Source: an uncultured Thermoleophilia bacterium
Lineage (GTDB): Bacteria; Actinomycetota; Thermoleophilia; UBA2241
NCBI GenBank assembly: GCA_963695395.1
Contig: CAVOGK010000012.1
Span: 205,372 to 269,371 of the forward strand
Length of the DNA stretch: 64,000 nucleotides
Direction of reading: 5' to 3'
Part shown: one piece after another, positions 1 through 64,000 of the stretch
How positions within the stretch are numbered: position 1 is the first letter of the stretch
Layout: every line of letters begins with the position of its first letter
Translations under genes and position numbers: made by a program
The notes under the pieces: model-generated
Database searches by the model: none
Seen by the model: only the letters and a program-made list of their open reading frames with translations
Told to the model about the DNA's origin: nothing

Positions 1-1
1 C

Positions 2-190
2 GCACGCGAGCGAGAGGTGCTCAAGCTGATCGCCGAGGGCAACACCAATCAGGACATCGCCGACCTGCTCTGCCTGAGCCGCAAGACGGTCGAGACCCAC
101 CGCAGCAACATCATGGAGAAGCTCGGTCTGCACAAGGTCACGGATCTCGTCAAGTACGCCATCCGCGAGGGCCTCGTGGGTCTCGACTGA
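2..190 (+). CDS. C-terminal fragment of a LuxR/FixJ-type response regulator (HTH DNA-binding domain); 5' end lies outside the window
   Basis: Frame 2 reads AREREVLKLIAEGNTNQDIADLLCLSRKTVETHRSNIMEKLGLHKVTDLVKYAIREGLVGLD*, a classic LuxR-type HTH. TGA at 188-190. Confidence 0.85.
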   Translation, partial: AREREVLKLIAEGNTNQDIADLLCLSRKTVETHRSNIMEKLGLHKVTDLVKYAIREGLVGLD

Positions 191-500
191 GCTGTCGGCC
201 GTGCGGGCTCCCGCGTTGGCGGCGCGTCTCCCGTCCACCTTGCCACCGTGCGAGTCGCGGCGCTTGCGACATTGCCGTGGAGAGTATCAGGCCGATTTGC
301 TACACTTTTCACATGGGAAGCGGACGAGTCGCCATGCATCATCGTCACTCAGAGCGCGTCATTCGCAGGCCGGCGCCGGACGCACTCGCGTCTTCAGGCT
401 CCCGCTCCTTGGGGGCGGCACATGAGCGCGGCCGGGCAGGTGACGGACCGGTGAGCGCCGAGTTGGTGCCCGGGCGCGGCCGCGGGGAGTCGTTCGCCTC

Positions 501-1376
501 ATGAGCAGCGCCGGCGTCGTCGTCTTCGTCACTCACGGCCTGCCCGAGCTGCGCACCGCGCTGCGCGGCATCCGCGACACCATCCCGCAGGATGCGCAGT
601 TCGCCGTCGCCGCCTCCGGTACGCAGGAGCAGGAGGCGACCTACCTGCTGCGCCAGTACCTGCGCGGGCGCATCACCGCCCTCGAGTTCGATTACAGCGA
701 TGGCTCCTCTGGGCATTGTGGACTCGACCAGTCGTATCGCATGGTTCAGGGCGACTATCTCGCACGCGTCGACGACACGCTCGCCTTCCAGCCCGGGTGG
801 CTTGAGAGCGCGATCGCCCACCTGGAGGCGGATGAGTCGCTGGGGTGTCTTTCCCTCGTCCCGCCGAGCGACTACCAACGCGGCCGTGGCCGGCCACGTA
901 CCGTCCATATCGAGCCCATCGAGGTCGATCACCTGGACATGCGCTGTTTTGTGGCTGCGCGCGACCTTGTTCAGCGCCACGTGAGCGAGCTCATGGGCGA
1001 GCAGCCGGACTGCTGTCGTTTTCAGGACTACCTGCGCAGTAAGGGCCGCCGCCTCGCCTTCCTGCCGGGAATGGCCGCCGAGCTCGGACTCGTCGAGGTG
1101 CCACGCGGCTTCGACGCGTGCATCCACGAGGCGGACCTGCCGCCGCACGAGGGTGCCACTGGAGCCATGCAGCGCCTCGAGCAAGCCTACGAGCTCGGCG
1201 ACGACGTGTTGCTCACCTGCTTGTCCTGCGGAGCCTCGGAGCTCGAGGTGATGGCGGGGCGCATACGCTCGTGCGAGCGGCATCACGTCGCCATCGGCTA
1301 CTGGTATGAGCTACGCTGCCCGGAATGTGGCGAGCTCCACTACACGGACGACTACCAGTTCCGCTGCCCGGATTGA
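501..1376 (+). CDS. Hypothetical protein: GT-A (family-2 glycosyltransferase)-like region plus C-terminal double-CxxC zinc ribbon
   Basis: 291-aa ORF with non-shadow-like composition. Contains a DD motif followed by W (ARVDDTLAFQPGWLE). C-terminus has CLSCG...CPECG...FRCPD. Function not recognisable. Confidence 0.55.
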   Translation: MSSAGVVVFVTHGLPELRTALRGIRDTIPQDAQFAVAASGTQEQEATYLLRQYLRGRITALEFDYSDGSSGHCGLDQSYRMVQGDYLARVDDTLAFQPGWLESAIAHLEADESLGCLSLVPPSDYQRGRGRPRTVHIEPIEVDHLDMRCFVAARDLVQRHVSELMGEQPDCCRFQDYLRSKGRRLAFLPGMAAELGLVEVPRGFDACIHEADLPPHEGATGAMQRLEQAYELGDDVLLTCLSCGASELEVMAGRIRSCERHHVAIGYWYELRCPECGELHYTDDYQFRCPD

Positions 1377-1440
1377 ACCGCGCAGCGGCTTCAACGAGGA
1401 GGGCGCCGCAGGCGCGCGCCGCGTTGATGAGTGCGGCAGC

Positions 1441-4119
1441 GTGAGTCCCGCCCGGCCCCACCACCCCGGGCGCGGAGGTCCCGCCGGGGCGGGCGACGCC
1501 TCGAAGAGAGCCGCCGCCCGGCTCAGCGTCCGCGGCGTGGTGCAAGGCGTCGGCTTTCGCCCCTTCGTGTACTCACTCGCCGCGCGCTGCGGCGTGCGCG
1601 GCTGGGTGCGCAACACCTCGGCCGGCGTGGAGGTACTGGCGGAGGGCACGCCGGCGGAGGTCGCGGCGTTCGTCGAAGCTCTGCCGGCAGAGGCGCCGCC
1701 GCGTAGTCACATCTCCGCGTACGAGGTCACGGACGTACCGCCGGGCGCCGCCGTCGACGGCCCGGCGGCCGGCGAGTCCTTCGTGATCCTCGAGAGCGCC
1801 GCGGATCCGGACGCGTACCAGCTGGTGTCGCCGGACATCGCCACCTGCGCCGACTGCCGACGAGAGCTGCTGGATCCGCAAGACCGGCGCCACAACTACC
1901 CGTTCACGAACTGCACCAACTGCGGCCCGCGGTTCACCATCATCGAGGGGCTGCCCTACGATCGCGAGCGCACGACGATGCGGCAGTTCCCGCTCTGCCC
2001 GGCGTGCCGGCGGGAGTACGAGGATCCGGCCGACCGGCGCTTCCACGCCGAGCCGAACGCGTGCCCGGTCTGCGGCCCACGAGTGCGGCTGCTGCGGCTT
2101 GGGGAGCCGGGCGGGGCAGGTGGCGCGGCCGCTGCCGGTCCCGCGGACCGCGCCGTGGTGGAGCTGAGCGCCGGCGCCGAAGGCGATCCGGCGGCGCCCG
2201 TCCGCGCGGCGGCGGAGCTGCTGCGCGCCGGCGAGATCCTCGCCGTCAAGGGGCTCGGCGGCTTCCATCTCGCCTGCGACGCCACCGACGGTGACGCGGT
2301 ACGCCGCCTGAAGCTGCGCAAGCGGCGCCCCGACAAGCCGCTGGCGGTGATGTTCGCCGGCCTCGATGAGCTCCGCCGGCATTGCCGCCTGAGCGCGGCG
2401 GAGGAGGCTCTGCTGGCCTCGCCTGAGCACCCCATCGTACTGCTCGAGTGGCGCGAGATCGGCTCGGACGGTGAGCCGGGCCCTGAGCTCGGCGCCGGCG
2501 GCCGGTCGGAGCAGGAGCGTGGCGATCACACCTCTGTCTCCGCTGCGGAGGCGGACCCGGTCGACGCCGAGGTCGCCGTACGCCAGCGATACCTCGGAGC
2601 GATGCTGCCGTACACGCCGCTGCACATCCTGCTGCTGCGGGCCGCCGGCCGGCCGCTGGTGATGACGAGCGGCAACCTCGCCGAGGAGCCTATCGTCAGA
2701 GGCTGGGAGGAGATCGGCCGGCTGACACCCGTCGCGGACGCGTACCTGGTCCACGATCGCGAGATCGCCGTGCGCTACGACGACTCGGTCGCGCAGGTGC
2801 GTGCCGGGCGGCCGCGGCTGATTCGCCGGTCCAGAGGCTACGCCCCGTTTCCGGTGGCGCTGCCGCGGCCGCTTCCCCAGACGCTCGCCGCCGGCGCGGA
2901 GCTCAAGAACACCTTCTGCCTCACGCGCGACGCCAACGCCTTCCTCAGCCAGCACATCGGCGACCTTGAGAACCTGGAGACGCTGGAGCACTACGAGGCC
3001 AGCGTCGAGGTCTACCGACGGCTGTTTCGCTGCGACCCCGTGGTCATCGCCTACGACCTGCATCCCGAGTACCTGGCGACGAAGTACGCGCTTGCCCTGC
3101 CGCAGGCGGAGAAGGTCGCGGTGCAGCACCACCACGCGCACATCGCTGCGCGGCTCGTGGAGCACGGCCGCGAGGAGGCGGTCATCGGCGTCAGCATGGA
3201 CGGCCTCGGATACGGCGACGACGGAACCCTGTGGGGCGGCGAGGTGCTCGTCTGCGACCTCACCGGTTACCGGCGGGTGGCGCACCTCGAGGAGCTGCCG
3301 CTGCCGGGGGGCGCCGCGGCGATCACACATCCCTGGCGGACCGCCCTCGGGTGGAGCTACGCGCTCCTCGGTGAAGAGGGCCTCGAGCGCGCGTCCCGGC
3401 TGCTCGGGCGGGGTCCGGCCGGGCCGGCCGATGAGGAACGAGCGGTGGTCGTGCGGCAGATCGAAGCCGGCGTCAACGCGCCGCTCACCTCGAGCTGCGG
3501 GCGGCTCTTCGACGCCGTCGCCGCCCTGGCCGGCGTGCGGCACACGATCACCTACGAGGGCCAGGCGGCGATCGAGCTGGAGATGATGGCGTCCGGAGCG
3601 GCGATGCGTGCGGAGGACGCGGCGCCGTATGCGTGGTCGCTCGACGGCGCCCCCGGCGCCGCCGCCCTCGCGCCCCGGACGGGTGCGGCGGATTGGGTCG
3701 CGGCCCGAGGCACCACGGCCCGCGGCGCGGCCGGTGATCTCTACGTCGTGCCGGCCGTCGCCCTCGATCCCGCACCGGCGGTGGTGCGCCTCGCGCCGCT
3801 CTTGCGCGGCGTGCTCGCCGACCTCGAGGCGGGCGCCGCGCCCGGCGTCGTCGGGGCGCGGCTCAACATGACCCTTGCCGCGATGACGCTCGACCTGTGC
3901 CGCCGCGTCCGCGCCGCGGCGGGGCTCTCGGCCGTGGCTCTCTCCGGCGGCGTCTTCCAGAACCGGCTGCTCGCCGACTTGTGCTCGGACCGTCTGGCCG
4001 CCGACGGGTTCGACGTGCTCGGCGCCGGACTCGTGCCCGTCAACGACGGCGGCGTTTCACTGGGGCAGGCGGCGGTCGCGGGCTATACTGTGCTCCAGCG
4101 TCGCGGGGAGCTCGGCTGA
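1441..4119 (+). CDS. hypF: [NiFe]-hydrogenase maturation carbamoyltransferase HypF
   Basis: Acylphosphatase-like start (LSVRGVVQGVGFRPFVY). Two zinc-finger pairs (CADCRRE..NCTNCGPRFTII; CPACRREY..CPVCGP). YrdC-like and Kae1-like regions (GGVFQNRLL, VNDGGVSLGQ). Start placed at GTG 1441 because the ATG at 1306 overlaps the upstream gene; start is uncertain. Confidence 0.9.
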   Translation: MSPARPHHPGRGGPAGAGDASKRAAARLSVRGVVQGVGFRPFVYSLAARCGVRGWVRNTSAGVEVLAEGTPAEVAAFVEALPAEAPPRSHISAYEVTDVPPGAAVDGPAAGESFVILESAADPDAYQLVSPDIATCADCRRELLDPQDRRHNYPFTNCTNCGPRFTIIEGLPYDRERTTMRQFPLCPACRREYEDPADRRFHAEPNACPVCGPRVRLLRLGEPGGAGGAAAAGPADRAVVELSAGAEGDPAAPVRAAAELLRAGEILAVKGLGGFHLACDATDGDAVRRLKLRKRRPDKPLAVMFAGLDELRRHCRLSAAEEALLASPEHPIVLLEWREIGSDGEPGPELGAGGRSEQERGDHTSVSAAEADPVDAEVAVRQRYLGAMLPYTPLHILLLRAAGRPLVMTSGNLAEEPIVRGWEEIGRLTPVADAYLVHDREIAVRYDDSVAQVRAGRPRLIRRSRGYAPFPVALPRPLPQTLAAGAELKNTFCLTRDANAFLSQHIGDLENLETLEHYEASVEVYRRLFRCDPVVIAYDLHPEYLATKYALALPQAEKVAVQHHHAHIAARLVEHGREEAVIGVSMDGLGYGDDGTLWGGEVLVCDLTGYRRVAHLEELPLPGGAAAITHPWRTALGWSYALLGEEGLERASRLLGRGPAGPADEERAVVVRQIEAGVNAPLTSSCGRLFDAVAALAGVRHTITYEGQAAIELEMMASGAAMRAEDAAPYAWSLDGAPGAAALAPRTGAADWVAARGTTARGAAGDLYVVPAVALDPAPAVVRLAPLLRGVLADLEAGAAPGVVGARLNMTLAAMTLDLCRRVRAAAGLSAVALSGGVFQNRLLADLCSDRLAADGFDVLGAGLVPVNDGGVSLGQAAVAGYTVLQRRGELG

Positions 4120-4181
4120 GCGCGACGGCTGGCGTTCGGGGACCCGTCACTCAGAGAAGCGAGACGACACAGGACCTCCAC

Positions 4182-4418
4182 ATGTGCATCGCCCTTCCCA
4201 TGCGCATCACCGCCGTCGACGGCATCCGCGCGACGATCGCCGCCGAGGGGCTCGAGCAGGACTGCAGCATCATGCTCGTCCCCGGCGCGGGCGTGGGCGA
4301 CTACGTCCTCGTGCACGCCGGCTTCGCGATCAGCTTGCTGGACGAGGCCGAGGCGCAGGAGACCTACGACCTCCTGCGCGAGATCGACGCCTTCGGCGAG
4401 GAAGATGACGACCGCTGA
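4182..4418 (+). CDS. hypC: Hydrogenase assembly chaperone HypC/HupF
   Basis: Starts MCIALPMRI (conserved N-terminal Cys2). 78 aa, located directly between hypF and hypD. Confidence 0.9.
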   Translation: MCIALPMRITAVDGIRATIAAEGLEQDCSIMLVPGAGVGDYVLVHAGFAISLLDEAEAQETYDLLREIDAFGEEDDDR

Positions 4419-5469
4419 CGATCTCGGCCGGCTCGCCGCCGAGCTGCGCTCGGAGGCCCCTCCCGGCCTCACCTTCATGGAGGTCTGCGGCACCCACACC
4501 ATGGCTATCGCCCGCTACGGACTGCGGCAGCTGCTGCCCAGGGACCTGCGACTGGTCAGCGGGCCGGGATGCCCGGTTTGCGTCACGGCGATGGCCGACC
4601 TGGACCACGTGATCGCGCTCGCTCGCGTGCCGGAGGTGACCCTCGTGACCTTCGGCGATCTCATCCGCGTGCCGGCGTCGCGCGGCTCACTCGCTGCGGC
4701 GCGCGCCGCCGGCGCCGACGTACGCGTGGTGTACTCGCCGCGCGACGCGGTGCGCATCGCCGCCGCCGAGCCGGACCGCGAGGTCGTGTTCGCCGGCATC
4801 GGCTTCGAGACCACGGCGCCCACCACGGCCGCCGCTCTCCTCGAGGCGCGTGAGCTCGGCGTCGCCAACTTCAGCCTCCTGAGCCTGCACAAGACGATGC
4901 CGCAGCCGCTGCGCGCGCTACTCGACCTTGGGGAGACGCCCATCAGCGGGTTCCTGCTGCCGGGCCACGTGAGCGTGATCACCGGCACCGCGTGCTACGA
5001 CTTCCTCGTGCGCGAGTACGGCACTGCTGGGGTGGTGGCGGGATTCGAGGCCCTCGACGTCCTGGAGGCGCTGCTCATGCTGGTTCGCCAGCCGGAGCCG
5101 GAGATCGCCATCCAGTACACTCGCGCCGTGCGGCCCGAAGGCAACGTGGTCGCGCAGCGCCTTCTGGAGCGGGTGTTCGAGCCCGGCGACGCCGACTGGC
5201 GCGGTCTCGGCGTCATCCCCGGGTCTGGTCTCGTGCTGCGCGAGGAGTACGCGGCGGCGGACGCAGCCCGTCGCTTCGTGGTCGATCCGGGCCCCTCGCT
5301 CGAGCCGCCGGGGTGCCGCTGCGGCGAGGTGCTGCGCGGCGTCACCGACCCGGCGGACTGCGCTCTCTTCGGCGCGCGCTGCACGCCGGAGGACCCAGTA
5401 GGCGCCTGCATGGTCAGCAGCGAGGGCGCCTGCGCGGCCCGCTACCGCTACCGGGGGCTTGATGACTGA
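4405..5469 (+). CDS. hypD: Hydrogenase formation protein HypD
   Basis: Motifs MEVCGTHT, GPGCPVCV and a C-terminal Cys cluster. 354 aa. Overlaps the hypC end. Confidence 0.95.
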   Translation: MTTADDLGRLAAELRSEAPPGLTFMEVCGTHTMAIARYGLRQLLPRDLRLVSGPGCPVCVTAMADLDHVIALARVPEVTLVTFGDLIRVPASRGSLAAARAAGADVRVVYSPRDAVRIAAAEPDREVVFAGIGFETTAPTTAAALLEARELGVANFSLLSLHKTMPQPLRALLDLGETPISGFLLPGHVSVITGTACYDFLVREYGTAGVVAGFEALDVLEALLMLVRQPEPEIAIQYTRAVRPEGNVVAQRLLERVFEPGDADWRGLGVIPGSGLVLREEYAAADAARRFVVDPGPSLEPPGCRCGEVLRGVTDPADCALFGARCTPEDPVGACMVSSEGACAARYRYRGLDD

Positions 5470-6502
5470 GCGCAGGACGTCCAGCGAGCGCATCCTCCTC
5501 GGCCACGGCAGTGGCGGCCGGTTGTACCGGGACCTCGTCAAGGACATCTTCGTCACCGCCTTCGCCAACCCGGTGCTCGAGCGGCTCGACGACGCGGCCA
5601 CCCTGGCGCCGTCCGGCCGCATCGCCTTCACCACCGACGCGCACGTGGTGCAGCCGCTGACGTTCCCCGGCGGCGACATCGGCCGCCTCGCGGTGGCTGG
5701 GACGGTGAACGACCTGGCGACGGCGGCGGCGCGGCCGCTGGCGCTCGCCGCCGCCTTCATCATCGAAGAGGGCTTCGCCGTCGACGAACTGCGCGCCGTC
5801 TGCGCCAGCATGGCGGCCACGGCGCGTGAGGCCGGAGTGCCGATCGTCACCGGCGACACCAAGGTGGTCGAACGTGGCGCCGCCGACGGGCTCTTCATCA
5901 CGACGACGGGGGTCGGTGAGATCGTCGTCGGGCACGAGCTCGGGTCGACCGCGGTCCGGGACGGCGACGCGGTGATCCTGAGCGGCGGCGTCGGCGACCA
6001 CGCCGTGGCCATTCTTGCGGCACGCGACGAGTTCGACTTCCGCGCCGACGTGCGCAGCGACTGCGCGCCGCTCTGGGGCCTCGTTGAAGCTGCGGTCGAT
6101 GCCGCGCGCGCGAATGGTGGGGAAGAGGGGCTGCGTTTTCTCCGCGATCCCACGCGCGGCGGCCTCACAACGGTCCTCGCTGAGCTGGCCGAAGAGTCCG
6201 GCCTCGGGATCGAGGTCGAGGAGGAGGCGATCCCGGTCTCGCCGGCGGTGCGCTCGGTCTGCGACCTGCTCGGCTACGACCCGCTGACACTGGCCAACGA
6301 GGGCAAGATGGTGCTGGTGACGGCGGCGGAGGCGGCGGACGCCGTGGTGGCCGCCGTCCGGGCGACGGAGTACGGGCGCGAGGCGCGGCGGATCGGCTTC
6401 GTCACCGCCGCCCACCCGGGCCGCGTCGCCCTGCGTACGCCGTTCGGCACGCGCCGCGTGCTGGACATGCCGATCGGGGAGCTGCTGCCGCGGATCTGCT
6501 GA
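5462..6502 (+). CDS. hypE: Hydrogenase expression/formation protein HypE
   Basis: AIR-synthase-like fold sequence ending in the HypE signature ...LLPRIC*. ATG at 5462 (a TTG at 5459 is also possible). Overlaps the hypD stop. Confidence 0.95.
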   Translation: MTERRTSSERILLGHGSGGRLYRDLVKDIFVTAFANPVLERLDDAATLAPSGRIAFTTDAHVVQPLTFPGGDIGRLAVAGTVNDLATAAARPLALAAAFIIEEGFAVDELRAVCASMAATAREAGVPIVTGDTKVVERGAADGLFITTTGVGEIVVGHELGSTAVRDGDAVILSGGVGDHAVAILAARDEFDFRADVRSDCAPLWGLVEAAVDAARANGGEEGLRFLRDPTRGGLTTVLAELAEESGLGIEVEEEAIPVSPAVRSVCDLLGYDPLTLANEGKMVLVTAAEAADAVVAAVRATEYGREARRIGFVTAAHPGRVALRTPFGTRRVLDMPIGELLPRIC

Positions 6503-6581
6503 GCGCCGTCCGCGGCCGTCTCGTCGTCCTCGGGCGGGTCGGGGCCGCGCGGCGACGACAGGCGTACTGGGCGGGAGGGAC

Positions 6582-6657
6582 TGGAGCCCGGTCGCGGATT
6601 CGAACCGCGGACCCCCTCCTTACCATGGAGGTGCTCTGCCTGCTGAGCTAACCGGGC
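6582..6657 (-). tRNA. tRNA-Thr (anticodon GGT), CCA encoded
   Basis: The reverse complement folds as a cloverleaf. Acceptor GCCCGGT/ACCGGGC, D stem GCTC/GAGC, anticodon stem CCTCC/GGAGG with loop ATGGTAA, T arm CGCGG-TTCGAAT-CCGCG. 76 nt. Confidence 0.9.
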
Positions 6658-6658
6658 T

Positions 6659-6743
6659 TGGTGGGGGAGCTAGGATTTGAACCTAGGTAGGCTGCGCCAA
6701 CGGATTTACAGTCCGCCCCCTTTAACCACTCGGGCACTCCCCC
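6659..6743 (-). tRNA. tRNA-Tyr (anticodon GTA) with long variable arm, CCA encoded
   Basis: Reverse complement is GGGGGAG...CTCCCCCACCA. Anticodon loop CTGTAAA, long variable arm, T loop GGTTCAAATCC. 85 nt, one nt from tRNA-Thr. Confidence 0.9.
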
Positions 6744-7167
6744 GGGAGCCGTGGAAGCGTAGCCCAAAGCGAGGGCGCTTTCAACCGGGATCGAGGCTGG
6801 AAGGCGGGCGGTGGCGATGGCCGGTGGACGAAATGCGGCCGGGGTCGTCAGGGGGATGACGACCCCGGCCGATAAACCTGTGCCGCCCTGCCAGGGGAAG
6901 CGGGCCGGCACATGGGACTCGCTGTCATCGTCACAGCCGACGGCGGGAGGGGGATCCCGGACCGTGGCGCTTGTGATGACATGCGCATTCTACCCGAAAT
7001 ACCGCCGAGAGCAAACGCAACGCAGACCAATGCGCAGATGAGCGTTTGTACCGTTTGTCGAACTCGTCCAGGCAAGGAAGGTGGTGGGTGCTTCGGGTCA
7101 ACGAGGCACCTGGTCGACCGTACAGGCAGACCCCCGAGTTGTCCGATCCGGCGTCTGCCGGTGCGGA

Positions 7168-7196
7168 TTGAGCGCCCTCTGAGCCTGTGGTACCGT
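7168..7196 (+). promoter_or_regulatory. Candidate promoter for tRNA-Met (TTGAGC-17 nt-TACCGT)
   Basis: A -35-like TTGAGC and a TAnnnT-type -10 with 17-nt spacing, ending about 13 nt before the mature tRNA 5' end. Motif match only. Confidence 0.3.
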
Positions 7197-7209
7197 AGGC
7201 GTCCGCCGT

Positions 7210-7286
7210 GGCGGCGTAGCTCAGCTGGTCAGAGCAGCGGAATCATAATCCGCGTGTCGGAGGTTCGAGTCCTCCCGCCGCTACCA
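7210..7286 (+). tRNA. tRNA with CAT anticodon (elongator Met type; lysidine-modified tRNA-Ile2 not excluded), CCA encoded
   Basis: GGCGGCGTAGCTCAGCTGGTCAGAGCAGCGGAATCATAATCCGCGTGTCGGAGGTTCGAGTCCTCCCGCCGCTACCA. The anticodon stem has no GGG/CCC run, so it is not initiator-like. Position 1-72 is a G-T wobble. Confidence 0.85.
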
Positions 7287-7773
7287 CGCCCTCCCCGCCT
7301 CATCAATCGTCTTCGTGGTCGCGATCCGGTGTGCGGAAGCGCACATCCGTCGCGGCCGCACCCGGTCCGGTCTGGTGGCCTGGGCGGCTCGCGGCCTCGC
7401 CCTTGGTCTGAGGGTCCTGCTTATATTCCCTGACTGGAGCATGCGGATTCTGCCGGTTGGACGGGCCGTCGATCTCGCAGCCACCCGCCGGAGTCAGAGG
7501 CGAGGCTCATCGGATGCGACCGGCGCGGCTGTCCTCTCATATCCCCCCGGCCGACCTTCATCGATCGCGACCGCCGCCGCGACGGACCTCGTCGGCCGGT
7601 CGTGCCCGCGACGTGCCGGCGATCGCTCGGCGTCCTCCGTCCGCGTGTCCACTCCTGGCAACGGTCGCGACGCAAGAACGCTTCCCTCGCTGCGTGTCCC
7701 AGCGTACTATCGAAGGCAGGTCAACGCTCGGAGTCAGACCGCCAGTCTGTCAACGGAGTCAAGGAGGGGACCT

Positions 7774-8383
7774 ATGGATCGCATGAAGCGCTTTCGTCCT
7801 TCACCGGCGATGATCGTGGCGATCATCGCACTGGTGCTATCGCTCGGCGGGACGAGCTACGCGGCGATCGTCCTGCCGGCCAACAGCGTCGGCAACAAGC
7901 AGATCAAGAAGAACGCCGTGACCGGCGCCAAGGTGAAGAATGGCTCGCTGACCACGTCGGACATCAAGGCATCCAGTCTGTCCAAGCTGGGCAGGGTCGC
8001 CATCAAGTCCAATGCCAGTCCGGTATCTGTGGCCGCCAGCGCTTCCGCCAGGATCACGATCGTCACGCTCAAGGCGCCGACGAAGGGCTTCGTGCTCGTC
8101 AACGGCTGGGTCACCGCTGCCTATCCCAACGCACGGTGGGGCGTGAGGGTCTGGGACGACGGCGGCGGCGCAGACGCGCACTCTCCCTGGATCAACGCAG
8201 TGATCGGCACGGGCGGGGAATCGATCGGGCTCCAACACGGCGGTCTTCCCGGTCGCGGCTGGCACGCACAACTTCTCGCTGCGGGTCGAGGCAAACGCGG
8301 CTTCGAGTTCCTTCAACGCCTGGGGAACCATCACCGCGCAGTTCATCCCCTACAACGGAGTCGGCACCAAGACGGCCCCGTAA
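7774..8383 (+). pseudogene. Secreted/membrane-anchored hypothetical protein with an apparent +1 frameshift near 8201-8225
   Basis: AGGAGG RBS followed by ATG at 7774. N-terminal TM/signal (PAMIVAIIALVLSLGGTSYAA), then NSVGNKQIKKNAVTGAKVKNGSLT. After ...AVIGTGG the same frame becomes R/G-rich nonsense. The +1 frame, open only from 8201, reads NRSGSNTAVFPVAAGTHNFSLRVEANAASSSFNAWGTITAQFIPYNGVGTKTAP* (TAA 8381-8383). Confidence 0.6.
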
Positions 8384-8478
8384 GAACGGCGTATCCGCCG
8401 TGCTCGCAGCCAGCTGTCTTGACGCGCAGCGACGCGGCCTGACCTCGCTCGTCCGTCGAGCGACGCGAGGACGAGACG

Positions 8479-8520
8479 GAGGGGCCGCCGCCCGCGAGGG
8501 CGGCGGCCCCTCTCTTCGTT
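8479..8520 (+). terminator. Intrinsic-terminator-like hairpin (15-bp perfect GC stem, GCGA loop, T-rich tail)
   Basis: gaggggccgccgccc-gcga-gggcggcggcccctc followed by tcttcgtt. About 95 nt downstream of the 7774-8383 gene. Confidence 0.5.
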
Positions 8521-8853
8521 GGTCGCGGCCGCCGGACGCTGCGTCCTGCGGCCTTCGGTCTCCGGTCACTTGACCGGGCTCACCGTCATCGGCAAGCGCG
8601 GCGAGCCGCGTGGACAAGACGTGGCGAAGGGGCCTGGGCGGCAAGACGTTTGATTCCCCTCGTCGTCCCTTACGTGGCGATCGGAGAATTCCGGTGCCAC
8701 ACTCGCCATGGAGTCCGCGGGCATGCCGGTACGACTCCTGGCGGGGCAGACGGCATGCCCGGCCGGCAGTGCTGTTGTCAAGTGTGGCTACACCTGGGGT
8801 GACCGCGCGACAGCCCCGGTCGCGGTGGCAGCCGAGAGGCGGGGCGGAGCGCC

Positions 8854-9576
8854 TCAGGCGCCGGGCCCGCCGGGTCCGCTGACGACGCTGCCGGCGGTCT
8901 CGCCGCCGTCCATGACGAGCACCGAGCCGGTGAAGTAGGCGGCCTCGTCCGAGGCGAGGTAGGCGAAGAGGCCGGCGAGCTCCTCGGGCGTCGCGTGACG
9001 CCCGAGCGGGATGCGGCTGTTCACCTCGGCCAGCATCTCGGGCGTGTACTCGGCCTCCTGCATCGGCGTGAGCACGTAGCCGGGGCAGACCGCGTTGACG
9101 CGGATCGTGGGCGCCCACTCGAGCGCCAGCGACTTGGCGAGCGCGACGAGGCCGGCCTTGGTGGCGTTGTAGTCGGCGTAGTAGCGGTAACCGACCAGGG
9201 CGCTGGTCGAGGCCGTGAAGAGGATGACCCCGCCGCCGCCGAGCAGCATCCTCCGGGCGGCGGCCTGCGCCACCCAGAAGGCGCCCGTCAGGTTGGTAGC
9301 GACGACCTGCTCCCACTGGTCGGCGCCGATGTCGACCGCCGGGCTGCGCATGCTGACCCCGGCGTTGTTGACGAGCACGTCCAGCGAGCCGATCTGCTCG
9401 AAGGCGCGGTCGACCTGCTCGTGGTCGCCGACGTCACAGGGGATGACGTCAGGGCCGGGGCTTCGCGCGAGGATGACCACCTCGCAGCCCTCGTCGCGGA
9501 ACCGCTGCACGGCAGCGGCCCCGATTCCGCTGGTGCCGCCGGTGATGACCACACGTTTGCCGGCCAGACCGTTCAT
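8854..9576 (-). CDS. Short-chain dehydrogenase/reductase (SDR), 3-oxoacyl-ACP reductase-like
   Basis: TGGTSGIG cofactor motif, NNAG, YxxxK (YNATKAG). 240 aa. Confidence 0.9.
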   Translation of the reverse strand: MNGLAGKRVVITGGTSGIGAAAVQRFRDEGCEVVILARSPGPDVIPCDVGDHEQVDRAFEQIGSLDVLVNNAGVSMRSPAVDIGADQWEQVVATNLTGAFWVAQAAARRMLLGGGGVILFTASTSALVGYRYYADYNATKAGLVALAKSLALEWAPTIRVNAVCPGYVLTPMQEAEYTPEMLAEVNSRIPLGRHATPEELAGLFAYLASDEAAYFTGSVLVMDGGETAGSVVSGPGGPGA

Positions 9577-9620
9577 CGTGACCCTCCTCAGCCGTCCGCC
9601 ACTGCCTGTATCCTAACCAC

Positions 9621-10109
9621 ATGGGGACCGCGCCAGACCGCACGCCTTTCATCGGCGTAATCAGCGACACGCACGGCTACTACGACGACCGGCTCGACGA
9701 GCTGCTCGCCGGTGCGGAGCGCATCGTCCACGCCGGCGACATCGGCACGCTCGACGTCCTCCCGCGCCTGCGCGCGCTTGCGCCTGTCACGGCCGTGCTC
9801 GGCAACACCGACCTTCCGTTCTGGGAGGACGACCTCCCCTGGGAGGCGGAGGTCGAGGCACTGGGGCTGCGCATCCTCGTCTGCCACATCGGCAAGAGCC
9901 TCATGGGCCGGCACGACCCGGTCGCCGAGGGGTTCGACCTCGTCGTCAGCGGCCACAGCCACAAGGCCGCCGTGGAGTGGCGCGAGGACACGCTGTTCCT
10001 CAACCCGGGCGCGGCCGGCAAGGCCCGATTCGGGCTGCCGCGCACGTGTGCGCTGGTCACTGCCGGCGCCGACGGCCGTCCAGCGCCGCACATCGTGCCG
10101 CTGGATTGA
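9621..10109 (+). CDS. Metallophosphoesterase (YfcE/MJ0936-like phosphodiesterase)
   Basis: Motifs ISDTHG, HAGDIG, GNTD, SGHSH, NPGAAG. 162 aa. Confidence 0.85.
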   Translation: MGTAPDRTPFIGVISDTHGYYDDRLDELLAGAERIVHAGDIGTLDVLPRLRALAPVTAVLGNTDLPFWEDDLPWEAEVEALGLRILVCHIGKSLMGRHDPVAEGFDLVVSGHSHKAAVEWREDTLFLNPGAAGKARFGLPRTCALVTAGADGRPAPHIVPLD

Positions 10110-10139
10110 GACCGGCCGCGCGGCCGCGGGCGTCGCGGC

Positions 10140-11672
10140 TCAGTGCGCTCGCACCATCTCGTAGGCGAGGAGCGCGCGCGAGCGGGCCTCGCTGTGATCC
10201 ACGATCGGCGCCGGCCAGGTGTCTCCGAGCAGCACTCCGGCGGCGTCGAGGGCGTTCGCCGGCGCCGACCACGGGGCCTGCACGTACTTCGTGGGCAGGC
10301 CGGCGATCTCCGGCGCCCACCGGCGCACATAGGCCCCATCCGGGTCGTAGCGCCGTCCCTGCGTGACCGGGTTGAACACGCGGAAGTACGGCGCCGCGTC
10401 CGCCCCGCAGCCTGCCACCCACTGCCAGCCCAGCGTGTTGTTCGCGAGATCGGCGTCCACGAGCGTGTCCCAGAACCACGCGGCGCCGGCCTGCCAGGGG
10501 AGCAGCAGGTCCTTGACGAGGAACGAGCCTGCCAGCATGCGCGTGCGACCGTGCATCCACCCGGTCGCCCAGAGTTCGCGCAGCGCCGCGTCGACGATCG
10601 GGTACCCCGTGCGGCCGCGCTTCCAGGCCTCGAGCACGGCCGGGTCGTCGCGCCACGGGAAGACGGCGAAACGGTTGTGCAGCGGACGGTCCACGGTGTC
10701 CGGGAACGCCGCGAGCAGGTGGTGGCCGAACTCGCGCCAGCCGAGCTGGCGGAGGAAGGCGCCGGCGGAGAGCCGCAGGCCCGGCGCCTGTTCTTGGTCC
10801 CAGCTCGGCGGTCCGACGGCCGCCTCGAGGTCGAGGCCCGCCTCCGCGAGCGCGCCGTTGACGGCGTGCCACACCTGTCGCGCGGTCACCTCGCCCCAGC
10901 GCAGGTGCGGCGAGAGGCGCGAGCTGCCCTCGAGGTCGGGCCGGTCGCGGTCGGTGGCATACCTACCGAGCGCCCCGTGGAGGAACGCGTCGAGGCGCTC
11001 GTGCGCGCCGCGCTCGCCCGGCCGCCAGACCTCACCGAATCCTGCCGACCAGGGCTGGACGGCCTCGGGCTCGAGCTCCGCCAGTGCCAGGCCGGGGAGC
11101 GAGTGCGGCGCCGCCGGAAGCGTCTCCGGCGCCGGCAGCGGCGCTGGCGGCGCCGGCCCCGCGAGGCGGGCGCGCCAGAACGGCGTGAACACGGTGTACG
11201 GGCGTCCGTCGCGGGTCCGCGTCGCCAGCGGATCGGCGAGCAGGTTGGCCTGGGGGACGACCAGCACGCCGATGCCGCGCGTCCGCAGGTCCGTCTCGAG
11301 CGTCGCGTCATCGACGAGCTCGGCAGGTTCCAGGCCGCTCGCCCACACGACGGCAGCGGCCGCCTCTCGGGCGGCCAGCGCGGCGACGACGGTCGCAGGG
11401 TCGCCGCGCTCGATCACGAGGCGGGAGCCCAGACGTCGCAGGTCGGCGTCGAGCGCCTGGAGCGAGTGCCACAACCACCACTGTGCCGCGCCGCCGGGCG
11501 CCCAGGCGCGGCGATCGCGCGGCTCCCACACGTAGACCGGCAGGAGATCGCCTCCGCGTTCGCGGGCAGCCTCGGCGGCCGCGAGCAGCGCCGGATTGTC
11601 GCCGAGCCGCAGATCGCGGCGCAGCCACAGGATCGTCGGCGGCGCGTCCGTCGTCGGCATGTCGTTCGTCAC
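10140..11672 (-). CDS. phr: Deoxyribodipyrimidine photolyase / cryptochrome family protein
   Basis: N-terminal LWLRRDLRLGDNPAL. FAD-binding region TGYPIVDAALRELWATGWMHGRTRMLAGSFLVKDL...LGWQWVAGCGADAAPYFRVFNP. Confidence 0.9.
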   Translation of the reverse strand: MTNDMPTTDAPPTILWLRRDLRLGDNPALLAAAEAARERGGDLLPVYVWEPRDRRAWAPGGAAQWWLWHSLQALDADLRRLGSRLVIERGDPATVVAALAAREAAAAVVWASGLEPAELVDDATLETDLRTRGIGVLVVPQANLLADPLATRTRDGRPYTVFTPFWRARLAGPAPPAPLPAPETLPAAPHSLPGLALAELEPEAVQPWSAGFGEVWRPGERGAHERLDAFLHGALGRYATDRDRPDLEGSSRLSPHLRWGEVTARQVWHAVNGALAEAGLDLEAAVGPPSWDQEQAPGLRLSAGAFLRQLGWREFGHHLLAAFPDTVDRPLHNRFAVFPWRDDPAVLEAWKRGRTGYPIVDAALRELWATGWMHGRTRMLAGSFLVKDLLLPWQAGAAWFWDTLVDADLANNTLGWQWVAGCGADAAPYFRVFNPVTQGRRYDPDGAYVRRWAPEIAGLPTKYVQAPWSAPANALDAAGVLLGDTWPAPIVDHSEARSRALLAYEMVRAH

Positions 11673-11862
11673 GGCTCCTCGGGTAGTCAGGCGGTGGCAG
11701 GCGCTCCGCCCGGCGGTGGCGCCTCAGGCGCGGCCACACCTCATGCACGGCAGCGCCCCGTCATGATGGAATATGACCGAGGGTCGCCGGCCTCAACCGC
11801 GACGCCGGCGGCGACATCTCGGGCCAGGAGGGAACGTGGTCGGATCGGCCGCTGAGAGCCAC

Positions 11863-12744
11863 ATGACTCCAGAGCATCGGCGCGCCCTTGAACGGTTGCG
11901 CTCCCTCTGGGGGAGGATGGAAGGCCGGACGGTGCTCGTGACTGGGGCGACGCGCGGCATCGGGCTGGAGACCGCGGTGCGGCTGGCGGAGCTGGGGGCG
12001 GACGTGCTCGTGCACGGCCGCGACTCCGACCGCGGCGCGGCCGCACTTGCGGCCGTGCAGGCCGCGTCCGCCCCCGACGTCTCGCCCGATCTCTTCACGG
12101 CCGACCTCAGCCGTGCGGCCGAGGTCAGGCGCCTTGCGGCCGACGTGCGTGCGTCACGCCCGCGCCTGGACGTCCTGGTCGCCAACGCGGGGGTCTTCTC
12201 GTTCGAGCGGCGCGAGACCGTCGATGGCCTGGAGCTCACGTTCGCGGTCAACGTCGTCGCGCCGCTCGTGCTCGCCGGTGCACTGCTGCCGGCGTTGCGA
12301 GCCGCGCATCGTCCGCGCATCGTCGTCCTGAGCTCCGCGTCGCACTGGACCGGCGCGCTCCATTGGGACGATCTCCAGCTCGCCGCACCCGGCGCCTACG
12401 ACGGCATCCGCGCCTACGACCAGTCCAAGCTGGCCGTGCTCATGCTGACGCTGGCTCTCGCCCGGCGCCTCGAGGGGACCGGCGTGACGACGGTCTGCCT
12501 CGATCCCGGGGACGTGGCCACCAGGATGCTGGCGAGCGGGTGGCCGGACCTCCCGGGCATCCCGGTGGAGAGCGGCGCTGTGACCAGCGTCTACCTGGCG
12601 TCGGCGCCGGACGCCGAAGGCGTCTCCGGCGTGTACTTCGAGGGCGGCGCCCCGGTCGTGCCTCTGGCGGCGGCGTGCGACGTGCCGTCGCAGGAGCGCC
12701 TCTGGGGTCTCGTCGAGAGCCTTGCCGGCCCGCTCCGCGTGTAG
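11863..12744 (+). CDS. SDR family oxidoreductase (retinol dehydrogenase-like)
   Basis: VTGATRGIG, NAGV, YDQSK motifs. Start chosen at the ATG at 11863 (the ORF opens at 11773); start is uncertain. Confidence 0.8.
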   Translation: MTPEHRRALERLRSLWGRMEGRTVLVTGATRGIGLETAVRLAELGADVLVHGRDSDRGAAALAAVQAASAPDVSPDLFTADLSRAAEVRRLAADVRASRPRLDVLVANAGVFSFERRETVDGLELTFAVNVVAPLVLAGALLPALRAAHRPRIVVLSSASHWTGALHWDDLQLAAPGAYDGIRAYDQSKLAVLMLTLALARRLEGTGVTTVCLDPGDVATRMLASGWPDLPGIPVESGAVTSVYLASAPDAEGVSGVYFEGGAPVVPLAAACDVPSQERLWGLVESLAGPLRV

Positions 12745-12816
12745 CAGCGGGTATAACGCTCTGGCGGAAGAAGATACCCCCAGCGACCGCGCGGCCCGAG
12801 CCGCGCGCGGAGGGCG

Positions 12817-13077
12817 ATGATGAGCAGGACACCACCGGTGACGGTCTACTCTCTCACCACCTGCGGCTGGAGCCGCAAGGCGAAGGACCATTTCAAGCAG
12901 CGAGGCATCAAGGCGTTCGTCATCGAATACGACAAGGCGAGTCCCGATCTGCAGCAGAAGATCTCCGCCGAGATGCGCAAGGAGGGCGCCGACGGGTTTC
13001 CGTTCGTGCGCATCGGCGGCCGGGTGGTCAAGGGGTACGACCCGGCCACCTACGACAAACTGCTGGGCAAGGCCTGA
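12817..13077 (+). CDS. Glutaredoxin-like small protein with a CxxS (CGWS) active-site variant
   Basis: 86 aa. VTVYSLTTCGWSRKAKDHF...FPFVRIGGRVVKGYDP is a thioredoxin-fold/Grx pattern. GGAGGG RBS. Confidence 0.75.
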   Translation: MMSRTPPVTVYSLTTCGWSRKAKDHFKQRGIKAFVIEYDKASPDLQQKISAEMRKEGADGFPFVRIGGRVVKGYDPATYDKLLGKA

Positions 13078-13113
13078 CAGATGACCTCACGAGCGAACAG
13101 AGGAGGGGCGAGA

Positions 13114-13443
13114 GTGGCCCACCGGGCGATCAACGTCGAGTTGTACACCATGAGCACCTGCCCCTGGAGCAGAAACGCCAAGGCGTGGCTGCACGACAAG
13201 CACGTCGCATTCGAGTACGTGGACTACGATCTCGCCGACCGAGGGATGCAGGCGCACATCCAGGAGGAGATGCGAGCCTGCGGCGCCTCCGCGTTCCCCT
13301 TCGCCAGGTTCGGCGCCGACGACTTCATCATCGGTTACAACCCCGACGCGTATGCGCGCCTGCTCGGACTGCCGAAACACGGAGAGGCGGAGACCGCTGA
13401 CGATGCAACAGCGGAGGCAGCCCACGACGGAGAGGTGGGCTGA
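13114..13443 (+). CDS. Second glutaredoxin-like protein with CxxS (CPWS) and an acidic C-terminal tail; paralogue of the preceding gene
   Basis: VELYTMSTCPWSRNAKAWL...FPFARFGADDFIIGYNP. AGGAGG precedes GTG 13114 (an ATG at 13081 is also in frame). Confidence 0.7.
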   Translation: MAHRAINVELYTMSTCPWSRNAKAWLHDKHVAFEYVDYDLADRGMQAHIQEEMRACGASAFPFARFGADDFIIGYNPDAYARLLGLPKHGEAETADDATAEAAHDGEVG

Positions 13444-13446
13444 GGC

Positions 13447-13523
<77 letters not shown>

Positions 13524-13613
13524 ACGCGGTGACGGATTCTATCTGAACGCGGCCGGTGGCGCTACCGTCCCCCGGCGCTGTTCATCGCTCCCTCAAACGC
13601 ACAGAATCTTTCA

Positions 13614-13643
13614 TTGACAGTCAACCTCGACCGTCAGTAGGGT
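13614..13643 (+). promoter_or_regulatory. Candidate sigma-70-type promoter (TTGACA-18 nt-TAGGGT) for the phosphodiesterase gene
   Basis: Perfect -35 hexamer and a TAnnnT -10 in a locally AT-richer stretch, about 75 nt upstream of ATG 13717. Motif match only. Confidence 0.35.
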
Positions 13644-13716
13644 GCGAGGTGCTAGAGCAGCCCGGAGAGCTAAGCCATGGGCTCCGGGCGCGAACTGTCG
13701 CTGCTAGGGGGAACAC

Positions 13717-15411
13717 ATGACGCTCGCTCGAAAAGGGCTCCTGTTCGTTATCGTGGCGCTTCTCGTCTTACTGGCCGCGGCGGGCTCGGCGCTGGCCCAG
13801 CGGCCGTCCCGCGTCCTCATCGTGGTCATGGACCAGATGAGGCCTGAGTACGCCAAGCAGTACAACATGAAGAACGTCCTGTGGCTGCAGAACCGCGGCG
13901 TCAACTTCCCGAAGGCCTGGGTCGGCCAGATGGCCTCGGAGACCGTGGTCAGCCACAACACCATGGTCAGCGGCCTGTTCCCCAAGCACATGGGCTGGTC
14001 GGACGAGGCGATCCGGAACGTCGGCGGGATGCTGCTGCCGTCTTACAAGGAGGACGCGATCCTCGAGGTCGGTGCTTTGGGCAAGGCGGACTACGAGACG
14101 CTGATCAACGCCAGGGACTACCCCAAGCTCGGTGACTACCTGCACCACAAGTATCCCGACCGCATCGTCGCCAACGTGGGCCAGAAGGGCTATCAGGTCG
14201 AGTCGATGGCCGCTTCGAGCTCCGACATCTGGGTGCGGATGGGCAGCAAGTACAACACCGTCGATCTCGCTGACCCGAGCGTCGTCCCGTGGACGGGCAA
14301 GTACCGCGGGCCGAAGGGCAATCTGCCGGACTACATCGCCAATGACCCGCGCTTCTGCATCAGCTCCGGCAACGTCTCGTCGCCGGCTGTCGGTCCCGAC
14401 GACTACGGCACGAGGGACACGTCGCCCGCGTGGGCGTATCCGGAAGACGGCCGCTACGCGCCCGGTCCGTATGAGGGCCACGAGAGCGGCGACGCCTGGG
14501 TCGCGGATGCCGCCACGGCCATCATGGAGAACGAGGATTGGTCCGGGCTCTTCGTGACCTTCAGCAACATCGACAAGATCGGGCACATGTGGGGTGGCGG
14601 CCCGGTCGACAAGCTGAAGAACTACACGTGGACGCCGGCGGACCTGACCGACATGATCCACATGCCGTGGACCGCCAAGAACGCCGACGAGCAGCTGGGC
14701 AAGGTCATCGCCAAGCTGAAGGAGCTCAACCAGTTCAACGACACCCTGATCGTGCTCACCGCCGACCACGGCGAGACCTACGGCGGCAAGGGCTGGTACG
14801 GCAAGGACGAGTACGACGGCGGCAACGGCAGCTGGTACGCGGGCACGTGGCTCCCTGGCTGGGTGACCGCGGATGAGCCCAACGTGAGCGATGGCCCGGA
14901 TGCCCTGCAGCCGCTCATGGACACCGGCAAGGTGGAGTTCAGCTACCAGTCCACGGCCATCGAGTCATGGCTCAAGATGGACTCTCGCAAGTGGGGCGAC
15001 AGGCTCGCCGTGGCGCGGGTCATGAAGACGCTTCCGGGCGTCATCGCGACCTACGTACGGTCGGGAGATCGCTACGTCCTGGCCTCGGCTGCCAGGTCGA
15101 AGATGACCCGGGCCGAGAGGACGTGGTGGCAGGCGAAGGGCCAGAAGCTCGTCAACACCATGGCGTTCTCCGGAGCCGCCGATGTGGTCGGCCTGCTCGC
15201 GGACCGCACCGTCTACGCCGCCTACGGCGACCACGGTGGGGCGCAGAAGGACGTGCAGCGCATCCCGATGGCGATCTACGCCAAGGGCATCCATCACCAG
15301 GTACGCGGCACGCAGATGCGGCTCGTCGACATCATGCCGACCGTGCTGAAGGCGATGGGCATGCCTCAGATGAAGAAGATGGACGGACGGGCGATCGGCC
15401 TGCCGCTCTGA
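13717..15411 (+). CDS. Secreted alkaline-phosphatase-superfamily enzyme (nucleotide pyrophosphatase/phosphodiesterase-like)
   Basis: Signal peptide (LLFVIVALLVLLAAAGSALAQ). Metal and nucleophile regions VVMDQMRPEY, ASETVVSHNTMVSG, DKIGHMWGG, LTADHGETYG. Confidence 0.85.
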   Translation: MTLARKGLLFVIVALLVLLAAAGSALAQRPSRVLIVVMDQMRPEYAKQYNMKNVLWLQNRGVNFPKAWVGQMASETVVSHNTMVSGLFPKHMGWSDEAIRNVGGMLLPSYKEDAILEVGALGKADYETLINARDYPKLGDYLHHKYPDRIVANVGQKGYQVESMAASSSDIWVRMGSKYNTVDLADPSVVPWTGKYRGPKGNLPDYIANDPRFCISSGNVSSPAVGPDDYGTRDTSPAWAYPEDGRYAPGPYEGHESGDAWVADAATAIMENEDWSGLFVTFSNIDKIGHMWGGGPVDKLKNYTWTPADLTDMIHMPWTAKNADEQLGKVIAKLKELNQFNDTLIVLTADHGETYGGKGWYGKDEYDGGNGSWYAGTWLPGWVTADEPNVSDGPDALQPLMDTGKVEFSYQSTAIESWLKMDSRKWGDRLAVARVMKTLPGVIATYVRSGDRYVLASAARSKMTRAERTWWQAKGQKLVNTMAFSGAADVVGLLADRTVYAAYGDHGGAQKDVQRIPMAIYAKGIHHQVRGTQMRLVDIMPTVLKAMGMPQMKKMDGRAIGLPL

Positions 15412-15434
15412 GTCTCCGGTCAACCTGAGCAAAC

Positions 15435-15472
15435 GAGCGGCCGGGGCGCGCGGGAGCGCGCCCCGGCCGCTC
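15435..15472. terminator. Bidirectional terminator-like hairpin between convergent genes (17-bp perfect stem)
   Basis: gagcggccggggcgcgc-ggga-gcgcgccccggccgctc followed by ttcgt. Lies between the phosphodiesterase (+) and hydE (-) 3' ends. Confidence 0.55.
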
Positions 15473-15592
15473 TTCGTACGCCGTCGGCCGGCGGATCGGC
15501 GGTGGTGGCAGGGAGCGGTGGGGTGCGCCGGCCGGAGGCTCTCTGACGAGGCAGGAGGCCAGACGCGCCGCCAGCGGCGCCCCAGGCGGGCG

Positions 15593-16687
15593 TCAGGTCT
15601 CGCCGCGGCGTCCGGCGCCCGCGCCGACGGTGCGGCCGAGCGACGAGAGCAGCCTCATGATGCTCTCGTTGATGGCCTCGGCCGTCTCGTGCACGGCGGC
15701 CTTCTCGGGGTAGATCTCGTAGCGCTCGCGCTCCTCCGGCGGCGTGAGGTTGGGCATCACCACGTTGGCGCCGCGCTGCAGCCCGTGAGCCCGTCCCGCC
15801 GCCTTGTCGACCAGCGAGAGCGCCGTCGTGGCCGGCAGGTTCGAGTCTGGGCGCGCCAGACGGGTCAGCGCGAGCACCTTGCAGGTCATGAGCTCGCTGT
15901 TGGGCGCCTGGTCCGGCGGCCAGTCGTCCTCGCCCTGCCGCCGCTCGAACTCCTGCCCGAGCGGCGTGGCCGGATGGGGCAGGTACGGGCCGATGCCGAT
16001 CATGTCCATGTCCATGCCGCGGAACAACTCGATGTCGGCGGCGATGCTCGCGTGCGTCTGGCCGGGGATGCCCACCATGATCCCGGTGCCCGCTTCGTAG
16101 CCCAGCTCCTGGAGCCGCCGCAGGATCGCCATCCGGTCGCTCACCCTGCCGGGGAGGTCGGGATGGATGTACCGGTAGAGCGCGTCATCCGACGTCTCGA
16201 AGCGGAGCAGGTACCTGTCCGCGCCGGCCTCGCGCCAGGCGACGAGGTCTTCGTCCGGGCGCTCACCGAGGCTGAGCGTGATCGCCGAGACGGCGGTCTC
16301 GGAGCGGATGCGGCGCAGGACGTCCGCCATCCACTCCCGTTCGATGCCGTAGTCCTCGCCCGCCTGCATGACGAGTGTGCCGTAGCCGAACTCCACGGCC
16401 TTGTGGGCGCAGCCGAGGACGACGTCCGCGCTCACGCGGTAGCGTTCGACGCGGCGGTTGGCGGCGCGGATGCCGCAGTACGTGCAGCCGCGCACGCAGT
16501 AGTTGCTCACCTCGATGAGGCCGCGCAGGTGGACCGCGTCGCCGACGAAGCGGTGGCGCGCCTCGTCCGCCGCGGCCCAGAGCGATTCCAGCCGGACCTC
16601 GTCGGTCTCCCGCAGCCAGTGCTCGATCGACTCGTGCGACAGCGAGTCGGCGACGCCGAGGGGCGGGGGAGAGGGCGCCGCGGTCAT
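15593..16687 (-). CDS. hydE: [FeFe]-hydrogenase H-cluster radical SAM maturase HydE
   Basis: CVRGCTYCG radical-SAM CX3CX2C motif in a biotin-synthase-like protein. Sits in an operon with hydF and hydG. Confidence 0.9.
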   Translation of the reverse strand: MTAAPSPPPLGVADSLSHESIEHWLRETDEVRLESLWAAADEARHRFVGDAVHLRGLIEVSNYCVRGCTYCGIRAANRRVERYRVSADVVLGCAHKAVEFGYGTLVMQAGEDYGIEREWMADVLRRIRSETAVSAITLSLGERPDEDLVAWREAGADRYLLRFETSDDALYRYIHPDLPGRVSDRMAILRRLQELGYEAGTGIMVGIPGQTHASIAADIELFRGMDMDMIGIGPYLPHPATPLGQEFERRQGEDDWPPDQAPNSELMTCKVLALTRLARPDSNLPATTALSLVDKAAGRAHGLQRGANVVMPNLTPPEERERYEIYPEKAAVHETAEAINESIMRLLSSLGRTVGAGAGRRGET

Positions 16688-16753
16688 CGTGCTACGACCG
16701 GGATCCGCGTTGGCGAGAGCGGGGTGCGTCGCATGGCAGGCCGGCTCCGGCGG

Positions 16754-18061
16754 CTAGCAGAGGTCGTCGACGGCGGCGTCTTCGGGCAGGCCGGCGGTCA
16801 CCGGCTCCGCCGGTGCGTGCCCGGCCCGCTGCGCCTGCGCCGCCCGCATCGCCTCGAGGGCGGCCGGGAACGGCTGCAACGCGCGTTCGAAGATGCCGAG
16901 ACTGAAGGCGATGACGAGGCCGTAGTTGGTGATCGGCACGCCCTGCTGCCTGCAGCGCAGGATGCGACCCAGCATCGCCCGCCGGTTGAACGTGCAGGCG
17001 CCGCAGTGGATGACGAGGTCCCAGTCCGAGAGGTCCTCGGGGAAATCGTGCCCCTGCATATGCTCGATGTTCAGCTTGCCGCCCACGTACTGCGTGAGCC
17101 AGCGCGGGATCTTGACGCGGCCGATGTCCTCGGCGATGGGGTGGTGGCTGCACGCCTCCGCGATCAGGATCCGGGCGCCGCTCTTGAGGTCGTCCACGGC
17201 CAGCGTGCCCTCCACCTGGCTCACCAGGTCGCCCTTGAAACGGCTGAAGAGGATGCTGAAGCTCGTCATCGGCACCTCGAGCGGCGTGTCGGCCGCCACC
17301 TTGAGAAACGCCTGCGAGTCTGTGACGACGAGCCTGGGCGGACGGTTGAGGCGCTCGATGGCGTTGCGGAGCTCCCGCTCCTTGACCACCAGCGCCATCG
17401 CATCGCTGTCCATCAGGTCGCGGATGCTCTGCACCTGGGGCAGGATGAGGCGCCCGCGCGGCGCCTCCTTGTCGATCGGGACCACGAGCACGGCGAGATC
17501 GCCGCTGTTCACGAGGTCCCCGAGGATCGACGGATTGTCGATGAAGTCCGGCGGCGCCGCGTCGAGCAGCGCCTGGCGGAAGTCGAGCACGCCGCGGCCT
17601 TCGCTGGCGGTGGTCATCACGGGCGTGATCTTGAGGTCCTGCAGACGCTTGACCGGCGCGGGCTTGCTCAGCAGGTCGCTCTTGTTGAAGACGACCACGA
17701 CGGGGGTCTCGCGCTCGAGGAACTCGTCGAGGATGCCGTCCTCGTACTCGCCCCAGCTGCCGGCTTCGGTCACGAGGACGCCGAGGTCGGTGCGGTCGAA
17801 GACCTGCGTCGTCTTCTTCGCTCGGAGTTCGCCGAGCACGCCGACGTCGTCGATGCCGGCGGTGTCGATGAAGAGCACGGGGCCGAGCGGCAGGAGCTCC
17901 ATCGGCTTCTCGACGGGGTCGGTCGTCGTCCCGGCGAAGTCGCTGACGATGCTGACGTCCTGGCGCGTGATCGCGTTCAGCAGGCTGCTCTTGCCGACGT
18001 TGCGGCGGCCGAAGATGCCGATGTGGAGGCGCATGCCTTTGGGTGCATCCATCAAGCTCAT
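16754..18061 (-). CDS. hydF: [FeFe]-hydrogenase maturation GTPase/scaffold HydF
   Basis: P-loop GRRNVGKSS, DTAG. C-terminal cluster motif EACSHHP...HCGACTFNRR. Confidence 0.9.
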   Translation of the reverse strand: MSLMDAPKGMRLHIGIFGRRNVGKSSLLNAITRQDVSIVSDFAGTTTDPVEKPMELLPLGPVLFIDTAGIDDVGVLGELRAKKTTQVFDRTDLGVLVTEAGSWGEYEDGILDEFLERETPVVVVFNKSDLLSKPAPVKRLQDLKITPVMTTASEGRGVLDFRQALLDAAPPDFIDNPSILGDLVNSGDLAVLVVPIDKEAPRGRLILPQVQSIRDLMDSDAMALVVKERELRNAIERLNRPPRLVVTDSQAFLKVAADTPLEVPMTSFSILFSRFKGDLVSQVEGTLAVDDLKSGARILIAEACSHHPIAEDIGRVKIPRWLTQYVGGKLNIEHMQGHDFPEDLSDWDLVIHCGACTFNRRAMLGRILRCRQQGVPITNYGLVIAFSLGIFERALQPFPAALEAMRAAQAQRAGHAPAEPVTAGLPEDAAVDDLC

Positions 18062-18074
18062 CGTCGCGCTCCCG

Positions 18075-19511
18075 TCAATCCTCCACGCCGCGGCCGCGCG
18101 CCTGGGGCGTGCCCAGGCGGCAGACCGCCTCGGCGGTCAGCAGCTCGTCGTACCGCTCCGGCGTGAGCAGGCCGTCGCCGACGACCACGTCGCGGATCGT
18201 CGCTCCACGATCGAGGGCCGCGCGCACGACCTCGCAGGCGGCGTCATAGCCGATCTCGGGCACGAGCGCCGTGGCGGCCGCGCTGGAGGCGCGCACGTGC
18301 GCGGCGCAGCGCTCCTCGTCGGCCTCGATGCCCTCGACGCAGAAGCGGCGCAGGATCTCGTCGGCGCTCGCCAACAGCCGCAGGCTCTGCAACAGGCTGG
18401 CGGCGATCAGCGGGAGGAAGGCGTTGAGCTCCAGGCTGCCGAGGCCGGCGGCGGTGGCGATGGTCGCGTCGTAGCCGAACACGAGCAGCGCCGCCTGGCT
18501 CACGGCCTCGGGGATCACGGGGTTGACCTTGCCGGGCATGATGCTCGAGCCGGCCTGCCGCTGCGGGAGCCGGATCTCGCCCAGCCCTGCCTCCGGGCCG
18601 GAGCTCATCAGGCGCAGGTCGCCGCAGACCTTGAGGAGCGTCGCGGCGTGAGCCTTGAGGATGCCGGAGACCTCGACGAAGACGTCCGTGTTCTGCGTCG
18701 CCTCGCCGAGGTTCTCGGCGCGCGCGAACCCGATGCTGGTGAGTTCGCGCAGCACGTCGACGACACGGAAGATGTACTGCCGCGGAGCGGCGAAGCCGGT
18801 GCCGATCGCCGTCCCGCCGAGGTTGACCACGCGCAGGCGCTCCTCGCACTTGTAGATGCGCCAGCGGTCGCGGTTGAGCGCCTCGGCGTAGGCGCCCATT
18901 TCGCGGCCGAGCGTCGTCAGGACCGCGTCCTGGTACTGCGTGCGCCCCACCTTGACGATGTGCGCGAACTCCTGCTCCTTGGCCTGGAAGGCCTCCTGGA
19001 GCGCGACCACCTGCTCCTCGAGTCGATGCAGCAGTTCGATCGCGGCCAGCCGCAGCGCCGTCGGGTAGGTGTCGTTGGTGCTCTGATGGAGGTTGAGGTC
19101 GTCGAGCGGCGAGACGCGGGCGTAGTCCCCCGGCAGGGCGCCGAGGAGCTCCAGCGCGCGGTTGGCGAGCACCTCGCTCACGTTCATGTTGGTGCTCGTC
19201 CCGGCCCCGCCCTGCAGCCGGTCGACGACGATGTGCTCGTCGAGGAGGCCGTCCGCCAGCTCGCGGCAGGCGCGCTCGATCGCGTCGGCCTTGGCGTCGT
19301 CACCGTCCCAGACGCCCAGCGCCCGGTTGGTGCGCGCGCAGGCGAGCTTGACCACGCCGTACGCCCGGGCGAGCTCAACGTGGACCGGGCGGCCGGCCAG
19401 CGGGAAGTTCTCGAGCGCCCGCTCGGTGTGTGCGCCGTGCAGACTGCCCGCCGGCACGGCGACCTCGCCGAGCAGGTCACGCTCGATGCGCGCGTCGTCG
19501 CTCAACGTCAC
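18075..19511 (-). CDS. aspA: Aspartate ammonia-lyase (fumarate-lyase superfamily) embedded in the hyd maturation operon
   Basis: GSSIMPGKVNPVIPEA signature, TNDTYPTA, RIERDLLGEVAVP N-terminus. Start taken at GTG 19511 (the ATG at 19580 would overlap the upstream gene). Confidence 0.85.
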   Translation of the reverse strand: MTLSDDARIERDLLGEVAVPAGSLHGAHTERALENFPLAGRPVHVELARAYGVVKLACARTNRALGVWDGDDAKADAIERACRELADGLLDEHIVVDRLQGGAGTSTNMNVSEVLANRALELLGALPGDYARVSPLDDLNLHQSTNDTYPTALRLAAIELLHRLEEQVVALQEAFQAKEQEFAHIVKVGRTQYQDAVLTTLGREMGAYAEALNRDRWRIYKCEERLRVVNLGGTAIGTGFAAPRQYIFRVVDVLRELTSIGFARAENLGEATQNTDVFVEVSGILKAHAATLLKVCGDLRLMSSGPEAGLGEIRLPQRQAGSSIMPGKVNPVIPEAVSQAALLVFGYDATIATAAGLGSLELNAFLPLIAASLLQSLRLLASADEILRRFCVEGIEADEERCAAHVRASSAAATALVPEIGYDAACEVVRAALDRGATIRDVVVGDGLLTPERYDELLTAEAVCRLGTPQARGRGVED

Positions 19512-19536
19512 CCTGTCGTCCGCCGGGCGCCGCCGC

Positions 19537-19797
19537 TCAGGCGCCGAACACCATCTTCTGGACCTGGACGCCCTCGACATCGTCGAGCTTGGCCTGCATC
19601 GCCGAGGCCTCGTCGTCCGTGCCGAAGAACTCGATGAGGACGACGCCGCTCGGCGAGCACACGCTCTCGCTCGCGTCGTGCAGCCCGATGCGCGTCTTGA
19701 TGTTGCAGCCGTACTCGGTGAAGACCTTCTGGACCTCCACCGCGTTCTTGAGGCGGTCAGAGACGTGGATGCCGAGGATGATGTGCGTGTCGCTCAC
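19537..19797 (-). CDS. Small ACT-like protein of the TM1266 type (putative iron-only hydrogenase system regulator)
   Basis: 86 aa, MSDTHIILGIHVSDRLKNAVEVQKVFTEYGCNIKTRIGLHD... Its position between hydG and aspA matches my recollection of the family found next to hydG/hydE. Confidence 0.8.
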   Translation of the reverse strand: MSDTHIILGIHVSDRLKNAVEVQKVFTEYGCNIKTRIGLHDASESVCSPSGVVLIEFFGTDDEASAMQAKLDDVEGVQVQKMVFGA

Positions 19798-19851
19798 GTT
19801 CGTCCCTTTCGGAGGATGGTGATGGGTCTGGTCGCGCTCGCCGGCGCCGCC

Positions 19852-21255
19852 TCAGCAGAGGATGTCGCGCTTGCCGGCGCGCACCTGGGCGAGCATCTTC
19901 TCGGTGTGGGCGCGGCGGACGGGGTCCATCTCCGCGATCTTCTGCTCGATCAACGGCTCTCCGATGGCCCGGGTCTCCGCGGAGCCGTAGTCGAGCAGAT
20001 ACTCCTCGAAGGTGCTGAGCGCGTTGGGGTCGCAGTGGTGCTTGATGTCGCCCGGCTTGGCGAGGTCCATGAAGTCCATGCCGGTGCGGCCGAGGCGGTA
20101 GCAGGCCGTGCAGAAGCTGGGCACGTAGCCGAGTTCGGCGACGTCGCGGATGACCTCGTCGAGCGAGCGGTGGTCGCCGAGCTGGAACTGCGCCGCGTCG
20201 AACTCCTCATCCTCCTCGTAGCCGCCGGGGTTGGTGCGGCTGCCGGCGGAGATCTGGCTGACGCCGAGCGCGAACGTCTCGCGGCGCAGGTTGGCTGTCT
20301 CACGGGTGCTCATGATCATGCCCGTGTACGGCACCGCGAGGCGCAGGATGGCGACGATCTTGCGGAAGTCGACGTCGCTCACCGGCAGCGGCGGTTCGCT
20401 CGCCATGTCCGAGCCGCTGGCCGGCTCCAGGCGCGGCATGCTGATCGTGTGCGGCCCGACGCCGTAGGCGCGTTCGAGCTCACGGATGTGCTGCAGCATG
20501 GCGAGGATCTCGAAGCGCCAGTCGGCGAGGCCGAAGAGGACGCCGATGCCGACGTCGTCGATGCCGGCCTCCATGGCGCGGTGCATGCCGGTGACGCGCC
20601 AGTCGAAGTCCCGCTTCTTGCCGCCGACGTGCACGGTCCTGTAGGTCTCGCGGTGGTACGTCTCCTGGAAGAGCTGGAAGGTACCGATCCCGCTCGCCTT
20701 GAGGGCGCGGAAGTCGGGCACGCTCAGCGGGGCCACGTTCACATTGACGCGGCGGATCTCTCCGTTGCCGCGTTTGACGTCGTAGATGGTCGCGATGCTG
20801 TCGAGCACGTACTGAAAGCCGCCGTCCCTGGGATACGACTCGCCGGCGACCAGCAGGATGCGCTTGTGTCCCTGGTCGACCAGAGCTTCCACCTCGCGGC
20901 GGATCTCGTCCTGGGTGAGGGCGCGCCGTTTGAGCTCCTTGTTCTTCACGCGGAAGGCGCAGTAGAGACAGTCGTTGTTGCAGAGGTTGCTGATGTAGAG
21001 CGGGGCGAAGAGCACGAGGCGCGCGCCGTAGATGGCCTCCTTGGCCTCGCGCGCCGTCTCGAAGAGCTCCGCCAGCAGCTCGGGGTCGCTCACCGAGGTG
21101 AGGACCGCGACCTCGTCCATCTCGAGTCCGTCGAGCTCGCTCGCCTTGGCGAGGATCTCGCGTACCCGCGCGGCGTCTTTGGTGGACGCCGAGTGCATCG
21201 CCTCGTCGATCGCGGCCTCGTCGATGAACGCACCTGTCTCAGCCACGGCGGTCAT
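19852..21255 (-). CDS. hydG: [FeFe]-hydrogenase H-cluster radical SAM maturase HydG
   Basis: CNNDCLYCAF radical-SAM motif, ThiH-like body, C-terminal accessory-cluster Cys motif FCTACYR...HHCDPN. Confidence 0.95.
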   Translation of the reverse strand: MTAVAETGAFIDEAAIDEAMHSASTKDAARVREILAKASELDGLEMDEVAVLTSVSDPELLAELFETAREAKEAIYGARLVLFAPLYISNLCNNDCLYCAFRVKNKELKRRALTQDEIRREVEALVDQGHKRILLVAGESYPRDGGFQYVLDSIATIYDVKRGNGEIRRVNVNVAPLSVPDFRALKASGIGTFQLFQETYHRETYRTVHVGGKKRDFDWRVTGMHRAMEAGIDDVGIGVLFGLADWRFEILAMLQHIRELERAYGVGPHTISMPRLEPASGSDMASEPPLPVSDVDFRKIVAILRLAVPYTGMIMSTRETANLRRETFALGVSQISAGSRTNPGGYEEDEEFDAAQFQLGDHRSLDEVIRDVAELGYVPSFCTACYRLGRTGMDFMDLAKPGDIKHHCDPNALSTFEEYLLDYGSAETRAIGEPLIEQKIAEMDPVRRAHTEKMLAQVRAGKRDILC

Positions 21256-22550
21256 GCATCACTCTCCGAGTCGACGACTGGCGGCTTGGCGCACTCCGCA
21301 CCAGCCGGGATCTCAAAGCTGAACTCCGCCCACTGCCCCTGCTCCGACTCCGCGGTGATGCGGCCCTTGTGCAACTGGACGATGCGCCACGAGTTGTAGA
21401 GGCCGACGCCCGTGCCGCGGAGGCTCTTGAAGGCCGGGTCGTCCAGGCGCGAGAACCTGCGGAAGAGCTTGTTCTGCTGCCCGTGGCTGAAGCCCGGCCC
21501 CGAGTTCCACACGCTGATGCGGAGGCGCTCGCCGCTCTTCTCGTCCACGGTGACCTCCGCCTTCACGCGGATGTCGCCGCCCTCGTTGCCGTACTTGATC
21601 GCGTTGTCGAGGAGGTTGACCGTGACGACGCGAAGCAGCGTCGGGTCGCAGCACACCAGCGGCAGGTCCGGGGAGGGCATGCAGATCATGAGGTGGATGC
21701 CGTGGGCGTCCGCCTGGGGGCGGACGAGATCGACGGCCTCCGCCACCACTTCCTCCATCACGTCCACGCGCGAGCGGGGGGCGAGCCTGAGCTCGCCGCC
21801 CTCCACACGCGCGAGGTCGAGGTACTCACGCACGAGGCTGAGGAGGTACTGCCCTTTGCGCTCCATGCTCAGGACCTTGGCACGCTGCTCTGGCGTGAGA
21901 TCGCCGAGGTAGCCCTGCGAGAGGATCCGGGCGTCGGTGACCATGGAGGCGACCGGACTCTGCAGTTCGTGGCTCACGAACCCGAGCATCTGCGTGTAGG
22001 CGTAGTTGGCCTCCTCGAGCTGCTCGATGCGCCAGGCCTTCTCGACCGCCTGGCTGAGGCGCTCGCTGATCGCCATCTGCAGTTCGATGTGGTTGGGCCC
22101 GTACGTGTACGGCGTGCGCGAGCTGCGGAAGATGAAGCCGACGACGCGACCCTCGACGATGAGCGGGCACGTGAGGCTGGAGCGCACGCCTTCCCTGATC
22201 AGCAGCTTGGACGAGCGGCTGCGCGGGTGGTCGTGCGCGTACGCCTCGAGATCGTTGATGATGCGCGGCAGCCCGCTGTGCATCACGTCCGTCAGCGTGC
22301 TGCCTCGCAGGCCCTCGCGGTACCCCTGGTCGATGCGCAGAGGCTCGTAGGAGGCGCGGTTGTAGTAGCTGGTGACGTAGACGGATTGCTCGTCGACGAA
22401 GGCGAGGCCCATGCGATCGCAGGGGATCAGTTCCTGCGTGTTTTCGAAGAGGTAGTCGACGATGGCGCGGAGTGAGGGACGAGCGGCGATCTTCTGATTG
22501 ACCGTGCGCAGCAACGTTCTCGCCTCGGGCGCCGATGGGCTTGAGGGCAC
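21252..22550 (-). CDS. Cytoplasmic GAF-domain sensor histidine kinase, translationally coupled to hydG
   Basis: GAF-like N-terminus, H-box FVSHELQSPV, HATPase N/G boxes (NLLDNAIKYG, GTGVGL). Its stop overlaps the hydG ATG (ATGA at 21252-21255). No TM segments seen. Confidence 0.85.
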   Translation of the reverse strand: MPSSPSAPEARTLLRTVNQKIAARPSLRAIVDYLFENTQELIPCDRMGLAFVDEQSVYVTSYYNRASYEPLRIDQGYREGLRGSTLTDVMHSGLPRIINDLEAYAHDHPRSRSSKLLIREGVRSSLTCPLIVEGRVVGFIFRSSRTPYTYGPNHIELQMAISERLSQAVEKAWRIEQLEEANYAYTQMLGFVSHELQSPVASMVTDARILSQGYLGDLTPEQRAKVLSMERKGQYLLSLVREYLDLARVEGGELRLAPRSRVDVMEEVVAEAVDLVRPQADAHGIHLMICMPSPDLPLVCCDPTLLRVVTVNLLDNAIKYGNEGGDIRVKAEVTVDEKSGERLRISVWNSGPGFSHGQQNKLFRRFSRLDDPAFKSLRGTGVGLYNSWRIVQLHKGRITAESEQGQWAEFSFEIPAGAECAKPPVVDSESDA

Positions 22551-22710
22551 CGGTGTCGCGGAACGGGTCGACGTACGTGACGGCGGGGTGTCGTCTCTGT
22601 TGCTCTCTGCCCATGGGCCTCACTTGGCCGGCGCCTCACGGCGTGTGTGTCGTCCGGCCGGCCGCAGCCTGCGCGGCCGGCGCAGTGCCCGCCTCAAGTC
22701 TACTCGATAC

Positions 22711-22751
22711 GGGCGGCCGGGCTGCCTTGACACTGGTCAGCCCGGCCGCCC
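22711..22751 (-). terminator. Terminator-like hairpin downstream of hydA1 (14-bp perfect stem)
   Basis: gggcggccgggctg-13 nt-cagcccggccgccc, about 110 nt after the hydA1 stop. No U-tract. Confidence 0.4.
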
Positions 22752-22858
22752 GGCGAGTCGCCTGGGGCGGCTGCTGTGCGGTCCACCTTCGGCGGTCCGC
22801 ACGCTGGCTCGCCTGCGGTGGCTACAGTGCGGTCCGCACGGTAGCTCCGCTGCGTAGG

Positions 22859-24787
22859 TTACTCCTGTGGGACGTGCTTGCCGCGAGCCGTGTACTCCGT
22901 GTGCAGGAGCTTGTGGCTCTTGTGGCCGCAGGGGCCCTCAGTGAGGAACTCGGCGTACGTCTGCAGCACCGCCGGGTTCTCGTGTGACTTGCGCACCGCG
23001 TAGGCGCTGTCTTCCGAGTAGATGGCCTTCGCGCGGGCGGCGCGGATATCGGCGCTGGTCGGGATCGGCTGACCGCCGCCGCCCAGGCACCCGCCCGGAC
23101 AGGCCATGAATTCGATGAAGTGGCATTCGCTGAACTTGCCGCCGGCCTTGATGTCGTCCATGACCTTCTTGGCGTTGGCGGTGCCGTGGGCAACGGCGAC
23201 CTTGAGCGTCGCGCCGTTCAGCCAGTCCCAGTTCGGCACGAGGTGCGCCACGATCTCGGGCACCGGGCCGACCTTGGGGATGGTGAGCTCGGCGTACTTG
23301 ACGCCCTCGAAGCCGCGCAGGGGGATGATGTCGCCGTGGTCGTAGATGCTCTCGACCTTCTCGCCCGTGACCATCTCGATGACCGTGCGCAGCGCGGCCT
23401 CCATGACGCCGCCGGTGGCGCCGAAGATGACGCCGGAGCCGGTGGCCGACCCGAACGGGTCGTCGAAGTCGCTCTTGGGCAGGCTCGGCACGTGCAAGCC
23501 GGCCTCCTTGAACATCTTGCCGAGCTCACGTGTGGTGAGGCCGTAGTCGACGTCCTGGAAGCCCGAATCGTGCATCTCCGGCCGGTTGCACTCGAACTTC
23601 TTGGCCGAGCAGGGCATGAGGGCGACGCTGACGATGTTCTCGGGGTCGAGATCGAGCTTGTCTGCGTAGTACGTCTTGATGAGCGCGCCGAACATCTGCT
23701 GCGGGCTCTTGGCGCTCGAGGCGTTGGGCAGGTACTCGGGGTAGAAGTGTTCGAGGTACTTGACCCAGCCCGGCGAGCAGCTGGTGAACTGCGGCAGGGC
23801 GATGCTCTCGTCCTTCTCCACGAGGGCCTTGTACAGGCGCAGGATGAGCTCGGTGCCTTCCTCGATGATGGTGAGGTCGGCGGTGAAGTTGGTGTCGAAC
23901 ACCCTGTCGAAGCCCGCGCGGCGGAGCGCCGTGTTCATCTCGAAGGTGACCGGCGTGCCGGGTTCGAGGTCGAACAACTCGCCCATCGCCGAACGCGGCG
24001 CCGGGGCGGTCTGGATCACGACGTGCTTGTCGGGATCGTCGATCGCGGCCCACACGGCGTCGGTCTCGTCCTTGGCGTACAGGGCGCCGACCGGGCAGCG
24101 GTTGACGCACTGGCCGCAGTTGATGCAGACCGCGGAGCCGAGAGGCATGTCCTCGAAGGTCTCGATGGTGACCTTGTTGCTGCGGCCCACGGCCTCGAGC
24201 ACGCCGACTTCCTGGATGTCGATGCAGGTGCGGATGCAGCGGCGGCAGCGGATGCACTTGTTCATGTCGCGCATGACGGAGTAGCTCGAGGTGTCGGTCT
24301 CGAACAGTGGCTCGCTCGGGTGCCCGAAGGCGAACTCGGTGACGCCGTACTCCTCGGCCAGCGACTGCAGCTCGCAGTTGCCGTTGCGCACGCAGCTGTA
24401 GCACTCGCCGCAGTGCTCGCTGAGCAGCAGCTCGAGCACGTGCTTGCGGGCCATGCGGACCTTACGGTTGTGCGTGCTGATCTTCTGCTGGTTGACGACC
24501 GGGAACGTGCAGGCGGGCTGCAACGTCCGCTGGCCCTCGACTTCGACCACGCACATGCGGCACACGCCGGCCACATCGAGGTCGGGGTGGTCGCACAGCG
24601 TCGGGATCTTGATCCCGGCGGTCTTGGCGGCCTGGAGGATGGTCGTACCGAAGGGGACCTTGGTCTCGATGCCGTCGATCTCGATGCTCACCTGGGCGCC
24701 GATGGCGTCCGGGCTGGTGGTGGTGATGACGCGTCGGTGCTGCTGCGAGAGCGGCGCGCGATGGATCGGGGTGGTGGGATTGCTCAT
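22859..24787 (-). CDS. hydA: [FeFe]-hydrogenase catalytic subunit, M3-type (2Fe-2S + His-ligated 4Fe-4S + 2x4Fe-4S + H-domain), copy 1
   Basis: N-terminal Fe-S motifs (CDHP..CRMC, HCGECYSC..C, CIRCRRCIRTC, CINCGQCVNRCP). H-cluster motifs FTSCSPGW, MPCSAKKFE, EFMACPGGCLGGGGQP. ATG at 24787 follows a GAGGGAG RBS. Confidence 0.95.
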   Translation of the reverse strand: MSNPTTPIHRAPLSQQHRRVITTTSPDAIGAQVSIEIDGIETKVPFGTTILQAAKTAGIKIPTLCDHPDLDVAGVCRMCVVEVEGQRTLQPACTFPVVNQQKISTHNRKVRMARKHVLELLLSEHCGECYSCVRNGNCELQSLAEEYGVTEFAFGHPSEPLFETDTSSYSVMRDMNKCIRCRRCIRTCIDIQEVGVLEAVGRSNKVTIETFEDMPLGSAVCINCGQCVNRCPVGALYAKDETDAVWAAIDDPDKHVVIQTAPAPRSAMGELFDLEPGTPVTFEMNTALRRAGFDRVFDTNFTADLTIIEEGTELILRLYKALVEKDESIALPQFTSCSPGWVKYLEHFYPEYLPNASSAKSPQQMFGALIKTYYADKLDLDPENIVSVALMPCSAKKFECNRPEMHDSGFQDVDYGLTTRELGKMFKEAGLHVPSLPKSDFDDPFGSATGSGVIFGATGGVMEAALRTVIEMVTGEKVESIYDHGDIIPLRGFEGVKYAELTIPKVGPVPEIVAHLVPNWDWLNGATLKVAVAHGTANAKKVMDDIKAGGKFSECHFIEFMACPGGCLGGGGQPIPTSADIRAARAKAIYSEDSAYAVRKSHENPAVLQTYAEFLTEGPCGHKSHKLLHTEYTARGKHVPQE

Positions 24788-24806
24788 GGTCACTCCCTCG
24801 CTCTCG

Positions 24807-26003
24807 TCAGGCGCTCGGTGCGCGGTTGCTGATCTCGTCCTCGAAGCCCTCGAGGATGGAGAGGAATGCGCTGGGGCTCGTCTGCCCCAGGCCACACTTG
24901 GAGGCGACCGTCATCGTCTCGGCCAGAGCCTTGACGTCCGCCAGGAACTTGGGCGGGCATTCGCCCTTCTGGAGGAGCTGGACGGCCTGCAACATCTGCG
25001 GGTTGCCGAGGCGGCAGGGCGTGCACTGGCCGCAGCTCTCTTCGACGAAGAACTCGAGGAAGTTCTCGGCAACGTCGAGGATGTCGCGCTCGGGACCGAT
25101 GACCATCACGGAGCCGCCGGTCGGGATGCCTTCGAAGGCAAGCGCGCGGCTGAACTCCTTGGCCGGCACGCAGATGCCGCTGGCGCCGCCGATCTGGACG
25201 GCCTTGGCGCCCTGTCCGCCGACCTCCTCGAGCAGGTCGGCGACGGTGATGCCCCACGGGAACTCGTACACGCCGGGCTTCTCGCAGTCGCCGCTGATGC
25301 TGAAGAGCTTGTAGCCTGTCGACTTGTCGGTGCCGAACTCCTTGAACCAGTCTGTGCCCTTGGCGAAGATCGCCGCCACGGAGGCGAGCGTCTCGACGTT
25401 GTTGACGACGGTCGGGTTGTTCAGGAGGCCGGCGACCACCGGGAACGGCGGGCGGTTGCGCGGCTCGCCGCGGAAGCCCTCGAGGCTCTCGATGAGGGCC
25501 GTCTCCTCGCCGCACACGTACGCGCCGGCGCCCATGGCGGTGATGACGTCGAACTCGAAGCCTTCGACGCCCCCGACGCTGTGACCGAGCAGGCCCTGGC
25601 CGCGTCGCCTCTGGATGACCTCGTTGAGGTGCGGGCGCAGGTACGTGTACTCGGCGCGCAGGTAGATGATGCCGAGCGTCGCGCCGATCGCACGTCCGCC
25701 GATCGTCATGCCCTCGATGACGAGGTCGGCGAACCTGGTGAGGATGACGCGGTCCTTGAAGGTACCGGGTTCGCCCTCGTCGGCGTTGCAGATGATGTAC
25801 TTCTGGTCGGCCTTCTCCGCCGCGCAGAAGCCCCACTTCATGCCGGTGGGGAAGCCTGCGCCGCCGCGTCCTCTGATGTCGCTGTCGCGAACGAAGTCGA
25901 CGAGGTCGGCGCGGCTCATGGCCAGCGCGGCCTTGAGGCCGGCGTCGGCCTCGATGGTCTCGTAGGTGAGGGCGTTGCCCTGGGTCTCGATCATCGCGGG
26001 CAC
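24807..26003 (-). CDS. hydB: NuoF-like flavoprotein subunit (FMN/NADH, one 4Fe-4S), minimal 398-aa form
   Basis: GRGGAGFPTGMKW, NADEGEPGTFKDR, ESCGQCTPCR, CGLGQTS. GTG start follows GGAGGG. No N-terminal 2Fe-2S domain and no C-terminal ferredoxin domain. Confidence 0.9.
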   Translation of the reverse strand: MPAMIETQGNALTYETIEADAGLKAALAMSRADLVDFVRDSDIRGRGGAGFPTGMKWGFCAAEKADQKYIICNADEGEPGTFKDRVILTRFADLVIEGMTIGGRAIGATLGIIYLRAEYTYLRPHLNEVIQRRRGQGLLGHSVGGVEGFEFDVITAMGAGAYVCGEETALIESLEGFRGEPRNRPPFPVVAGLLNNPTVVNNVETLASVAAIFAKGTDWFKEFGTDKSTGYKLFSISGDCEKPGVYEFPWGITVADLLEEVGGQGAKAVQIGGASGICVPAKEFSRALAFEGIPTGGSVMVIGPERDILDVAENFLEFFVEESCGQCTPCRLGNPQMLQAVQLLQKGECPPKFLADVKALAETMTVASKCGLGQTSPSAFLSILEGFEDEISNRAPSA

Positions 26004-26006
26004 CGG

Positions 26007-26505
26007 TCAGCCCTCCTGGGTCGCAGCGGCGGACCCGGCAGGCGGCGACGATCTCGCGCGCCGTCTCCGGGGTGACCCGCGTGTGGACCTCGTCGTTCAC
26101 GAGCAGGGCGGGGCCCTGATCGCACATGCCGACGCAGCTCGCCCACTCGAGGGTGAAGAGCCCGTCGCTCGTGGTCTCGTCGAAGCCGACGCCGAGCTCG
26201 TCGGTGAGGGCCTCAGCGACGGCTTCCTTGCCGGCGAAGTCGCACGCGAGGGTGCCGCAGAGCCGGATCACGAACTGCCCCTCGGGGGCGCCGTGCAGGA
26301 AGGCGTAGAAGGAAGCGACGCTGTAGACCTCCACCGGGTGGATGTCGAGCGCGTCGGCGATGGTCTGCATGGATTCGGAGTCGACCTCGTGGAAGCGCCG
26401 CTTGACGTCTGCGAGGATCGGGATGAGAGAGCTTCTGCCCGGGCCGAGCTTCTCGACCAGGGCGGTGAGGTCGGCGCGGAGTTGATCTTGCTGGGTCGCT
26501 GGCAT
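26007..26505 (-). pseudogene. hydC: NuoE-like 2Fe-2S subunit (HydC-type) whose reading frame lacks a stop; net +1 frameshift near 26026-26034
   Basis: MPATQQDQ... with CGTLAC and CVGMC 2Fe-2S motifs. The frame runs on without a stop through all of hydB to 24790. Shifting one nt near GTCCGCCGCTGC gives ...AATQEG*, with TGA at 26007-26009 two codons before the hydB GTG. Start to that stop is 499 nt (3n+1). Confidence 0.75.
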
Positions 26506-26518
26506 CAGGAGTCCTCTC

Positions 26519-26893
26519 TCACTGCTCGAGGAGCTTCTTGACCTTGGCCACCAGGGTCTGTGGCTCAACGGGCTTGGGCTGGAACTCGTCGACGGGGACG
26601 ATCTCACCGTCCTTGTCGATGTTGAGGCCCATCGCGGCATTGACGCTGGTGAGCATGATGATCGGCACGTCGTTGCCGATCTTGCGGATCTCACGCGCCA
26701 TGCGGAGGCCGTCGTCAGGCTCCTCCATCATGACGTCGAGGATGAGCAGGTCAGGCTTGAGCTCCTCGAGCTTCTTCATCCCGTCGGCGCGATTCGACGC
26801 GCCCTCGACCTCGTAGCCCTCACGCTCGAGGACCAGGCGGCCGGCATCGACGATGTCCGGGTCGTCGTCAACGATGAGAATCTTGGGCACCAC
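26519..26893 (-). CDS. Stand-alone response-regulator receiver (CheY-like), first gene of hydrogenase operon 1
   Basis: ILIVDDD, phospho-acceptor LILDVMM, MLTS, PKP. 124 aa with no output domain. AAGGAG RBS and GTG start. Confidence 0.85.
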   Translation of the reverse strand: MVPKILIVDDDPDIVDAGRLVLEREGYEVEGASNRADGMKKLEELKPDLLILDVMMEEPDDGLRMAREIRKIGNDVPIIMLTSVNAAMGLNIDKDGEIVPVDEFQPKPVEPQTLVAKVKKLLEQ

Positions 26894-27112
26894 GCACTCC
26901 TTCGCTCGTTTCCGTTCCCCTTGGCGTCACCGGGTGGCGCGCCATCGCGGCCTTCCGAGGTCGTCCTTCGCCCGCGAAGCACGAGCTCGCGACAGGCGCG
27001 GGCACGGCGAGGATGGGCGAAAGAGACGATGATCGGTGCTGGCCGCTCACTCCACAGGATCCACGTTCCACTTGGCCTCAGCTGCACTGCAGTTCTAACG
27101 CATCGCGGCCGC

Positions 27113-27130
27113 TTGTGCAAGGGGTCACGA
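27113..27130. promoter_or_regulatory. Weak Rex-operator-like site (TTGTGCAAGGGGTCACGA) in the 330-nt region upstream of operon 1
   Basis: Two mismatches to the TTGTGAA-N4-TTCACAA consensus. On the minus strand it lies just downstream of a possible TTCACT-17-GATACT promoter. Confidence 0.25.
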
Positions 27131-27223
27131 GCGTCAGGGGTTAGTATCGCACATCTTCGCACACGAGTGAAGCCACCCCCTGGACGGGCCGGTCCGGCTG
27201 CGCGGAGAGGCGCGGCGGGCGCC

Positions 27224-28450
27224 CTAGAGCTGAGGCGCCGCCAGGCTCGCGGCATCGACCGCGGGCCCGGACTCAGGCGTGGATCCGGCCGGCGGCGCGT
27301 CGTGGAGGGTCACCGTGAACGTGCTGCCGACGCCGGGCTCGCTCCGCACCTGCGCCTCGCCGTCGTACATGTTGGCGATCTTGCGCACGGTGCTGAGGCC
27401 GAGCCCGCTGCCGAGGATCTTCACCGTCTGTTCGTTCTTGATCCGTTGGAACTCGTTGAAGAGCTTGCCGGCCTCCTCGGGCGTGAGGCCGATGCCGGTG
27501 TCGGCGACGGCGATGGTGACGGCGTCTCCCTTGCGGCTCAGCCGCACGGTGACGGAGCCGCCGTCGCGGTTGTACTTGACGGCGTTGGAGATGAGGTTGT
27601 TGAGGACGATCTCGGCCTCGCCGGGGTCGGCCAGGAGCTCGACGTCGTCGCCGTCCTCGAGCGTCACGGTGATGTCGCGGCGCCCGGCGTCGACGGCGAA
27701 CAGCTCCATCGACGCCTTGGCCAGCTCGCGCAGGTCGACCCTCGTGATCACCCGCTCGCGCTGGCCGGACTCGATGCGCGTGAGGTCGAGCAGGTCCATG
27801 ATCAGCTTCTTCATGCCGTCGACGCGCACGATGCTGCGCTCGACCATCTGCAGGTTCTGGTCGGCCTCGGTCGTGCGCAGGATGTTGAGGTAGCCCTCCA
27901 CCGCGTTGAGCGGCGCCTTGAGCTCGTGCGCGAGCACCGAGATGAAATTGAAGCGGATCTCGCGCTTCTCCTCGGCGAGCTTGCGCGCCTGCTTGCTGAG
28001 GATCAGCTGGCTGGTCGCCTTGCGCAGCGCGTACCGGAGCTCCTCGGGCGTGAACGGCTTGGCGAGGAAGTCGTAGGCCCCGAGCTTGGTCGCCTTGACC
28101 GCCGTCTCGAAGGTCGCATAGGCGGTGATCATGATGGTCAGCACCTCGCGCCCCTGGGAGCTCAAGGCGTCGAGGACGTCCATGCCACCGACGCCCGGCA
28201 GCTTCAGGTCGAGCAGCAGCAGATCGACCGACCCGCCCTCGCCGAGGTAGTCGAGGAAGTCCTCTCCGGTCGTGAAGTAGCGGAACGCGTAGTCGGCGTC
28301 GACGAGGACGTCGCGCACGTGCACACGGTACTTCTGGATGATGCGGCGCACGCCGAGGCAGAGCGCCTCCTCGTCGTCGACCATGACGACCTGCAGCGTG
28401 GCCTGCTGCGGGTCCATGAGGCTCTCGCGGATTGTCGGTTCGACGTTCAT
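27224..28450 (-). CDS. Hybrid receiver-histidine kinase (N-terminal REC, then HisKA + HATPase)
   Basis: REC (VVMVDDE, LLLLDLKLPG, ITAY, AKP) followed by H-box LAHELKAPLNAV and N/G boxes (NLISNAVKYN, GSGLGLS). Confidence 0.85.
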   Translation of the reverse strand: MNVEPTIRESLMDPQQATLQVVMVDDEEALCLGVRRIIQKYRVHVRDVLVDADYAFRYFTTGEDFLDYLGEGGSVDLLLLDLKLPGVGGMDVLDALSSQGREVLTIMITAYATFETAVKATKLGAYDFLAKPFTPEELRYALRKATSQLILSKQARKLAEEKREIRFNFISVLAHELKAPLNAVEGYLNILRTTEADQNLQMVERSIVRVDGMKKLIMDLLDLTRIESGQRERVITRVDLRELAKASMELFAVDAGRRDITVTLEDGDDVELLADPGEAEIVLNNLISNAVKYNRDGGSVTVRLSRKGDAVTIAVADTGIGLTPEEAGKLFNEFQRIKNEQTVKILGSGLGLSTVRKIANMYDGEAQVRSEPGVGSTFTVTLHDAPPAGSTPESGPAVDAASLAAPQL

Positions 28451-28453
28451 CGC

Positions 28454-30508
28454 TCAGCTCCCGGTGATCACCTGCAGGCTCGCCGCAACGTCCGTGGCGG
28501 ACTCGAGTCGCGGCAAGGAGATGGTGAACGTCGTCCCCGTGGGGCCGGCCTCGGGGTCGGCGTTCGACTCCACGGTGATCCGGCCGCGGTGCATCTTGAC
28601 GATGCCGTGCGTGACCGCAAGGCCGAGGCCCGTGCCCTTGCCGACCTGCTTGGTCGTGAAGAACGGGCTGAACAGCTTGTCGAGGTTCTCCTTGGGGATG
28701 CCGGTGCCCTCGTCCTCTACCGCGATCACGACGTCGTCCTCGGTCCCGTCGAGCGTGACGGTGATCGCGCCGCCGTCGGGCATCGCGTGCTGGGCGTTGG
28801 TGAGCAGGTTGGTGAGCACCTGGACGATCTGATCGCCGTCGAGCTCGGCGACCGGGTCTTCGAGGTGGCCGGCCACTTCGACGGAGATGCCCTCGGCGAC
28901 GGGGATCGTGCGCATGACCTCGGCCACCAGGTCGTTGAGGTCGGTCGGCTGACGCACCACGCGGCTCTGGCGGGCGAAGTTGAGCAGGCCGGAGATGATC
29001 TTCTTGCAGCGGTTGGCCTGGTCGACGATGAGTTTGACGTCGGCGGAGACGGCGGGGTCGCTCTCGCAGTCCTCGAGCAGCAGGTTGGCGTGCAGCAGGA
29101 GGATGCCGAGCGGGTTGTTGACCTCGTGGGCGATGCCGGCGGCGAGCTGGCCCATGCTGGCGAGCTTCTCGCTCTTGACCAGCGCCTCCTTGGTCGTCTC
29201 CAGCGAACGGTGCGACTCCTGGAGCTCGTCGACGGTCTTGTGCAGCTCGTCCACCGAGTAGGGCAGGCACATCTCGACCTCGGCCAGGCCCTGCCAGATC
29301 GCGACCGCGTGGTGGCTGCAGGAGTCGTAGCCGCAGGCGCCGCAGTCGAGCTCGTCCTCGGGGGCGTACTTGTTCATACGCGCCAGGATCTCCTGGATCT
29401 GCTCCGGCGTCGGCATGTCGTCGAAGCGCTGGTCGAAGGGAGCGAAGGTCCTTGACAGATCGACGTCGCGGGCGTCCGCGACCGCCGTCTCCCAGGCCGC
29501 CTGGTCGAAGTCGGCCTGGCGGGCGCGGGTCTCGGCGCTGACGTCCGCGCGGCGCTTGAAGACCGGTTCCTCACAGCTGAAGCCGGCGCCCATGATGCAG
29601 CCTTCGCAGCAGAGGATATCGAGCAGGCGCGCCTCGGTATCGCCGTGCTCGAAGTCGGTGATCGCATCCACGAGGTTGGCGCGTCCGTCGGCGCTCACGA
29701 TGTCGCCGCTGAGGAGGTCCTCGTCCAGTTCGGCGGCCTGGAGGAGGCCACGGCTGATGGGGAAGAGGGCCCCGAGGCTGCCGCGCGGCGGGTCGAAGTC
29801 ATCACCCGTGCCGTCGTGCGTGCTGAGGCTCACCCCGCGGCCGGCGAGCAGGGTGCGAAGCTCCACATAGGTGAGCGCGGCGTGCACCTCGTCCTCGAAC
29901 TGCTCGTAGCGCGCCTCGCCCTTCTTGGCGATGCACGGCCCGATGAAGACGATCTTGCACTCGGGGCCGTACTTGTGATGCAGCACGCGCGCGATCGCCA
30001 GCATCGGCGAGACGATGGGCGCCAGGTTGTCGAGGATGTCCGGGTGGTACTTGCGCACGTAGCTGACCACCGCCGGGCAGCTGGTGGCGATGTAGCGCCC
30101 GTCGTCCTGTTCGAGCAGGCGGGCGTACTCGGCGGCCACGAGGTCGGCGCCGAAGCTGACCTCGTGGACGCTCGCGAACCCGAGCTCGCGGAGGGCGCCG
30201 ACCAGTCCGGCCGTGCCGCACTCCGTGAACTCGGCCGGATAGCTCGGCGCCACGATCGCCGCGACCGGCGCGTCGCCGGCGAGCAGGTCCTCGGTGGCCT
30301 CGATGCCGCTGAGCACCTGCTTGGCGTTCTGGCTGCAGACGGTGACGCAGTTGCCGCACCCGATGCAGCGCGTCTGGATGACGCTGGCCTGCCCATCGAG
30401 GATCTGGATGGCCTTGGCGGGGCATTCACGGACGCACGTGTAGCACCGCCGGCACTTCTCGCGGATCGTGGTGACGAGTTGCAGGTTCGGCACGCGGTCT
30501 TCGTTCAT
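28454..30508 (-). CDS. Sensory-type [FeFe]-hydrogenase-like protein fused to a histidine kinase (2x4Fe-4S ferredoxin + H-domain + Cx2Cx4Cx16C + HisKA/HATPase)
   Basis: CRRCYTCVRECP, CIGCGNCVTVCS. Diverged H-domain motifs ATSCPAVV, GPCIAKKGE, LCCEGCIMGAG. Then DCGACGYDSC...C, H-box GIAHEVNNPL and a complete HATPase. ATG at 30508 preferred (the ORF opens at 30580). Confidence 0.85.
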   Translation of the reverse strand: MNEDRVPNLQLVTTIREKCRRCYTCVRECPAKAIQILDGQASVIQTRCIGCGNCVTVCSQNAKQVLSGIEATEDLLAGDAPVAAIVAPSYPAEFTECGTAGLVGALRELGFASVHEVSFGADLVAAEYARLLEQDDGRYIATSCPAVVSYVRKYHPDILDNLAPIVSPMLAIARVLHHKYGPECKIVFIGPCIAKKGEARYEQFEDEVHAALTYVELRTLLAGRGVSLSTHDGTGDDFDPPRGSLGALFPISRGLLQAAELDEDLLSGDIVSADGRANLVDAITDFEHGDTEARLLDILCCEGCIMGAGFSCEEPVFKRRADVSAETRARQADFDQAAWETAVADARDVDLSRTFAPFDQRFDDMPTPEQIQEILARMNKYAPEDELDCGACGYDSCSHHAVAIWQGLAEVEMCLPYSVDELHKTVDELQESHRSLETTKEALVKSEKLASMGQLAAGIAHEVNNPLGILLLHANLLLEDCESDPAVSADVKLIVDQANRCKKIISGLLNFARQSRVVRQPTDLNDLVAEVMRTIPVAEGISVEVAGHLEDPVAELDGDQIVQVLTNLLTNAQHAMPDGGAITVTLDGTEDDVVIAVEDEGTGIPKENLDKLFSPFFTTKQVGKGTGLGLAVTHGIVKMHRGRITVESNADPEAGPTGTTFTISLPRLESATDVAASLQVITGS

Positions 30509-30530
30509 CGGGTCGCCGTCCGGGCGGCGG

Positions 30531-30935
30531 TCACGCGGCGCCGAGGAGCTCGGCGATCTTTGCCAGAAGCGTCTGCGCATCGATGGGCTTGTCGAAGTAG
30601 GCGTCCACGTTCATCTTGGCGAGGTCGTCGGCGGAGTCGGGCTGGAAGTTCAACCCGAGGGCGCTGCTCACCGACGTGCTGATGATGATCGGCACCTCGG
30701 CCGTGCGCGGGTCCTCCTTCAGCTGGGCGGAGAAGGCGAAGCCGGCGTCGATGCTCGTCATCATCAGGTCGGTGATGACCAGGTCCGGAGTCTCGGCGTC
30801 GATGCGCGCGAGCGCCTCGGTGGGGTTGGTGGCGGTGACCACGCGGTGGCCGGCCCCCTCGAGGATGATGCGGTTGATCTCGAGGAAGTCGAAGTCGTCG
30901 TCGACGATGAGTATCAGTGCCTGATCCGCGCTCAT
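30531..30935 (-). CDS. Stand-alone response-regulator receiver, paralogue of 26519-26893
   Basis: LIVDDD, VITDLMM, ISTS, DKP. 134 aa with no output domain. Confidence 0.85.
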   Translation of the reverse strand: MSADQALILIVDDDFDFLEINRIILEGAGHRVVTATNPTEALARIDAETPDLVITDLMMTSIDAGFAFSAQLKEDPRTAEVPIIISTSVSSALGLNFQPDSADDLAKMNVDAYFDKPIDAQTLLAKIAELLGAA

Positions 30936-31065
30936 GATCCGCCTTCAGTATACCGGCCTGTTCGCCGGGCTTCCGCGACGGCCCCGGAGGCGGCCCCGGT
31001 CTCCCGGGGCCGCCTCGCGGGCGCGCCGCCCGCGCGCCCGGCCGTCGTCTTCCGTGCGCCGCGTC

Positions 31066-32838
31066 TCAGACGCGGTCGAGCTCGATGTAGTGGGTGTGCA
31101 GGAGGTGATGCGAGATCTCGCCGCACGGCGCCCCGAGGTACTCCTCGTACAGGGCGCAGACGGCCGGGTTCTCGTGCGACTTGCGCAGCTCGCGACCCTC
31201 GTCCTCGCGGTAGATCGCCGCGATGCGCTTCTTGCGCACCTCGTTGGTCGTGAAGCGCGGCTGCCCGCCGCCGCCGATGCAGCCGCCGGGGCAGGTCATG
31301 ACCTCGACGAAGTGGTACTCGGCCTCGCCGCTCTTGACCTGGTCGATGACCTTCTGGGCGTTGCCGAGGCCGTGGGCCACGGCGACCTTGAGGTCGGCGC
31401 CCTCGAGGAAGGCCCAGTCGCCCTTCGCTCCCTCGACCTTGACGGACGCCACCTTCACGCCGTCGAGGCCCTCGATGGGCTCGACGTGCAGGTTGGGGAA
31501 GGGGAACGGCGTCTCGGTGACGATCTCCCAGGCCGTGCGCAGGGCCGCCTCCATGACGCCGCCGGTGTTGGCGAAGATGTCGGCGGCGCCGGTGCTGATG
31601 CCCAGCGGCGCGTCCATCTGCTCGTCGGGCAGGCTGCGAAAGTCGATGCCGGCCTGCTTGATGAGCGCGCCGAGCTCGCGCGTGGTGAGCACGATGTCGA
31701 CGTCCTGCACGCCGCTGTCGTTCATCTCCGGGCGCGCGGCCTCGTACTTCTTGGCCGTGCAGGGCATGACCGAGACGACGACCATGTCCTCCGGCTTCAC
31801 GCCGATCTTCTCGGCGTAGTACGTCTTGGCGATCGCCCCGAACATCTGCTGCGGGCTCTTGCAGGTGCTCAGGTTGTCGAGCATGTCGGGGTTGAAGTGC
31901 TCCATGTAGTTGATCCAGCCCGGGGAGCAGCTGGAGAACTGTGGCAGCGCGACCTGCTCGCCGTCCACGAGTGCCTTCTTGAGGCGCACGAGCAGCTCCG
32001 TGCCTTCCTCCATGATCGTGAGGTCGGCGGTGAAGTCGGTGTCGAAGACGGCGTCGAAGCCGAGGCGGCGGAGCGCGGCGACCATCTTGCCGGTCACCAG
32101 GGTGCCGGCCGGGTAGTCGAAGCACTCGCCGAGCGCGGCGCGGATCGCCGGCGCGGTCTGCACGATGACCGTCTTGGTGGGATCCTCGAGCGCCGCCCAG
32201 ACCTCGTCGATCTGGTTGCGCTCGCTGATGGCGCCCACCGGGCACACGGCGGCGCACTGGCCGCACTGCACGCAGACGACGTCGCTCAGGTTCTGCGAGA
32301 AGGCGGGGCCGATGAGGGTGGCGAAGCCGCGGCCCTGGGCGAACAGGCCGCCGACCCCCTGGACCTCGTTGCACACGGTCACGCAGCGGCGGCAGGAGAT
32401 GCACTTGCCGGTGTCACGGATGAGCGCCGGGGTGCTGTCGTCGAGCATCCTGACGGTCTTCTCGCCCTCGTAGCGCAGGTCGCCGATACCGAGCTCGTCG
32501 GCGAGGGTCCGGAGCTCGCAGTCCGCGGACCGGGCGCAGATCTTGCAGTCGCCGTCGTGCTCCGACAGGAGCAGCTCGACGACCATCTGGCGGCCGTCGC
32601 GGACCTTGCCGCTGTTGGTCTTGACGACCATGCCGTCGGTCGCCGGCTGGCTGCACGAGGCGACCAGCGTGCGTGCGCCCTCCACCTCGACGAGGCAGAC
32701 GCGGCAGGCGCCGATGGACTGGACGTCGTCGAGGTGGCAGAGGGTGGGGATCTTCACGCCGGCCTGGCGGGCCGCCTGAAGCACCGTGGCGCCCTCCGGC
32801 ACCTCGACGCTGATGTCGTCAATAGTCAGGGTTGGCAT
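31066..32838 (-). CDS. hydA: [FeFe]-hydrogenase catalytic subunit, M3-type, copy 2
   Basis: Same domain order as copy 1. H-cluster motifs FSSCSPGW, MPCTAKKYE, EVMTCPGGCIGGGGQP. ATG at 32838 follows an AAGGAGAG RBS. Confidence 0.95.
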   Translation of the reverse strand: MPTLTIDDISVEVPEGATVLQAARQAGVKIPTLCHLDDVQSIGACRVCLVEVEGARTLVASCSQPATDGMVVKTNSGKVRDGRQMVVELLLSEHDGDCKICARSADCELRTLADELGIGDLRYEGEKTVRMLDDSTPALIRDTGKCISCRRCVTVCNEVQGVGGLFAQGRGFATLIGPAFSQNLSDVVCVQCGQCAAVCPVGAISERNQIDEVWAALEDPTKTVIVQTAPAIRAALGECFDYPAGTLVTGKMVAALRRLGFDAVFDTDFTADLTIMEEGTELLVRLKKALVDGEQVALPQFSSCSPGWINYMEHFNPDMLDNLSTCKSPQQMFGAIAKTYYAEKIGVKPEDMVVVSVMPCTAKKYEAARPEMNDSGVQDVDIVLTTRELGALIKQAGIDFRSLPDEQMDAPLGISTGAADIFANTGGVMEAALRTAWEIVTETPFPFPNLHVEPIEGLDGVKVASVKVEGAKGDWAFLEGADLKVAVAHGLGNAQKVIDQVKSGEAEYHFVEVMTCPGGCIGGGGQPRFTTNEVRKKRIAAIYREDEGRELRKSHENPAVCALYEEYLGAPCGEISHHLLHTHYIELDRV

Positions 32839-32855
32839 CCTCTTGCTCTCCTTGC

Positions 32856-35800
32856 TCACGAGCCGTACTTGCCGTAGTCGCAACGCAGGCAGCGCCTCGC
32901 CTCAGCGACGGCCACCTTTGCGGCCCAGCCCAGCTCGACCTCGTCGAAGTTGGTGACGCGGGCACCCACGGCCAGCTCCTCGACCTGGTGACGATCGACC
33001 AGTTCGGGGTCGGCGTCGGGGTCGAAGAACGTGGGCGGCTCGATGTCGCGGCGCCAGAACGCGTGATTGGCGCCGGTGAGGAGCTCGTCCATGCCGGCGG
33101 CTGCCTTCTCGCCGGCGCCGATGGCCTCGACCACCGACGACGGGCCGGTGGCGGCGTCGCCGCCGGTGAAGACCCAGTCGACCGAGGTCTGGCCGGTGTT
33201 CGGGTCGGCGGCGAGGTAGCCCCAGCGGTTGAGCTCGACGGGGGTGCCGTCCAGGACGGCCGGCGCGTCGAGCTTCTGCCCGATCGCGGCGATGACGGTG
33301 TCGGCCTCGACCACGAAGTCGGGGTTGTGGCCGGCGACCGGACGGCGACGGCCGCTGCGGTCGTAGTCGCCCAGCGCCATCTCCTTGCAGCGCACGCCGG
33401 TGACGTTGCCGCTCGCGTCGCGGAGGATCTCCTCCGGGGCGACGAGCGTCATGATGTCGATGCCCTCGAGGTCGGCGGCGTCGATCTCCTCGCCCCACGC
33501 CGGCATCTGCGCCCGGGTGCGACGGTAGAGGATCTTGACGCTCTCGGCGCCGAGGCGCAGGGCGGTGCGGGCGGCGTCGATGGCCGCGTTGCCGCCGCCG
33601 ATCACGGCGACGTTCTTGCCGACTTCGCCGGTGCCGTGCACGTTGTACTGCTTGAGGAACGACAGGCCGTCGTACACGCCGGGGCCCTCCTCACCGGGGA
33701 TGCCGATGCCCATGCCGGCGGGGGCGCCGACGCCGACGAACACGGCCTCGTATCCCTCGTCCTTGAGGCTCTTGAGGGTGAAGTCGCGGCCGAGCGCCTT
33801 GCCGTACTCGAAGCGGGCGCCCATGGCCTCGATCATCTCGATCTCGCGCTCGAGCTCGGGGCGCGGCAGGCGGTAGGCCGGGATGGCCTGGACGAGCATG
33901 CCGCCGGCCTTGGGTTCAGCCTCGAACACGACCGGCTTGTAGCCCAGCCGGGCGAGGAAGTAGGCGGCGGAGAGGCCGGCGGGACCGGAGCCGACGACGG
34001 CCACCTTGCGGGCCGCGTTCTCGGCGTTCTCCAGGATCTCCGGCAGCTGCGCGTCCTTCTCCTGCTCCACCATGAAGCGCTTGACGTGGCGGATCGCGAG
34101 CGACCCGTCCAGGCTCGAGCGCATGCACTTGCTCTCGCAGGGGTGGAAGCAGACGCGGGCGCAGATGCTGGCCAGCGGGTTGCGCTCGCGGTGCAGCTTG
34201 AGGGCGTCGTCGTAGCGCTCCTCGCCCACGAGGCTCACGAAGCCGGGGATGTTGACGCTGGCCGGGCACGCGTTGGAGCAGCGCGCCTTGAACATCGCCC
34301 CGCATACGCCAGCTTCGCAGTACTTGTCCTTGATGTGGGCCTCGTACTCGTGACGGAAGTGACGGATCGTCGAGAGCACGGGGTTGGCGGCCGTCTGGCC
34401 GAGGCCGCAGAGCGCGGTCTGGCTGATCGACTCGCCGAGGGCGACGAGGCGCTCGATGTCGCCCTCTTCGCCCTCACCGTTGCAGATGCGCTCGACGATC
34501 TCGAGCATCCGCTTGGTGCCGACGCGGCACGGCGGGCACTTGCCGCAGCTCTCTTCCTGGGTGAACTCGAGGAAGAAGCGTGCGATGTCGACCATGCACG
34601 TGTCCTCGTCCATGACGATGACGCCGCCGGAGCCCATGATCGCGCCGAGCTCCTGCAGGGTGTCGTAGTCGACGGGCACGTTGAGGTGCTCCTTGGGGAT
34701 GCAGCCGCCGGACGGCCCGCCGAGCTGCGCGGCCTTGTAGGCCTTGTCGCCCGGGATGCCGCCGCCGACCTCGTAGATGAGCTCGCCGAGCTGCATGCCG
34801 ATCGGGACCTCGACGAGGCCGGTGTGCTGCACGTTGCCGCCGAGCGCGAACACCTTGGTGCCCTTGCTGCTCTCGGTGCCGGTGCTGGCGTACCACTCCG
34901 CGCCCTTGAGGACGATCGGCGCGATGTTGGCGAAGGTCTCCACGTTGTTGAGCACGCTGGGCTTGCCCCAGAGGCCCGAGACCGCCGGGAACGGCGGGCG
35001 CGGACGCGGCTCGCCGCGGTGCCCCTCGATCGAGGTCATGAGCGCGGTCTCCTCGCCGCAGACGAAGGCGCCCGAGCCCATGCGGATCTCGAGGTCGAAG
35101 TCGAAGCCACTGCCCATGATGTCGTTGCCGAGCAGGCCGTACTCGCGCGCCTGCCCGAGAGCGTGCTCGAGGCGCTCGACGGCGAGCGGGTACTCGGCGC
35201 GCACGTAGACGTAGCCCGTGTGCGCGCCGATCGCGAAGGCGCCGATGACCATGCCCTCGATGAGCGAGTGCGGGTCGCCCTCGAGCACCGAGCGGTCCAT
35301 GAACGCGCCGGGGTCGCCCTCGTCCGCGTTGCAGAGGATGTACTTGACGTCGTTGTCCTGCTGCTGGGCGAAGCGCCACTTCATGCCCGGTGGGGAAGCC
35401 GGCGCCGCCGCGGCCGCGCAGGCCGCTGGCCAGGACCTCTTCGACGACCTGCTCGGGGGTCATCTCGGTGAGCACCTTGGCGAGGGCCTGGTAGCCGTCG
35501 CGGGCGATGTACTCGTCGATGTTGAGCGGGTCGATGATGCCGGAGTTGCGCAGCACGATCTTGACCTGGCGGTTGAAGAACGGGATGTCGTTCATCTCTG
35601 CCTGGGACTTCTCGGTGCCGGGCGCGTGGCTCACGAGACGCTCGACCACACGGCCCTTGAGGAGGTGCTCCTCGACGATCTCGGGCACGTCGTCGACCTT
35701 GATGTTCTGGTAGAAGACGCCGTCGGGGTAGACGAGCGCCACGGGGCCCTGCACGCAGGGGCCGAGGCAGCCGGTCTCGACGACCTCGATCTCGCCGGCG

Positions 35801-35910
35801 AGCTCGCGCTCCTTGAGCTCGGCGCGCACGGCCTCGCTCACGTCGAGGGCGCCGGAGGCGATGCATCCACCGCCGGTGCAGATCAGGAAGTGACTTCTCA
35901 CATCAGCCAT
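32856..35910 (-). pseudogene. hydB: Giant flavoprotein subunit: thioredoxin-like 2Fe-2S + NuoF (FMN/NADH/4Fe-4S) fused to a GltD/NfnB-like FAD/NAD(P)H oxidoreductase; net +1 frameshift at 35386-35388
   Basis: N-terminal part (ORF 34474-36087 from ATG 35910) ends ...GRGGAGFPTG. The next frame continues MKWRFAQQQ...NADEGDPGAF...ESCGKCPPCR...CGLGQTA, then GltD-like CEAGVC..CSNACP..CARVCFHPCESKC, VAVVGSGPAGLSAAY, VIGGGNAAID. The break is at a GGG run (ACCGGGCATGAAG). Total 3055 nt (3n+1). Confidence 0.85.
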
Positions 35911-35927
35911 AGTCGGATCACTCGCTC

Positions 35928-36299
35928 TCAGGTCTTGATGAGGTAGGCCTCGACGGGTGCGCCGCCCACGAGGTGATGGATGACGATCGTGTGGACCCTG
36001 GCCTTGTCGAGCAGGCCGTAGCGGTACAGCGTGCCGTCGGGCATCGTCAGGGTCGCCATCGGCTCCTCTTCGCACAGGCCGGCGCAACCGGACTGATGGA
36101 GGCTGGCGGAGGTCACGCCGTTGACGGACAGCTCGCTCATGAAGGCGGCGACGATATCGCGTGCGCCGGCGGCGATGCCGCAGGTGCCCATGTGCACGGT
36201 CACCTGCGTCTCCTTGCGGCCGTCGCGCAGGTCGATGTCGGCCTTCGCCATGGCGGCCAGATTCATGAGCTGGTCAGGACTGGTGATCCTGTCGGCCAT
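35928..36299 (-). CDS. Thioredoxin-like [2Fe-2S] ferredoxin (HydD-like small subunit)
   Basis: 123 aa with VHMGTCGIAAG...SGCAGLCEEEP pattern. Sits between the NuoE-like and NuoF-like genes. Confidence 0.8.
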   Translation of the reverse strand: MADRITSPDQLMNLAAMAKADIDLRDGRKETQVTVHMGTCGIAAGARDIVAAFMSELSVNGVTSASLHQSGCAGLCEEEPMATLTMPDGTLYRYGLLDKARVHTIVIHHLVGGAPVEAYLIKT

Positions 36300-36300
36300 G

Positions 36301-36901
36301 TCAGGCACTCCTTTCGCGGCCCGCGACCGGCTCCGCAAGCCGGTCCGCGGAACGCCGTTCACTACGACCGCTCGTTTCGGCCAGGACGGGCTCCTCCGCG
36401 TACTGGGCGAGGATCTCGCCGACACGCTTTGGGCTTGACGCGGTGGTGGACGTCGTCGTCGACCATGATCACAGGAGCCAGGCCGCAGGCGCCGAAGCAG
36501 CGGCCGATCTCGAGCGAGAACAGGCGGTCCTCGGTGGTGCCGCCCAGGTCGATCCCCAGCTCTTTCTTGAACGCGTCGAGCACTGCGACGCCGCCGCGGA
36601 CGTAGCAGGCGGTGCCCAGACAGATGCGGACGAGGTGCTGGCCGCGCGGGACGGTCGTGAAGAAGGAATAGAAGCCGACCACACCGGCGACCTCGCTGTA
36701 GGGCTTGCGCAGCTCCCGCGCGATGTGCTTGAGGGCGACCTCCGGGAGGTAGCCGAAGATGCCCTGCGCGAGCTGAAGCACGGGAATCAGGGCGCCCGGC
36801 CTGCCCTTGTACTCGGCGATGACGACGTCGAGGCGCTCGAGGAGTTCCTCCTCGGTCGGTTCCTCGTCGCAGCACACGCACGCCTGTACGGTTTCACTCA
36901 T
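36301..36901 (-). pseudogene. hydC: NuoE-like 2Fe-2S subunit (HydC-type), copy 2, with a net +1 frameshift at about 36426-36431
   Basis: MSETVQAC... with CLGTAC and CFGACGLAP motifs. After ...HHRVKPK the frame becomes junk. The next frame reads RVGEILAQYAEEPVLAE...* and ends at TGA 36301-36303, directly before the next ATG. The break is at an AAA run. 601 nt (3n+1). Confidence 0.8.
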
Positions 36902-37452
36902 TCCCCTCTCCTTCGCTCGAGTCCGCTGCGATCGCTCCGCAGATGATGTCCTTGGGTCATGGCGAGGTCCGCCTGGAACGCCATCAGGTCGGCCAGTCGC
37001 CGGGGCAGCTGCGGGCCGCAGAGCGAGACGCTCGTCCCGCCGGCTGTCATGTCGACCCGGAACTCGATCTCCGGGTTGGTCACCGCCATGGTGGCGACGG
37101 AGGCGGCGATGTCGCCCAACGGCGGGCGATCGACGTCGCCGAGGCGCATCCACGCGTGCACGGCGACGCCGCCGAGCTCCTCGGATCGGCCCACGCTGAG
37201 CCCACCGCCGGCGGCCTCGGCCGCCTGGCGGAAGAGGCTCAGGCCGAGGCCGGTCTTCTTGTTCGCCTTGGTCGTGAAGAACGGGTCGAGGGCCTGCTCC
37301 GGCTCCACCGGCAGCCCCGGCCCGTCGTCCTCGACCCGGATCGAGAGCTCGTCGCGCCGGCGGTCGGCGTCGATCGCCGTGGTGATCACCGTCGCCCCGG
37401 CGCGCACCGAGTTCTCGAGGATGTCGAGCAGGTAGAGCGAGAGGTCATGCAT
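36898..37452 (-). CDS. Histidine-kinase-like ATPase (HATPase_c only; no H-box or sensor domain)
   Basis: MHDLSLYLLDILENSVRAG...DDGPGL...TGLGLS. ATG overlaps the PHP gene stop (ATGCATGA). Its own stop overlaps the NuoE ATG. Confidence 0.75.
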   Translation of the reverse strand: MHDLSLYLLDILENSVRAGATVITTAIDADRRRDELSIRVEDDGPGLPVEPEQALDPFFTTKANKKTGLGLSLFRQAAEAAGGGLSVGRSEELGGVAVHAWMRLGDVDRPPLGDIAASVATMAVTNPEIEFRVDMTAGGTSVSLCGPQLPRRLADLMAFQADLAMTQGHHLRSDRSGLERRRGE

Positions 37453-38186
37453 CGCCGATGCCCCTCCCGTCGAGGCCGTGCAGCGCGAGGAGCAGCTCAC
37501 GGAAGTCCGGACGCGCGCAGCGGACGGCGGTACGTGCCGCGCCGACGTCCTCGCGGTAGTGGGCGTCCGACGAGCGCAGGATCGGGAGGCCGTACACGGC
37601 GAACTCGGCCTCCCGCTCGGACCCGGGCGGCACGTGTCGCGAAAGCTCGACGGCGTCGAATCCGGCCTCCTCCGGGAAGAAGCCGAGCTGGCCGATCACG
37701 CCGAAGCTCGAGCGGTCGATGTGCGCGGCCACGGCGATGCCGTTGTGGCGGTGGACGAGCTCGACGACGGCGTCGACGCCGAGCGGCGTCGCCGTCGCGA
37801 GCGCGAGCGTCTCGCGACCCGTCGTCGCGCCGCTCGGCGTCGCAGACGTGCTGCTCGCCGAAGAAGGCCTCGTAGTCGTCGTCGATCCGCGGCAGCGTCG
37901 CTCCGACCTCCGCGGCCGCCGCCTCGGCGACGGGCGCGGACGGGAAGAGGCCGACCACGTGACACTCCTCCGCAGTCGTGATCTCCATCCCGGCGATCAC
38001 GGCGAGGCGCGCGCCGGCGGCCGCCTGGACGGCGGCGGCGTTGCGCGCGGTGTTGTGGTCGCAGACGGCGATCATCGCGAGGCCCTCAGCGAGCGCCGCG
38101 TCGACGATGGCCGGCGGCGTCATCTCGGCGTCCGCGCAGGGCGACAGCGCCGTGTGGACGTGCAGGTCTGCAAAGCAGACGTTCAC
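37445..38186 (-). pseudogene. PHP-domain metal-dependent phosphoesterase with a net +1 frameshift at about 37818-37820
   Basis: VNVCFADLHVHTALSPCAD...VCDHN...GMEITT in one frame. RETLALATATPLGVDAVVELVHRHNGIAVAAHIDRSSFG...SSDAHY in the next. The break is at a GGG run. 742 nt (3n+1). Confidence 0.75.
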
Positions 38187-38537
38187 GCACGGCTCCCTTT
38201 CACCCCGAGGGCGTACAGGCGGCCGACGATGTCGAAGGTGTCCGCCGGAGACGAGTAGAGCGAGAGCCCCTCGGCGGCGGCTTTCGCGAGCACGTCGTCC
38301 TCGGGCATGCGGTTCGCCGGCGAAGACCACGGCCGCGAGTTCCGCGTGGCTGGCGACGGCGATCACGTTGAGGTGCACCTGCAGGGTGACGAGCAGGCCG
38401 CCCTCGGGCGCGTGCGCGAGCACGTCGCTGAGCAGATCCGACGCGTAGCCGCGGTCGACCTCGGCGTCGCGGCTGCCGGACACGTCCGGCGTGAGCTCGG
38501 TGAATCCGAGCTTGCTGGCGATATCGTCGAGCTTCAT
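38183..38537 (-). pseudogene. DRTGG-domain protein with a net +1 frameshift at about 38313-38321
   Basis: MKLDDIASKLGFTEL...LLVTLQVHLNVIAVASHAELAAVVFAG, then in the next frame NRMPEDDVLAKAAAEGLSLYSSPADTFDIVGRLYALGVKGSRA*. Its stop overlaps the PHP GTG (GTGA). 355 nt (3n+1). Confidence 0.7.
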
Positions 38538-40099
38538 GTCCGGCTCTCCTCCTCGGGGGTGACGTACGGGCAGAGCGCCCGCCCGGCACGCTCCATCACG
38601 ATGTCCTCGGCAAGCGCCGCGCAGGTCGGTGCGCCGCACACGCCACAGTCCTTGCCGGGCAGGGCCCGGGTCTCGGTGTCGAGTCGCGCGAGCTTGCGGA
38701 TCGCCACCGCCATGTCCGCGTCGAGGCGGATCCCGGGACGCGCGCGGAAGGGTCGAGTGCGCTCGAGACTGCCGCCGCCCGCGGGGGCATCGCCGCCGGC
38801 GGCGGCCCAGCGCCAGGAGGTGACGCTGGCATCCTCTTCGAGCAGCGGCGAGCCGAAGCAGCCGCCGTCACAGATGAAGGGCTCGATGGCTGCGACGCCC
38901 GGCAGGCGGTCGTCCTCGACCGCCTCGAGCACCGCGAGGACGTGGGAGACACCGGTCACGACGAGCAGGTCGTCCGCGCCGCCGGCTTGCGGCGACGTCG
39001 TCGGCGTGCCGGGCACGTGGGGCGCGCGCGCCGCGAGACGCGGCAGGATGGCGTCGCGCACCGCCGCGGCCGTCACGGCGTCGCGCTGCGCGATCGGCTG
39101 CTGCGCCAGCAGTGCGCTCCGCTGGCTCGGGCACGAGACGGCGAAGGTCACGTCGCGGCCGGCGAGATCGCGCTGTGCGGCCTCCCAGGGCGAGGCGAGG
39201 GGCGCGAGATGGTCGAGCAGCGACGGGAACTTGACCTCGAGGAGGTTCACGACGGCGGGGCAGACCGGTGAGATGAGCGGCGCCGGCGCGTCGCTCGTGG
39301 CGGCCAGCTCGATGACGGCGCGGCGCAGATCGTCCTCGTGGCCGTGCACGGAGACGACCTCGTCGTAGCCCAGCCCGCGGAGCTCCTCGACGACCGCGCT
39401 GACCGGGTGCTCGCCGAAGCCGGCGAGAAGGCCCGGCGGGACGACGAGCACGTCGCCGCCGCCGAGCGCGCCCGCGGCGTCGATCATGGTGAGCGCGCCG
39501 GGGCCGCAGGCGCCGATGCAGGCGGTGCAGTCGATGCACAGGTGGTCGAGCACGTCTGGATGGGCGTCACGCACGCGGATCGCGGCCGTCGGGCAGGCGA
39601 CCAGGCAGTGGCGGCAGTCTTTGCAGAGCTCGGCGACGACGCCGAGCGAGGAGGGTCGCGCCCCCTGGTCGGTCGCCTCAGGCCTGAGTGCGACCGAGAA
39701 GCTCACGCGCGTGCCTTCGCCGGCGGTGGACGTGACGCTGAGCCGATCGCTGTTGCGCAGGATGTTCGGGAGCCCCATGCCGGCGCCGAAGCCCAGGGCG
39801 CGGGCTTCCGCCGAAGCCGTCGACCAGCCCTCTCTCATGGCGGTGGCGACGTCCGGGATGCCCGGGCCGCGGTCGATGACGTCGACGTCGAGTTGGCCGT
39901 CACTGACGGCGGCCTCCAGGCGACCGCCGTCCTCGGCGTGGATCACGACGTTCATCTCGGCCTCGTAGGCGGCGATCATGGCCCGGCGCACCGCGTCGCT
40001 CTCGGCGCCGATCCGCTTGAGGTGCTGCTTGAGGTCACGTGACGCGGCGCCTGCGCTCGAGAAGTCCCTGCAGCGGATGTCATAGGCCAGGTGCTCCAT
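38534..40099 (-). CDS. RsbW/SpoIIAB-like serine-kinase (HATPase) domain fused to 2x4Fe-4S ferredoxin, a degenerate [FeFe]-hydrogenase H-domain and a Cx2Cx4Cx16C motif
   Basis: N-terminus AAYEAEMNVVIHAEDG...DRGPGI...GFGAGMGLPN. CKDCRHCLVACP, CIDCTACIGACG. H-domain-like SPVCPAVV, VSCPSQRS (no Lys), FICDGGCFGSP. C-terminal DCGVCGAPTC...C. Confidence 0.85.
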   Translation of the reverse strand: MEHLAYDIRCRDFSSAGAASRDLKQHLKRIGAESDAVRRAMIAAYEAEMNVVIHAEDGGRLEAAVSDGQLDVDVIDRGPGIPDVATAMREGWSTASAEARALGFGAGMGLPNILRNSDRLSVTSTAGEGTRVSFSVALRPEATDQGARPSSLGVVAELCKDCRHCLVACPTAAIRVRDAHPDVLDHLCIDCTACIGACGPGALTMIDAAGALGGGDVLVVPPGLLAGFGEHPVSAVVEELRGLGYDEVVSVHGHEDDLRRAVIELAATSDAPAPLISPVCPAVVNLLEVKFPSLLDHLAPLASPWEAAQRDLAGRDVTFAVSCPSQRSALLAQQPIAQRDAVTAAAVRDAILPRLAARAPHVPGTPTTSPQAGGADDLLVVTGVSHVLAVLEAVEDDRLPGVAAIEPFICDGGCFGSPLLEEDASVTSWRWAAAGGDAPAGGGSLERTRPFRARPGIRLDADMAVAIRKLARLDTETRALPGKDCGVCGAPTCAALAEDIVMERAGRALCPYVTPEEESRT

Positions 40100-40102
40100 G
40101 GG

Positions 40103-41143
40103 TCAGGCGCGCCGCCCGCCCAGCGCCTGGAAGATGAGGCCGCAGGTCTCGAAGACGCCCTGCGGCGAGACCATGAGCAGGGTCTGGTTGGCTTGCGCGA
40201 GCTGGATCATCTCGGCGTCGGGCTCGATGCCGTTGACGAAGCAGACGCCGGGCACGTCCATGAGCTCGGCGACGCGCAGCATCTGCACGCTGGCCAGATT
40301 GCTGACCAGCAGGGTCTTGTCGGAGGCCTCGTTGAGCAGGTCGCTGACGCGGTCGCCGGCATAGATCTTGGCGACCGTGGTGCCGCCCGGCTTGCCGGGC
40401 GTCACGACGCGGGCGCCGATGTTGGTGGCCAGATCCTCGAGCTTCATGTGCGACCTCGCGAGCAGGGATTCCAGTTGCTTGACGATCGGTGCGACGTCGC
40501 CGTCGCTCTGCGCCGGTGGCTCCTCGCGGCCGCTGCGGCGGGCGAAGTAGGCGGCGGACTCGAGCGCCGCCGTGATGTCCATGTACTCGACGAAGATCTC
40601 ACCAGGCAGGCGCAGGGGAGTGGGGGCGAAGCTGATGATGCTCTTGACGCCCGCGCGCACGAGCGCGTCAGCCGTCGACTGCGCGGCCTCGCCCGGCACC
40701 GTGAGCACGGCGATCTGGATCCCGAGGTCCTGGATGAGCGTCTCCATGAGCGAGACGTCGAGGCAGCGCACGTGGTGGATCAGCGTGTCGGCGAGCGCGG
40801 GATCGACGTCGAACGCGACGACGATCGCGACGGCCGGGCTCTTGTCGGCGAAGTGGGAGAGCACCGCATGCCCGAGGTTGCCGGCTCCGACCAGGGCCAC
40901 TTCCTGTCTGGTCCCGCCGTCGAGGTAGCTCGAGATGCTGTCGATGCAGGCGGCGACGTCGTAGCCCTTGTTGGGGCTGCCGGAGTAGCCGATCACCATG
41001 AGGTCGCGGCGCACCTGGGCGGCGCTGACCACGGCATGCCGTGCGAGCTGGTGGGAGTAGATGCTCTCGACCCCGTCGTCACGGAGCGACTGCAGGAGCC
41101 GGCGGTAGCGGCTCATGCGCGACACGGTCTTCCTCGATACCAC
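40103..41143 (-). CDS. rex: Redox-sensing repressor Rex with an additional C-terminal DRTGG domain
   Basis: Rex winged-helix (SRYRRLLQSL...AAQVRRDLMVIGYSGSPNKGYDV), Rossmann VALVGAGNLGHAV, then an extra ~110 aa resembling the DRTGG protein at 38183-38537 (..KIYAGDRVSDLL..LLVSNLASVQMLRVAEL..). Confidence 0.85.
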   Translation of the reverse strand: MVSRKTVSRMSRYRRLLQSLRDDGVESIYSHQLARHAVVSAAQVRRDLMVIGYSGSPNKGYDVAACIDSISSYLDGGTRQEVALVGAGNLGHAVLSHFADKSPAVAIVVAFDVDPALADTLIHHVRCLDVSLMETLIQDLGIQIAVLTVPGEAAQSTADALVRAGVKSIISFAPTPLRLPGEIFVEYMDITAALESAAYFARRSGREEPPAQSDGDVAPIVKQLESLLARSHMKLEDLATNIGARVVTPGKPGGTTVAKIYAGDRVSDLLNEASDKTLLVSNLASVQMLRVAELMDVPGVCFVNGIEPDAEMIQLAQANQTLLMVSPQGVFETCGLIFQALGGRRA

Positions 41144-41203
41144 TGTTCGCTCCCGGGCGGTGGGTTGCGGTCTCGGTCGCCGAGTTCGTTACAGAACGAA
41201 CGC

Positions 41204-41219
41204 TGTGAATCCTGTCACA
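41204..41219. promoter_or_regulatory. Rex operator candidate TGTGAATCCTGTCACA (TGTGA-N6-TCACA), about 60 nt upstream of rex
   Basis: Perfect inverted repeat matching the core of the Rex box (TTGTGAA-N4-TTCACAA). Lies in the divergent rex/aminotransferase intergenic region, next to a second 7-bp inverted repeat (gttcgtt-acag-aacgaac, about 41185-41202). Confidence 0.55.
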
Positions 41220-41495
41220 ATTCTGCCGTCAACGAAGGCTCTCTGTCAACAGTGTCGCCCAGAACAGAACACACTCGCGCATTGTCCAAGTTGGCCAACT
41301 GAACCCGGATCATCGTGTCGCGCGTACGTTGACATGGAGCGTGCCGGACGTTTTGGCTCTGGTAGGGTGACGGCAGCGAGCCATGGGATGTCCAGGATCC
41401 GCCTGTGGCGGTGACTGTTCCCATCGCAGGGGCCGGCGCGCGTCGGCGGGCCGGCCACATCAATCAGGATCATGCTCGGATCTGGAGGTCACTAC

Positions 41496-42771
41496 ATGTC
41501 GGACAAGCCCACGTACATGAAGCACATGCCCCACTTCCTCGGTCCGGTGGCGCCGATCACCATCGACCACGCCGAGGGCAGCTGGGTCTACGACACCGAC
41601 GGCGGCAAGTGGCTCGACTTCGTGGTCGGCATCGCCGTGGTCAACACCGGCCACTGCCACCCCAAGGTCGTCAAGGCCGTGCAGGAGCAGGCCGCCAAGG
41701 TCGCCGCACGCGCAGATGAACATCTACCGTCACGGCCCGATGCTCGAGCTGGCCGAGAAGCTCACCGGCATCATGCCGGACGGTCTCGATGAGGTCATGT
41801 TCGCCAACTCCGGCGCCGAGGCCGTCGAGAACGCGGTCAAGCTCGCCAAGCAGGCCACCCGCCGCCCGGGCATCATCGCCTTCCACGGCGCCTTCCACGG
41901 CCGCACACACCTCACGATGGCCCTCACCGACTCGGCCGTGCACTACCGCGGCCACCACGAGCCGCTCGTGGGGAGCATCTACCACGCGCGGTACTGCTAC
42001 CCGTTCCGCACACCGGCAAGTGAGGATCCGACCGCGTACGCCATCGAGGACGTCCGCCGCGTGCTGCGCGCCGAGATCTACGGCGACGACGTGGCCGCCA
42101 TCATCGTCGAGCCCATCCAGGGCGAGGGCGGCTTCATCGTCCCCACCGCGGAGTTCATGCAGGAGTTGCGTGTCATCGCCGACGAGATCGGCGCGTGCCT
42201 GATCATCGACGAGATCCAGGCCGGCTTCGGCCGCACCGGCAAGTGGCTCTGCCAGGAGCACTACGGCGTGGAGGCGGACATCGTCACGGTCGCCAAGGGC
42301 ATCGCCTCCGGCTACCCGCTCGGCGCCATCGTCGCCGGCCACGAGCTCTGGGACAAGTGCCTGCCCGGCTCCATGGGCGGCACGTACGGCGGCAACGCTG
42401 TGGCCTGCGCCGCCGGCGTCGCCACCATGGACGCCATGGTGGAAGACGGCATGCTCGCCAACGCCACCAAGCAGGGCGAGAAGCTGCTCGCGTTCTGGAA
42501 GGGCCAGCAGGCGCTGTACCCGGCCATCGGCGAGGCGCGCGGCAAGGGCCTCATGCTCGCCATCGAGTGCGTGCAGCCGGGCACCAAGGAGCCGAACGCG
42601 GCCGTGGCCAAGGCGTTCATCGCCGAGTGCCAGAAGCACAAGGTGATCCTCATGGGCGCGTGCTCGCAGGGCAACGGCGTCCGCTTCCTGCCGCCGCTCA
42701 ACATCAGCGACGCGGACATGGACTACGCCATCGGCGTCTTCGAAGAGGCCGCCAAGGTCGTCTTCGCCTGA
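41496..42771 (+). pseudogene. gabT: Class-III aminotransferase (4-aminobutyrate aminotransferase-like) with a net +1 frameshift at about 41703-41707
   Basis: MSDKPTYMKHMPHFLGP...VNTGHCHPKVVKAVQEQAAKV in frame A. HAQMNIYRHGPMLELAEKL...DEIQAGFGRTGKW...TVAKGIASG in frame B. 1276 nt (3n+1). Confidence 0.85.
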
Positions 42772-42797
42772 TCGGCGCAGCATCTCCGGTCGTCCGC

Positions 42798-42827
42798 GAG
42801 GGCGGGGCGCTCCGGCGCCCCGCCCTC
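42798..42827 (+). terminator. Terminator-like hairpin after the aminotransferase gene (13-bp perfect stem, TCCG loop)
   Basis: gagggcggggcgc-tccg-gcgccccgccctc. No U-tract. Confidence 0.45.
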
Positions 42828-42905
42828 GTCGCGTACGGGCACGTCCCGGCGCCGCTCCCGCGCCCCGGGGCGTGCCGGCTCCGGCGCCGTGCTAGACTCG
42901 CCACC

Positions 42906-43352
42906 GTGAGCACGCCGCCGTCGTCACAGTCCCGTTTCGAGACCCGCGTGCGTGTGCGCTACGCCGAGACCGACGCCGCCGGCGTCGTGTACTACGCCAA
43001 CTACCTCGTGTACTTCGAGGTCGCGCGCGTCGAGTTGCTGCGCTCCCTCGGGTACCCCATCTCGGCGGTGGAGGCACGGGGCGTCATCCTCCCGGTGGTC
43101 GAGGCGCGCCTCAAGTACCTCCGTCCCGCGCGCCTCGACGACCTGCTCATCGTCGCCATCGTCGCCGACTCGATCGGCCCGGCGTCGTTCTCCTTCGACT
43201 ACGAGATCACGCGCGAGGATGGGCTCCTGCTCGTCACCGGCTCGACGCGCCTCGCCGTGTGCGACCGTGAGATGGGCAGCTCCATCGCGATGCCAGACTG
43301 GTTGCGCGACCTGTTCGGCCGCGCTCCGGATTCGGAACAGGACAGAGCATGA
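42906..43352 (+). CDS. Acyl-CoA thioesterase, 4HBT/YbgC family
   Basis: RVRYAETDAAGVVYYANYLVYFEVARVELLR hot-dog-fold signature. GTG start at 42906 in the 42195 ORF frame. Confidence 0.8.
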   Translation: MSTPPSSQSRFETRVRVRYAETDAAGVVYYANYLVYFEVARVELLRSLGYPISAVEARGVILPVVEARLKYLRPARLDDLLIVAIVADSIGPASFSFDYEITREDGLLLVTGSTRLAVCDREMGSSIAMPDWLRDLFGRAPDSEQDRA

Positions 43353-44317
43353 GCAACGTGTATCGCTTCCCCGGCGGCGACCTGCCGCCGGACTTCGAGA
43401 CGCAGATGCCGGACGACCTCGAGGTCAAACACTGCTACCGGCACCACGACCGTGAGACCGGCGTCTCCTGCTCCAACTGCGGGCGTCCGATCTGCCACGA
43501 GTGCATGATCCCGGCCCCGGTGGGCTTCCGCTGTCCCGAGTGCGTCAAGGAGCAGAGCGCCGGCGGGTCGCGGGCCAAGGTCATCACGCGCGGGGAGGTG
43601 CGTTCGCGATGGAGCGGGGGCACGATCGGCGCGCCCGCGGGCTGGTCTGCGACCAAGGTGCTCATGGTGCTCAACGTGATCATGTTCGTGATCGAGTTGG
43701 CCACGGGCTATTCGGGCCTGATGGGCGGGGGTCGCGGCACGGTCGACCTGGGTGGGCTCGCGCCGATCCAGGTGTTCGTCGGACACGACTACTGGCGCAT
43801 GTTCTCGACCATGTTCCTGCACGCCGGCATCATCCACCTGGCTTTCAACATGTGGGCATTGTGGGCGATCGGCGGGTTCATCGAGGCGGCAGTCGGCCGG
43901 CTCAAGTTCCTCATCATCTACTTCGTCTCGGGGTTTGCCGGCTCGGTGCTCGTCCTGCTGGCGGCGCCCGTCAACGTCACCGTGGTGGGCGCCTCCGGGG
44001 CGATCTTCGGCCTGTTCGGCGCGCTCGCGGTGCACGCCTTCCTCAACCGGGGCCGCGACTTCCAGTCACGGGCGCTGCTGGGCAACGTCCTGTTCCTGCT
44101 GGTGATCAACCTCGTCTTCTCGTTCAGGGGCGGCATCTCGTGGCAGGCGCACATCGGCGGGCTGCTCGCGGGGACGGCGGTGATGCTGGCGCTCATGCTC
44201 GGCGGGCGCAAGGACCCGCGCCGGCCGTTCGAGTTGGCCGACGGCCTCGCCGTGCTCGGTATCGTCTTCGTCCTCGTCGTCCTCACCTGGTGGAGCGTGG
44301 TGAGCTTTGCGTTCTGA
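43349..44317 (+). CDS. Rhomboid-family intramembrane serine protease with an N-terminal zinc-ribbon
   Basis: CSNCGRPICHEC..CPEC, then TM core with FLHAGIIHLAFNMWALW and GASGAIFGLFGA. Confidence 0.85.
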   Translation: MSNVYRFPGGDLPPDFETQMPDDLEVKHCYRHHDRETGVSCSNCGRPICHECMIPAPVGFRCPECVKEQSAGGSRAKVITRGEVRSRWSGGTIGAPAGWSATKVLMVLNVIMFVIELATGYSGLMGGGRGTVDLGGLAPIQVFVGHDYWRMFSTMFLHAGIIHLAFNMWALWAIGGFIEAAVGRLKFLIIYFVSGFAGSVLVLLAAPVNVTVVGASGAIFGLFGALAVHAFLNRGRDFQSRALLGNVLFLLVINLVFSFRGGISWQAHIGGLLAGTAVMLALMLGGRKDPRRPFELADGLAVLGIVFVLVVLTWWSVVSFAF

Positions 44318-44326
44318 GGGACTGAG

Positions 44327-45553
44327 GTGACGACTCTTCAGGAAGGGCGGCTGGTCCAGCCGGGTGCGGCGCTCGCGCCGGCGGCGGAGCTGGCGGGCCG
44401 GATCGCCGGCCTGCAGACCGGCCTCGCCGCCCGCGGTCTCGACGCCGCCCTCCTCCAGCAGAACGCCGACCTCTTCTACTTCGCCGGGACGGTCCAGCAG
44501 TCGTACCTGTACGTCCCGGCCGAGGGCGAACCGACGCTCTTCGTGAGAAAGGTCGCCGAGCGCGCCCGCCTCGAGTCGGCGCTCGGCGCGATCGTGGATC
44601 TGCCCTCGTCAGAGGAGCTGCCGCGGCTCATCGCCGAGCGCTACGGCGCCCTGCCGCTGCGGCTCGGCCTCGAACTCGACGTGCTGCCCGTCGCTCACTT
44701 CCGCCGTTTGGAGAAGCTCCTGCCCGGCGCCGCCTTCGAGGACGTCGGCCGCGACGTCGTGCGCCAGCGGGCGGTGAAGTCGCCGTGGGAGGTCGAGCGC
44801 ATCCGCGCCGCGGCAGGCGTGGCCGACGAGGTCAGTCGCCTCATTCCCGGGATCCTCGAGGAGGGGCTCACGGAGGTCGAGTTCGCCGGCAAGGTGGAGG
44901 CCGAGGCGCGGCGGCTCGGGCACGAGGGCTACATCCGCATGCGCGGCTTCAATCAGGAGATGTTCTACGGGCAGTTGCTCATCGGCATCAGCGGCTGCGT
45001 GCCGAGCTACCTCGACACGCCGCTGTCCGGCACGGGGCTCAGCCCGTCCGTAGCACAGGGCGCGAGCTTCCGGCGCATCGGCCGCGGCGAGCCCGTCGTC
45101 TTCGACTTCGTGCCCGTGCGCGACGGCTACATGGCCGACTTCACGCGTATGTTCTCGCTGGGGCCGCTGAGCGCCGAGCTCCTGCACGCCTACGATGCCG
45201 CGTTGCGCGTGCAGGAGGCGGCCACGGCTGCGGCCCGGCCCGGCGCGGCGTGCCGCGCCGTGTGGGAGGCCGCACGAGCGGCCGCCGCGGACGCCGGTCT
45301 GGCGGCGAGCTTCATGGGACACGGCGTGGGCCAGGTGCCCTACGTGGGCCACGGCGTCGGCATCGAGCTCGACGAGCTGCCGGTACTCACCGGCAGCGGC
45401 CTCGAGCTCGAGCCGGGCATGGTCTTCGCGCTGGAGCCCAAGTTCGTCCTGCCCGGCGTGGGCGCCATCGGCATCGAGAACACGTGGGTGGTCACGAGGG
45501 ACGGGATCGAGCGACTCACGCTGGCCCCCGAGACGATCGGTATCGTCGCCTGA
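44327..45553 (+). CDS. M24-family metallopeptidase (Xaa-Pro aminopeptidase/creatinase-like)
   Basis: Creatinase-like N-terminal domain. C-terminal pita-bread motifs DFTRMF, HGVGIELDE, LEPKF, ENTWVVT. Confidence 0.85.
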   Translation: MTTLQEGRLVQPGAALAPAAELAGRIAGLQTGLAARGLDAALLQQNADLFYFAGTVQQSYLYVPAEGEPTLFVRKVAERARLESALGAIVDLPSSEELPRLIAERYGALPLRLGLELDVLPVAHFRRLEKLLPGAAFEDVGRDVVRQRAVKSPWEVERIRAAAGVADEVSRLIPGILEEGLTEVEFAGKVEAEARRLGHEGYIRMRGFNQEMFYGQLLIGISGCVPSYLDTPLSGTGLSPSVAQGASFRRIGRGEPVVFDFVPVRDGYMADFTRMFSLGPLSAELLHAYDAALRVQEAATAAARPGAACRAVWEAARAAAADAGLAASFMGHGVGQVPYVGHGVGIELDELPVLTGSGLELEPGMVFALEPKFVLPGVGAIGIENTWVVTRDGIERLTLAPETIGIVA

Positions 45554-45614
45554 CCCGTGAAAGGTGGGGAAGAGTGAGCGTGCGAGGCCTGGAGTCCGCG
45601 AAGGAGGAGACACC

Positions 45615-46409
45615 ATGAAGCAGCTGGCGCCGAACGTGTGGACGCACCACGTCGATGCCGGGGGCTTCCCGACGCTGTCGGCGGTGATCATGACGCCCCA
45701 CCGGGCCATCGTCGTCGACACGCTGACGGGCCCGCGGGACATGGGACCGGTGACCGACTTGCTCGCGGCCGAGGCCGGCGACCGCCGCCTGCTCGTGGTC
45801 AACACGCACCACCACTGGGACCACGTCTTCGGCAACGCCGCCTTCGCCGGCCAGGACATCGTCGCGCAGCGCGCCTGCCCGCGCCTCATCCAGGCCGAGC
45901 TGCAGGGCGGAGACGAGTCGCTTCGCCTGCCGCCCTCCGAGGGCGTGCCCCTGCCGTCGGTGACCTTCGGTGACCGGCTCACGTACTCGGACGAGGATGA
46001 GTCGGTCCACCTCATCCACACGCCGGGCCACAGCGAGGACTCGCTCGTGGTCTTCCTCGTGAAGGCCCGCATGCTGTTTGCCGGCGACACCGTCGAATGG
46101 CCGCTGCCCAACTTCTGCCAGCGCGACGGCGCCGAGGAGTGGATCCGCACGCTCCGGCACCTCAAGCAGCTGCCGGCCGACGTGATCGTGCCGAGCCACG
46201 GCCCGGCCATGGACAAGCAGATCATCGACGCCAACGAGCGCTACGTCGCCGGCGTGTTCACGGCGGTCTCCGCCGCCAAGGCGGCCGGCGTGGGCCGCGG
46301 CGAGCTCGACCTGCCGGCCGCCGGCTTTCTGGCGGACGGCGTCGCAGTGGACGACGTCTACGCCGCCTCCCACCGTGAGAACCTGCTCTGGGCCTGGGAC
46401 GAGGTCTAG
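45615..46409 (+). CDS. MBL-fold metallo-hydrolase
   Basis: VVNTHHHWDHVFGN (HxHxDH). AAGGAGGAG RBS before ATG 45615. Confidence 0.8.
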   Translation: MKQLAPNVWTHHVDAGGFPTLSAVIMTPHRAIVVDTLTGPRDMGPVTDLLAAEAGDRRLLVVNTHHHWDHVFGNAAFAGQDIVAQRACPRLIQAELQGGDESLRLPPSEGVPLPSVTFGDRLTYSDEDESVHLIHTPGHSEDSLVVFLVKARMLFAGDTVEWPLPNFCQRDGAEEWIRTLRHLKQLPADVIVPSHGPAMDKQIIDANERYVAGVFTAVSAAKAAGVGRGELDLPAAGFLADGVAVDDVYAASHRENLLWAWDEV

Positions 46410-46462
46410 CGGGCCGGAACGTCAAAGTGGATATTTTCTTCCGATTAGGGTAGAAAGAGTCC

Positions 46463-46909
46463 ATGAAGCTCTCCACCCAAGCCGACTACGCTGTGCGCGC
46501 CGTGTACGAACTGGCGCTTCACGAGCCCGGGACCGTCCTCCACACCGGCGACATCGCCGGCGCCCAGCGCATCCCGGTGCCGCGGCTCGCCAAGGTGATC
46601 CACGACCTGGCCCGCGCCGGTCTGGTGCGCACGCAGCGCGGGCAGCAGGGCGGCGTCATGCTGGCGCGGCCCCCGGCCCAGATCAGCGTCCGCGACGCGT
46701 ACGAAGCAGTGGAGGGACCTATCATGCTATGCCGGTGTCGTCAGCGGGTAGAACCCTGCGGCGACGACGTGTGCGACACCCACGAGTTCTGGCACGGTGT
46801 CGAGACGCTCCTCACGGGGGAGCTCGAGACGGTGACGTTTGCGGCCCTGGCCGATCCACGGAGACGTGCATCCGCTTCAGGCGTCCGCTCGCAGACAACG
46901 GGGAGGTGA
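46463..46909 (+). CDS. Rrf2-family transcriptional regulator with a three-Cys cluster motif (IscR/NsrR-like)
   Basis: MKLSTQADYAVRAVYELA... wHTH. CRCRQRVEPCGDDVC. Preceded by an AT-richer promoter region. Confidence 0.85.
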   Translation: MKLSTQADYAVRAVYELALHEPGTVLHTGDIAGAQRIPVPRLAKVIHDLARAGLVRTQRGQQGGVMLARPPAQISVRDAYEAVEGPIMLCRCRQRVEPCGDDVCDTHEFWHGVETLLTGELETVTFAALADPRRRASASGVRSQTTGR

Positions 46910-46917
46910 CAATTCAT

Positions 46918-47151
46918 ATGGCAGAGATCAAAGAGCAGGTCGAGAAGGCCTTGGGCGACATCCGCCCGGCTCTGCAGGCCGACGGTGGCGACATCGAGCT
47001 GGTCGACGTGCTGGACGACGGTGTCGTCCAGGTGCGCCTCCAGGGCGCCTGCGCGGGGTGCCCGATGTCCCAGCTGACGCTGACCAACGGCGTGGAGCGC
47101 CACCTCAAGAACGTGGTGCCCGGCGTCGAGCGCATCGAGAACGTGGCCTAG
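46918..47151 (+). CDS. NifU/Nfu-type Fe-S cluster assembly domain protein
   Basis: 77 aa, ...DGGDIELVDV..VVQVRLQGACAGCPMSQLTL... Confidence 0.85.
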   Translation: MAEIKEQVEKALGDIRPALQADGGDIELVDVLDDGVVQVRLQGACAGCPMSQLTLTNGVERHLKNVVPGVERIENVA

Positions 47152-47171
47152 CGGCTTGAGCGACGAACGCT

Positions 47172-47219
47172 GACGGCGGCCGGTGGCGTCACCATGTGGT
47201 GGCGCCGCCGGCCGCCGTC
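47172..47219 (+). terminator. Terminator-like hairpin after the Nfu gene (about 17-bp stem with one G-T pair)
   Basis: gacggcggccggtggcg ... cgccgccggccgccgtc with a 14-nt loop. Confidence 0.45.
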
Positions 47220-47336
47220 GTCGTGCTCCGGGGTCGCCCGCCGGCTTCAAGCTCGAAGTCAGGGCATATACTGTCACTCCGGACGAGACGAGCCGGGGCG
47301 TGGTGCACCGCACGCCCGGAGTTGAGGAGGTACACC

Positions 47337-49565
47337 GTGAGGGGGCCACAGGACCGGACCCGGGCCGACGAGTATCACGGCCGGGAGGCCGTCAAGCAGA
47401 CCACCAAGGCTTCCCAGGAGGAGTTCGCCCCGGACGCGGCGCCGACGGCCGAGCCGGTCGATGTCGACCTGCGCGACCCGGCGTTCTACATCAACCGCGA
47501 GCTCAGCATGCTCGACTTCTTCGAGCGCGTCCTGGACGAGGCACGAGATCCGCACAACCCCCTCCTCGAGCGCGTCAAGTTCGTCGGCATCGTCGGCTCG
47601 ATCCTGGGTGAGTTCTTCATGGTCCGCGTCGCCGGCCTGCGCCAGCAGGTCGAGGCCGGCGTCAGCGAAGCCGCGGCCGACGGCTACACGCCGCAGAAGT
47701 TGCTGCCGCTCGCGCAGGAGCGCGCCCTGGGCATCATGAGAGCGGCGCGCCAGTGCTTCTCCGAGCTCAGGCCGGAGCTCGACGAGGCGGGCATCCACAT
47801 CGTCGACTACGGCGATCTCGCCGCCGACCAGCGCGCCGCCCTCGATCAGTACTACGAGGAGAAGGTGTTCCCGGTCCTTACACCGCTGGCCTTCGATCCG
47901 GGTCGCCCCTTCCCGCACATCTCCAACATGAGCCACAACCTCGGTGTGCTCGTGCGCGACGGGAGTGGCGACGAGCACTTCGCGCGCGTCAAGGTGCCGG
48001 ACACGCTGTCGCGGCTCGTGCCGGTGCCGGCGGCTGCAGGCAGCTCGGCCGGCGACGACGGACACGACGAGCAGTGCTTCACGTGGCTGGAGCAACTCAT
48101 TGCGGCGAACCTCTCGACGCTCTTCGTGAACCGTGAGGTCGTCGAGTCGCACGCCTTCCGCGTCACGCGCGACGCCGAGCTGGCCATCCAGGAGCTCGAG
48201 GCCGACGACCTCCTGGAGACGATCGAGCAGTTCGTCCGCCGCCGCCGCTTCGGCTCCGTCATCCGCGTCACGATCGACGAGAGCATGCCGGAGCGCGTGC
48301 GCGGCATCCTCACCCAGAACCTCGAGCTCGGCGACACGGACATCTACTCGGTCAAGTCGCCGCTCGGCCTCAGCAGCCTCTGGGGCGCGGGGTCCATCGA
48401 CCGCCCCGACCTCAAGTACGCGCCGCTCGTCCAGTCGGTGCCGCCGGCGCTCCAGGGGCTCGAAGGCAGCGAGATCTTCGCCGCCATCCGGCACCGCGAC
48501 GTGCTGCTTCATCACCCCTACGATTCCTTCGACCCCGTGGTCGAGTTCCTCCGCGCTGCCGCCAGCGACCCGGACGTTCTGGCGATCAAGCAGACGCTCT
48601 ACCGCTGTGGCCGCAACGCGCCGGCCGTCGAGCAGCTCATGGAGGCTGCGGCCAACGGCAAGGACGTCGCGGTACTCGTCGAGCTCAAGGCGCGGTTCGA
48701 CGAGGAGAGCAACATCGGCTGGGCCAAGGCGCTGGAGCGCGAGGGCGCCCACGTGGTCTACGGCCTCATCGGGCTCAAGACGCACTGCAAGGCGCTGATG
48801 GTCGTCCGTCGGGAGGGAGATCGCGTCCGCCGGTACACCCATCTCGGGACCGGCAACTACAACAGCGTCACCACGAAGCAGTACACCGATCTCGGGTACC
48901 TCACCGCCGACGACGACATCGGCGCCGACGCCAACCTGGTGTTCAACCACCTGACCGGGGGTGGCCAGGCGACCGAATACCGCAAGCTGCTCGTCGCGCC
49001 GGTCAACGTGCGCCAGGGCATGGCCGCGCGGATCGACCGCGAGATCGAGCACGCCGAGGCAGGGCGCGAGGCTCATCTGATCTTCAAGATGAACTCGTTG
49101 GTCGACAAACCGATGATCCGCAAGCTCTACCGGGCGTCGCAGGCCGGAGTCAAGGTCGAGCTGAACGTGCGTGGCATGTGCTGCCTGCGGCCCGGCATCC
49201 CCGGCGTGAGCGAGAACATCACGGAGCAGAGCGTGGTCGGCCGCTTCCTCGAGCACAGCCGCGTGTACTGGTTCCGCAACGGCGGCCACGACGAGGTCAT
49301 CCTCGGCAGCGCGGACCTCATGCCGCGTAATCTGAACCGGCGCGTCGAGGTCCTGTTCCCGGTGCAGGACGCCGGGATCCGGAGCCGCATCCGTGACGAG
49401 ATCCTGCCCATGTACCTCGCCGACAACATGAAGACGAGGGTGCTGGCGGCCGACGGCACGTGGACGCACATCTGGCCCGAGGATGGGGCAGAGGAGCTGA
49501 ACGCCCAGGAGCGGTTCGTCGCTCAGGCGCGCGAGATGGCGATCGACGAGAGCGAGCGCGTGTGA
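47337..49565 (+). CDS. ppk: Polyphosphate kinase 1
   Basis: FYINRELSMLDFFERVLDEA, HISN, two PLD-like C-terminal domains (HCKALMV, LEHSRVYWF). GTG 47337 follows GGAGG; start is uncertain. Confidence 0.9.
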   Translation: MRGPQDRTRADEYHGREAVKQTTKASQEEFAPDAAPTAEPVDVDLRDPAFYINRELSMLDFFERVLDEARDPHNPLLERVKFVGIVGSILGEFFMVRVAGLRQQVEAGVSEAAADGYTPQKLLPLAQERALGIMRAARQCFSELRPELDEAGIHIVDYGDLAADQRAALDQYYEEKVFPVLTPLAFDPGRPFPHISNMSHNLGVLVRDGSGDEHFARVKVPDTLSRLVPVPAAAGSSAGDDGHDEQCFTWLEQLIAANLSTLFVNREVVESHAFRVTRDAELAIQELEADDLLETIEQFVRRRRFGSVIRVTIDESMPERVRGILTQNLELGDTDIYSVKSPLGLSSLWGAGSIDRPDLKYAPLVQSVPPALQGLEGSEIFAAIRHRDVLLHHPYDSFDPVVEFLRAAASDPDVLAIKQTLYRCGRNAPAVEQLMEAAANGKDVAVLVELKARFDEESNIGWAKALEREGAHVVYGLIGLKTHCKALMVVRREGDRVRRYTHLGTGNYNSVTTKQYTDLGYLTADDDIGADANLVFNHLTGGGQATEYRKLLVAPVNVRQGMAARIDREIEHAEAGREAHLIFKMNSLVDKPMIRKLYRASQAGVKVELNVRGMCCLRPGIPGVSENITEQSVVGRFLEHSRVYWFRNGGHDEVILGSADLMPRNLNRRVEVLFPVQDAGIRSRIRDEILPMYLADNMKTRVLAADGTWTHIWPEDGAEELNAQERFVAQAREMAIDESERV

Positions 49566-50047
49566 TGCGCATCTACTTCCTGCGACACGGCAAAGCGGAG
49601 AATCGGGATGAGTGGCGCGGCGACGACGCCTCGCGGCCGCTGACGGCCGAGGGCGAGGCGGCGATGCGGCGCGAGGCGGAGGCGGTCCGCGCCATGGACC
49701 TCGCGCTCGACGTCATCGTCACCAGTCCGCTCGTGCGCGCCCGCCAGACTGCCGAGCTCGTCGCCGAGGAGCTCGGCCTCAGCGGGCGCCTCGTCGTCGA
49801 CGACCGCCTCGCCGGCGGATTCGACGTGCGCCGCCTCGAGCAGGTGGCCGCGGCGCATCCCGAGGCCGAGACGATCATGGTCGTCGGGCACGAACCCGAC
49901 TTCAGTGCGACCGTCGCCGAGCTCATCGGCGGCGGCGACATCGTGTTCAAGAAGGGCGGGCTCGCGAGAGTCGACGTGACCGCGCCCGTGGCCGGCGGCG
50001 GTCGGCTGGTGTGGCTGTTGACGCCGCCTCTTCTGGGGAGCAGATGA
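49565..50047 (+). CDS. sixA: SixA-type histidine phosphatase (phosphohistidine phosphatase family)
   Basis: MRIYFLRHGKAE (RHG motif), SPLVRARQTA, VGHEPDFS. ATG overlaps the ppk stop (TGATG). Confidence 0.8.
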   Translation: MRIYFLRHGKAENRDEWRGDDASRPLTAEGEAAMRREAEAVRAMDLALDVIVTSPLVRARQTAELVAEELGLSGRLVVDDRLAGGFDVRRLEQVAAAHPEAETIMVVGHEPDFSATVAELIGGGDIVFKKGGLARVDVTAPVAGGGRLVWLLTPPLLGSR

Positions 50048-51897
50048 CGATGGAGGTCGAAGCCAAGTTCCTGGTGCCGGACGAGGAGACGCTCGCGCGC
50101 CTCATCGAGGTCGCTTCACTGGCCGGCTGTGCCGTCGAGCCGGGTGAGGCACGGCGCGACGTCGACACCTATCTCGACACGGCCGACCGGCGCCTGCTCG
50201 CGGCCGGCTTCTACTTCCGCCGGCGGGAGACGAGCGACGGCGTGCGCCTCACCCTCAAGAAGCTCGTGGCGCCCTCTGAAGGCGTGCTCCGGCGGGAGGA
50301 GATCGAGGCGCTCGTGGCCGCGGACGTCCCGGTCGCCGAGTGGCCTGCGGGGCCGCTGCGGGAGCGGGTGGAGCAGCTGACCGCCGGGGAGCCCCTCGAG
50401 CCGCTGCTCACGCTCGCGCAGACGCGGGTCGCCCGGGTCGTCCGGCGCGGCCGCCGCGAGGTCGCGGAGCTGAGCCTGGATCGCGTGACCGCGAGCGCGC
50501 CCGACGGCGACCGCGGCTGGCTCGAGGCCGAGGTCGAGGCGCGAGGCAAGGGCGGCGACGACGACGTCCTCGCGCTCGCCGCCGTGCTCCGCGACGAGTG
50601 GGGCCTCGTGCCAGAAGGGCGCGCCAAGTTCACGCGCGCTCTCGAGCTCGCCGGCGACGGCGACGATGGCGATGGCCTGCTCATGCCCGCAGCCGAGCGC
50701 GCCGCGCATGAGGCGCACGCATCGGGTGAGGGCGCCCTCGCACGGCGTGCCCAGGCGCTCCTGGCGCTCGACCGCGGCCTCTCCCAGGTCGAGGCCGGCC
50801 GCGTCGCCGGCCTCTCGGACCGGCGTGTGCGCTACTGGCTGGCGCGCTACCGCGTCGAGGGCGCGGGCATCTACGACCAGGAGGCGGTCGACCCGGTGGC
50901 CACAGAGCCGGCCGCCGGGCCAGAGCGCAAGAAGCGGCCGGAGATCGCGGGCGCCGACACGATGACCGAGGCGGCGGCCGCGACCCTTCGCTTCCACCTC
51001 GCCAAGATGCTCGAGCACGAGGAGGGTACGCGGCTGGGCGAGGACCCTGAGGAACTGCACGACATGCGAGTGTCCACGCGACGCATGCGCATGGCTCTCC
51101 GGGTGTTCGCCGACTACCTCGACCCGGACGTGATGCGGCCCGTGCTCAAGGGGCTGCGCCGCACCGGCCGCACGCTCGGCGCCGTGCGCGACCTCGACGT
51201 GTTCAACGAGAAGACGCAGGTCTACCTCGACGGGCTGCCCGACGAGCGCGCCGGGGACCTCGACGGCCTGCTGGACGCGTGGAAGGCGGAGCGCGACAAG
51301 CAGCGCGAGCATCTCGTCGCCTATCTGGACGGCAAGCGCTATCGCCGCTTCGTCGAGACGACGACGGAGTTGCTGGAGGGGCCGGTCGAGGCGCTCGCGC
51401 CGCAGACCGTCATCGCGCCGCGCCCGCAGCGGGTGGCCCAGGTGCTGCCCGGCGTCCTCTACAAGGACATGGCCGTGGTCTGGGCCTTCGAGGGCCAGAT
51501 CGGCGGACTGGAGACACCCCTGCTGCGCTTCCACGCGCTGCGCAAGGCGTGCAAGGGACTGCGCTACACGCTGGAGTTCTTCGAGGGCGTCCTCGGCCCC
51601 GGGGCCCGGCCGCTGATCAAGCGGGTCAAGGGGCTCCAGGACCACCTCGGCGACCTGCAGGATGCGGTCGTGACCAGCGGCATCCTGCGCGACTACATCA
51701 CCTGGGGCACGTGGCGCCACGAGGGTCACGACCTTCCCGGACCCATCGAGATCATCGTGGCGCCGGGCGCGGCCCGCTACCTCGCCGCGCGGCAGGAAGA
51801 GATGGAGCATCTTGTGCTCACCTTCCCCCAGGCTTGGCCGAAGGTGGCCGGCACCGACTTCAGCCGCGACCTCGCGTCGGTGATCGCGGAGATCTGA
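50044..51897 (+). CDS. CYTH (triphosphate tunnel metalloenzyme) - HTH insert - CHAD domain protein
   Basis: MEVEAKF (ExExK) CYTH start. Central LSQVEAGRVAGLSDRRVRYWLARYRVEG HTH-like segment. CHAD region EELHDMRVSTRRMRMALRVF...HALRKACKGLRYTLEFF. ATG overlaps the sixA stop. Confidence 0.85.
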   Translation: MTMEVEAKFLVPDEETLARLIEVASLAGCAVEPGEARRDVDTYLDTADRRLLAAGFYFRRRETSDGVRLTLKKLVAPSEGVLRREEIEALVAADVPVAEWPAGPLRERVEQLTAGEPLEPLLTLAQTRVARVVRRGRREVAELSLDRVTASAPDGDRGWLEAEVEARGKGGDDDVLALAAVLRDEWGLVPEGRAKFTRALELAGDGDDGDGLLMPAAERAAHEAHASGEGALARRAQALLALDRGLSQVEAGRVAGLSDRRVRYWLARYRVEGAGIYDQEAVDPVATEPAAGPERKKRPEIAGADTMTEAAAATLRFHLAKMLEHEEGTRLGEDPEELHDMRVSTRRMRMALRVFADYLDPDVMRPVLKGLRRTGRTLGAVRDLDVFNEKTQVYLDGLPDERAGDLDGLLDAWKAERDKQREHLVAYLDGKRYRRFVETTTELLEGPVEALAPQTVIAPRPQRVAQVLPGVLYKDMAVVWAFEGQIGGLETPLLRFHALRKACKGLRYTLEFFEGVLGPGARPLIKRVKGLQDHLGDLQDAVVTSGILRDYITWGTWRHEGHDLPGPIEIIVAPGAARYLAARQEEMEHLVLTFPQAWPKVAGTDFSRDLASVIAEI

Positions 51898-52041
51898 GCG
51901 TCAGCCGGGGGCGCCCCCGGGGCGTCGACCTGTACCGGCCGCCGACCCGCGTCCGCGCGTGCGCAGCGCGCGGTTGCGGGATGCGCCATCGTTCGAGACC
52001 CCCGGAAGCGGGGACCACTTGCCGTGCGACCCGGCCTGCGG

Positions 52042-53628
52042 CTAGCGCGGGACCGCGAGGGCGATCACGCCGAGCGGGTAGCCGAACGCCTTCTCGAGGC
52101 TGTCGCGGCGGCGCTCGACCGCCCACTCCTCGAGACTCCAGTCGCCCACGGGCTCGATCTCGAGCAGGAGGCTGCTCGCCTCGCGGCGCAGGCGTGCGTG
52201 TGCGATCGCCCCGGTGTGGCCGCGGTCGAGGTACTCGGCGAGGCGCAGGAACGCCCCGAGCCGCCGGACGACCTTGCGGGAGCGGCGGTCCAGCCCCGAG
52301 AAGGCCTCGAACCGGGGCGCGGGGAGGGCCTTGCGGTGGAAGTAGGCCGTCGCCGCGATGACCGCCACCTCGTCCTGGTCGAAGCCGATGAGGTCGGCGT
52401 GGCGGATGAGGTAGTACGTGTGCTGGTGGTGGCGCGTGTAGCTGAGGAACGTGCCGATGTCGTGGAGGAGGGCCGCGTACTCGAGCAGTTCCCGCTCTTC
52501 GGGGCCGAGGCGGTGCAGCCCGGACGCGCGGGCTGAGTCGAACAGCTCGAGTGCGAGCCGGGCGACCTGACGGGCGTGCGCCTCGTCGAACGAGGTGGAG
52601 CGGGCGAGCTGCAGCACGCTCCGCTCGCGCACACCCGCGCCGTGTCTGAGCTCGTGCTGGCCGGCGCGGGCGAGGTCGTTGAGCAGCAGGCCCTCGCGCA
52701 GGCCGCACTCGTCCAGCGCGACGATCACGTCGATGCCGAGGTCCTCCATGAGCGCTTCCAGGATCGCGGCGCCGGCGACGATGATGTCGACCCTCGCCGG
52801 CGAGAGGCCGGGGGCGGAACGCCGTTCGTCGGCCGTCATCACGCGGAGGCGCTTCGCCACCGCGCGCAGGTCCTTGCGCGTGAGCGGCTCGTCGCGCCCG
52901 GGCACGCGTTTGTGCAGCATCCGCGCAGCCACCGACGCAAGGTTGACGATGGTCCCGGAGGTGCCGTAGGCGACCGCCTCCGGGCGGCCCACGTCGCGCA
53001 GCGTGTGCTGCGAGGTGAGGCGGACGTGGTGCTTGAGGTCCTCGTAGTCCGCGGCCGTGTAGCGGCCCTGGTCGTCCGGCGCGGGCCCTTCGGTGGCCAG
53101 CCGGATGGCGCCCAGCGAGATGGACTCGACGAGGTCGGCGCCGGCGCCGTCTCCGACCGCGACCTCGGTGCTCCCGCCGCCGATGTCGATGACGAGCGCG
53201 CGGTCGTCGACGTGCACCCGGCTGAGGAGGCCGAGATAGATGAGCCGCGCCTCCTCGCGGCCGGACACCACGTGCACCTCGAGCCCCGCCGTCTCGCGCA
53301 TGAGGCGGACGAACTCCCCGGCGTTTCGCGCTTCGCGCGTCGCCGCTGTGGCGACCGCCACGAAGCGCGTCGTACCGTGCGTGCGCGCCAGGTCCGCGAA
53401 CCGCGCGCACACCTCGGCGGCGCGCTTCATCGCCTCCGGCTGGAGGAGGCGCACCTCGCCGAACTCGCCCTCGCCCAGCCGGACGGTCTCCTTCTGCATG
53501 CTGAGCACCGTCCAGGAGTGGTCGGGCGCGAAGCGCACGACCATGAGGCGCGCCGAGTTGGTGCCGATGTCGATGTAGGCCACCGTCTCGGCGGCGATCG
53601 CCGTACCGGTGGCGGGCAGGCTGTCCAT
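52042..53628 (-). CDS. ppx: Exopolyphosphatase Ppx/GppA with a C-terminal HD domain
   Basis: IDIGTNSARLMV, DIGGGSTE, HD-domain region LLHDIG. ATG at 53628 within ORF 52042-53895. Confidence 0.9.
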   Translation of the reverse strand: MDSLPATGTAIAAETVAYIDIGTNSARLMVVRFAPDHSWTVLSMQKETVRLGEGEFGEVRLLQPEAMKRAAEVCARFADLARTHGTTRFVAVATAATREARNAGEFVRLMRETAGLEVHVVSGREEARLIYLGLLSRVHVDDRALVIDIGGGSTEVAVGDGAGADLVESISLGAIRLATEGPAPDDQGRYTAADYEDLKHHVRLTSQHTLRDVGRPEAVAYGTSGTIVNLASVAARMLHKRVPGRDEPLTRKDLRAVAKRLRVMTADERRSAPGLSPARVDIIVAGAAILEALMEDLGIDVIVALDECGLREGLLLNDLARAGQHELRHGAGVRERSVLQLARSTSFDEAHARQVARLALELFDSARASGLHRLGPEERELLEYAALLHDIGTFLSYTRHHQHTYYLIRHADLIGFDQDEVAVIAATAYFHRKALPAPRFEAFSGLDRRSRKVVRRLGAFLRLAEYLDRGHTGAIAHARLRREASSLLLEIEPVGDWSLEEWAVERRRDSLEKAFGYPLGVIALAVPR

Positions 53629-53651
53629 GGATGTCGCCGGCAGCCGGCGGC

Positions 53652-53861
53652 TCAGGCCTTGACCTTCTGCCTCTTCTTCGCCTTGCTGCCCTTGGTCTTG
53701 CCGCCCTTCTTCACGGCCTTGCGGTCCGCGTTCAGCTTCTCCAGACCTTTCTTGCGCCCGTATTCGTCGATGTACGTCTGGGCGATCTCGCACTTCTTGC
53801 AGCCCTTGCCGCAGCAGTCCTTCCACTGCTTGCGGTCGAACTCGTTCTTCAGCTTGGTCAC
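53652..53861 (-). CDS. Small Cys-rich, Lys-rich protein (CCGxGCxxC motif; oxidoreductase-like-domain type?) co-oriented with ppx
   Basis: 69 aa, ...WKDCCGKGCKKCEIAQTYIDEY..., with tail KKGGKTKGSKAKKRQKVKA. Stops 23 nt upstream of the ppx ATG. Locally lower GC. Confidence 0.6.
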   Translation of the reverse strand: MTKLKNEFDRKQWKDCCGKGCKKCEIAQTYIDEYGRKKGLEKLNADRKAVKKGGKTKGSKAKKRQKVKA

Positions 53862-54028
53862 GGGGGGCTCCCTTCGCAGTCAGTGCTGCACACATACCGC
53901 GGGAGGGGAGCGAGAAAACGCGGACGGCCGGCGTAACCTTGCGGAGGGCGGCGATTTGGTGTAGTCAGCGTACGGTCGGCAAGCGGCCGCGGCGGGCGGT
54001 CGTCCGCTGGAGCGAGGAGGAGAGTGCT

Positions 54029-55994
54029 GTGGCTACACTCTTGTGGGAGCCGTCGGCGCAGCGCGTCGCGGACGCCAACATGACGCGTTTCGCCGCCTTC
54101 GCCGGCGAGAGGTGCAGCCGGGAGTTCGCGTCGTACGCGGAGCTCTACCGCTGGTCGGTCGAGGACATCCCCGCCTTCTGGGCGGCGGCGTGGGACTTCC
54201 TCGGCATCCGGGCGTCTGCGCCGTACACGGCGGCGGTCGACGACCTGTCCCGGTTCCCCGGCGCGACCTGGTTCCCCGGCGCGCGGCTCAACATGGCCGA
54301 GAACCTCCTGCGCTATCGCGACGACGGGGTGGCCCTGATCTTCGTCGGCGAGACCGCTGCGCCGGTACGACTGACCTACGCCGAACTGTATCGCTCCGTG
54401 GCCCGCGTTGCCGGCGCTCTCAGAGGGGCGGGAGTCGTGCCGGGCGACCGCGTGGCGGGCTATCTCCCCAACCTCGTGGAGACGGTGGTGGCGATGCTCG
54501 CCACCTCGTCGATCGGCGCCATCTGGTCCAGCTGCGCCACCGACGTCGGTCCGGAGGCGGCCGTGGATCGCCTGGGCCAGATCGAGCCGAAGGTGCTGTT
54601 CGTCGTCGACGGCTATCGCTACAAGGACCGGGTGTTCGACTGCATCCCGAACGCTGCCGCGGTCACCCGGAGCATTGCGACCATCGAGCGCGTCGTGGTC
54701 GCCCACTACGCCGGCGACGCGGACGCCGACCTGTCGGCCATCCGCGGCGCTCTCCGCTGGGACGAGTTCGTCGCCGGCCAGACCGGTGAGGATCTCGCGT
54801 TCGAGCAGGTCCCCTTCGACCACCCGGGCGTGGTCATGTTCTCCTCGGGCACCACGGGCAAACCCAAGTGCCTCGTGCAGAGCGGGGGCGGGATCCTCAT
54901 CAACCAGCTGAAGGAACTGGTGCTGCACGCCGACGTCACGCGCCGCGACACCATCTTCTACGTCACCACGGCCAGCTGGATGATGTGGAACTGGCTGGTG
55001 GCGGCGCTGGGGGCGGGGGCCACAGTCGTCCTCTTCGACGGCAACCCGGCCTACCCCGACCTGGGGGCGCTCTGGCGCCTGATCGAGGATCTCGAGGTGA
55101 CCATCTTCGGCACCAGCGCGAGCTACCTGAACCTCCTGAAGGCCTTGGGCGAGTCGCCGAAGGAGGACCACGATCTCTCGGCCCTGCGCGAGATCTGCCA
55201 GACCGGCTCGGTGCTCTCGCCGGAGGGCTTCGCCTACGTCTACAAGGCCATCAAGCGCGATCTGCACTTCAACTCGCTCTCCGGAGGCACGGACATCAAC
55301 GGGTGTTTCGCGATCGGCAGTCCCACGCTGCCGGTGTACGCCGGTCAGCTGCAGGCTCCCGGCCTGGGGATGAAGATCGCGTGCTACGACGAGTCAGGCA
55401 GGCCGGTGCGCGACCAGGTGGGTGAGCTGGTGTGCGAGGCTCCGGCGCCGCCGATGCCGCTCCACTTCTGGGACGACCCCGGCGATGCGCGCTACCACGC
55501 CGCCTACTTCGACGTCTACCCGGGCGTGTGGCGCCACGGAGACTACGTCCAGTTCGACAGCGCGACCGGCGGCGTCACCTTCTTCGGCCGCTCGGACGCC
55601 GTGCTCAAACCCTCAGGGGTCCGCATCGGCACGGCCGAGATCTACAACCAGGTGGAGAAGCTCCCCGAGATCGCCGACAGCCTGGCCATCGGTCAGGAGT
55701 GGCAGGGTGACCAGCGCATCCTCCTCTTCGTGAAGCTCGCCGAAGGCCAGGAGCTGACCGACGAGCTCGTCGCGACGATCGCGCGGACGCTGCGCGAGAA
55801 CGCCTCGCCGCGGCACGTGCCGGCGAAGGTCGTCGCAGTGCCCGACATCCCGTACACGCTGAACATGAAGAAGGTGGAGACCTCGGTCACCAATCTGCTC
55901 CACGGGCGGGCGGTCACCAACAGGGACGCCCTCGTCAATCCGGAGTGCCTGGACTCACTACGAGAAGCTGGTGCCCGGCTTGAAGGCGTCGTAG
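54029..55994 (+). pseudogene. Acetoacetyl-CoA synthetase (acetoacetate-CoA ligase) with a net +1 frameshift near its 3' end (about 55953-55957)
   Basis: LLWEPSAQRVADANMTRF...FSSGTTGKPKC...WMMWNW...[19 protein letters not shown]. The last residues in the next frame read ..LDHYEKLVPGLKAS*, with TAG at 55992-55994. The uncorrected frame runs on to 56077. 1966 nt (3n+1). Confidence 0.85.
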
Positions 55995-56048
55995 CGGCGG
56001 GACCCGGCCGGCCGCCGTGGGGACTGACTGGCCTGATCGCCTGCGGCG

Positions 56049-56720
56049 TCAGGCCTCTCCGAACGCGTCCAGCTTGACGTCGCCGGCGACCGTGTACGCC
56101 ATGTCCGTGCAGGCGGCGATATCGTCCAGGGTGTAGCCGCAGGCCACCTCTTCGAGCACGAAGCCCTGGTCCGGGTAGCGGCGGAACAGCGCCCGCTCGG
56201 TGATGATCACGTCGGCCTCTTCGGCGCCGGTGAGTGGGAAGGTGCATTCCTTCATCAGCTTGGAGGCTCCGTCCTTGGAGCAGTGCTCGCTGACGATGTA
56301 CACGGTCTTGGCGCCGGTGACGAGGTCCATGGCGCCGCCCATGCCGGCGAGCATCTTGCCGGGCACGATCCAGTTGGCGATGTTGCCCTTCTCGTCCACC
56401 TGCAGCGTGCCCAGGAAGGTGGCGTCCAGGTGCCCGCCGCGGATCATGCCGAACGAGGTGGCAGAATCGAAGAAGCTGCCGCCGGGGATGAGCGTGATCG
56501 GCTGGTTGCCGGCGTTGGCGCGGTCGCGGTCCTCGCAGCCGGCGTCCGGCGCCGGCCCGACGCCGATGGCGCCGTTCTCGGTCTGGATGATGACGTCGAG
56601 GCCCTCGGGCACGTAGTTGGCGATCAGCGTCGGCAGGCCGATGCCCAGGTTGATGATCTGCCCGTCCCTGAGATCCCGGGCGGCACGGGCGGCGATGGTC
56701 TTCTTGGCATCACTGGCCAT
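56049..56720 (-). CDS. scoB: 3-oxoacid CoA-transferase subunit B
   Basis: IAARAARDLRDGQIINLGIGLPT...ENG...GMGGAMDLV motifs. ATG at 56720. Confidence 0.9.
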   Translation of the reverse strand: MASDAKKTIAARAARDLRDGQIINLGIGLPTLIANYVPEGLDVIIQTENGAIGVGPAPDAGCEDRDRANAGNQPITLIPGGSFFDSATSFGMIRGGHLDATFLGTLQVDEKGNIANWIVPGKMLAGMGGAMDLVTGAKTVYIVSEHCSKDGASKLMKECTFPLTGAEEADVIITERALFRRYPDQGFVLEEVACGYTLDDIAACTDMAYTVAGDVKLDAFGEA

Positions 56721-57408
56721 TGAACTTCTCCTCGCGCAGGACGCAGTAGTCGATGTTCGCGCGGACCACGGCGTCGACGAAGATCCCCGAGGTATGGATG
56801 GCGTTCGGATCGAGCTCACCGAGCGTGTAGAGGTTCTCGACCTCGGCGATCACGTAGTCTGCGCACGTGGCGGCGGGCACGTTGAAGTTCCGCGACGTGC
56901 CGCGGTAGATGAGGTTGCCCCACGTGTCTCCCGCGTGCGCGCGGATGATGGCGATGTCGCACTTGACCGCCGGCACCAGGATGTACTTGCGGCCGTCCAG
57001 CTCGACGATCTGCTTGCCCTTCTCCGCGACGGTGCCGACGCCGGTGGGGGTGAGAAAGCCGCCGAGGCCGGCGCCGCCGCAGCGGAGCATCTCGGCGAGC
57101 GTGCCCTGCGGCGTCGGCTCGACCTCGATCTTGCCCTCGTTCATGAGCCGGGCGTAGTCGGGCGTCGTGCCGACGTGGCTGGCCACGATCTTCTTGATCT
57201 TGCCCTGCAGCGCCAGCTCGACGGTGCCGCGATCCCGGTAGCCGCCGTCGTTCTCGTAGATGGTGAGATCGGCGACATCCATGGTCTTGAGGTAGTCGAT
57301 GAGGGTCAGGGGGTCGCCCTGCCCGATGAACCCGCCGACGGCGATGCTCATGCCGCTCTCGACATGGGACATCGCCTCTTCGATGGGCACGACCTTGTTC
57401 TTGGGCAC
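56710..57408 (-). CDS. scoA: 3-oxoacid CoA-transferase subunit A
   Basis: GMSIAVGGFIGQGDP...TPQGTLAEMLRCGGAGLGGFLTPTGVGT. GTG 57408 follows AAGGAG. Confidence 0.9.
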   Translation of the reverse strand: MPKNKVVPIEEAMSHVESGMSIAVGGFIGQGDPLTLIDYLKTMDVADLTIYENDGGYRDRGTVELALQGKIKKIVASHVGTTPDYARLMNEGKIEVEPTPQGTLAEMLRCGGAGLGGFLTPTGVGTVAEKGKQIVELDGRKYILVPAVKCDIAIIRAHAGDTWGNLIYRGTSRNFNVPAATCADYVIAEVENLYTLGELDPNAIHTSGIFVDAVVRANIDYCVLREEKFNGQ

Positions 57409-57680
57409 CGTTCGCTCCTTTGCGCGGCAGACGCCGGCCGCTCCGCGGTCGCGCGAGGCGCCGCGAGCCGGCCGGTCAGATGCGTTCGAGGGGAAGATTA
57501 TCACCTCGGAGTGCGCCGCTCCCGGAGGGTGGGTGTACAGCACGGCCAAGCCGGCGGGCCGAGGGGTCCGTTTCGCCATACGGTCACGACATCCGTATCG
57601 CGGACACGTGCGCTCGCAGCTTGTGCGCGTGTATCATGCCGGTATACTTCGCGCGGCGTAATGTCGGAGGGGAGGCGGTC

Positions 57681-58550
57681 TTGGCGGCAGTCAGCGAGTC
57701 TGCAAGCGTGGGCGTCATCGGCGGGTCCGGGTTCTACGAGTTGCTCGAGAACGCTCGGGAGGTGACCATCGAGACCCCGTTCGGATCTCCGTCGGACTCC
57801 TACTTCCTCGGCGAGATCGACGGCGTCAGCGTCGCCTTCCTGCCGCGCCACGCGCGCGGCCACAGGATCCTGCCGGGCGAGGTCAACTACCGCGCCAACA
57901 TCTGGGGCATGAAGGCGCTGGGGGTGCACTACGTGCTCTCCGCCAGCGCCGTCGGCAGCCTCCGCGAAGAGCTCAAGCCGCTCGACGTCGTCGTCCCCGA
58001 TCAGTTGTATGACCGCACCAAGGCGCGACCGAGCACCTTCTTCGGCGACGGCGTCGTCGTTCACATGGGCTTCGCCGACCCGTTCTGCCCGTACACCAGC
58101 ACGCTCATCGTGGAGGCGGGGCGTCAGACGGGCGCTACCGTGCACGAGGGCGGCACCTACGTCTGCATCGAGGGCCCCCAGTTCAGCACGCGCGCGGAGA
58201 GCAACGTCTACCGCCAGCTGGGCTTCGACATCATCGGCATGACGAACCTGCAGGAGGCCAAGCTGGCGCGTGAGGCGGAGCTCTGTTACGCCACCATGGC
58301 GATGGTCACCGACTACGACGTGTGGTACGAAGGTGAAGAGGATGTGACGCTGGACCAGGTCCTGAGCAACGTCCGGCGCAACGTCGCGACCGCGCAGGCG
58401 ATCGTGCGTAGCGCGGTCGGTGCTCTCGACCACGGGCGCGACTGCAGCTGCCGGCACGCGGTAGAATCCGCCATCAACACGCCGGCAGAGCTCATTCCGG
58501 CTGCGACCAAGCAGAAGCTCGATCTGCTGATCGGCAAGTACCTGGGGTAG
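57681..58550 (+). CDS. mtnP: S-methyl-5'-thioadenosine phosphorylase
   Basis: VGVIGGSGFY, FLPRHARGH, GPQFSTRAES, MTNLQEAKLAREAELCYATMAMVTDYD. Start uncertain: TTG 57681 after GGAGGGGAGG, with ATG 57636 also in frame. Confidence 0.85.
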   Translation: MAAVSESASVGVIGGSGFYELLENAREVTIETPFGSPSDSYFLGEIDGVSVAFLPRHARGHRILPGEVNYRANIWGMKALGVHYVLSASAVGSLREELKPLDVVVPDQLYDRTKARPSTFFGDGVVVHMGFADPFCPYTSTLIVEAGRQTGATVHEGGTYVCIEGPQFSTRAESNVYRQLGFDIIGMTNLQEAKLAREAELCYATMAMVTDYDVWYEGEEDVTLDQVLSNVRRNVATAQAIVRSAVGALDHGRDCSCRHAVESAINTPAELIPAATKQKLDLLIGKYLG

Positions 58551-58614
58551 GGGCAAGAACCACGGGCGCCCCGCGGCGCCCGCGTGGTGAGGGGTTTCGG
58601 AAAGGAGCCGCGCA

Positions 58615-60757
58615 GTGTCTTCGTTCGTATCCAACAACGCTATTCTCGTGGCGATCATCTGTGGGCTGATCGCCGTGATCTACGGCGTCCTGCTGATCCG
58701 TTGGCTGCTCAAGCTGCCGGCCGGCAACGAGAAGATGCAGGAGGTCGCCGGCGCTGTGCAGGAGGGCGCCAGCGCCTACCTCAATCGCCAGTACCGCACC
58801 ATCGCCGTGGTCGGCGCCGTCGTCTTCGTCGTGCTGCTCGTGGGCCTCGGCCTCGGCCGCGACTGGACCTACGGCTGGCACGCCGCCGTCGGCTTCGTCG
58901 TCGGCGCCGTGCTCTCGGCCGCCGCCGGCTATATCGGCATGATGGTCAGCGTGCGCGTCAACGTGCGCACCGCCGAGGCGGCGCGCAAGGGCCTCGGCCC
59001 GGCACTCACCGTCGCCTTCCGCGGCGGCGCCGTCACCGGGCTGTTCGTGGTCGGCCTGGCGCTGCTCGGCGTGTCCGTCTACTACTGGGTCACCGGCGAT
59101 GTCGCCGCCCTCGTCGGCCTCGGCTTCGGCGGCAGTCTCATCAGCGTCTTCGCGCGCGTCGGCGGCGGCATCTTCACCAAGGCCGCCGACGTCGGCGCCG
59201 ACCTCGTCGGCAAGGTCGAGGCGGGCATCCCCGAGGACGACCCGCGCAACCCGGCCGTGATCGCCGACAACGTGGGCGACAACGTCGGCGACTGCGCCGG
59301 CATGGCGGCCGACCTCTTCGAGACCTACGCGGTCACCGCCGTCGCGGCGATGCTGCTCGCCTTCCTGACGTTCACCGTGAAGGCGGGGGCCGCCGGCATC
59401 AGCGAGAGCGCCGTGATCGATCTTCAAGGCCGAGTGGGTCTACGAGCCGGCCATCCTCTATCCACTGGTCCTCGGCGGCGTCTCGATCATCGCGAGCATC
59501 ATCGGCACCTTCTTCGTGCGCCTCGGCAAGACCGACAACATCATGAACGCCCTCTACAAGGGCCTTGCCGTTGCCGCCGGCATCGCGATCGTGCTGTTCT
59601 ACCCGGTCACGCTGTGGATGATGGGCGGCGCCACCGCCAAGCTCTTCGGCGTGCCCAGCGTGCCGCGGCTGTTCTTCGCGGCGGTCACCGGCATCGTCGT
59701 CACCGCCCTCATCGTGGTCATCACCGAGTACTACACCGCCAGCCGCTACAACCCGGTCAAGAGCATCGCCAAGGCGAGCATCACCGGGCACGCCACCAAC
59801 ATCATCCAGGGTCTCGCGATCTCCATGCAGTCCACGGCTTTGCCGGTGGTCGTCATCGCCGCCGGCATCCTGGTGACCTACCAGCTCGCCGGCCTCTACG
59901 GTATCGCCGTCGCCGTCATGTCGATGCTCTCCATGACCGGCATCATCGTCGCCATCGACGCCTACGGACCGATCACCGACAACGCCGGTGGCATCGCCGA
60001 GATGGCCGACATGCCCGAGGCGGTCCGTCAGACCACCGATCCGCTCGACGCGGTCGGCAACACGACCAAGGCCATCACCAAGGGCTACGCCATCGGCTCC
60101 GCCGGGTTCGCCGCCCTCATCCTCTTCGTCTCCTACACGCTCGACCTTCAGCAGCACTTCCTCGAGAAGTACGACTTCTCGGGCACGCTGTCGTTCGCCG
60201 TCGACAACCCGTGGGTCCTGGCCGGCCTCTTCATCGGCGGCCTGCTGCCCTACCTGTTCGCTTCACTCTGCATGAAGGCAGTGGGCGTTGCGGGCGGCCA
60301 GGTCGTGGAGGAAGTCCGTCGCCAGTTCCGCGAGATCAAGGGCATCATGGACGGCAGCGGCAAGCCTGACTACGCCAAAGCCGTCGACATCGTCACCAAG
60401 TCGGCGATCCAGAAGATGCTTCTGCCGGCGGCGATCCCGGTGCTCACGCCGGTCATCATCGCCGTGGTGTTCCGCCAGCACGGCTACGAGGTGCTTGCCG
60501 GCGTGCTCATGGGCTGCATCATCACCGGTATCTTCATGGCCATCAGCATGACCAGCGGTGGCGGCGCCTGGGACAACGCCAAGAAGCTCATCGAGGACGG
60601 CGAGTACGGCGGCAAGGGCTCCGACGCCCACGCGGCCGCCGTCACCGGCGACACCGTCGGCGACCCCTACAAAGACACCGCCGGCCCGGCCATCAACCCG
60701 ATGATCAAGGTCATCAACATCGTGGCCCTGCTCGTCATCCCGTTCCTCATCAAGTAG
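58615..60757 (+). pseudogene. hppA: Membrane-bound proton/sodium-translocating pyrophosphatase with a net +1 frameshift at about 59413-59425
   Basis: Frame A reads up to ...[13 protein letters not shown]. Frame B continues [42 protein letters not shown]...[16 protein letters not shown]...[18 protein letters not shown]. 2143 nt (3n+1). Confidence 0.9.
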
Positions 60758-60799
60758 GGCGGTACGAACCAGACACTCCGGGAAGATCCGGAGCGTTCG

Positions 60800-60838
60800 A
60801 GGCGCGGCGGGCGGCTGGAAAGGCCGCCCGCCGCGCCT
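60800..60838 (+). terminator. Terminator-like hairpin after hppA (16-bp perfect stem)
   Basis: aggcgcggcgggcggc-tggaaag-gccgcccgccgcgcct followed by tcgcc. Confidence 0.5.
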
Positions 60839-60965
60839 TCGCCGTCCCACCCTGCTTGGCGCCCGCGAGAGGATCGATCGGGGCCGTTTGTGCGGCATCG
60901 CAGGCGGTGGTACATTCGACTTCCAGAGGCCGGCTCGCCAACGGCGGGCCGGCCTCATTCTGGAT

Positions 60966-61127
60966 ATGCTGAAGACACGACAGATCATCGTCCTCATCAC
61001 CGGGGTGCTCGGCGTCCTGCTCATCGTGCGGGGCGCCTGGGGCGGCGTGTGGCCGCCGTCCATCCAGCTCTTCGCCGGCATACTCCTGATCGTGTTCGCC
61101 GCACTGCGCTGGTGGACGCTGAGGTGA
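60966..61127 (+). CDS. Possible small two-TM membrane protein upstream of the permease
   Basis: MLKTRQIIVLITGVLGVLLIVRGAWGGVWPPSIQLFAGILLIVFAALRWWTLR. Hydrophobic, ends 18 nt before the next gene. No homology recognised. Confidence 0.4.
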   Translation: MLKTRQIIVLITGVLGVLLIVRGAWGGVWPPSIQLFAGILLIVFAALRWWTLR

Positions 61128-61145
61128 AGCCGGAGGGCTGAGGGG

Positions 61146-63350
61146 ATGGCGCGTAGGAAGCATCGTGAGGGGCAGGGCCTGCAGAAGGTCCTCGGCGTTC
61201 CGGCGCTCTTCAGCACCGCCTACGGCAACGTGGGCTCCTCCATCTACTACGCGCTCGGCGTCGTCGCCCTGTACGCGCTGGGGGTCACGCCCGCCGTCTT
61301 TCTGATCACCGGCCTGCTGTTCTGCACGACCGCTTGGTCGTACGCCGAGGCCACGGCGATGATGCCGGAGGCCGGCGGCTCTTCCAGCTTCGCCCGTCGC
61401 GCCTTCAACGAACTGGTGAGCTTCGCCGCGGGATGGGCGCTGCTGCTCGACTACATCGTCACCGTGGCCATCAGCGCCTACTTCGTGCCCAACTACCTCG
61501 CCGTCTTCTGGCCGGTCCTCAAGACGCAGCCGTACAACTCCATCGGCGGCATCGTCACCATCGTCCTCCTGGTGGCGATCAACGTGATCGGCATCAAGGA
61601 GGCGGCGCGCCTCAACATCATCCTCGCTCTGCTGGACCTCGCGACACAGGTCCTGCTGATGGTCATCGGCGTCGTCCTGCTGCTCGCACCGCGGTTGCTG
61701 CTCGACCAGATCCATCTGGGAGTCGCGCCGACGTGGACGCAGCTCATCTACGGCATATCGATCGGCACGATCGCCTACACGGGCATCGAGACCGTCTCCA
61801 ACATGGCCGAAGAGGCGTCGCACCCCGACCGAGACGTGCCCCGCGCGATCAACTACGTCCTGGTCGCCGTACTGGTCGTGTACCTCGGTATCTCGGTGAC
61901 GGCGCTCTCGGCCATGCCGGTGAAGGCGAACGTTCTGCCCATCGACGCCGCGACGGGAAAGACCGCGCCGGTCGCCGTGGTCGCGAAGAGCAAGGACGAG
62001 CCGAACGGGCCGTTCCTCTTCAAGGGCGCACCGCCGCCCGGCAACCAGGGCCGGGACGTGTACGTCCCGGCCGTGCAGCAGGAAGACGGGGGCTGGGTCA
62101 CGGCGCCGGAGAAGCCCGGCGCCGAGGTGTTCGCGCGCGACGGGCAGCGCTACACCAGGGTCTACGGATCGTTGCTCGGCAGCGTCTACAAGGAGGACCC
62201 GGTCGTCGGCATCGTGCGCTTCCTGCCGACCAACCTGGACTGGCTCAAGGCGATCCTCATGCCCTGGGTGGGCATCCTCGCGGCCACCATCCTGCTGATC
62301 GCCACCAACGCCGGCCTGATCGGCGTGTCCAGGCTCGCCTATTCACTCGGGCAGCATCGGCAGGTGCCGCCGATCCTCGGCCGCGTGCACCCGAAGCGCA
62401 TGACGCCGTACGTCGCCATCGTCGGTTTCGGGGCGGTCGCCTGCGTCCTGCTCATGCTGCCGGGCGACACCATCAAGCTGCTCGCCGACCTGTACGCCTT
62501 CGGCGCCATGATCTCGTTCACGGTCGCGCACGTGTCGGTGATCTGGCTGCGCCACAAGGAGCCCGACGCGCGGCGGCCGTTCCGCACGCCGCTCAACGTC
62601 AAGATCGGCACGATGTCGCTGCCGGTGCTGGCGGTCGTGGGCGGTCTCGGGACGTTCACCGTGTGGTGCGTGGTCGTCGCCACCCACCCGACGGGCCGGC
62701 TCATCGGCTTCATCTGGATGGGCGCCGGCCTCCTCATGTACGTCGTGTACCGCAAGGCCAAGGGGTACTCGCTGACCAGGTCGGTCGCCAAGGTCGTCGT
62801 GCCCGTCAGCATGCAGGCCGATATCGACTACCACCAGATCCTCGCGCCCATCACCGGCTCGCGCATCAGTGACGAGATGATGGTGCTCGCCTGCCAGCTC
62901 GCGACGGAGAAGAAGTCGGCGATCGACGGCCTGTACGTGATCGAGGTCCCGCTGAACCTGCCGCTGGACGCGAGCCTTGTCAACGAGCACGCCAAGGCGG
63001 ACCAGGTACTCACGTCCGCCGCGACCATCGCCTCGCAGTTCAAGGTCAAGTTCACGCCGCACGTGGTGACGGCGCGGCACGCCGGGAGAGCGATCTGCGA
63101 GGAGGCGGCGACGCGGCGCAGCGAGGTCATCATCCTGGGGACCACGCGCAAGCGCCGTATCGGCAACCTGATCTTCGGGAGGACGACGGACTTCGTGCTC
63201 GACTACGCTCCTTGCGAAGTCCTCCTCAATCTGGTCCCGAAGGACTATCCTACGGAAGGCTCGAGCGTGGCTGACACGCTCGAGAAGCGGGGGCCGACGC
63301 CTCCCGCCGCCACGGGCGGCGGGTCGGTCGGCCCAGGCGTGAAGAACTGA
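61146..63350 (+). CDS. APC-superfamily amino-acid/polyamine permease fused to a C-terminal universal stress protein (Usp) domain
   Basis: GVPALFSTAYGNVGSSIYYALG, about 12 TM segments, a ~110-aa hydrophilic loop insert. C-terminal Usp-like region (ILAPITGSR...VIILGTTRKRRIGNLIFGRTTDFVL). Confidence 0.85.
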   Translation: MARRKHREGQGLQKVLGVPALFSTAYGNVGSSIYYALGVVALYALGVTPAVFLITGLLFCTTAWSYAEATAMMPEAGGSSSFARRAFNELVSFAAGWALLLDYIVTVAISAYFVPNYLAVFWPVLKTQPYNSIGGIVTIVLLVAINVIGIKEAARLNIILALLDLATQVLLMVIGVVLLLAPRLLLDQIHLGVAPTWTQLIYGISIGTIAYTGIETVSNMAEEASHPDRDVPRAINYVLVAVLVVYLGISVTALSAMPVKANVLPIDAATGKTAPVAVVAKSKDEPNGPFLFKGAPPPGNQGRDVYVPAVQQEDGGWVTAPEKPGAEVFARDGQRYTRVYGSLLGSVYKEDPVVGIVRFLPTNLDWLKAILMPWVGILAATILLIATNAGLIGVSRLAYSLGQHRQVPPILGRVHPKRMTPYVAIVGFGAVACVLLMLPGDTIKLLADLYAFGAMISFTVAHVSVIWLRHKEPDARRPFRTPLNVKIGTMSLPVLAVVGGLGTFTVWCVVVATHPTGRLIGFIWMGAGLLMYVVYRKAKGYSLTRSVAKVVVPVSMQADIDYHQILAPITGSRISDEMMVLACQLATEKKSAIDGLYVIEVPLNLPLDASLVNEHAKADQVLTSAATIASQFKVKFTPHVVTARHAGRAICEEAATRRSEVIILGTTRKRRIGNLIFGRTTDFVLDYAPCEVLLNLVPKDYPTEGSSVADTLEKRGPTPPAATGGGSVGPGVKN

Positions 63351-63360
63351 GGAGAGCGCA

Positions 63361-63783
63361 ATGCATGTCGTGATCGCCGGGTGCGGCCGTGTGGGGTCCG
63401 GCCTCGCCCGAGACCTGGTGACGCAGGGGTTCGACGTCTCGGTCATCGATGAGAGCCCCGACGCGTTCCACCTGCTCGGCGACGACTTCCCCGGCGAGTT
63501 CGTGATCGGGCGGGCCCTGGATTGGGCGACGCTGCGCGAAGCCGGTATCGAACAGGCGGTCGCGTTCGTCGCCTGCACCGACGGAGACAACACCAACATC
63601 GTGATCGCGCAGGTGGCACAGAAGAAGTACGGCATCCGCTGCGTGGTCGCCCGCGTCTACGACCCGCTGCGCGCCGAGCTGTTCGCCCAGGCGGGTATCC
63701 GCACCGTGTGCCCCACGCGCGACGCGCGCATCGCGCTGTTCGACGCCGTGCGCGCCTGTCAACTCCCCGTTCCGGAGGGCTGA
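63361..63783 (+). CDS. trkA: TrkA-N (RCK) NAD-binding potassium-transport regulatory protein
   Basis: MHVVIAGCGRVGSGLARDL Rossmann motif. 140 aa. Confidence 0.85.
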   Translation: MHVVIAGCGRVGSGLARDLVTQGFDVSVIDESPDAFHLLGDDFPGEFVIGRALDWATLREAGIEQAVAFVACTDGDNTNIVIAQVAQKKYGIRCVVARVYDPLRAELFAQAGIRTVCPTRDARIALFDAVRACQLPVPEG

Positions 63784-63786
63784 GCC

Positions 63787-64000
63787 ATGTTCGTGCTCAT
63801 CGTGGGTGGCGGCAAGGTCGGGCTCAACACCGCGCGGCAGTTGACGCGGCTCGGGCACGAGATCGTCCTCATCGAGCAACGGCCGTCGCGCTTCAGCATC
63901 GTCGCCGAAGAGCTCGGCGACGAGGCGCTGGTCTTCGGCGACGGGACGGAGGTGTGGGTGCTCGAGAAGGCCGGCATCGGCCGCTGTGACATGGTCGTGG
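63787..64000 (+). CDS. trkA: Second TrkA-N family protein, 3' end outside the window
   Basis: MFVLIVGGGKVGLNTARQL...; ATG at 63787, four nt after the previous stop. Confidence 0.8.
   Translation, partial: MFVLIVGGGKVGLNTARQLTRLGHEIVLIEQRPSRFSIVAEELGDEALVFGDGTEVWVLEKAGIGRCDMVV

Follow-up and report, generated by a model that had tools for sequence, protein, structure and literature searches.

A putative H2- or redox-sensing kinase cascade between two [FeFe]-hydrogenase operons of an uncultured soil actinobacterium

The group C/D putative sensory [FeFe]-hydrogenases include TmHydS, an M2f protein, and TamHydS, an M2e protein. A histidine-kinase-fused form, 'BfuT', belongs to the sub-type V BfuABC clusters of Hydrogenedentota, Calditrichota and Bacteroidota (PMC8163306, PMC10055695, PMC11406978, PMC6163223), and the sensor-kinase fusion is thereby already catalogued among the group C hydrogenases. 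Response regulators have no occurrence in the paper describing BfuT, and a receiver with a receiver-kinase hybrid, a duplicated receiver and a GAF kinase are not covered there; no description of the partner proteins was found in the literature searched. Among [NiFe] enzymes, the regulatory systems are HoxBC-HoxJ-HoxA of Cupriavidus necator and HupUV-HupT-HupR (PMC10073562). In the Che3 system of Rhodospirillum centenum, signal transfer has been tested and runs from CheA3 to the receiver of CheS3, a response regulator-histidine kinase hybrid, and on to the single-domain CheY3 (PMC3868531). Hydrogenase and hydG genes have also been reported to be under the control of Rex (PMC6391272), the operator consensus of which is TTGTGAA-N4-TTCACAA (PMC2883068).

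In this study, we analysed a 64 kb stretch of DNA (the window) from an uncultured soil actinobacterium, in which a signalling module sits between two hydrogen-enzyme operons. We propose, with a probability of about 0.5, that the region encodes a two-component cascade that senses H2 or the redox state of an H-cluster and is dedicated to electron-bifurcating-type [FeFe]-hydrogenase operons. The parts of the module and their conservation are established directly, as are its catalytic and acceptor residues, which are intact, and the Rex-type sites; that H2 is the signal, that phosphotransfer runs in the order proposed and that the target is not DNA are inferences.

Gene organization and conservation

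The genes concerned are as follows, with domains assigned by Pfam.

40106-41170, minus strand: Rex redox-sensing repressor, at the head of the cluster (Put_DNA-bind_N 1e-13, CoA_binding 2.1e-16)
31066-32883, minus strand: HydA2, catalytic [FeFe]-hydrogenase subunit of the upstream operon NuoE-Fd-NuoF/GltD-HydA2 (Fe_hyd_lg_C 6.1e-97, Fe_hyd_SSU, Fer2_4, NADH-G_4Fe-4S_3)
30531-30935, minus strand: REC1, stand-alone receiver of 134 aa (Response_reg, E = 5.8e-18)
28454-30508, minus strand: HydS-HK, sensory [FeFe]-hydrogenase domain fused to HisKA-HATPase, 684 aa
27224-28450, minus strand: REC-HK, REC-HisKA-HATPase hybrid (Response_reg, HisKA, HATPase_c)
26894-27223, minus strand: 330-nt non-coding gap between REC-HK and REC2 (frame plot)
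26519-26893, minus strand: REC2, stand-alone receiver of 124 aa, first cistron of REC2-NuoE-NuoF-HydA1 (Response_reg 1.7e-21)
26005-26505, minus strand: NuoE1 (2Fe-2S_thioredx)
24807-26003, minus strand: NuoF1 (Complex1_51K, NADH_4Fe-4S)
22859-24790, minus strand: HydA1 (Fe_hyd_lg_C 9.2e-83)
21252-22623, minus strand: GAF-HK, GAF-HisKA-HATPase kinase (open reading frame as first read, 21252-22550)

The order REC1, HydS-HK, REC-HK and REC2 between the hydrogenase operons, as given in the initial annotation, was reproduced exactly in coordinates, domains and gaps: REC1 is followed after 22 nt by HydS-HK, after 3 nt by REC-HK, after 330 nt by REC2 and after 13 nt by NuoE. REC1 itself stands 130 nt after HydA2. 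NuoE1-NuoF1-HydA1 (22859-26505, minus strand) is a trimeric HydABC-type [FeFe]-hydrogenase, and the module shares its neighbourhood with the HydE/G/F maturases. Relative to the closest relatives, 1-nt insertions in the window split NuoF-GltD and remove the stop codon of NuoE1. Two more HATPase-type proteins are encoded in the cluster at 36937-37503 and 38534-40099, the latter a second, more degenerate hydrogenase-like protein.

Recurrence of this gene order in related genomes had been suggested as a check; the outcome was strongly positive and exceeds what chance would give. The triad of HydS-HK, a stand-alone REC and REC-HK was found directly after NuoE-NuoF-HydA in about 55 Thermoleophilia species genomes, and again in four other phyla, in Bacteroidales, Calditrichia, Phycisphaerae and Hydrogenedentota loci. 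The gene immediately before the sensor kinase is REC1 in 45 of 52 assessable loci, the one immediately after it is REC-HK in 49 of 53, and REC2 comes next in at least 43 of 51. REC2 was found solely in Thermoleophilia-type loci (against Bacteroidales, Calditrichia, Phycisphaerae and Hydrogenedentota). The Hydrogenedentota and Calditrichia loci (L085 and L083) carry direct HydS-HK homologues at the equivalent position. A variant locus (L024) is devoid of REC1 and of both hydrogenases; there, REC2 follows REC-HK after 90 nt and GAF-HK is kept. No DNA-binding response regulator stands beside the module in any of the loci examined from the five phyla, and no REC+HTH gene lies within 7-10 kb of it in six loci with called genes from four phyla (the Bacteroidales locus was read by ORF listing instead). 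The earlier statement that no HTH output occurs anywhere in the cluster holds for REC+HTH regulators, of which Pfam detected none in the 64 kb window, but not for Rex.

Stand-alone receivers and their kinases

By sequence, the two stand-alone receivers are paralogues (38% identity across 124 aa, E = 1.5e-20), in agreement with the initial annotation, while the receiver of REC-HK gave no significant match to either. Their phospho-acceptor sites are intact (D/D/D/T/K), the CheY positions D12, D13, D57, T87 and K109 being invariant among all receivers aligned, and the insert that had been noted before the lysine is present in both, amounting relative to CheY to seven residues between T87 and K109 in REC1 (the α4 region) and to three in REC2. 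In the AF2 model of REC1 (pLDDT 87) the insert interrupts α4. Among the matches listed, 120 homologues of REC1 are 75-99% identical and 133-150 aa long, with Response_reg as the sole Pfam domain. The PDB matches of both receivers include WalR, PhoP, PleD and RR468-type receivers.

HydS-HK and REC-HK both have a full set of H, N, G1 and G2 boxes. The transmitter of HydS-HK is best matched in the PDB by ZraS (1e-34; next match 1.6e-25); its JGI label reads 'NtrC family sensor kinase'. The N-terminal receiver of REC-HK is closest to the receivers of NtrC1, the NtrC family and LuxO, by a modest margin (NtrC1 1.8e-13 versus about 1e-12 for generic receivers), and its transmitter is HK853/WalK-like, with HK853 and VicK as best matches. 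The GAF-HK transmitter is likewise best matched by HK853, with VicK also matched. From such similarity at the level of classes, partner specificity can be predicted only poorly. No clear covariation was seen by eye at the usual specificity positions in DHp helix 1 and receiver helix 1; the DHp positions of REC-HK are identical across the two phyla compared, and the stand-alone receivers vary in helix 1. GAF-HK and the start of hydG overlap by 4 nt. The conserved N-terminus of GAF-HK, MGREQQ..VTYVDPFRD, is found in a different reading frame, and the true start is probably near the ATG at 22623, with a frameshift between 22623 and 22550.

Plausibly, HydS-HK, REC-HK and a stand-alone REC form one pathway. 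The Thermoleophilia may instead possess two systems, in which REC1 works with HydS-HK and REC-HK, and REC2 works independently of H2 with the GAF kinase, encoded at the end of the second hydrogenase operon, as a ligand-sensing pair acquired together with hydrogenase 1. Relative to the loci of Phycisphaerae and Calditrichia, REC2, NuoE1-NuoF1-HydA1 and GAF-HK constitute an insertion between REC-HK and hydG, and the transmitters of GAF-HK and REC-HK are both of the HK853 class. However, close paralogues such as REC1 and REC2 could share kinases, and the G1 box of GAF-HK is atypical (NSGPG). The variant locus L024, with REC2, REC-HK and GAF-HK all present, is compatible with one pathway as well as with two. 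We regard this division as possible but somewhat doubtful.

The putative sensor kinase and its input

HydS-HK comprises, in order, a 2x[4Fe-4S] domain, an H-cluster domain, a Cx2Cx4Cx16C Fe-S motif, HisKA (H461) and HATPase_c (Pfam Fer4, Fe_hyd_lg_C 7.8e-43, FeS PF04060, HisKA and HATPase_c). Among the best 70 full-length cluster representatives closest to it, 37-39 are histidine kinase fusions; the others include PAS fusions and, in 13 of 70, fusions to Sigma54_activat and HTH_8. These fusions mark the hydrogenase-like part as a signalling input domain, and the last of them indicate that transcription is a common output of it. A DNA-binding regulator encoded elsewhere might accordingly be the true substrate of HydS-HK, REC-HK or both, leaving the stand-alone receivers as phosphate sinks or insulators: the transmitter of HydS-HK belongs to the NtrB/ZraS class, the normal partners of which are NtrC-type DNA-binding activators, and the window covers no more than 64 kb of the genome. 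Against this stand the lack of any REC+HTH gene in the window or around the module in the six gene-called loci and the invariant neighbours, which are a stand-alone REC and REC-HK; a sink role alone would also leave the constant retention of REC-HK unexplained. We therefore consider a pathway ending on DNA unlikely.

The initial annotation's term 'H-domain' left the sensory-hydrogenase identity implicit. Since this domain belongs to the group C sensory [FeFe]-hydrogenases (HydDB subgroup C1 or C3), the input of the putative H2/redox sensor kinase is probably H2 or the redox state of the H-cluster. In an alignment to HydA (8a6t) the cluster cysteines are kept, and C144, C192, C301, C304, C389, C392, C397, C414 and H461 are invariant in 56 homologues. 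An AF2 model (pLDDT 86) predicts a single continuous helix (415-480) leading from C414 to H461.

The domain could also sense no H2 at all, whether because it responds to Fe-S redox or ferredoxin state or because the [2Fe] subcluster has been lost; the module would then report cellular redox state as Rex does. The proton-relay cysteine (equivalent to C299) is missing, the P3 motif is Cx2C and not Cx3C, and the window encodes the more degenerate relative at 38534-40099. H-cluster binding has also been doubted for group C1 proteins, the H-cluster motifs being hardly detectable in those of Hydrogenedentota (PMC11406978), which makes sensing by the wider class less certain. Yet the four H-cluster-ligand cysteines and the adjacent motif residues PC..KK.E are invariant in the 56 homologues from several phyla, the relatives TmHydS and TamHydS bind the H-cluster and react with H2 (PMC8163306, PMC10055695), and the HydE/G/F maturases are co-located with the module. 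Absence of H2 sensing thus appears improbable.

Proposed pathway, Rex and known systems

The initial annotation had envisaged a multi-step phosphorelay. A classical one is not borne out by the parts list: Pfam finds no phosphotransferase of the Hpt or Spo0B type, and neither kinase lacks any of its ATP-binding boxes. A cascade from kinase to REC-kinase to single-domain REC fits better. A true His-Asp-His-Asp relay, from HydS-HK through a Spo0F-like REC to the DHp histidine of REC-HK (Spo0B/ChpT-like) and on to the REC-HK receiver or REC2, is very unlikely: a REC adjoins the sensor kinase in every phylum and the PDB matches of the receivers include Spo0F-type proteins, but Pfam detects no Hpt or Spo0B-like domain, the N, G1 and G2 boxes of REC-HK are complete where those of ChpT and Spo0B are degenerate, and the terminal receiver would have no output domain of its own.

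The order suggested by these features is thus a kinase cascade from the sensor to REC-HK to a stand-alone REC. HydS-HK would be a group C 'sensory' hydrogenase with a histidine kinase transmitter in place of the usual PAS domain. The long helix with His461 is capped by the C-terminal [4Fe-4S] motif, through which the state of the H-cluster would be relayed to set the kinase/phosphatase balance of HydS-HK. The most likely substrate of its NtrB/ZraS-type transmitter is the NtrC-type receiver of the neighbouring REC-HK, and phosphorylation there would gate the HK853/WalK-type kinase of REC-HK itself. REC-HK would then phosphorylate REC1 and, in Thermoleophilia, perhaps REC2, on which the GAF kinase may act as well. 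The output would be a phosphorylated single-domain receiver acting through a protein partner rather than on DNA; action on the hydrogenase complexes is pure conjecture.

Transcription of the operons, sensor genes included, may be under separate control by Rex in response to NADH/NAD+. A search for the Rex operator pattern gave three matches (0.23 expected), among them the following candidates.

41203-41220, strand not assigned: Rex-type operator CTGTGAATCCTGTCACAA, two mismatches, just upstream of rex
27113-27130, strand not assigned: Rex-type operator, read on the minus strand as TCGTGACCCCTTGCACAA, inside the 330-nt gap

The former is abutted by a promoter-like TTGACA-18-CAGAAT (41249-41220). 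The latter has three mismatches and overlaps TTGCAC, which may be a -35 element instead. Its half-sites recur with a variable spacer in 27 of the 47 intergenic regions, where they lie at -228 to -245 relative to the start of REC2, apart from one at -284; in the distant clade another Rex-like site stands near -135, and canonical Rex sites are present in the Phycisphaerae and Hydrogenedentota loci. Upstream of REC2 the gap contains a conserved leader, about 230 nt long, with a candidate extended -10 element, TGCGATACT; blocks of this leader are conserved in 15-23 loci. The gap itself gave no coding signal in the frame plot, no Rfam match and no terminator-like site. Through Rex and conserved candidate operators, of which one stands immediately before REC2, the cluster appears to have control at the DNA level. 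In L001 and L002, rex occupies the equivalent position. As in known Rex regulons, putative operators of the consensus type precede both rex and the second hydrogenase operon, although the gap site is degenerate; the Thermoleophilia Rex differs in its C-terminal extension of ~150 aa, which is DRTGG-like (a sub-threshold match, E = 0.0064).

HydS-HK shares with the M2e/M2f sensory hydrogenases the N-terminal 2x[4Fe-4S] domain, an H-domain without C299 and the C-terminal Cx2Cx4Cx16C motif (PMC8163306). TmHydS carries a PAS domain and TamHydS no signalling domain, whereas in HydS-HK HisKA-HATPase follows straight after the Fe-S motif. BfuT and HydS-HK are alike in neighbouring a group A3 NuoE-NuoF-HydA hydrogenase. 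The Hox and Hup systems resemble the proposed pathway in that a low-turnover, hydrogenase-like H2 sensor acts on a histidine kinase governing energy-converting hydrogenases; their sensor, however, is a [NiFe] protein in a separate complex bound to the kinase, whereas that of HydS-HK is of the [FeFe] type and fused. HoxA is a σ54-dependent DNA-binding activator, whereas here no DNA-binding regulator is encoded nearby and a second kinase intervenes. For the transmitters of REC-HK and GAF-HK, the best structure matches are HK853-RR468 of Thermotoga maritima and WalK-WalR, which are also among the best for the stand-alone receivers. RR468 is a stand-alone receiver like REC1 and REC2, but HK853 and WalK are membrane-bound with other inputs, and WalR has a DNA-binding domain. 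In the Che3 system, as proposed here, a kinase addresses the receiver of a REC-kinase hybrid, only the hybrid phosphorylates the stand-alone output receiver, and there is no DNA-binding domain; Che3 differs in that its first kinase is CheA-type and chemoreceptor-fed and in that it controls cyst formation. The analogy with Che3 is one of mode of working, the sequence likeness reflecting shared domains and not a common family.

Gene order and candidate Rex control

The window has a G+C content of about 69%, so that mechanical ORF lists are crowded, and the cluster was defined from a third-position G+C frame plot together with Pfam. It forms a single long series on the minus strand, from Rex through HydE, and includes a sensory [FeFe]-hydrogenase domain fused to a HisKA-HATPase kinase (HydS-HK), a REC-HisKA-HATPase hybrid (REC-HK), a GAF-HisKA-HATPase kinase (GAF-HK) and two stand-alone receivers (REC1 and REC2).

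Genes of the cluster in order of transcription
40106-41170, minus: Rex, first in transcription order
38534-40099, minus: HATPase_c_2/4Fe-4S/degenerate Fe-hydrogenase-like/FeS protein
36937-37503, minus: HATPase_c protein, preceded by a small DRTGG-like ORF and then a PHP protein
31066-32883, minus: HydA2, preceded by NuoE, a small 2Fe-2S protein and NuoF fused to a GltD-like domain
30531-30935, minus: REC1
28454-30508, minus: HydS-HK, 684 aa, with Fer4, Fe_hyd_lg_C, FeS (PF04060), HisKA and HATPase_c
27224-28450, minus: REC-HK, followed by a 330-nt gap
26519-26893, minus: REC2, followed by NuoE1, NuoF1 and HydA1 (22859-24790), together hydrogenase 1
21252-22550, minus: GAF-HK
after GAF-HK, minus: HydG, TM1266-like protein and aspartase-like protein (Pfam-supported)
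end of cluster, minus: HydF and HydE (read from translations only)

The inter-gene distances of 22, 3, 330 and 13 nt are exact, and the arrangement described in the initial annotation is therefore confirmed at these coordinates. The stop of GAF-HK overlaps the start of hydG by 4 nt, and its conserved N-terminus (MGREQQRRHPAVTYVDPFRD, with an ATG at 22623) lies in another frame than the rest of the gene. Frame irregularities are also found in other genes of the window. Two single bases are inserted in the window by comparison with L003 and L004, its closest relatives: a C at 35385, which breaks NuoF-GltD between FPTG and MKW, and a G in the G-run 26034-26036, which removes the stop of NuoE1 (in the relatives this protein ends in ATQEG). 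An aminotransferase gene (41448-41741/41668-42768), the PHP gene (37451-37849/37776-38573) and an H+-pyrophosphatase gene (58591-59439/59417-60754) are each split between frames. These insertions and splits look like long-read consensus error, real pseudogenisation being possible. The [NiFe]-hydrogenase maturation genes hypF, hypC, hypD and hypE lie at 1519-6499, with no [NiFe] structural gene in the window, and of four tRNA genes three are at 6585-7283, within the otherwise non-coding stretch 6500-7800, and the fourth is at 13450-13523.

Rex comprises a DNA-binding N-terminus (PF06971) and an NAD(H)-binding Rossmann domain (PF02629; Pfam). The pattern TTGTGAA-N4-TTCACAA, which follows the published operator consensus (PMC2883068), matches the window three times with up to three mismatches (0.23 expected); a 6-nt spacer gives no matches, and the 4-nt spacer is the correct one. 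One candidate operator (41203-41220, two mismatches) is located just upstream of rex and abuts a promoter-like TTGACA-18-CAGAAT. Another (27113-27130, three mismatches) is located inside the gap upstream of REC2, reads TCGTGAC-nnn-TTGCACAA on the coding strand and overlaps a TTGCAC, itself a possible -35 element. Both half-sites of the latter are kept, with a variable spacer, in 27 of the 47 intergenic regions scanned, at 228-245 nt from the REC2 start (284 in one locus), and a more distant clade possesses a better Rex-type site, TTGTGAAACAATCCGCAA, at about -135. In the Phycisphaerae and Hydrogenedentota loci, canonical sites with one to three mismatches stand immediately upstream of rex, and in a Bacteroidales locus, too, such sites precede rex. 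In Caldicellulosiruptor, Rex controls hydrogenase and hydG genes (PMC6391272). The initial annotation had reported no HTH output anywhere in the cluster; this stands for response regulators, none with a DNA-binding domain being encoded in the cluster, and needs correction for Rex, a DNA-binding redox repressor with plausible candidate operators before both hydrogenase operons.

Rex is usually about 210 aa in length. The Thermoleophilia protein has 355 aa, with a C-terminal extension of about 150 aa (40106-40573) that gives a full-length but sub-threshold DRTGG match (E = 0.0064) and is homologous (33%) to the small ORF at about 38300-38540. If it is indeed a Rex-DRTGG fusion, redox repression may be tied to the function of the accessory genes between which the ORF lies (HATPase_c_2/Fe-hydrogenase-like and PHP).

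REC2 is also preceded, within the gap, by a leader about 230 nt long (26894-27160, minus strand), conserved in more than 20 Thermoleophilia species and comprising the blocks TGCGATACT, the Rex-like box, GATGCGTTAGAA and GCTGAGGCC...GTGGATCCTGTGGAGTGAGCGGCC. A candidate hairpin of variable sequence appears, by eye, just before the REC2 ribosome-binding site. We claim no RNA element: the best Rfam match is meaningless (E = 7.9), and RNAalifold on 23 leaders gave weak support (-6.5 kcal/mol, one covarying pair). The ORF 26776-27255 was rejected as a gene because it has no Pfam match and no coding signal in the frame plot.

The sensory hydrogenase domain of HydS-HK

The H-domain of HydS-HK is recognized as Fe_hyd_lg_C at 7.8e-43 (Pfam) and was aligned with HydA 8a6t, the catalytic subunit in a solved structure of a bifurcating enzyme. 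The cluster-binding cysteines are kept in TSC144P, GPC192IAKK.E and C301-x-G-C304, which align to the P1-P3 motifs of the reference, and the first Cys of the TSCCP motif (the proton-relay residue, C299 of CpI) is absent, leaving a gap ('iats.cpavv' versus 'mftscCPSWi'). Fer4 families at residues 15-62 (Pfam) mark an N-terminal two-[4Fe-4S] domain, and residues 387-416 (PF04060) carry a Cx2Cx4Cx16C motif formed by C389, C392, C397 and C414. Across 56 aligned homologues, which come from several phyla, these four cysteines, C144, C192, C301, C304 and His461 are all invariant. The M2e and M2f enzymes, termed 'putative sensory', have likewise lost the C299 cysteine and share with this loss the N-terminal 2x[4Fe-4S] domain and the Cx2Cx4Cx16C motif (PMC8163306). 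HisKA and HATPase_c are fused directly to the sensor, which is encoded between HydA2 upstream and HydA1 downstream. HydS-HK thus shows every sequence feature examined of the group C sensory [FeFe]-hydrogenases; kinase-fused relatives have been assigned to subgroup C3 (PMC11406978), and a histidine-kinase link has been described for C1 (PMC6163223). In the AlphaFold model (pLDDT 86), one helix spanning 415-480 starts directly after C414 and bears His461, which suggests that the state of the C-terminal cluster could be passed mechanically to the DHp domain.

The sensory part alone, searched against 1.84 billion cluster representatives, retrieves 963 clusters at E < 1e-30. HisKA and HATPase_c are present in 37-39 of the 70 nearest full-length representatives, a sigma54-activator domain in 13, HTH_8 in 10 and PAS domains in about 13, and the sensory domain has thus been repeatedly wired to signalling outputs. 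The relatives (within P0123-P0207) that combine it with a sigma54-interaction AAA+ domain (13/70), with HTH_8 as an additional, DNA-binding domain in 10/70, would act as enhancer-binding proteins of the one-component type that respond to H2.

A second hydrogenase-like regulatory protein is encoded at 38534-40099, where an anti-sigma-type HATPase_c_2 is joined to 4Fe-4S, partial Fe_hyd_lg_C and an FeS motif, so that the cluster has two different putative sensory hydrogenase-like proteins. In the catalytic subunits, the canonical P1 motif is TSCCPxW. HydA1 and HydA2 instead read TSCSPGW, as do all Thermoleophilia copies (88, in related loci); Ser at this position is common among group A3 enzymes (PMC11406978).

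The conserved triad and a proposed order of phosphotransfer

An exact-sequence look-up retrieved no entry for the sensor kinase. Its named close homologues belong to Thermoleophilia MAGs, and the nearest species genome (L003) shows 99% identity at the protein level. A scan of one genome per species yielded 56 loci with a full sensory-domain match. REC1 immediately precedes the sensor kinase in 45 of the 52 assessable loci, and the REC-kinase comes immediately after it in 49 of 53; REC2 stands beyond these in at least 43 of 51, and several of the misses are long-read contigs full of frameshifts. In L001 (79% identity) and L002 (64%), the order of the called genes is unchanged all the way between Rex and the aspartase-like gene. 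The core triad of HydS-HK, a stand-alone REC and REC-HK extends beyond Thermoleophilia to five phyla in all: three Bacteroidales MAGs (NuoE-NuoF-HydA-HydS-HK-REC-REC-HK-Rex), a Calditrichia MAG (NuoE-NuoF-HydA-HydS-HK-REC-REC/PAS-HK-HydG-HydE), a Phycisphaerae MAG (Rex-NuoE-NuoF/GltD-HydA-REC-HydS-HK-REC-HK-HydE-HydG) and a Hydrogenedentota contig (Rex-NuoE-NuoF-HydA-HydS-HK-REC-REC-HK). The recurrence of this synteny in related genomes, which the initial annotation had put forward as a check, is thus borne out. Among the loci compared, REC2, GAF-HK and hydrogenase 1 are confined to those of the Thermoleophilia type and, relative to the gene orders of the other phyla, resemble a block inserted between REC-HK and hydG. 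In one Thermoleophilia MAG (L024, 10001-15000), HydS-HK, REC-HK, REC2, GAF-HK and a NuoE-like gene directly adjoin the aminotransferase and rhomboid genes known from the flank of the cluster in the window, and Rex, REC1 and both hydrogenases are missing. Unless this locus is an assembly artefact, the signalling module can evidently be maintained with no hydrogenase genes in cis.

The proposed paralogy of REC1 and REC2 is well supported (38% identity across 124 residues, E = 1.5e-20); pairwise comparison of either with the receiver of the hybrid gives no significant similarity. The phospho-acceptor residues are intact as described, D12, D13, D57, T87 and K109 (CheY numbering) being invariant among 16 aligned receivers that include E. 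coli CheY and receivers from four other phyla. Both proteins also have the reported insert between T87 and K109, relative to CheY and the receiver of the hybrid; it is seven residues long, with the motif TSV..A.G[LM].F, in REC1-type proteins of all phyla aligned and three residues long in REC2. The AlphaFold model of REC1 (pLDDT 87) has a normal (beta-alpha)5 fold with helix 4 broken by the insert, and Foldseek returns generic receivers only (RpaA, VicR, RR468 and DivK), so that the insert indicates no known partner. Response_reg is the sole Pfam domain in all matches listed among at least 120 REC1 homologues, nearly all of 133-138 aa; the matches listed are all Thermoleophilia orthologues, with identities of 75% or more. 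Of the partners of a CheY-type chemotaxis regulator, whose target is the flagellar switch, no CheA/CheW/MCP, che or flagellar genes occur within the 64-kb window, and the JGI label 'CheY-like' for REC1 homologues reflects single-domain architecture alone.

All four boxes (H, N, G1 and G2) are present in HydS-HK (AHEVNNPL) and REC-HK (AHELKAPL). The usual G1 box is DxGxG; GAF-HK has H and N boxes and an atypical G1, NSGPG. Pairwise comparison of the three kinase cores gives identities of 26-33% and no clear duplication pair. Neither Hpt families (Pfam) nor a Spo0B-like domain is found in any ORF of the window, the only PF10090 match being the HATPase region of HydS-HK. Since both kinases have complete ATP-binding boxes and a histidine phosphotransfer domain is lacking from the window, the parts do not make up a classical His-Asp-His-Asp relay. 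The initial interpretation is partly supported: the synteny and the lack of a linked DNA-binding regulator hold, the architecture is that of a kinase cascade rather than of a phosphorelay, and the suggested action on the hydrogenase complexes is hypothetical.

The likely direction of this cascade comes from partner matching, which operates at the class level only. The best solved-structure match of the HydS-HK transmitter is ZraS (1e-34; next 1.6e-25), which belongs to the NtrB group of kinases, and JGI likewise labels proteins of the HydS-HK kind 'NtrC family sensor kinase'. For the REC-HK receiver the nearest structures are NtrC1, further receivers of the NtrC family and LuxO; for the REC-HK and GAF-HK transmitters they are HK853 and VicK, and for REC2 and REC1 they are WalR, PhoP, PleD and RR468-type receivers. 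From these matches we infer the order HydS-HK, REC-HK receiver, REC-HK kinase, stand-alone receiver; inspection by eye of the usual specificity positions (DHp and receiver helix 1) revealed no usable covariation. The same logic has been demonstrated biochemically for the path from CheA3 through CheS3 to CheY3 of Rhodospirillum centenum (PMC3868531).

Proposed output pathway and comparison with known systems

We propose that H2 is sensed at the H-cluster of HydS-HK, that the signal passes by way of REC-HK to the single-domain receivers, which would act on a protein target, and that Rex sets transcription. We give this whole chain a probability of roughly 0.5, and are more confident that the locus is an H2/redox-sensing two-component module dedicated to hydrogenases. 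The main alternative is a DNA-binding regulator encoded elsewhere, with the small receivers serving as phosphate sinks; a receiver fused to a DNA-binding domain is absent from the Thermoleophilia, Bacteroidales, Calditrichia, Phycisphaerae and Hydrogenedentota loci compared. Within the proposed chain, a more specific version is a long shot: a phosphorylated receiver (REC1 in all five phyla, with REC2, the first product of the hydrogenase-1 operon, added in Thermoleophilia) would bind HydABC or Rex, and H2 partial pressure would post-translationally switch the activity or direction of an electron-bifurcating hydrogenase or release Rex repression. Such binding would make a redox enzyme, in place of DNA, the end point of a two-component system, and action on the enzyme complex or Rex would provide a new coupling of H2 partial pressure to fermentative redox balance as well as a compact genetic H2 sensor module.

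Conserved in five phyla, the locus provides a minimal parts list (sensor-kinase fusion, REC-kinase and single-domain receiver) and a testable phosphotransfer order. How sensory [FeFe]-hydrogenases achieve signal transduction, a question posed directly in an earlier study (PMC8163306), can now be tested directly. Cultured carriers exist (Caldithrix abyssi, Tenuifilum thalassicum, Perlabentimonas gracilis and Williamwhitmania taraxaci; PMC11406978), which opens both the pathway and its target to experiment.

Because all the group C features tested are present, HydS-HK itself is, on this evidence, a new member of an already known family. The same type of cluster has been reported in Hydrogenedentota, Caldithrix abyssi and three cultured Bacteroidota, in a paper with no mention of response regulators (PMC11406978), and neither the triad nor the REC and REC-kinase partners turned up in our literature search for the sensor kinase in combination with response regulators or receivers. 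Undescribed in the literature searched are the three-protein output pathway lacking a DNA-binding domain, its cross-phylum conservation and the Thermoleophilia elaboration, in which a second receiver heads a second hydrogenase operon and a GAF kinase is added. The closest functional paradigm is the [NiFe] regulatory hydrogenase HoxBC with HoxJ and HoxA, in which a hydrogenase-like H2 sensor likewise drives a histidine kinase governing energy-converting hydrogenases; in the Hox system, however, the sensor forms a complex of its own, and a sigma54-dependent activator that binds DNA serves as regulator (PMC10073562).

What the first reader, a model, noticed from the sequence alone, without database searches (positions are those of the whole stretch)
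28454..30508. Ferredoxin + H-cluster-like domain fused in one polypeptide to a HisKA/HATPase kinase: candidate direct H2-sensing histidine kinase
Seen in sequence:
- Two CxxCxxCxxxCP ferredoxin motifs.
- An [FeFe]-hydrogenase H-domain with all three signature motifs present but diverged: L1 ATSCPAVV (canonical TSCCPxW, so one of the two adjacent Cys is missing), L2 GPCIAKKGE, L3 LCCEGCIMGAG.
- A Cx2Cx4Cx16C motif.
- With no PAS domain in between, a coiled-coil linker, the H-box GIAHEVNNPL and a full ATPase domain.

Established knowledge: sensory ('group C') [FeFe]-hydrogenase homologues are known from genome surveys, and the biochemically studied ones are PAS-containing HydS proteins.

Inference: to my knowledge a kinase-fused form has not been characterised. 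It would be a one-protein gas sensor that couples H-cluster redox state to autophosphorylation.
Basis: partly seen in the sequence, partly recalled or inferred. Interest (0 to 1): 0.8.

Follow-up and report, generated by a model that had tools for sequence, protein, structure and literature searches.

The report
Hydrogenase-like sensor fused to histidine kinase
This gene encodes a hydrogenase-type iron-sulfur sensor joined directly to a signalling kinase, most likely a hydrogen-gas sensor; the type is widespread and already noted in genome surveys, but no member has been tested in the laboratory.

Summary
Window 28454..30508 (- strand) is an intact 684-aa gene. It encodes two N-terminal [4Fe-4S] motifs, an [FeFe]-hydrogenase H-domain, a Cx2Cx4Cx16C cluster motif, then HisKA and HATPase_c with no PAS domain.

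All four H-cluster Cys ligands are present and conserved in the family. The proton-relay Cys and the two pocket Met are replaced, as in putative sensory (group C/D) hydrogenases.

The gene lies between two multimeric group-A [FeFe]-hydrogenase operons, with HydG/HydF/HydE downstream and a Rex gene upstream. Receiver and receiver-kinase genes flank it.

It is not rare. Dozens of 50%-identity clusters share the full architecture, across at least 10 bacterial phyla. Nearly all sit in the same cassette: HydC-HydB-HydA, sensor-kinase, REC, REC-kinase.

The literature already lists kinase-linked group C enzymes (HydDB) and a "BfuT" sensory hydrogenase with a histidine kinase domain. None has been characterised biochemically.

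New here: the last cluster Cys and the phospho-His are joined by one predicted helix. Its length varies mostly in steps of seven residues, which suggests register-locked mechanical coupling.

Verdict: a new (Thermoleophilia) member of a known but uncharacterised kind. Interest is moderate.

The parts
28454..30508 (-). Sensor-kinase gene (684 aa): HydS-type sensory [FeFe]-hydrogenase module fused to a HisKA/HATPase_c kinase
   Evidence: Homologues of the same length and architecture.
30323..30463 (-). Two [4Fe-4S] ferredoxin-type motifs (residues 16-62). The ligands are C19/22/25/29 and C48/51/54/58.
   Evidence: Pfam Fer4 and Fer4_10. All eight Cys are invariant in close relatives and invariant or nearly so in alignment A3.
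29585..30268 (-). [FeFe]-hydrogenase H-domain (residues 81-308). L1 contains C144, L2 contains C192, L3 contains C301 and C304.
   Evidence: PF02906 at 147 bits. HMMER alignment to CpI and TkHydA. Foldseek matches to solved [FeFe]-hydrogenases.
29267..29344 (-). C-terminal accessory cluster motif Cx2Cx4Cx16C (C389, C392, C397, C414)
   Evidence: PF04060. Invariant in 71 diverse relatives. This motif is a shared feature of groups C and D (PMC8163306).
28967..29266 (-). Continuous signalling helix plus DHp (residues 415-514). The phospho-acceptor His461 is at 29126..29128.
   Evidence: AF2 helix 415-480. HisKA hit. The C414-to-His spacing keeps a heptad register across the family.
28508..28840 (-). 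HATPase_c catalytic domain (residues 557-667) with N, G1, F and G2 boxes
   Evidence: Invariant residues. ZraS is the best structural match, TM 0.80.
30531..30935 (-). Single-domain response regulator (REC only), 22 bp upstream of the sensor-kinase
   Evidence: Pfam Response_reg. Sequence. Conserved neighbour.
27224..28450 (-). REC-HisKA-HATPase_c hybrid kinase, starting 3 bp after the sensor-kinase stop codon
   Evidence: A homologue lies directly downstream in 33 of 34 distant loci that have downstream DNA.
26519..26893 (-). Second single-domain response regulator, the first gene of the downstream hydrogenase operon
31066..36949 (-). Upstream multimeric group-A [FeFe]-hydrogenase operon:
- NuoE-like HydC.
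- A small thioredoxin-like [2Fe-2S] protein.
- NuoF-GltD fusion HydB (frameshifted near 35386).
- HydA, at 31066..32883.
   Evidence: The intact equivalent is seen in L001.
22859..26505 (-). Downstream group-A [FeFe]-hydrogenase operon: HydC (about 26035..26505), HydB (24807..26003), HydA (22859..24760)
   Evidence: (NCBIfam FeFe_hydrog_A6, 789 bits).
15593..22550 (-). GAF histidine kinase, HydG, TM1266-like protein, aspartase-like lyase, HydF and HydE. HydG, HydF and HydE are the H-cluster maturases.
38534..41143 (-). Rex repressor gene (40103..41143) and a second sensor-like protein (38534..40099). The latter has HATPase_c_2, Fer4, a degenerate H-domain and the Cx2Cx4Cx16C motif.
27113..27130 (.). 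Rex-operator-like palindrome in the intergenic region upstream of the second hydrogenase operon. A second site lies at 41203..41220, upstream of rex.
   Evidence: 3 matches against 0.23 expected. The block is conserved in L001.

Best explanation
The gene encodes a cytoplasmic, probably dimeric, one-polypeptide sensor kinase. Its input module is a HydS-type (putative sensory, group C-like) [FeFe]-hydrogenase.

**Proposed mechanism (inferred).**
- HydE, HydF and HydG, encoded in the same locus, would install the [2Fe] subcluster on the [4Fe-4S] cubane held by C144, C192, C301 and C304.
- H2 binding and slow turnover at this proton-relay-deficient H-cluster would shift its redox and conformational state.
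- That change would pass through the domain holding the C-terminal Cx2Cx4Cx16C cluster. Its last ligand, C414, caps a continuous helix that carries the phospho-acceptor His461 exactly 47 residues later.
- The result would be a change in autokinase or phosphatase activity.
- Phosphoryl groups would then flow to the adjacent single-domain receivers and to the REC-kinase hybrid, tuning the two flanking electron-bifurcating-type hydrogenases. Rex sensing of NADH/NAD+ would act alongside at the promoters.

**Shown here:**
- the domain architecture;
- conservation of the ligands and pocket residues;
- the sensory-type substitutions;
- intact kinase catalytic motifs;
- the conserved gene cassette;
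- the single predicted helix and its heptad-periodic length.

**Inferred, not shown:**
- [2Fe] incorporation;
- H2 as the physiological signal;
- the direction of kinase control;
- the phosphotransfer partners;
- the final output.
For: **H-domain and cofactor site**
- Pfam domains all score above their curated thresholds.
- The alignment to CpI pairs C300 with C144, C355 with C192, C499 with C301 and C503 with C304.
- In the same alignment K358 pairs with K195, A230-P231-S232 with A87-P88-S89, and S323-P324 with S167-P168.
- These residues are invariant in 33 close relatives. They are invariant or nearly so in 28 direct fusions at 34-80% identity and in 71 diverse sensor proteins.

**Sensory-type substitutions**
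- C299 is Ser, M353 is Gly, M497 is Leu.
- Proton-pathway residues are lost: E279 is Tyr, E282 aligns to a gap, R286 is Gln, S319 is Ala.
- This matches the group C/D pattern described in PMC8163306 and PMC10055695.

**Structure**
- The AF2 model has pLDDT 93.3 and pTM 0.76, with one helix over residues 415-480.
- Foldseek matches the N-terminal part to solved [FeFe]-hydrogenases and the C-terminal part to the kinase ZraS, TM 0.80.

**Linker length**
- The spacing from the last cluster Cys to the phospho-His is 33, 40, 47, 54 or 68 residues in 41 of 45 cluster representatives.
- Of the 19 representatives that differ from 47, 15 differ by multiples of 7.

**Genomic context**
- HydE, HydF and HydG and two HydABC-type operons lie in the same locus.
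- Synteny is identical in a relative at 79% identity.
- The cassette HydCBA, sensor-kinase, REC, REC-kinase recurs in at least 10 phyla.

**Modularity**
- The same sensor module is fused elsewhere to PAS, sigma-54 activator, GGDEF, MCP and HisKA_3 outputs. This marks it as a signal-input domain.
Against: - No group C or D enzyme has yet been shown to sense H2 in vivo.
[quoted passage not shown] A purely redox relay through that cluster is therefore unlikely, and the coupling I propose is conformational and untested.
- Conserved Cys ligands alone do not prove a [2Fe] site, because FeS-only hydrogenase-like proteins also keep them.
- L3 has CxGC spacing, one residue shorter than CpI's CxxGC.
- No DNA-binding output protein is encoded in the cassette, so the regulated target is unknown.
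- A few divergent family members lack one ligand: P0147 lacks the L1 Cys and P0160 lacks the second L3 Cys.
Confidence: 0.65

Rival explanations
1. It is a general redox sensor rather than an H2 sensor. The N-terminal [4Fe-4S] clusters would exchange electrons with the ferredoxin pool or with the neighbouring HydABC complex. The kinase would then report cellular redox poise, with the H-domain acting as an FeS-only scaffold or merely equilibrating with H2.
For: - Three accessory clusters are fully conserved.
- The gene always sits beside ferredoxin/NADH-linked hydrogenases and often beside Rex.
- Conserved Cys ligands alone cannot distinguish a full H-cluster from a plain [4Fe-4S] site.
Against: - Residues that specifically hold the [2Fe] subcluster ligands are conserved: K195 (pairs with K358), APS 87-89 and SP 167-168.
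- The characterised relatives TmHydS and TamHydS do bind a functional H-cluster (PMC10055695, PMC8163306).
- A dedicated redox sensor, Rex, is already encoded in the locus.
Confidence: 0.17
2. It senses an H-cluster inhibitor, CO or O2, rather than H2. In this reading it would shut down or protect the oxygen-sensitive hydrogenases.
For: H-clusters bind CO and react with O2. TamHydS shows altered CO and O2 reactivity (PMC8163306). Gas-sensing kinases for O2, NO and CO are well established (my own knowledge: FixL, DosS).
Against: Nothing in the sequence or the gene neighbourhood points to it. The locus is devoted to H2 metabolism. Sensory relatives are reported to be more CO-tolerant, not more sensitive (PMC8163306).
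Confidence: 0.06
3. It is chiefly an accessory 'T' subunit of the HydABC complex, as the name BfuT implies. Its kinase and the receiver-only partners would control the enzyme post-translationally, not gene expression. This is a rival about the output rather than the input.
For: - The gene follows hydA directly in most loci.
- The cassette contains only receiver-only proteins and another kinase, with no DNA-binding regulator.
- Rex-like operators already account for transcriptional control.
Against: No evidence of physical association exists. An orphan DNA-binding regulator could be encoded elsewhere in the genome. Related sensor modules are fused directly to sigma-54 transcription activators, which shows that transcriptional output is used in the family.
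Confidence: 0.3

Closest known systems
Putative sensory [FeFe]-hydrogenase HydS of Thermotoga maritima (group C, M2f subclass)
   Same: - Two N-terminal [4Fe-4S] motifs, an H-domain with all four ligand Cys, and the C-terminal Cx2Cx4Cx16C motif.
- Loss of the proton-relay Cys, with M353 replaced by Gly.
- The gene lies next to a group-A multimeric hydrogenase (PMC8163306, PMC10055695).
   Different: - TmHydS ends in a PAS domain and has no enzymatic output. Here the PAS domain is absent and a complete HisKA/HATPase_c kinase follows the cluster motif directly.
- C299 is Ser here. I recall Ala in TmHydS, from memory.
- M497 is Leu here and Ser in TmHydS.
- PAS-only proteins form a separate cluster in a crude NJ tree of the sensor module.
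'BfuT' group C3 [FeFe]-hydrogenase with a histidine kinase domain (Hydrogenedentota, Caldithrix abyssi; PMC11406978), and HydDB group C1 'histidine kinase-linked (putative)' (PMC5037454)
   Same: A sensory-type hydrogenase carrying a histidine kinase domain, encoded directly downstream of bfuA/hydA of an electron-bifurcating-type operon. This is the arrangement I find here and in at least 10 phyla.
   Different: - Those reports are genome annotation and structure prediction only.
- I could not retrieve their sequences, so I could not confirm that they are direct, PAS-less fusions orthologous to this one.
- This member comes from an uncultured Thermoleophilia (Actinomycetota) lineage and lies between two hydrogenase operons.
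- The HATPase_C-bearing C1 proteins described in Hydrogenedentota, which have poorly recognisable H-cluster motifs, resemble the other gene in this window (38534..40099) rather than the target.
Thermoanaerobacter mathranii HydS (group D, M2e)
   Same: Same cluster complement and the same loss of the proton pathway, with M497 replaced by Leu. It is encoded upstream of a trimeric group-A hydrogenase and next to a histidine-kinase-like ATPase (PMC8163306).
   Different: It has no fused output domain, and M353 is Ser rather than Gly. Its C-terminal cluster was found not to respond to H2 (PMC13104023).
[NiFe] regulatory hydrogenase HoxBC with the kinase HoxJ (group 2b), Cupriavidus necator / Ralstonia eutropha
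   Same: It works like this system is proposed to work. A slow, inhibitor-tolerant hydrogenase reports H2 to a histidine kinase that controls hydrogenase genes (PMC5665086; HydDB table in PMC5037454).
   Different: The metal site and fold are unrelated ([NiFe]). The sensor and the kinase are separate proteins in a complex, and HoxJ has a PAS-like domain. There is no homology to the protein here.
Cofactor-based gas-sensing histidine kinases (FixL, DosS/DosT, NreB), from my own knowledge
   Same: A single polypeptide in which a metal cofactor domain controls a HisKA/HATPase kinase through a helical linker.
   Different: Those use haem or a simple FeS cluster in PAS or GAF folds and sense O2, NO or CO. 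None uses a hydrogenase H-domain.

Membership tests
[FeFe]-hydrogenase H-domain proteins | Match to the H-domain profile (Pfam PF02906) above the curated threshold | tested here: met
   147.3 bits against a cutoff of 22.1, residues 81-308 covering profile positions 2-245 of 245. Foldseek top hits are solved [FeFe]-hydrogenases.
[FeFe]-hydrogenase H-domain proteins | Four Cys that ligate the H-cluster (CpI C300, C355, C499, C503) | tested here: met
   - They correspond to C144, C192, C301 and C304 in the HMMER alignment to CpI.
- They are invariant in close relatives.
- They are invariant or nearly so in alignments A3 and A2.
- L3 spacing is CxGC, one residue shorter than in CpI.
[FeFe]-hydrogenase H-domain proteins | Pocket residues that hold the [2Fe] subcluster ligands (CpI A230-P231-S232, P324, K358) | tested here: met
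   They correspond to A87-P88-S89, S167-P168 and K195 and are invariant in close relatives. K195 varies in the most divergent family members.
[FeFe]-hydrogenase H-domain proteins | Bound [2Fe] cofactor and H2 turnover | not testable with these tools
   This needs maturation plus FTIR/EPR and activity assays. HydE, HydF and HydG are encoded in the locus.
Putative sensory [FeFe]-hydrogenases, group C (M2f, HydS-like) | Loss of the proton-relay Cys (C299) and of the group-A proton pathway | tested here: met
   C299 is Ser143, E279 is Tyr, E282 aligns to a gap, R286 is Gln and S319 is Ala. The C299 position is never Cys in 28 direct fusions.
Putative sensory [FeFe]-hydrogenases, group C (M2f, HydS-like) | Replacement of M353 and M497 flanking the [2Fe] site | tested here: met
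   Gly190 and Leu299. Compare with PMC8163306.
Putative sensory [FeFe]-hydrogenases, group C (M2f, HydS-like) | Two N-terminal [4Fe-4S] motifs and the C-terminal Cx2Cx4Cx16C motif | tested here: met
   The Cys are invariant.
Putative sensory [FeFe]-hydrogenases, group C (M2f, HydS-like) | C-terminal PAS domain after the four-Cys motif | tested here: not met
   No PAS hit. Only 47 residues separate C414 from H461, modelled as a single helix. The protein is therefore not M2f in the strict sense; it is a PAS-less, kinase-fused variant of the same sensor module.
Putative sensory [FeFe]-hydrogenases, group C (M2f, HydS-like) | Encoded next to a group-A hydrogenase operon | tested here: met
   Flanked by two HydCBA operons. 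The arrangement is conserved.
Putative sensory [FeFe]-hydrogenases, group C (M2f, HydS-like) | Assignment to C1, C2 or C3 by the HydDB classifier or by a reference phylogeny | not testable with these tools
A crude NJ tree places the target with other kinase fusions, apart from this window's group-A HydAs and apart from the PAS-only cluster. PMC11406978 reports that kinase-domain forms are called C3.
HisKA-type sensor histidine kinases (two-component systems) | DHp domain with a phospho-acceptor His in an H-box | tested here: met
   HisKA at 44 bits. H461 in AHEVNNPL is invariant.
HisKA-type sensor histidine kinases (two-component systems) | Catalytic ATP-binding domain with N, G1, F and G2 boxes | tested here: met
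   - HATPase_c at 97 bits.
- N571, D599/G601/G603, F616 and G627-L630 are invariant in A3; N567, F613 and G625 are nearly invariant.
- The ZraS structure matches at 34% identity.
HisKA-type sensor histidine kinases (two-component systems) | Cognate receiver protein encoded nearby | tested here: met
   Receiver genes lie 22 bp upstream and, as part of the REC-kinase, 3 bp downstream. Their acceptor Asp, Thr/Ser and Lys are present. Which one is the partner is unknown.
HisKA-type sensor histidine kinases (two-component systems) | Autophosphorylation and phosphotransfer | not testable with these tools
   This requires biochemistry.
[NiFe] regulatory hydrogenase / HoxJ system | [NiFe] large and small subunits that partner a PAS-containing kinase | tested here: not met
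   No [NiFe]-hydrogenase domain was found in the protein or in its neighbours. It is a functional analogue only.

The most novel reading that the evidence does not exclude
The sensor-kinase, the single-domain receiver(s) and the REC-kinase hybrid may form an ancient, cross-phylum H2-responsive multi-kinase module attached to electron-bifurcating-type [FeFe]-hydrogenase operons. In this module the hydrogenase fold would act as a true gas-sensing input. Its state would be passed mechanically, through the C-terminal [4Fe-4S] domain and a register-locked coiled coil, straight to the phospho-accepting His. That would make it the first one-polypeptide H2 sensor kinase, and a route to settle how sensory [FeFe]-hydrogenases signal.
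Probability: 0.45. Interest if true: 0.65.

Novelty: new member of a known kind. Interest (0 to 1): 0.45.

Why it matters
How putative sensory [FeFe]-hydrogenases pass on an H2 signal is an open question. The regulatory role of HydS rests mainly on its PAS domain (PMC10055695). A 2026 study concluded that the interaction partners still need to be identified and that redox change of the C-terminal cluster is probably not the signal (PMC13104023).

A form in which the sensor is fused directly to a kinase gives a built-in, assayable output: autophosphorylation with and without H2. It also gives defined candidate partners in the same operon.

The conserved seven-residue periodicity of the linker points to a concrete, testable coupling mechanism. 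H2-responsive kinases could also serve as biosensor parts.

The value lies in the family as a whole. This window adds a Thermoleophilia member with unusually complete context: two hydrogenase operons, the maturases, Rex and a second sensor-like protein.

Tried and rejected
- **Shallow AF2 model.** The first AlphaFold run used 33 close relatives and gave pLDDT 66, with the L3 region and the linker unreliable. I discarded it in favour of the run with 71 diverse sequences, pLDDT 93.
- **Cys geometry.** Model coordinates are not exposed, so I could not measure the geometry of the Cys around the H-cluster site.
- **Promoter and terminator scan of 26300..31300.** No promoter-like sites, and terminator-like sites at the chance level. 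The operon structure is inferred only from the gene spacing.
- **Rfam scan.** Only four tRNAs, all elsewhere in the window.
- **Papers not held.** Greening et al. 2016 (ISME J) and Zheng et al. 2014 (J Bacteriol) were not in the library. What I say about the original group C definition comes from papers that cite them.
- **Wrong ORF calls.** My first ORF choices for several neighbours were in the wrong frame: 30932..32404, 24790..26694 and 26776..27255. Third-position GC content corrected them.
- **A frameshift I withdrew.** I suspected one in the first NuoE-like gene (36365..36946). It aligns in one frame to the intact relative, so I dropped the idea.
- **Tail clustering.** Single-linkage clustering of the C-terminal tails merged PAS-only, PAS-kinase and kinase tails. 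I replaced it with labelling against exemplar domains.
- **Pseudogene or artefact reading.** Rejected. The ORF is intact, the same length as its homologues, and under clear constraint.
Full report
**1. The observation**

- The ORF list gives 28454..30580 on the minus strand.
- The upstream receiver gene ends at 30531 and an ATG lies at 30508.
- Pfam finds the following domains, all above curated thresholds:
  - a ferredoxin-type dicluster domain, residues 16-62;
  - Fe_hyd_lg_C, residues 81-308 (147 bits, cutoff 22);
  - the 'FeS' four-Cys domain PF04060, residues 387-416;
  - HisKA, residues 452-514;
  - HATPase_c, residues 557-667.
- No PAS domain is found.
The one slip is that the second ferredoxin motif ends in CS rather than CP.

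**2. Is the H-domain a plausible H-cluster site?**

HMMER alignments to solved hydrogenases pair the residues as follows:

| CpI residue | Role | Residue here |
|---|---|---|
| C300, C355, C499, C503 | H-cluster ligands | C144, C192, C301, C304 |
| K358 | holds a [2Fe] ligand | K195 |
| A230-P231-S232 | holds a [2Fe] ligand | A87-P88-S89 |
| S323-P324 | holds a [2Fe] ligand | S167-P168 |
| C299 | proton relay | Ser143 |
| E279, E282, R286, S319 | proton pathway | Tyr, gap, Gln, Ala |
| M353 | flanks the [2Fe] site | Gly190 |
| M497 | flanks the [2Fe] site | Leu299 |

- So the 'missing' Cys in L1 is the proton-relay Cys, not a ligand.
- This substitution pattern is the one described for putative sensory groups C and D. 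Those groups also share the two N-terminal clusters and the Cx2Cx4Cx16C motif (PMC8163306, PMC10055695).
- L3 reads CxGC, one residue shorter than in CpI, throughout the family.
- Conservation:
  - All ligand Cys, the eight ferredoxin Cys, the four C-terminal Cys, His461 and the kinase N/G1/F/G2 residues are invariant among 33 relatives at 64-89% identity.
  - They are invariant or nearly so among 28 direct fusions at 34-80% identity.
- Structure:
  - With a 71-sequence alignment, AlphaFold gives pLDDT 93.3 and pTM 0.76.
  - Foldseek matches the N-terminal two-thirds to solved [FeFe]-hydrogenases: DdHydAB with target-normalised TM 0.61-0.68, also CbA5H, TmHydA and CpI.
  - It matches the C-terminal third to the kinase ZraS, TM 0.80.
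  - No sensory hydrogenase appeared among the sequence or structure matches in the PDB copy searched.

**3. Surroundings**

Third-position GC content picks out the true frames. Profile searches then give a continuous minus-strand locus. In order of transcription it contains:

1. Rex (40103..41143).
2. A 521-aa protein with an N-terminal HATPase_c_2, a ferredoxin domain, a degenerate H-domain and the four-Cys motif (38534..40099).
3. DRTGG-like and PHP genes, then a small HATPase_c protein.
4. Hydrogenase operon 1:
   - NuoE-like HydC;
   - a thioredoxin-like [2Fe-2S] protein;
   - a NuoF-GltD fusion (HydB);
   - HydA (31066..32883).
5. A receiver-only protein (30531..30935).
6. The target (28454..30508).
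7. A REC-HisKA-HATPase hybrid that starts 3 bp after the target's stop codon (27224..28450).
8. A second receiver-only protein (26519..26893).
9. Hydrogenase operon 2: HydC, HydB, HydA (22859..26505).
10. A GAF kinase.
11. HydG, a TM1266-like protein, an aspartase-like lyase, HydF and HydE.

The sensor-kinase therefore sits between two multimeric group-A hydrogenase operons, with the H-cluster maturases in the same gene cluster.

Rex-operator-like palindromes occur three times in the window against 0.23 expected.
- One lies upstream of rex, at 41203..41220.
- One lies in the 330-bp gap ahead of operon 2, at 27113..27130. It sits inside a non-coding block that is conserved in a relative.

**4. 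Relatives and distribution**

- The word-indexed search lists 120 clusters at 64-99% identity, almost all of about 684 aa with the same domain set.
  - Those that carry an organism name come from Thermoleophilia MAGs.
  - NCBI calls them '[Fe-Fe] hydrogenase large subunit C-terminal domain-containing protein'.
  - JGI calls them 'signal transduction histidine kinase/iron only hydrogenase large subunit-like protein'.
- A relative at 79% identity, on a 2.1-Mb contig, has the same gene order from Rex to the lyase.
- The exhaustive search of 50%-identity representatives finds dozens of clusters that match the target end to end at 35-53% identity.
- In one genome per species, full-length matches (38-56% identity) occur in MAGs labelled as:
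  - Planctomycetota, including Candidatus Kuenenia;
  - Desulfobacterota;
  - Verrucomicrobiota;
  - Bacteroidota;
  - Ignavibacteriota;
  - Elusimicrobiota;
  - Spirochaetota;
  - Bdellovibrionota;
  - Myxococcota;
  - Neomarinimicrobiota.
- I ran tblastn with the window's proteins against 36 of these loci.
  - A REC-kinase homologue lies directly downstream in 33 of the 34 loci that have downstream DNA.
  - A single-domain receiver usually lies beside it.
  - HydC-HydB-HydA lies directly upstream in most loci.
  - HydG/E/F or a second HydCBA operon follows, and Rex is often nearby.
  - The Ignavibacteriota loci repeat the window's two-operon arrangement.

**5. A modular sensor**

Among 106 complete sensor modules in the top hits, the output after the four-Cys motif was labelled as follows (Pfam on 20 exemplars; labelling by similarity). 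The remaining 17 were unlabelled.

| Output after the four-Cys motif | Representatives |
|---|---|
| HisKA kinase, direct | 40 |
| PAS only (TmHydS type) | 21 |
| sigma-54 activator (direct, or after a PAS domain) | 14 |
| PAS-kinase | 5 |
| kinase-REC | 2 |
| PAS-kinase-REC-REC | 2 |
| GGDEF | 2 |
| MCP signalling domain | 2 |
| GAF-GAF-kinase | 1 |
| HisKA_3 kinase | 1 |

- The counts are biased towards kinases, because the query itself contains a kinase.
- The result shows that this hydrogenase module behaves as an interchangeable signal-input domain.
- In a crude neighbour-joining tree without support values, all these proteins separate from the window's group-A HydAs. The PAS-only proteins form their own cluster, and the target falls within a large set of kinase fusions.

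**6. Mechanistic clue**

- The last ligand of the C-terminal cluster (C414) is followed at once by a predicted 66-residue helix (415-480) that carries His461.
- Across the 50%-identity representatives, the C414-to-His distance is 33, 40, 47, 54 or 68 residues in 41 of 45 cases.
- Of the 19 cases that differ from 47, 15 differ by multiples of seven.
- In the alignment the indels are seven-residue blocks.
- The hydrophobic positions V419, L422, V426, L429, L436 and L443 follow an a/d heptad pattern. All but V419 are invariant in close relatives.
- This is the signature of a coiled coil whose register matters. It argues that the cluster domain and the DHp domain are mechanically coupled.
- It fits the recent report that the C-terminal cluster of TamHydS is not reduced by H2 and may instead play a structural role in signalling (PMC13104023).
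- The relatedness of the sequences means these counts are not independent events.

**7. Comparison with what is known**

- The sensor half meets every tested feature of group C sensory hydrogenases except the PAS domain. It is thus a PAS-less, kinase-fused variant of the HydS module.
- The architecture is not new to the literature.
  - HydDB lists group C1 as 'histidine kinase-linked (putative)' (PMC5037454).
  - A 2024 study of Hydrogenedentota describes group C3 'BfuT' proteins with a histidine kinase domain encoded next to bfuABC.
  - That study cites a HydDB entry from Caldithrix abyssi and notes bfuT downstream of bfuA in cultured Bacteroidota (PMC11406978).
  - I could not fetch those sequences to confirm orthology.
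- The same paper notes C1 proteins with a HATPase_C domain and poorly recognisable H-cluster motifs. That description fits the other protein in this window (38534..40099) rather than the target.
- All biochemistry so far concerns TmHydS (with PAS) and TamHydS (no output domain). I found no characterisation of a kinase-fused form.
- The closest functional analogue is the [NiFe] regulatory hydrogenase with the kinase HoxJ. It is unrelated in sequence and is built from separate proteins.

**8. Verdict**

- The interpretation as a candidate H2-sensing kinase is the best-supported reading. I put about 0.65 on H2 as the signal, and near certainty on the architecture.
- The claim of novelty is overstated. 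This is a new Thermoleophilia member of a widespread, already catalogued but biochemically untouched class.
- Its interest is moderate. It would not surprise a hydrogenase specialist. The family does, however, offer a direct experimental handle on an open question, namely how sensory [FeFe]-hydrogenases signal.
- The heptad-locked linker and the conserved REC / REC-kinase cassette are concrete, testable additions.

Noticed in passing
window 38534..40099 (-): A second sensor-like hydrogenase homologue of 521 aa.
- It has an N-terminal HATPase_c_2 (RsbW-like) domain and a ferredoxin domain.
- Its H-domain match is weak and partial (E 2e-9). Cys are still present at L1 (SPVCPAVV), L2 (SCPSQRS, with the Lys lost) and L3 (ICDGGCFG).
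- It also carries a Cx2Cx4Cx16C motif.
- It follows rex, and the arrangement is conserved in L001.

It resembles the HATPase_C-bearing 'C1' proteins with poorly recognisable H-cluster motifs described in PMC11406978. Its function is unknown.
   Followed up: partly
window ~38311-38316, ~37816-37824, ~35386, ~26010-26035 (- strand genes): Four genes change reading frame relative to their intact counterparts in relative L001:
- the DRTGG-like gene;
- the PHP gene;
- the NuoF-GltD HydB (1017 aa in L001);
- the C-terminus of the second NuoE-like HydC, which lacks an in-frame stop codon.

At 35386 the cause looks like one extra G in a G run. These are probably homopolymer indel errors of the assembly, although true pseudogenes are not excluded. 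The target gene itself is intact.
   Followed up: partly
window 27113..27130 and 41203..41220: Rex-operator-like palindromes (TTGTGAA-N4-TTCACAA with 2-3 mismatches).
- One lies about 60 bp upstream of rex.
- One lies in the 330-bp gap ahead of the second hydrogenase operon. It sits within a block of roughly 75 bp that is nearly identical in L001 (13294..13311).

This suggests that Rex controls both operons.
   Followed up: partly
loci L002-L037 (match at about 8001-10000 in most): The cassette HydC-HydB-HydA, sensor-kinase, single receiver, REC-kinase hybrid is conserved across at least 10 phyla. It contains no DNA-binding regulator. The output of this multi-kinase arrangement is unexplained.
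   Followed up: partly
proteins P0190, P0198, P0181, P0192, P0205, P0180, P0164, P0184: The same hydrogenase sensor module is fused in other organisms to:
- sigma-54 activator plus HTH, either directly or after a PAS domain;
- GGDEF;
- an MCP signalling domain;
- a HisKA_3 kinase;
- GAF-GAF-kinase;
- PAS-kinase-REC-REC.

The one-component sigma-54 and GGDEF forms would link H2 directly to transcription or to c-di-GMP.
   Followed up: partly
loci L007, L030, L036, L037 (about 270-3250, - strand): Bacteroidales loci carry a second, divergently oriented sensor-module gene upstream of hydC, matching residues 1 to about 440 of the target. They also have the kinase fusion downstream of hydA. This agrees with the 'two bfuT' observation in PMC11406978.
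   Followed up: no
window 32856..35910 (-) and 22859..26505 (-): The two flanking hydrogenases differ.
- Operon 1 has a HydB fused to a GltD-like NAD(P)H/FAD module and an extra thioredoxin-like [2Fe-2S] protein.
- Operon 2 is a plain HydCBA whose HydA matches NCBIfam 'NADH-dependent [FeFe] hydrogenase, group A6'.

The sensor cassette lies exactly between them.
   Followed up: no
window 18075..19797 (-): An aspartase/fumarase-like lyase and a TM1266-like 'iron-only hydrogenase system regulator' lie between hydG and hydF. The same arrangement is seen in L001.
   Followed up: no

Follow-up and report, generated by a model that had tools for sequence, protein, structure and literature searches.

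Group D [FeFe] hydrogenases are regarded as putative H2 sensors. Identifying their interaction partners has been called critical in a 2026 study (PMC13104023). [quoted passage not shown] In TamHydS, the arginines of an AIRVR motif contact the C-terminal domain (PMC13104023). Group C proteins (M2f, TmHydS) combine an F-domain, an H-domain and Cx2Cx4Cx16C with an output module in the same polypeptide and are linked to hydrogenase operons; their output is C-terminal (PAS, HisKA-HATPase, MCP or PP2C) and they keep K358 (CpI numbering).

The regulatory [NiFe] hydrogenase HoxBC is a sensor derived from a hydrogenase; together with the histidine kinase HoxJ, whose target is a response regulator, it controls the expression of hydrogenase genes. 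The eukaryotic hydrogenase-like protein Nar1/NARFL (IOP1) is built on an H-domain-derived scaffold in which the cluster cysteines are kept and the diiron subsite is missing; it carries Fe-S clusters only and serves in cytosolic Fe-S assembly, not in signalling. The sensor-kinase logic of HoxBC/HoxJ is also cited in PMC5707799.

The window analysed here is a stretch of 64,000 nucleotides from an uncultured Thermoleophilia bacterium (GCA_963695395.1 CAVOGK010000012.1:205372-269371). It contains a gene in which an RsbW/SpoIIAB-like kinase domain is joined to a hydrogenase-like Fe-S sensor part (Table 1). The encoded protein would follow the same logic as HoxBC/HoxJ with an unrelated metal site and fold, and Nar1, with which it has no recent common descent and which has no kinase, is a precedent for the Fe-S-only mode proposed below. 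Groups E-G of the 2024 classification, which are archaeal minimal or hybrid enzymes, do not fit the protein. Its kinship to the published Group D/M2e class (TamHydS) had been missed in the initial annotation of this stretch.

Table 1. Positions of the fusion gene, its domains and motifs, and the neighbouring features, counted from the first nucleotide of the window.
Feature	Position	Strand	Details
Whole gene	38534..40099	-	521-aa fusion: RsbW/SpoIIAB-like kinase, F-domain, trimmed H-domain, C-terminal [4Fe-4S] motif
GHKL serine-kinase domain, aa 1-134	39698..40099	-	N box EAEMNVVIH, G1 DRGPGI, G2 GFGAGMGLPN
F-domain, two CxxCxxCxxxC(P) ferredoxin motifs	39485..39637	-	C159/162/165/169 and C188/191/194/198
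Trimmed H-domain-like region, ~aa 210-445	38765..39472	-	cubane Cys C280, C323, C410, C414 kept
L1 SPVCPAVV	39248..39271	-	C299 (CpI numbering) is Val; ligand C300 and P301 kept
L2 VSCPSQRS	39116..39139	-	C355 kept; Val at M353, Ser at P354, Gln at K358
Low-complexity, variable-length linker RAPHVPGTPTTSPQAGGADD	38969..39028	-	replaces the W..GG(E/V) loop lining the diiron site
L3 FICDGGCFGSP	38846..38878	-	C499 and C503 kept; M497 is Phe, G506 is Ser
C-terminal Cx2Cx4Cx16C (C485, C488, C493, C510)	38564..38662	-	PF04060, E 6e-10
rex-DRTGG, upstream gene	40103..41143	-	Rex HTH, Rossmann fold (GAGNLG), C-terminal DRTGG-like domain
Rex operator-like palindrome TTGTGACAGGATTCACAG (written on the - strand)	41203..41220		~60 nt before the start codon of rex-DRTGG
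Small DRTGG-like gene, ~117 aa, downstream	38184..38537	-	ATG overlaps the TGA of the fusion gene (ATGA)
PHP-domain metal phosphoesterase, ~246 aa	37445..38185	-	frameshifted in the assembly
Second, stand-alone HATPase_c	36898..37452	-	histidine-kinase catalytic domain without DHp domain
Structural genes	31066..36901	-	HydC (NuoE-like), 2Fe-2S ferredoxin, HydB with GltD-like module (frameshifted), group A HydA
Other sensor of the locus	28454..30580	-	Fer4, H-domain (K358 kept), Cx2Cx4Cx16C, HisKA, HATPase_c

Domain architecture of the fusion protein

The open reading frame of 521 codons for amino acids contains no stops or frameshifts, and the structure model of the protein has a pLDDT of 82. 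More than 100 full-length homologues with 56-92% identity come from independent assemblies, relatives are encoded in at least 518 species genomes, and 79 loci were retained from the genomes of relatives in several phyla, including Planctomycetota, Hydrogenedentota and Nitrospiraceae, with the query aligning end to end in most of them. The kinase-sensor fusion is real and widespread and is not peculiar to the source genome; the single polypeptide with a kinase and an H-domain-like sensor, as proposed in the initial annotation, is borne out by the intact reading frame, the Pfam domains and the full-length homologues. No NCBIfam model reached its cut-off for this protein (the best were FeFe_hydrog_B1 with 43 bits against 450 and spIIAB with 43 against 135). 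Because a sequence search of solved structures returned weak and partial matches only, the model was compared with them by fold, using Foldseek.

The two [4Fe-4S] ferredoxin motifs that had been noted behind the kinase domain correspond to a Pfam Fer4 dicluster at aa 155-205, with matches to Fer4 families, and their eight cysteines are all invariant among homologues (8/8). At the C-terminus, PF04060 (FeS) matches aa 480-512 with the sequence CGVCGAPTC, followed after 16 residues by the last cysteine, and the polypeptide ends 11 residues beyond it. The cysteines of this motif and its AED residues are invariant among homologues, and the motif is predicted to be the fourth [4Fe-4S] site of the protein. 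As had been stated earlier, it is common to the fusion protein and the other sensor of the locus, both of which contain the PF04060 motif. The AIRVR arginines are kept in the F-domain, and where the F-domain meets the C-terminal domain the pairs of Arg with Glu/Asp are retained as in TamHydS. A PAS domain was not matched by Pfam in the protein.

[quoted passage not shown] In contrast to Group C proteins, its output domain is N-terminal and of the serine-kinase type, and its diiron pocket is degenerate. The other sensor of the locus, which was compared alongside Group C, keeps K358 and carries HisKA and HATPase_c, and it is indeed a second sensor of a different kind, as the initial annotation had it.

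The H-domain and its diiron pocket

Only aa 233-307 are matched by the Pfam family Fe_hyd_lg_C, which corresponds to profile positions 27-104 of 245, whereas by fold the part of the model behind the kinase domain resembles the [FeFe] hydrogenases DdH, CpI and TmHydA (E 4e-10 to 1e-7). The L1, L2 and L3 motifs are all found at the places where they had been reported. The domain is shortened, with 43 residues between C300 and C355 (versus 55) and 88 between C355 and C499 (versus 102), and site-by-site counts show that most residues that hold the diiron subsite are absent. The linker that stands in place of the loop has a pLDDT below 50 at aa 364-374. The missing Lys of L2 is confirmed by the alignment, in which K358 is replaced by Gln (Q326), a residue that is invariant in 68 close homologues. 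E495 of CpI, which corresponds to E289 of TamHydS, is kept as E406.

When the sequences were clustered with the diagnostic sites left out, they separated into a Group D-like cluster (n=53) and a cluster containing the fusion protein (n=56), with 28% identity between the two versus 36-40% inside each. The kinase is fused in 49 of the 56 sequences of the latter and in one of the 53 Group D-like ones. Lys is found at position 358 in none of the 56 sequences and Gln in 42, whereas 45 of the 53 Group D-like sequences have K or R. P231 is present in 47/53 Group D-like versus 12/56 sequences of the fusion-type cluster, P354 in 50/53 versus 4/56, and the GG(E/V) loop in 40/53 versus 2/56; the M353 position is Ser or Thr in 43/53 and Val, Ala or Pro in 49/56, respectively. 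Among the tested diiron-holding residues (K358, P231/S232, P354 and P324), only P324 is retained, in 48 of the 56. The four cubane cysteines are present in 100% of both clusters, except for C503 in two sequences of the fusion-type clade (54-56/56). This clade is distinct and nearly always kinase-fused, its sensor part is by sequence related to Group D (M2e, TamHydS-type), and it systematically lacks the residues that hold the diiron subsite. A further protein, P0207, carries the kinase fused to a sensor with canonical motifs and an intact pocket.

Compared to TamHydS, the fusion protein has Gln for K358, no Ser/Thr at M353, no P231 and P354 and a shorter H-domain, and it lacks the GGE loop together with the proton-relay residue E252 on it, while the E289 equivalent is retained. 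Group D proteins mostly have Ala at C299 and have Ser/Thr at M353; the fusion protein has Val at both positions, which is acceptable at C299 but deviates at M353.

The initial annotation had asked for the H-domain to be aligned to HydA- and HydS-type sequences, in case L2 was canonical and simply misaligned. In the alignment, K358 falls on Gln, with the counts given above. The HydA of the window served as a control and was correctly placed at every checked position except C300, where it has Ser because of a TSCSPGW variant; a sequencing error in this motif was rejected, as the solved HydA1 structure 7q4v contains the same motif. Misalignment of L2 was discarded since HydA and the 53 Group D-like sequences were placed correctly and the clades split without the diagnostic sites.

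Fe-S clusters only are probably carried by the fusion-type clade, and it is the clade-wide loss of K358, P231, P354 and the GG(E/V) loop that tips the balance towards an Fe-S-only sensor. The strongest alternative is a genuine H2 sensor, in which a full H-cluster sits in an unusual pocket with Gln in place of Lys 358 and the fused kinase responds to H2 binding, in the way that has been suggested for TamHydS. The conserved ligand cysteines and E495, the retained hydrogenase fold and the maturase-type radical SAM genes, which are needed for the H-cluster and lie in the same gene island of the genome, are all consistent with it, and Group C and D enzymes bind the cofactor despite large pocket changes (PMC8163306). 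Of the 53 Group D-like sequences, 5 that are canonical in other respects also have Gln at position 358, so that the exchange of K to Q is by itself no proof of loss, and this Gln could still hydrogen-bond a CN ligand, which counts against the Fe-S-only reading. We nevertheless regard an H2 sensor as unlikely, because the loss is a joint one across the clade (K358, P231, P354 and the Ser/Thr at M353), the loop with the TamHydS proton relay has given way to a disordered linker of variable length, and a sensor with a canonical pocket already exists in the locus. Moreover, exchanging K358 in group A enzymes prevents the cofactor from being inserted. The kept E495 and the maturase-type genes were counted against the Fe-S-only reading in the assessment.

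The kinase domain and its conserved gene neighbourhood

The N-terminal ~135 residues had been described as an anti-sigma-type GHKL kinase without an H-box, and this description holds: Pfam assigns HATPase_c_2 to aa 17-134 (E 3e-9), no HisKA domain is found by Pfam in the protein and hence no H-box, and by Foldseek the N-terminal part resembles SpoIIAB (1til, 1th8, 1tid) with TM scores of 0.73-0.78, normalised to SpoIIAB, and an rmsd of ~3.3 Å. The ATP-binding motif residues (N, G1, G2) are invariant among 68 homologues. The spIIAB equivalog model matches the kinase domain with E 3e-11 and 43 bits, far under its cut-off of 135, which places the domain in the same fold class but does not make it a SpoIIAB orthologue. 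Similar to SpoIIAB/RsbW in size, fold, motifs and the missing H-box, the domain differs by its covalent connection to an Fe-S sensor and by an operon that has neither a STAS substrate nor a sigma factor nor a PP2C phosphatase and in which DRTGG proteins and a PHP phosphoesterase are the candidate partners. STAS, sigma factor and PP2C were not found in the cassette, as covered by the window and a Christensenella-like locus, and the place of the STAS partner appears to be taken by the DRTGG and PHP proteins.

The initial annotation had named separate adjacent genes for the kinase and the Fe-hydrogenase-like protein in Firmicutes, and this arrangement is seen in the Christensenella-like locus: its cassette contains a HATPase_c_2 gene (137 aa) and, immediately downstream of it, a Fer4/H-domain/FeS gene (441 aa). 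The split cassette has the order DRTGG, kinase, HydS(D), DRTGG, PHP and hydrogenase genes with a second HATPase_c among them. Both halves of the fusion protein are homologous to the two split genes (kinase 42% identity, E 2e-39; sensor 30%, E 4e-48). Since they match an adjacent kinase and a Group D gene, the fusion does argue for one functional unit, as initially suggested.

The order [Rex-]DRTGG, fusion gene, DRTGG, PHP, HATPase, HydC, ferredoxin, HydB-GltD and HydA constitutes a nine-gene cassette that is conserved across phyla. The upstream DRTGG is present in 73 of 75 loci, the downstream DRTGG and PHP each in 68 of 70, the second HATPase_c and HydA each in 49 of 50, and HydB (NuoF) in all 50. 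Three kinds of fusions connect these components: kinase-sensor (the protein described here and P0207), sensor-DRTGG (P0198, P0268) and Rex-DRTGG. The stop codon of rex-DRTGG precedes the ATG of the fusion gene by 3 nt. Its Rex part was scored on the L008 orthologue (NCBIfam Rex, 179 bits against a cut-off of 126), and the C-terminal domain of the Rex protein resembles the Christensenella-like DRTGG gene (E 6e-18). The direct Pfam DRTGG match of the Rex protein is weak (E 0.007), as is that of the small DRTGG-like protein (E 1e-4), and both matches of the window's own proteins lie below threshold; the small protein matches a 112-aa gene of the Christensenella-like cassette with E 7e-21. The operator-like palindrome is the best match in the window, with 2 mismatches at 0.23 matches expected by chance, and similar sites occur just upstream of the cassette in ~17 related loci.

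The small DRTGG-like gene is frameshifted after ~aa 73 in the assembly, and a clean orthologue is available (L008 9566-9919). Across the 26 small DRTGG proteins that were recovered, most of them from Actinomycetota and some from Planctomycetota, an SDLLS motif hardly varies. Its conserved Ser was considered as a phospho-acceptor and left unassigned, since the Christensenella-like orthologue has Cys in place of the first Ser. The nearest named families of the PHP protein are nucleotide phosphoesterases (RNase RNM, pAp phosphatase) rather than known protein phosphatases. The second HATPase_c protein has no role in the explanation preferred below.

A classical anti-sigma factor, or a kinase that targets hydrogenase subunits post-translationally, with DRTGG, PHP and Rex not being partners, would agree with SpoIIAB as the best structural match and with the second HATPase_c gene amid the hydrogenase structural genes. 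We consider this improbable, given that the cassette in the window and in the Christensenella-like locus is without sigma factor, STAS and PP2C, that DRTGG flanks the gene in 68-73 of 70-75 loci and that other lineages have DRTGG joined to the sensor or to Rex. Even less can be said for a hydrogenase subunit that has an accessory role in electron transfer or assembly and a chaperone-type ATPase module: four predicted Fe-S clusters and co-transcription with HydABC would suit such a non-sensor, yet its N-terminal domain is of the RsbW/SpoIIAB and not the Hsp90/MutL type, its gene lies in the regulatory half of the operon beside Rex, and its closest characterised relative has a very low turnover and is held to be sensory (PMC8163306). 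We regard this reading as very improbable. The chance that the fusion is an assembly artefact, with a stop codon lost or an indel between two genes, is negligible in spite of indels in the neighbouring DRTGG, PHP, NuoE (C-terminus) and NuoF genes, because hundreds of independent assemblies, which span several phyla and sequencing platforms, show the 515-550-aa architecture with an alignment continuous over the junction, and the missing stop codon that the initial annotation had raised as a caveat is refuted. The indels affect only neighbouring genes of the window, and the reading frame of the fusion gene is free of them.

Proposed function and its meaning

The protein would most likely serve as a sensor kinase that responds to redox and has DRTGG proteins, Rex-DRTGG among them, as its targets. 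With moderate confidence, we propose a Group D-derived Fe-S redox sensor that gates a fused serine kinase directed at DRTGG and Rex-DRTGG proteins and that represents the fused form of two genes of an old cassette. In this proposal, the H-site would bind a plain [4Fe-4S] cluster and the protein would not split H2; with such a cluster at the H-site it would report the redox state. The input could be electrons loaded onto the four clusters by ferredoxin or hydrogenase, or O2 damage to the clusters, and the kinase would then be gated by the redox state or the conformation of the Fe-S module. The kinase may phosphorylate or sequester DRTGG proteins, namely the translationally coupled small DRTGG protein and the DRTGG tail that Rex carries in Actinomycetota, so that the hydrogenase operon under Rex would receive a second signal on top of its control by NADH/NAD+. 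Reset of the system may fall to the PHP protein, either as a phosphoprotein phosphatase or by hydrolysis of a nucleotide ligand. The fusion corresponds to two adjacent genes of a conserved regulatory cassette that precedes NADH-linked HydABC-type operons.

The full chain of these steps is more doubtful: a Group D descendant free of the H-cluster, with a redox or O2 input, an RsbW-like kinase acting on DRTGG instead of STAS, reset by PHP, output through Rex-DRTGG in Actinomycetota, and the same wiring with an intact H-cluster as the signalling route of TamHydS-type proteins, is put forward only tentatively, as a hitherto undescribed cascade of the partner-switching type. In the literature, nothing relevant was found that ties DRTGG or RsbW to [FeFe] hydrogenases, and PMC8163306 alone mentions a flanking histidine kinase-like ATPase.

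Gene fusions are strong hints of physical partnership, and the fusion described here points to a likely partner through which a class of putative hydrogen sensors signals. Three natural fusions and a conserved nine-gene cassette provide concrete candidate partners that are testable with purified proteins. Standing beside the fused P0207 with its intact pocket, the clade constitutes a natural loss-of-pocket series, which can be used to ask which residues the diiron cofactor requires and which would show how a catalytic scaffold can turn into a plain Fe-S sensor. The proposed function would give the DRTGG domain, which is without known function, its first one, and would add a second input to the Rex control of fermentative H2 metabolism in the abundant uncultured Thermoleophilia of soils. 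If true, Group D H2 sensors such as TamHydS would, with their H-cluster intact, signal through this wiring, a route that has long been sought.

A kinase-type ATPase and an Fe-S module in one polypeptide

The protein is encoded by one unbroken ORF of 521 amino acids, in which a kinase-type ATPase and an Fe-S module derived from Group D (M2e) putative sensory [FeFe] hydrogenases form a single polypeptide. Its N-terminus had been described as kinase-like but devoid of an H-box, which agrees with the HATPase_c_2 match, with a Pfam search that found no HisKA domain and with a SpoIIAB-like model. The H-domain motifs L1, L2 and L3 were found exactly where the initial annotation had placed them, and the C-terminal Cx2Cx4Cx16C motif is indeed shared with the sensor kinase encoded at 28454-30580.

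Features of the fusion protein and of the surrounding hydrogenase island
Feature	Position	Strand	Remarks
Kinase/Fe-S fusion gene	38534-40099	-	kinase fused to trimmed H-domain-like module
HATPase_c_2	aa 17-134		Pfam, E 3e-9
4Fe-4S dicluster	aa 155-205		Pfam
Fe_hyd_lg_C, partial	aa 233-307		Pfam; profile positions 27-104 of 245 only
L1 SPVCPAVV	aa 277-284
L2 VSCPSQRS	aa 321-328
L3 FICDGGCFGSP	aa 408-418
PF04060 'putative Fe-S cluster'	aa 480-512		Pfam
Cx2Cx4Cx16C	C485, C488, C493, C510
Rex operator-like palindrome	41203-41220		~60 nt upstream of rex-DRTGG
Rex with C-terminal DRTGG-like domain	40103-41143	-	domain ~130 aa
Small DRTGG-like gene	ATG overlaps fusion gene TGA (38537)	-
PHP; stand-alone HATPase_c; HydC; 2Fe-2S ferredoxin	downstream of small DRTGG, in this order	-
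Indel-affected region	36362-38537	-	small DRTGG after ~aa 73; PHP halves in different frames; NuoE C-terminus
HydB with GltD-like NAD(P)-binding module	32856-36087	-	frameshift-split; clean orthologue L008 12191-15244
HydA	31066-32883	-
Second sensor, Fer4/H-domain/FeS/HisKA/HATPase	28454-30580	-	K358 kept
Remainder of island	19852-28450	-
Hybrid REC-HisKA-HATPase kinase	27224-28450	-
Weaker palindrome	27113-27130		3 mismatches
Second NuoE-like gene and second HydA	22859-26694	-	HydA at 22859-24895
GAF-HisKA-HATPase kinase	21252-22550	-
Radical SAM/BATS protein, HydE/HydG type	19852-21255	-

The structure was modelled with AlphaFold2 from 68 homologues (mean pLDDT 82, pTM 0.74), and Foldseek cleanly divided the model into a SpoIIAB-like and an [FeFe] hydrogenase-like part. 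The N-terminal 140 residues superpose on the SpoIIAB structures 1til, 1th8, 1tid, 1thn and 1l0o with TM scores of 0.73-0.78 (normalised to SpoIIAB) and an rmsd of ~3.3 A, and the rest resembles the D. desulfuricans, CpI, T. maritima HydA and CbA5H hydrogenases (Foldseek E 4e-10 to 1e-7). The homologue alignment revealed invariant ATP-binding motifs (E46/E48/N50/H54, D76-G78-G80 and G103-F-G-A-G107-x-G109-L-P-N), and the eight F-domain cysteines, the four C-terminal cysteines, the Arg of AIRVR and the Glu-Asp of AED are likewise invariant among close homologues. Although fold and motifs are those of SpoIIAB/RsbW, the cassette encodes no STAS protein, sigma factor or PP2C phosphatase of the kind that accompanies those kinases, and the equivalog model scores the protein well under its threshold. 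In contrast to Group C (M2f) proteins, it does not carry a C-terminal output domain, PAS or otherwise.

The main worry attached to the initial annotation, that assembly indels had removed a stop codon between the domains, is refuted by the presence of the same full-length form in independent ENA, JGI, NCBI and Logan assemblies, where more than 100 proteins of 515-550 amino acids align end to end with 56-92% identity. When one genome per species was scanned, at least 518 genomes were found to contain a relative. Most of the 79 loci kept match over the full length, and they derive from Thermoleophilia and other Actinomycetota, Planctomycetota/Phycisphaerae, Hydrogenedentota, Nitrospiraceae and Bradymonadales; the nearest are 91% identical, and the organism itself is a Thermoleophilia-type actinobacterium. 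By comparison with the clean orthologues of the related locus L008, frameshifts occur only in neighbouring genes (small DRTGG, PHP, NuoE C-terminus and NuoF), and the indels of the affected region follow the pattern usual for a MAG assembled from long reads and left unpolished. A single cassette contig binned as Candidatus Bathyarchaeia (L078, DATKVG010000115.1; cassette 45% identical to the protein) points to either horizontal transfer or misbinning.

The arrangement described for Firmicutes, with kinase and hydrogenase-like protein encoded separately, exists in the genome context of the Christensenella Group D protein P0355. The genes there encode, in order, a DRTGG protein (117 aa), HATPase_c_2 (137 aa), Group D HydS (441 aa), a 112-aa protein, PHP, a NuoE-like protein, HATPase_c (183 aa), a 125-aa protein, a NuoF-like protein and HydA. 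The separate kinase is 42% identical to the N-terminal 140 residues of the fusion protein (E 2e-39), and the adjoining HydS is 30% identical to its C-terminal 382 residues (E 4e-48). Thus, what are two adjacent genes there are fused into one here.

The putative sensor module and its degenerate diiron pocket

A HMMER search with residues 140-521 against 1.84 billion cluster representatives retrieved 1741 hits at E up to 0.001, which fall into two architectures. When 109 hits were aligned and grouped after exclusion of 20 diagnostic positions, two clusters emerged, which share 28% identity with each other and 36-40% internally: a Group D-like cluster 1 (n=53) and cluster 2 (n=56), which contains the fusion protein.

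Diagnostic features of the two sensor clusters (residues in CpI numbering)
Feature	Cluster 1	Cluster 2
Median length	444 aa	523 aa
N-terminal kinase	1/53	49/56
A230-P231-S232 region	APS[LF]Y	PxA[LF]L
P231 retained	47/53	12/56
L1 region	ISSACPAV	ISPVCPAVV
M353	T/S 43/53	V/A/P 49/56
P354 retained	50/53	4/56
K358	K 39, R 6 (n=53)	K 0, Q 42, E 8 (n=56)
W..GG(E/V/Q) loop	40/53	2/56
G506	G 53/53	S 45/56
C300-C355 spacing	55 residues	43 residues
C355-C499 spacing	102 residues	88 residues

The sequence of cluster 1 matches that of the published Group D enzymes of the TamHydS type, whose residues A137, S191, E252, E289, L291 and D378-C379 (TamHydS numbering) agree with the cluster positions (PMC8163306, PMC10407848, PMC11803613, PMC13104023); its Firmicutes members carry the NCBI name '[Fe-Fe] hydrogenase large subunit C-terminal domain-containing protein'. 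The four cubane-ligating cysteines are kept in both clusters, except for C503 in two sequences of the clade of the fusion protein. At the W..GG loop position, this protein has a low-complexity linker of variable length, and residues 364-374 of its model are disordered (pLDDT <50). Of the seven kinase-less sequences of cluster 2, at least one shares its 90% identity cluster with a 524-aa protein. One kinase-fused protein (P0207, 607 aa) retains fully canonical Group D pocket motifs, which shows that fusion can be separated from pocket loss.

An alignment slip in L2, which the initial annotation had named as a refuting outcome, is ruled out by the consistent loss of the diiron pocket across the clade, Lys at K358 being absent from every cluster 2 sequence. 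Since these losses are consistent and the Fe-S scaffold is otherwise conserved, the degenerate L2 is one symptom of pocket loss. The initial observation is confirmed and its interpretation supported. The protein descends from, and putatively works like, the Group D class, but features that mark a functional member are missing from it (Ser or Thr at M353, E252 of the proton relay and the diiron-site contacts), and it is not classed as a Group D hydrogenase.

The main rival explanation is that a complete H-cluster still assembles in this unusual pocket and that the protein senses H2. Gln is able to hydrogen-bond a CN ligand and also occupies position 358 in 5 of 53 canonical-looking Group D sequences, and Groups C and D already display pocket tolerance to change. 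Set against the clade-wide losses, we consider this explanation unlikely.

Gene neighbourhood and the hydrogenase island

From ~28454 to 41143, every gene lies on the minus strand, with gene junctions of 3 nt and a 4-nt overlap, and the gene order is near-invariant among the 79 related loci. In scorable loci, the upstream DRTGG was found in 73 of 75, with a Rex N-terminus attached or adjacent in 51 of 75, the downstream DRTGG and PHP in 68 of 70 each, the second HATPase_c and HydA in 49 of 50 each, and HydB in 50/50 (query NuoF-GltD, loci long enough). The kinase/Fe-S pair has its most constant neighbours in the DRTGG proteins. Depending on the lineage, DRTGG is fused to the sensor, as at the C-terminus of the canonical Group D proteins P0198 (545 aa) and P0268 (563 aa), or to Rex; in other phyla, the upstream match is mostly the DRTGG part alone, with no Rex detected. 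Direct Pfam DRTGG scores for the two domains in the window are sub-threshold (E 0.007 and 1e-4), and their homology to the matching Christensenella-like genes is seen at E 6e-18 and 7e-21. An SDLLS motif is near-invariant in 26 recovered small DRTGG proteins (mostly from Actinomycetota, some from Planctomycetota), its first Ser being Cys in the Christensenella-like orthologue. RNase RNM and pAp phosphatase are examples of the nucleotide phosphoesterases that the PHP protein resembles.

A predicted Rex-type operator-like site precedes the operon: the palindrome upstream of rex-DRTGG has 2 mismatches to TTGTGAAnnnnTTCACAA, the chance expectation being 0.23 matches at <=3 mismatches. Equivalent sites lie ahead of the cassette in ~17 related loci, including Planctomycetota loci without a detectable upstream Rex sequence. 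The weaker palindrome directly follows the REC-HisKA-HATPase gene and precedes the second NuoE/HydA set.

Both HydA copies carry (S/T)SCSPGW in L1 instead of the textbook TSCCPGW, which by alignment places Ser at the cubane ligand position C300. A sequencing error is ruled out, because the variant also occurs in 55 cassette-linked HydA genes from the related loci and in the electron-bifurcating HydA1 structure 7q4v, and thus it is natural. In HydB (1017 aa), a thioredoxin-like 2Fe-2S part is fused to NuoF and to an NAD(P)-binding flavoprotein module of the GltD/NfnB type (Fer4_20 and Pyr_redox_2), suggesting an NADPH-linked or doubly flavin-based hydrogenase.

A putative redox-sensing circuit

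In the reading that we prefer, the H-site would hold a [4Fe-4S] cluster alone, so that the protein would sense not H2 but redox state or whether its clusters are intact. The state so sensed may gate the kinase domain, which could phosphorylate or sequester the DRTGG proteins in a manner resembling partner switching. In Actinomycetota, kinase action on DRTGG would alter Rex-DRTGG repression of the hydrogenase operon, and PHP might reset the system. We regard this redox-sensor-kinase/DRTGG picture as a whole as somewhat favoured and hold its single inferred steps with clearly less confidence. DRTGG domains are found in nucleotide-regulated CBS pyrophosphatases; together with the likeness of PHP to nucleotide phosphoesterases, this makes a variant of the circuit with a nucleotide ligand possible.

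In the literature searched, with subscription journals outside its scope, the fused form, the degenerate clade and the DRTGG/PHP/Rex-DRTGG association are undescribed; the feature is frequent in metagenomes under generic database names. As late as 2026, finding the interaction partners of Group D enzymes was described as critical (PMC13104023). The fusion protein and its neighbours provide a testable partner hypothesis for Group D sensors and a natural case of an H-domain reduced to what would be an Fe-S sensor.
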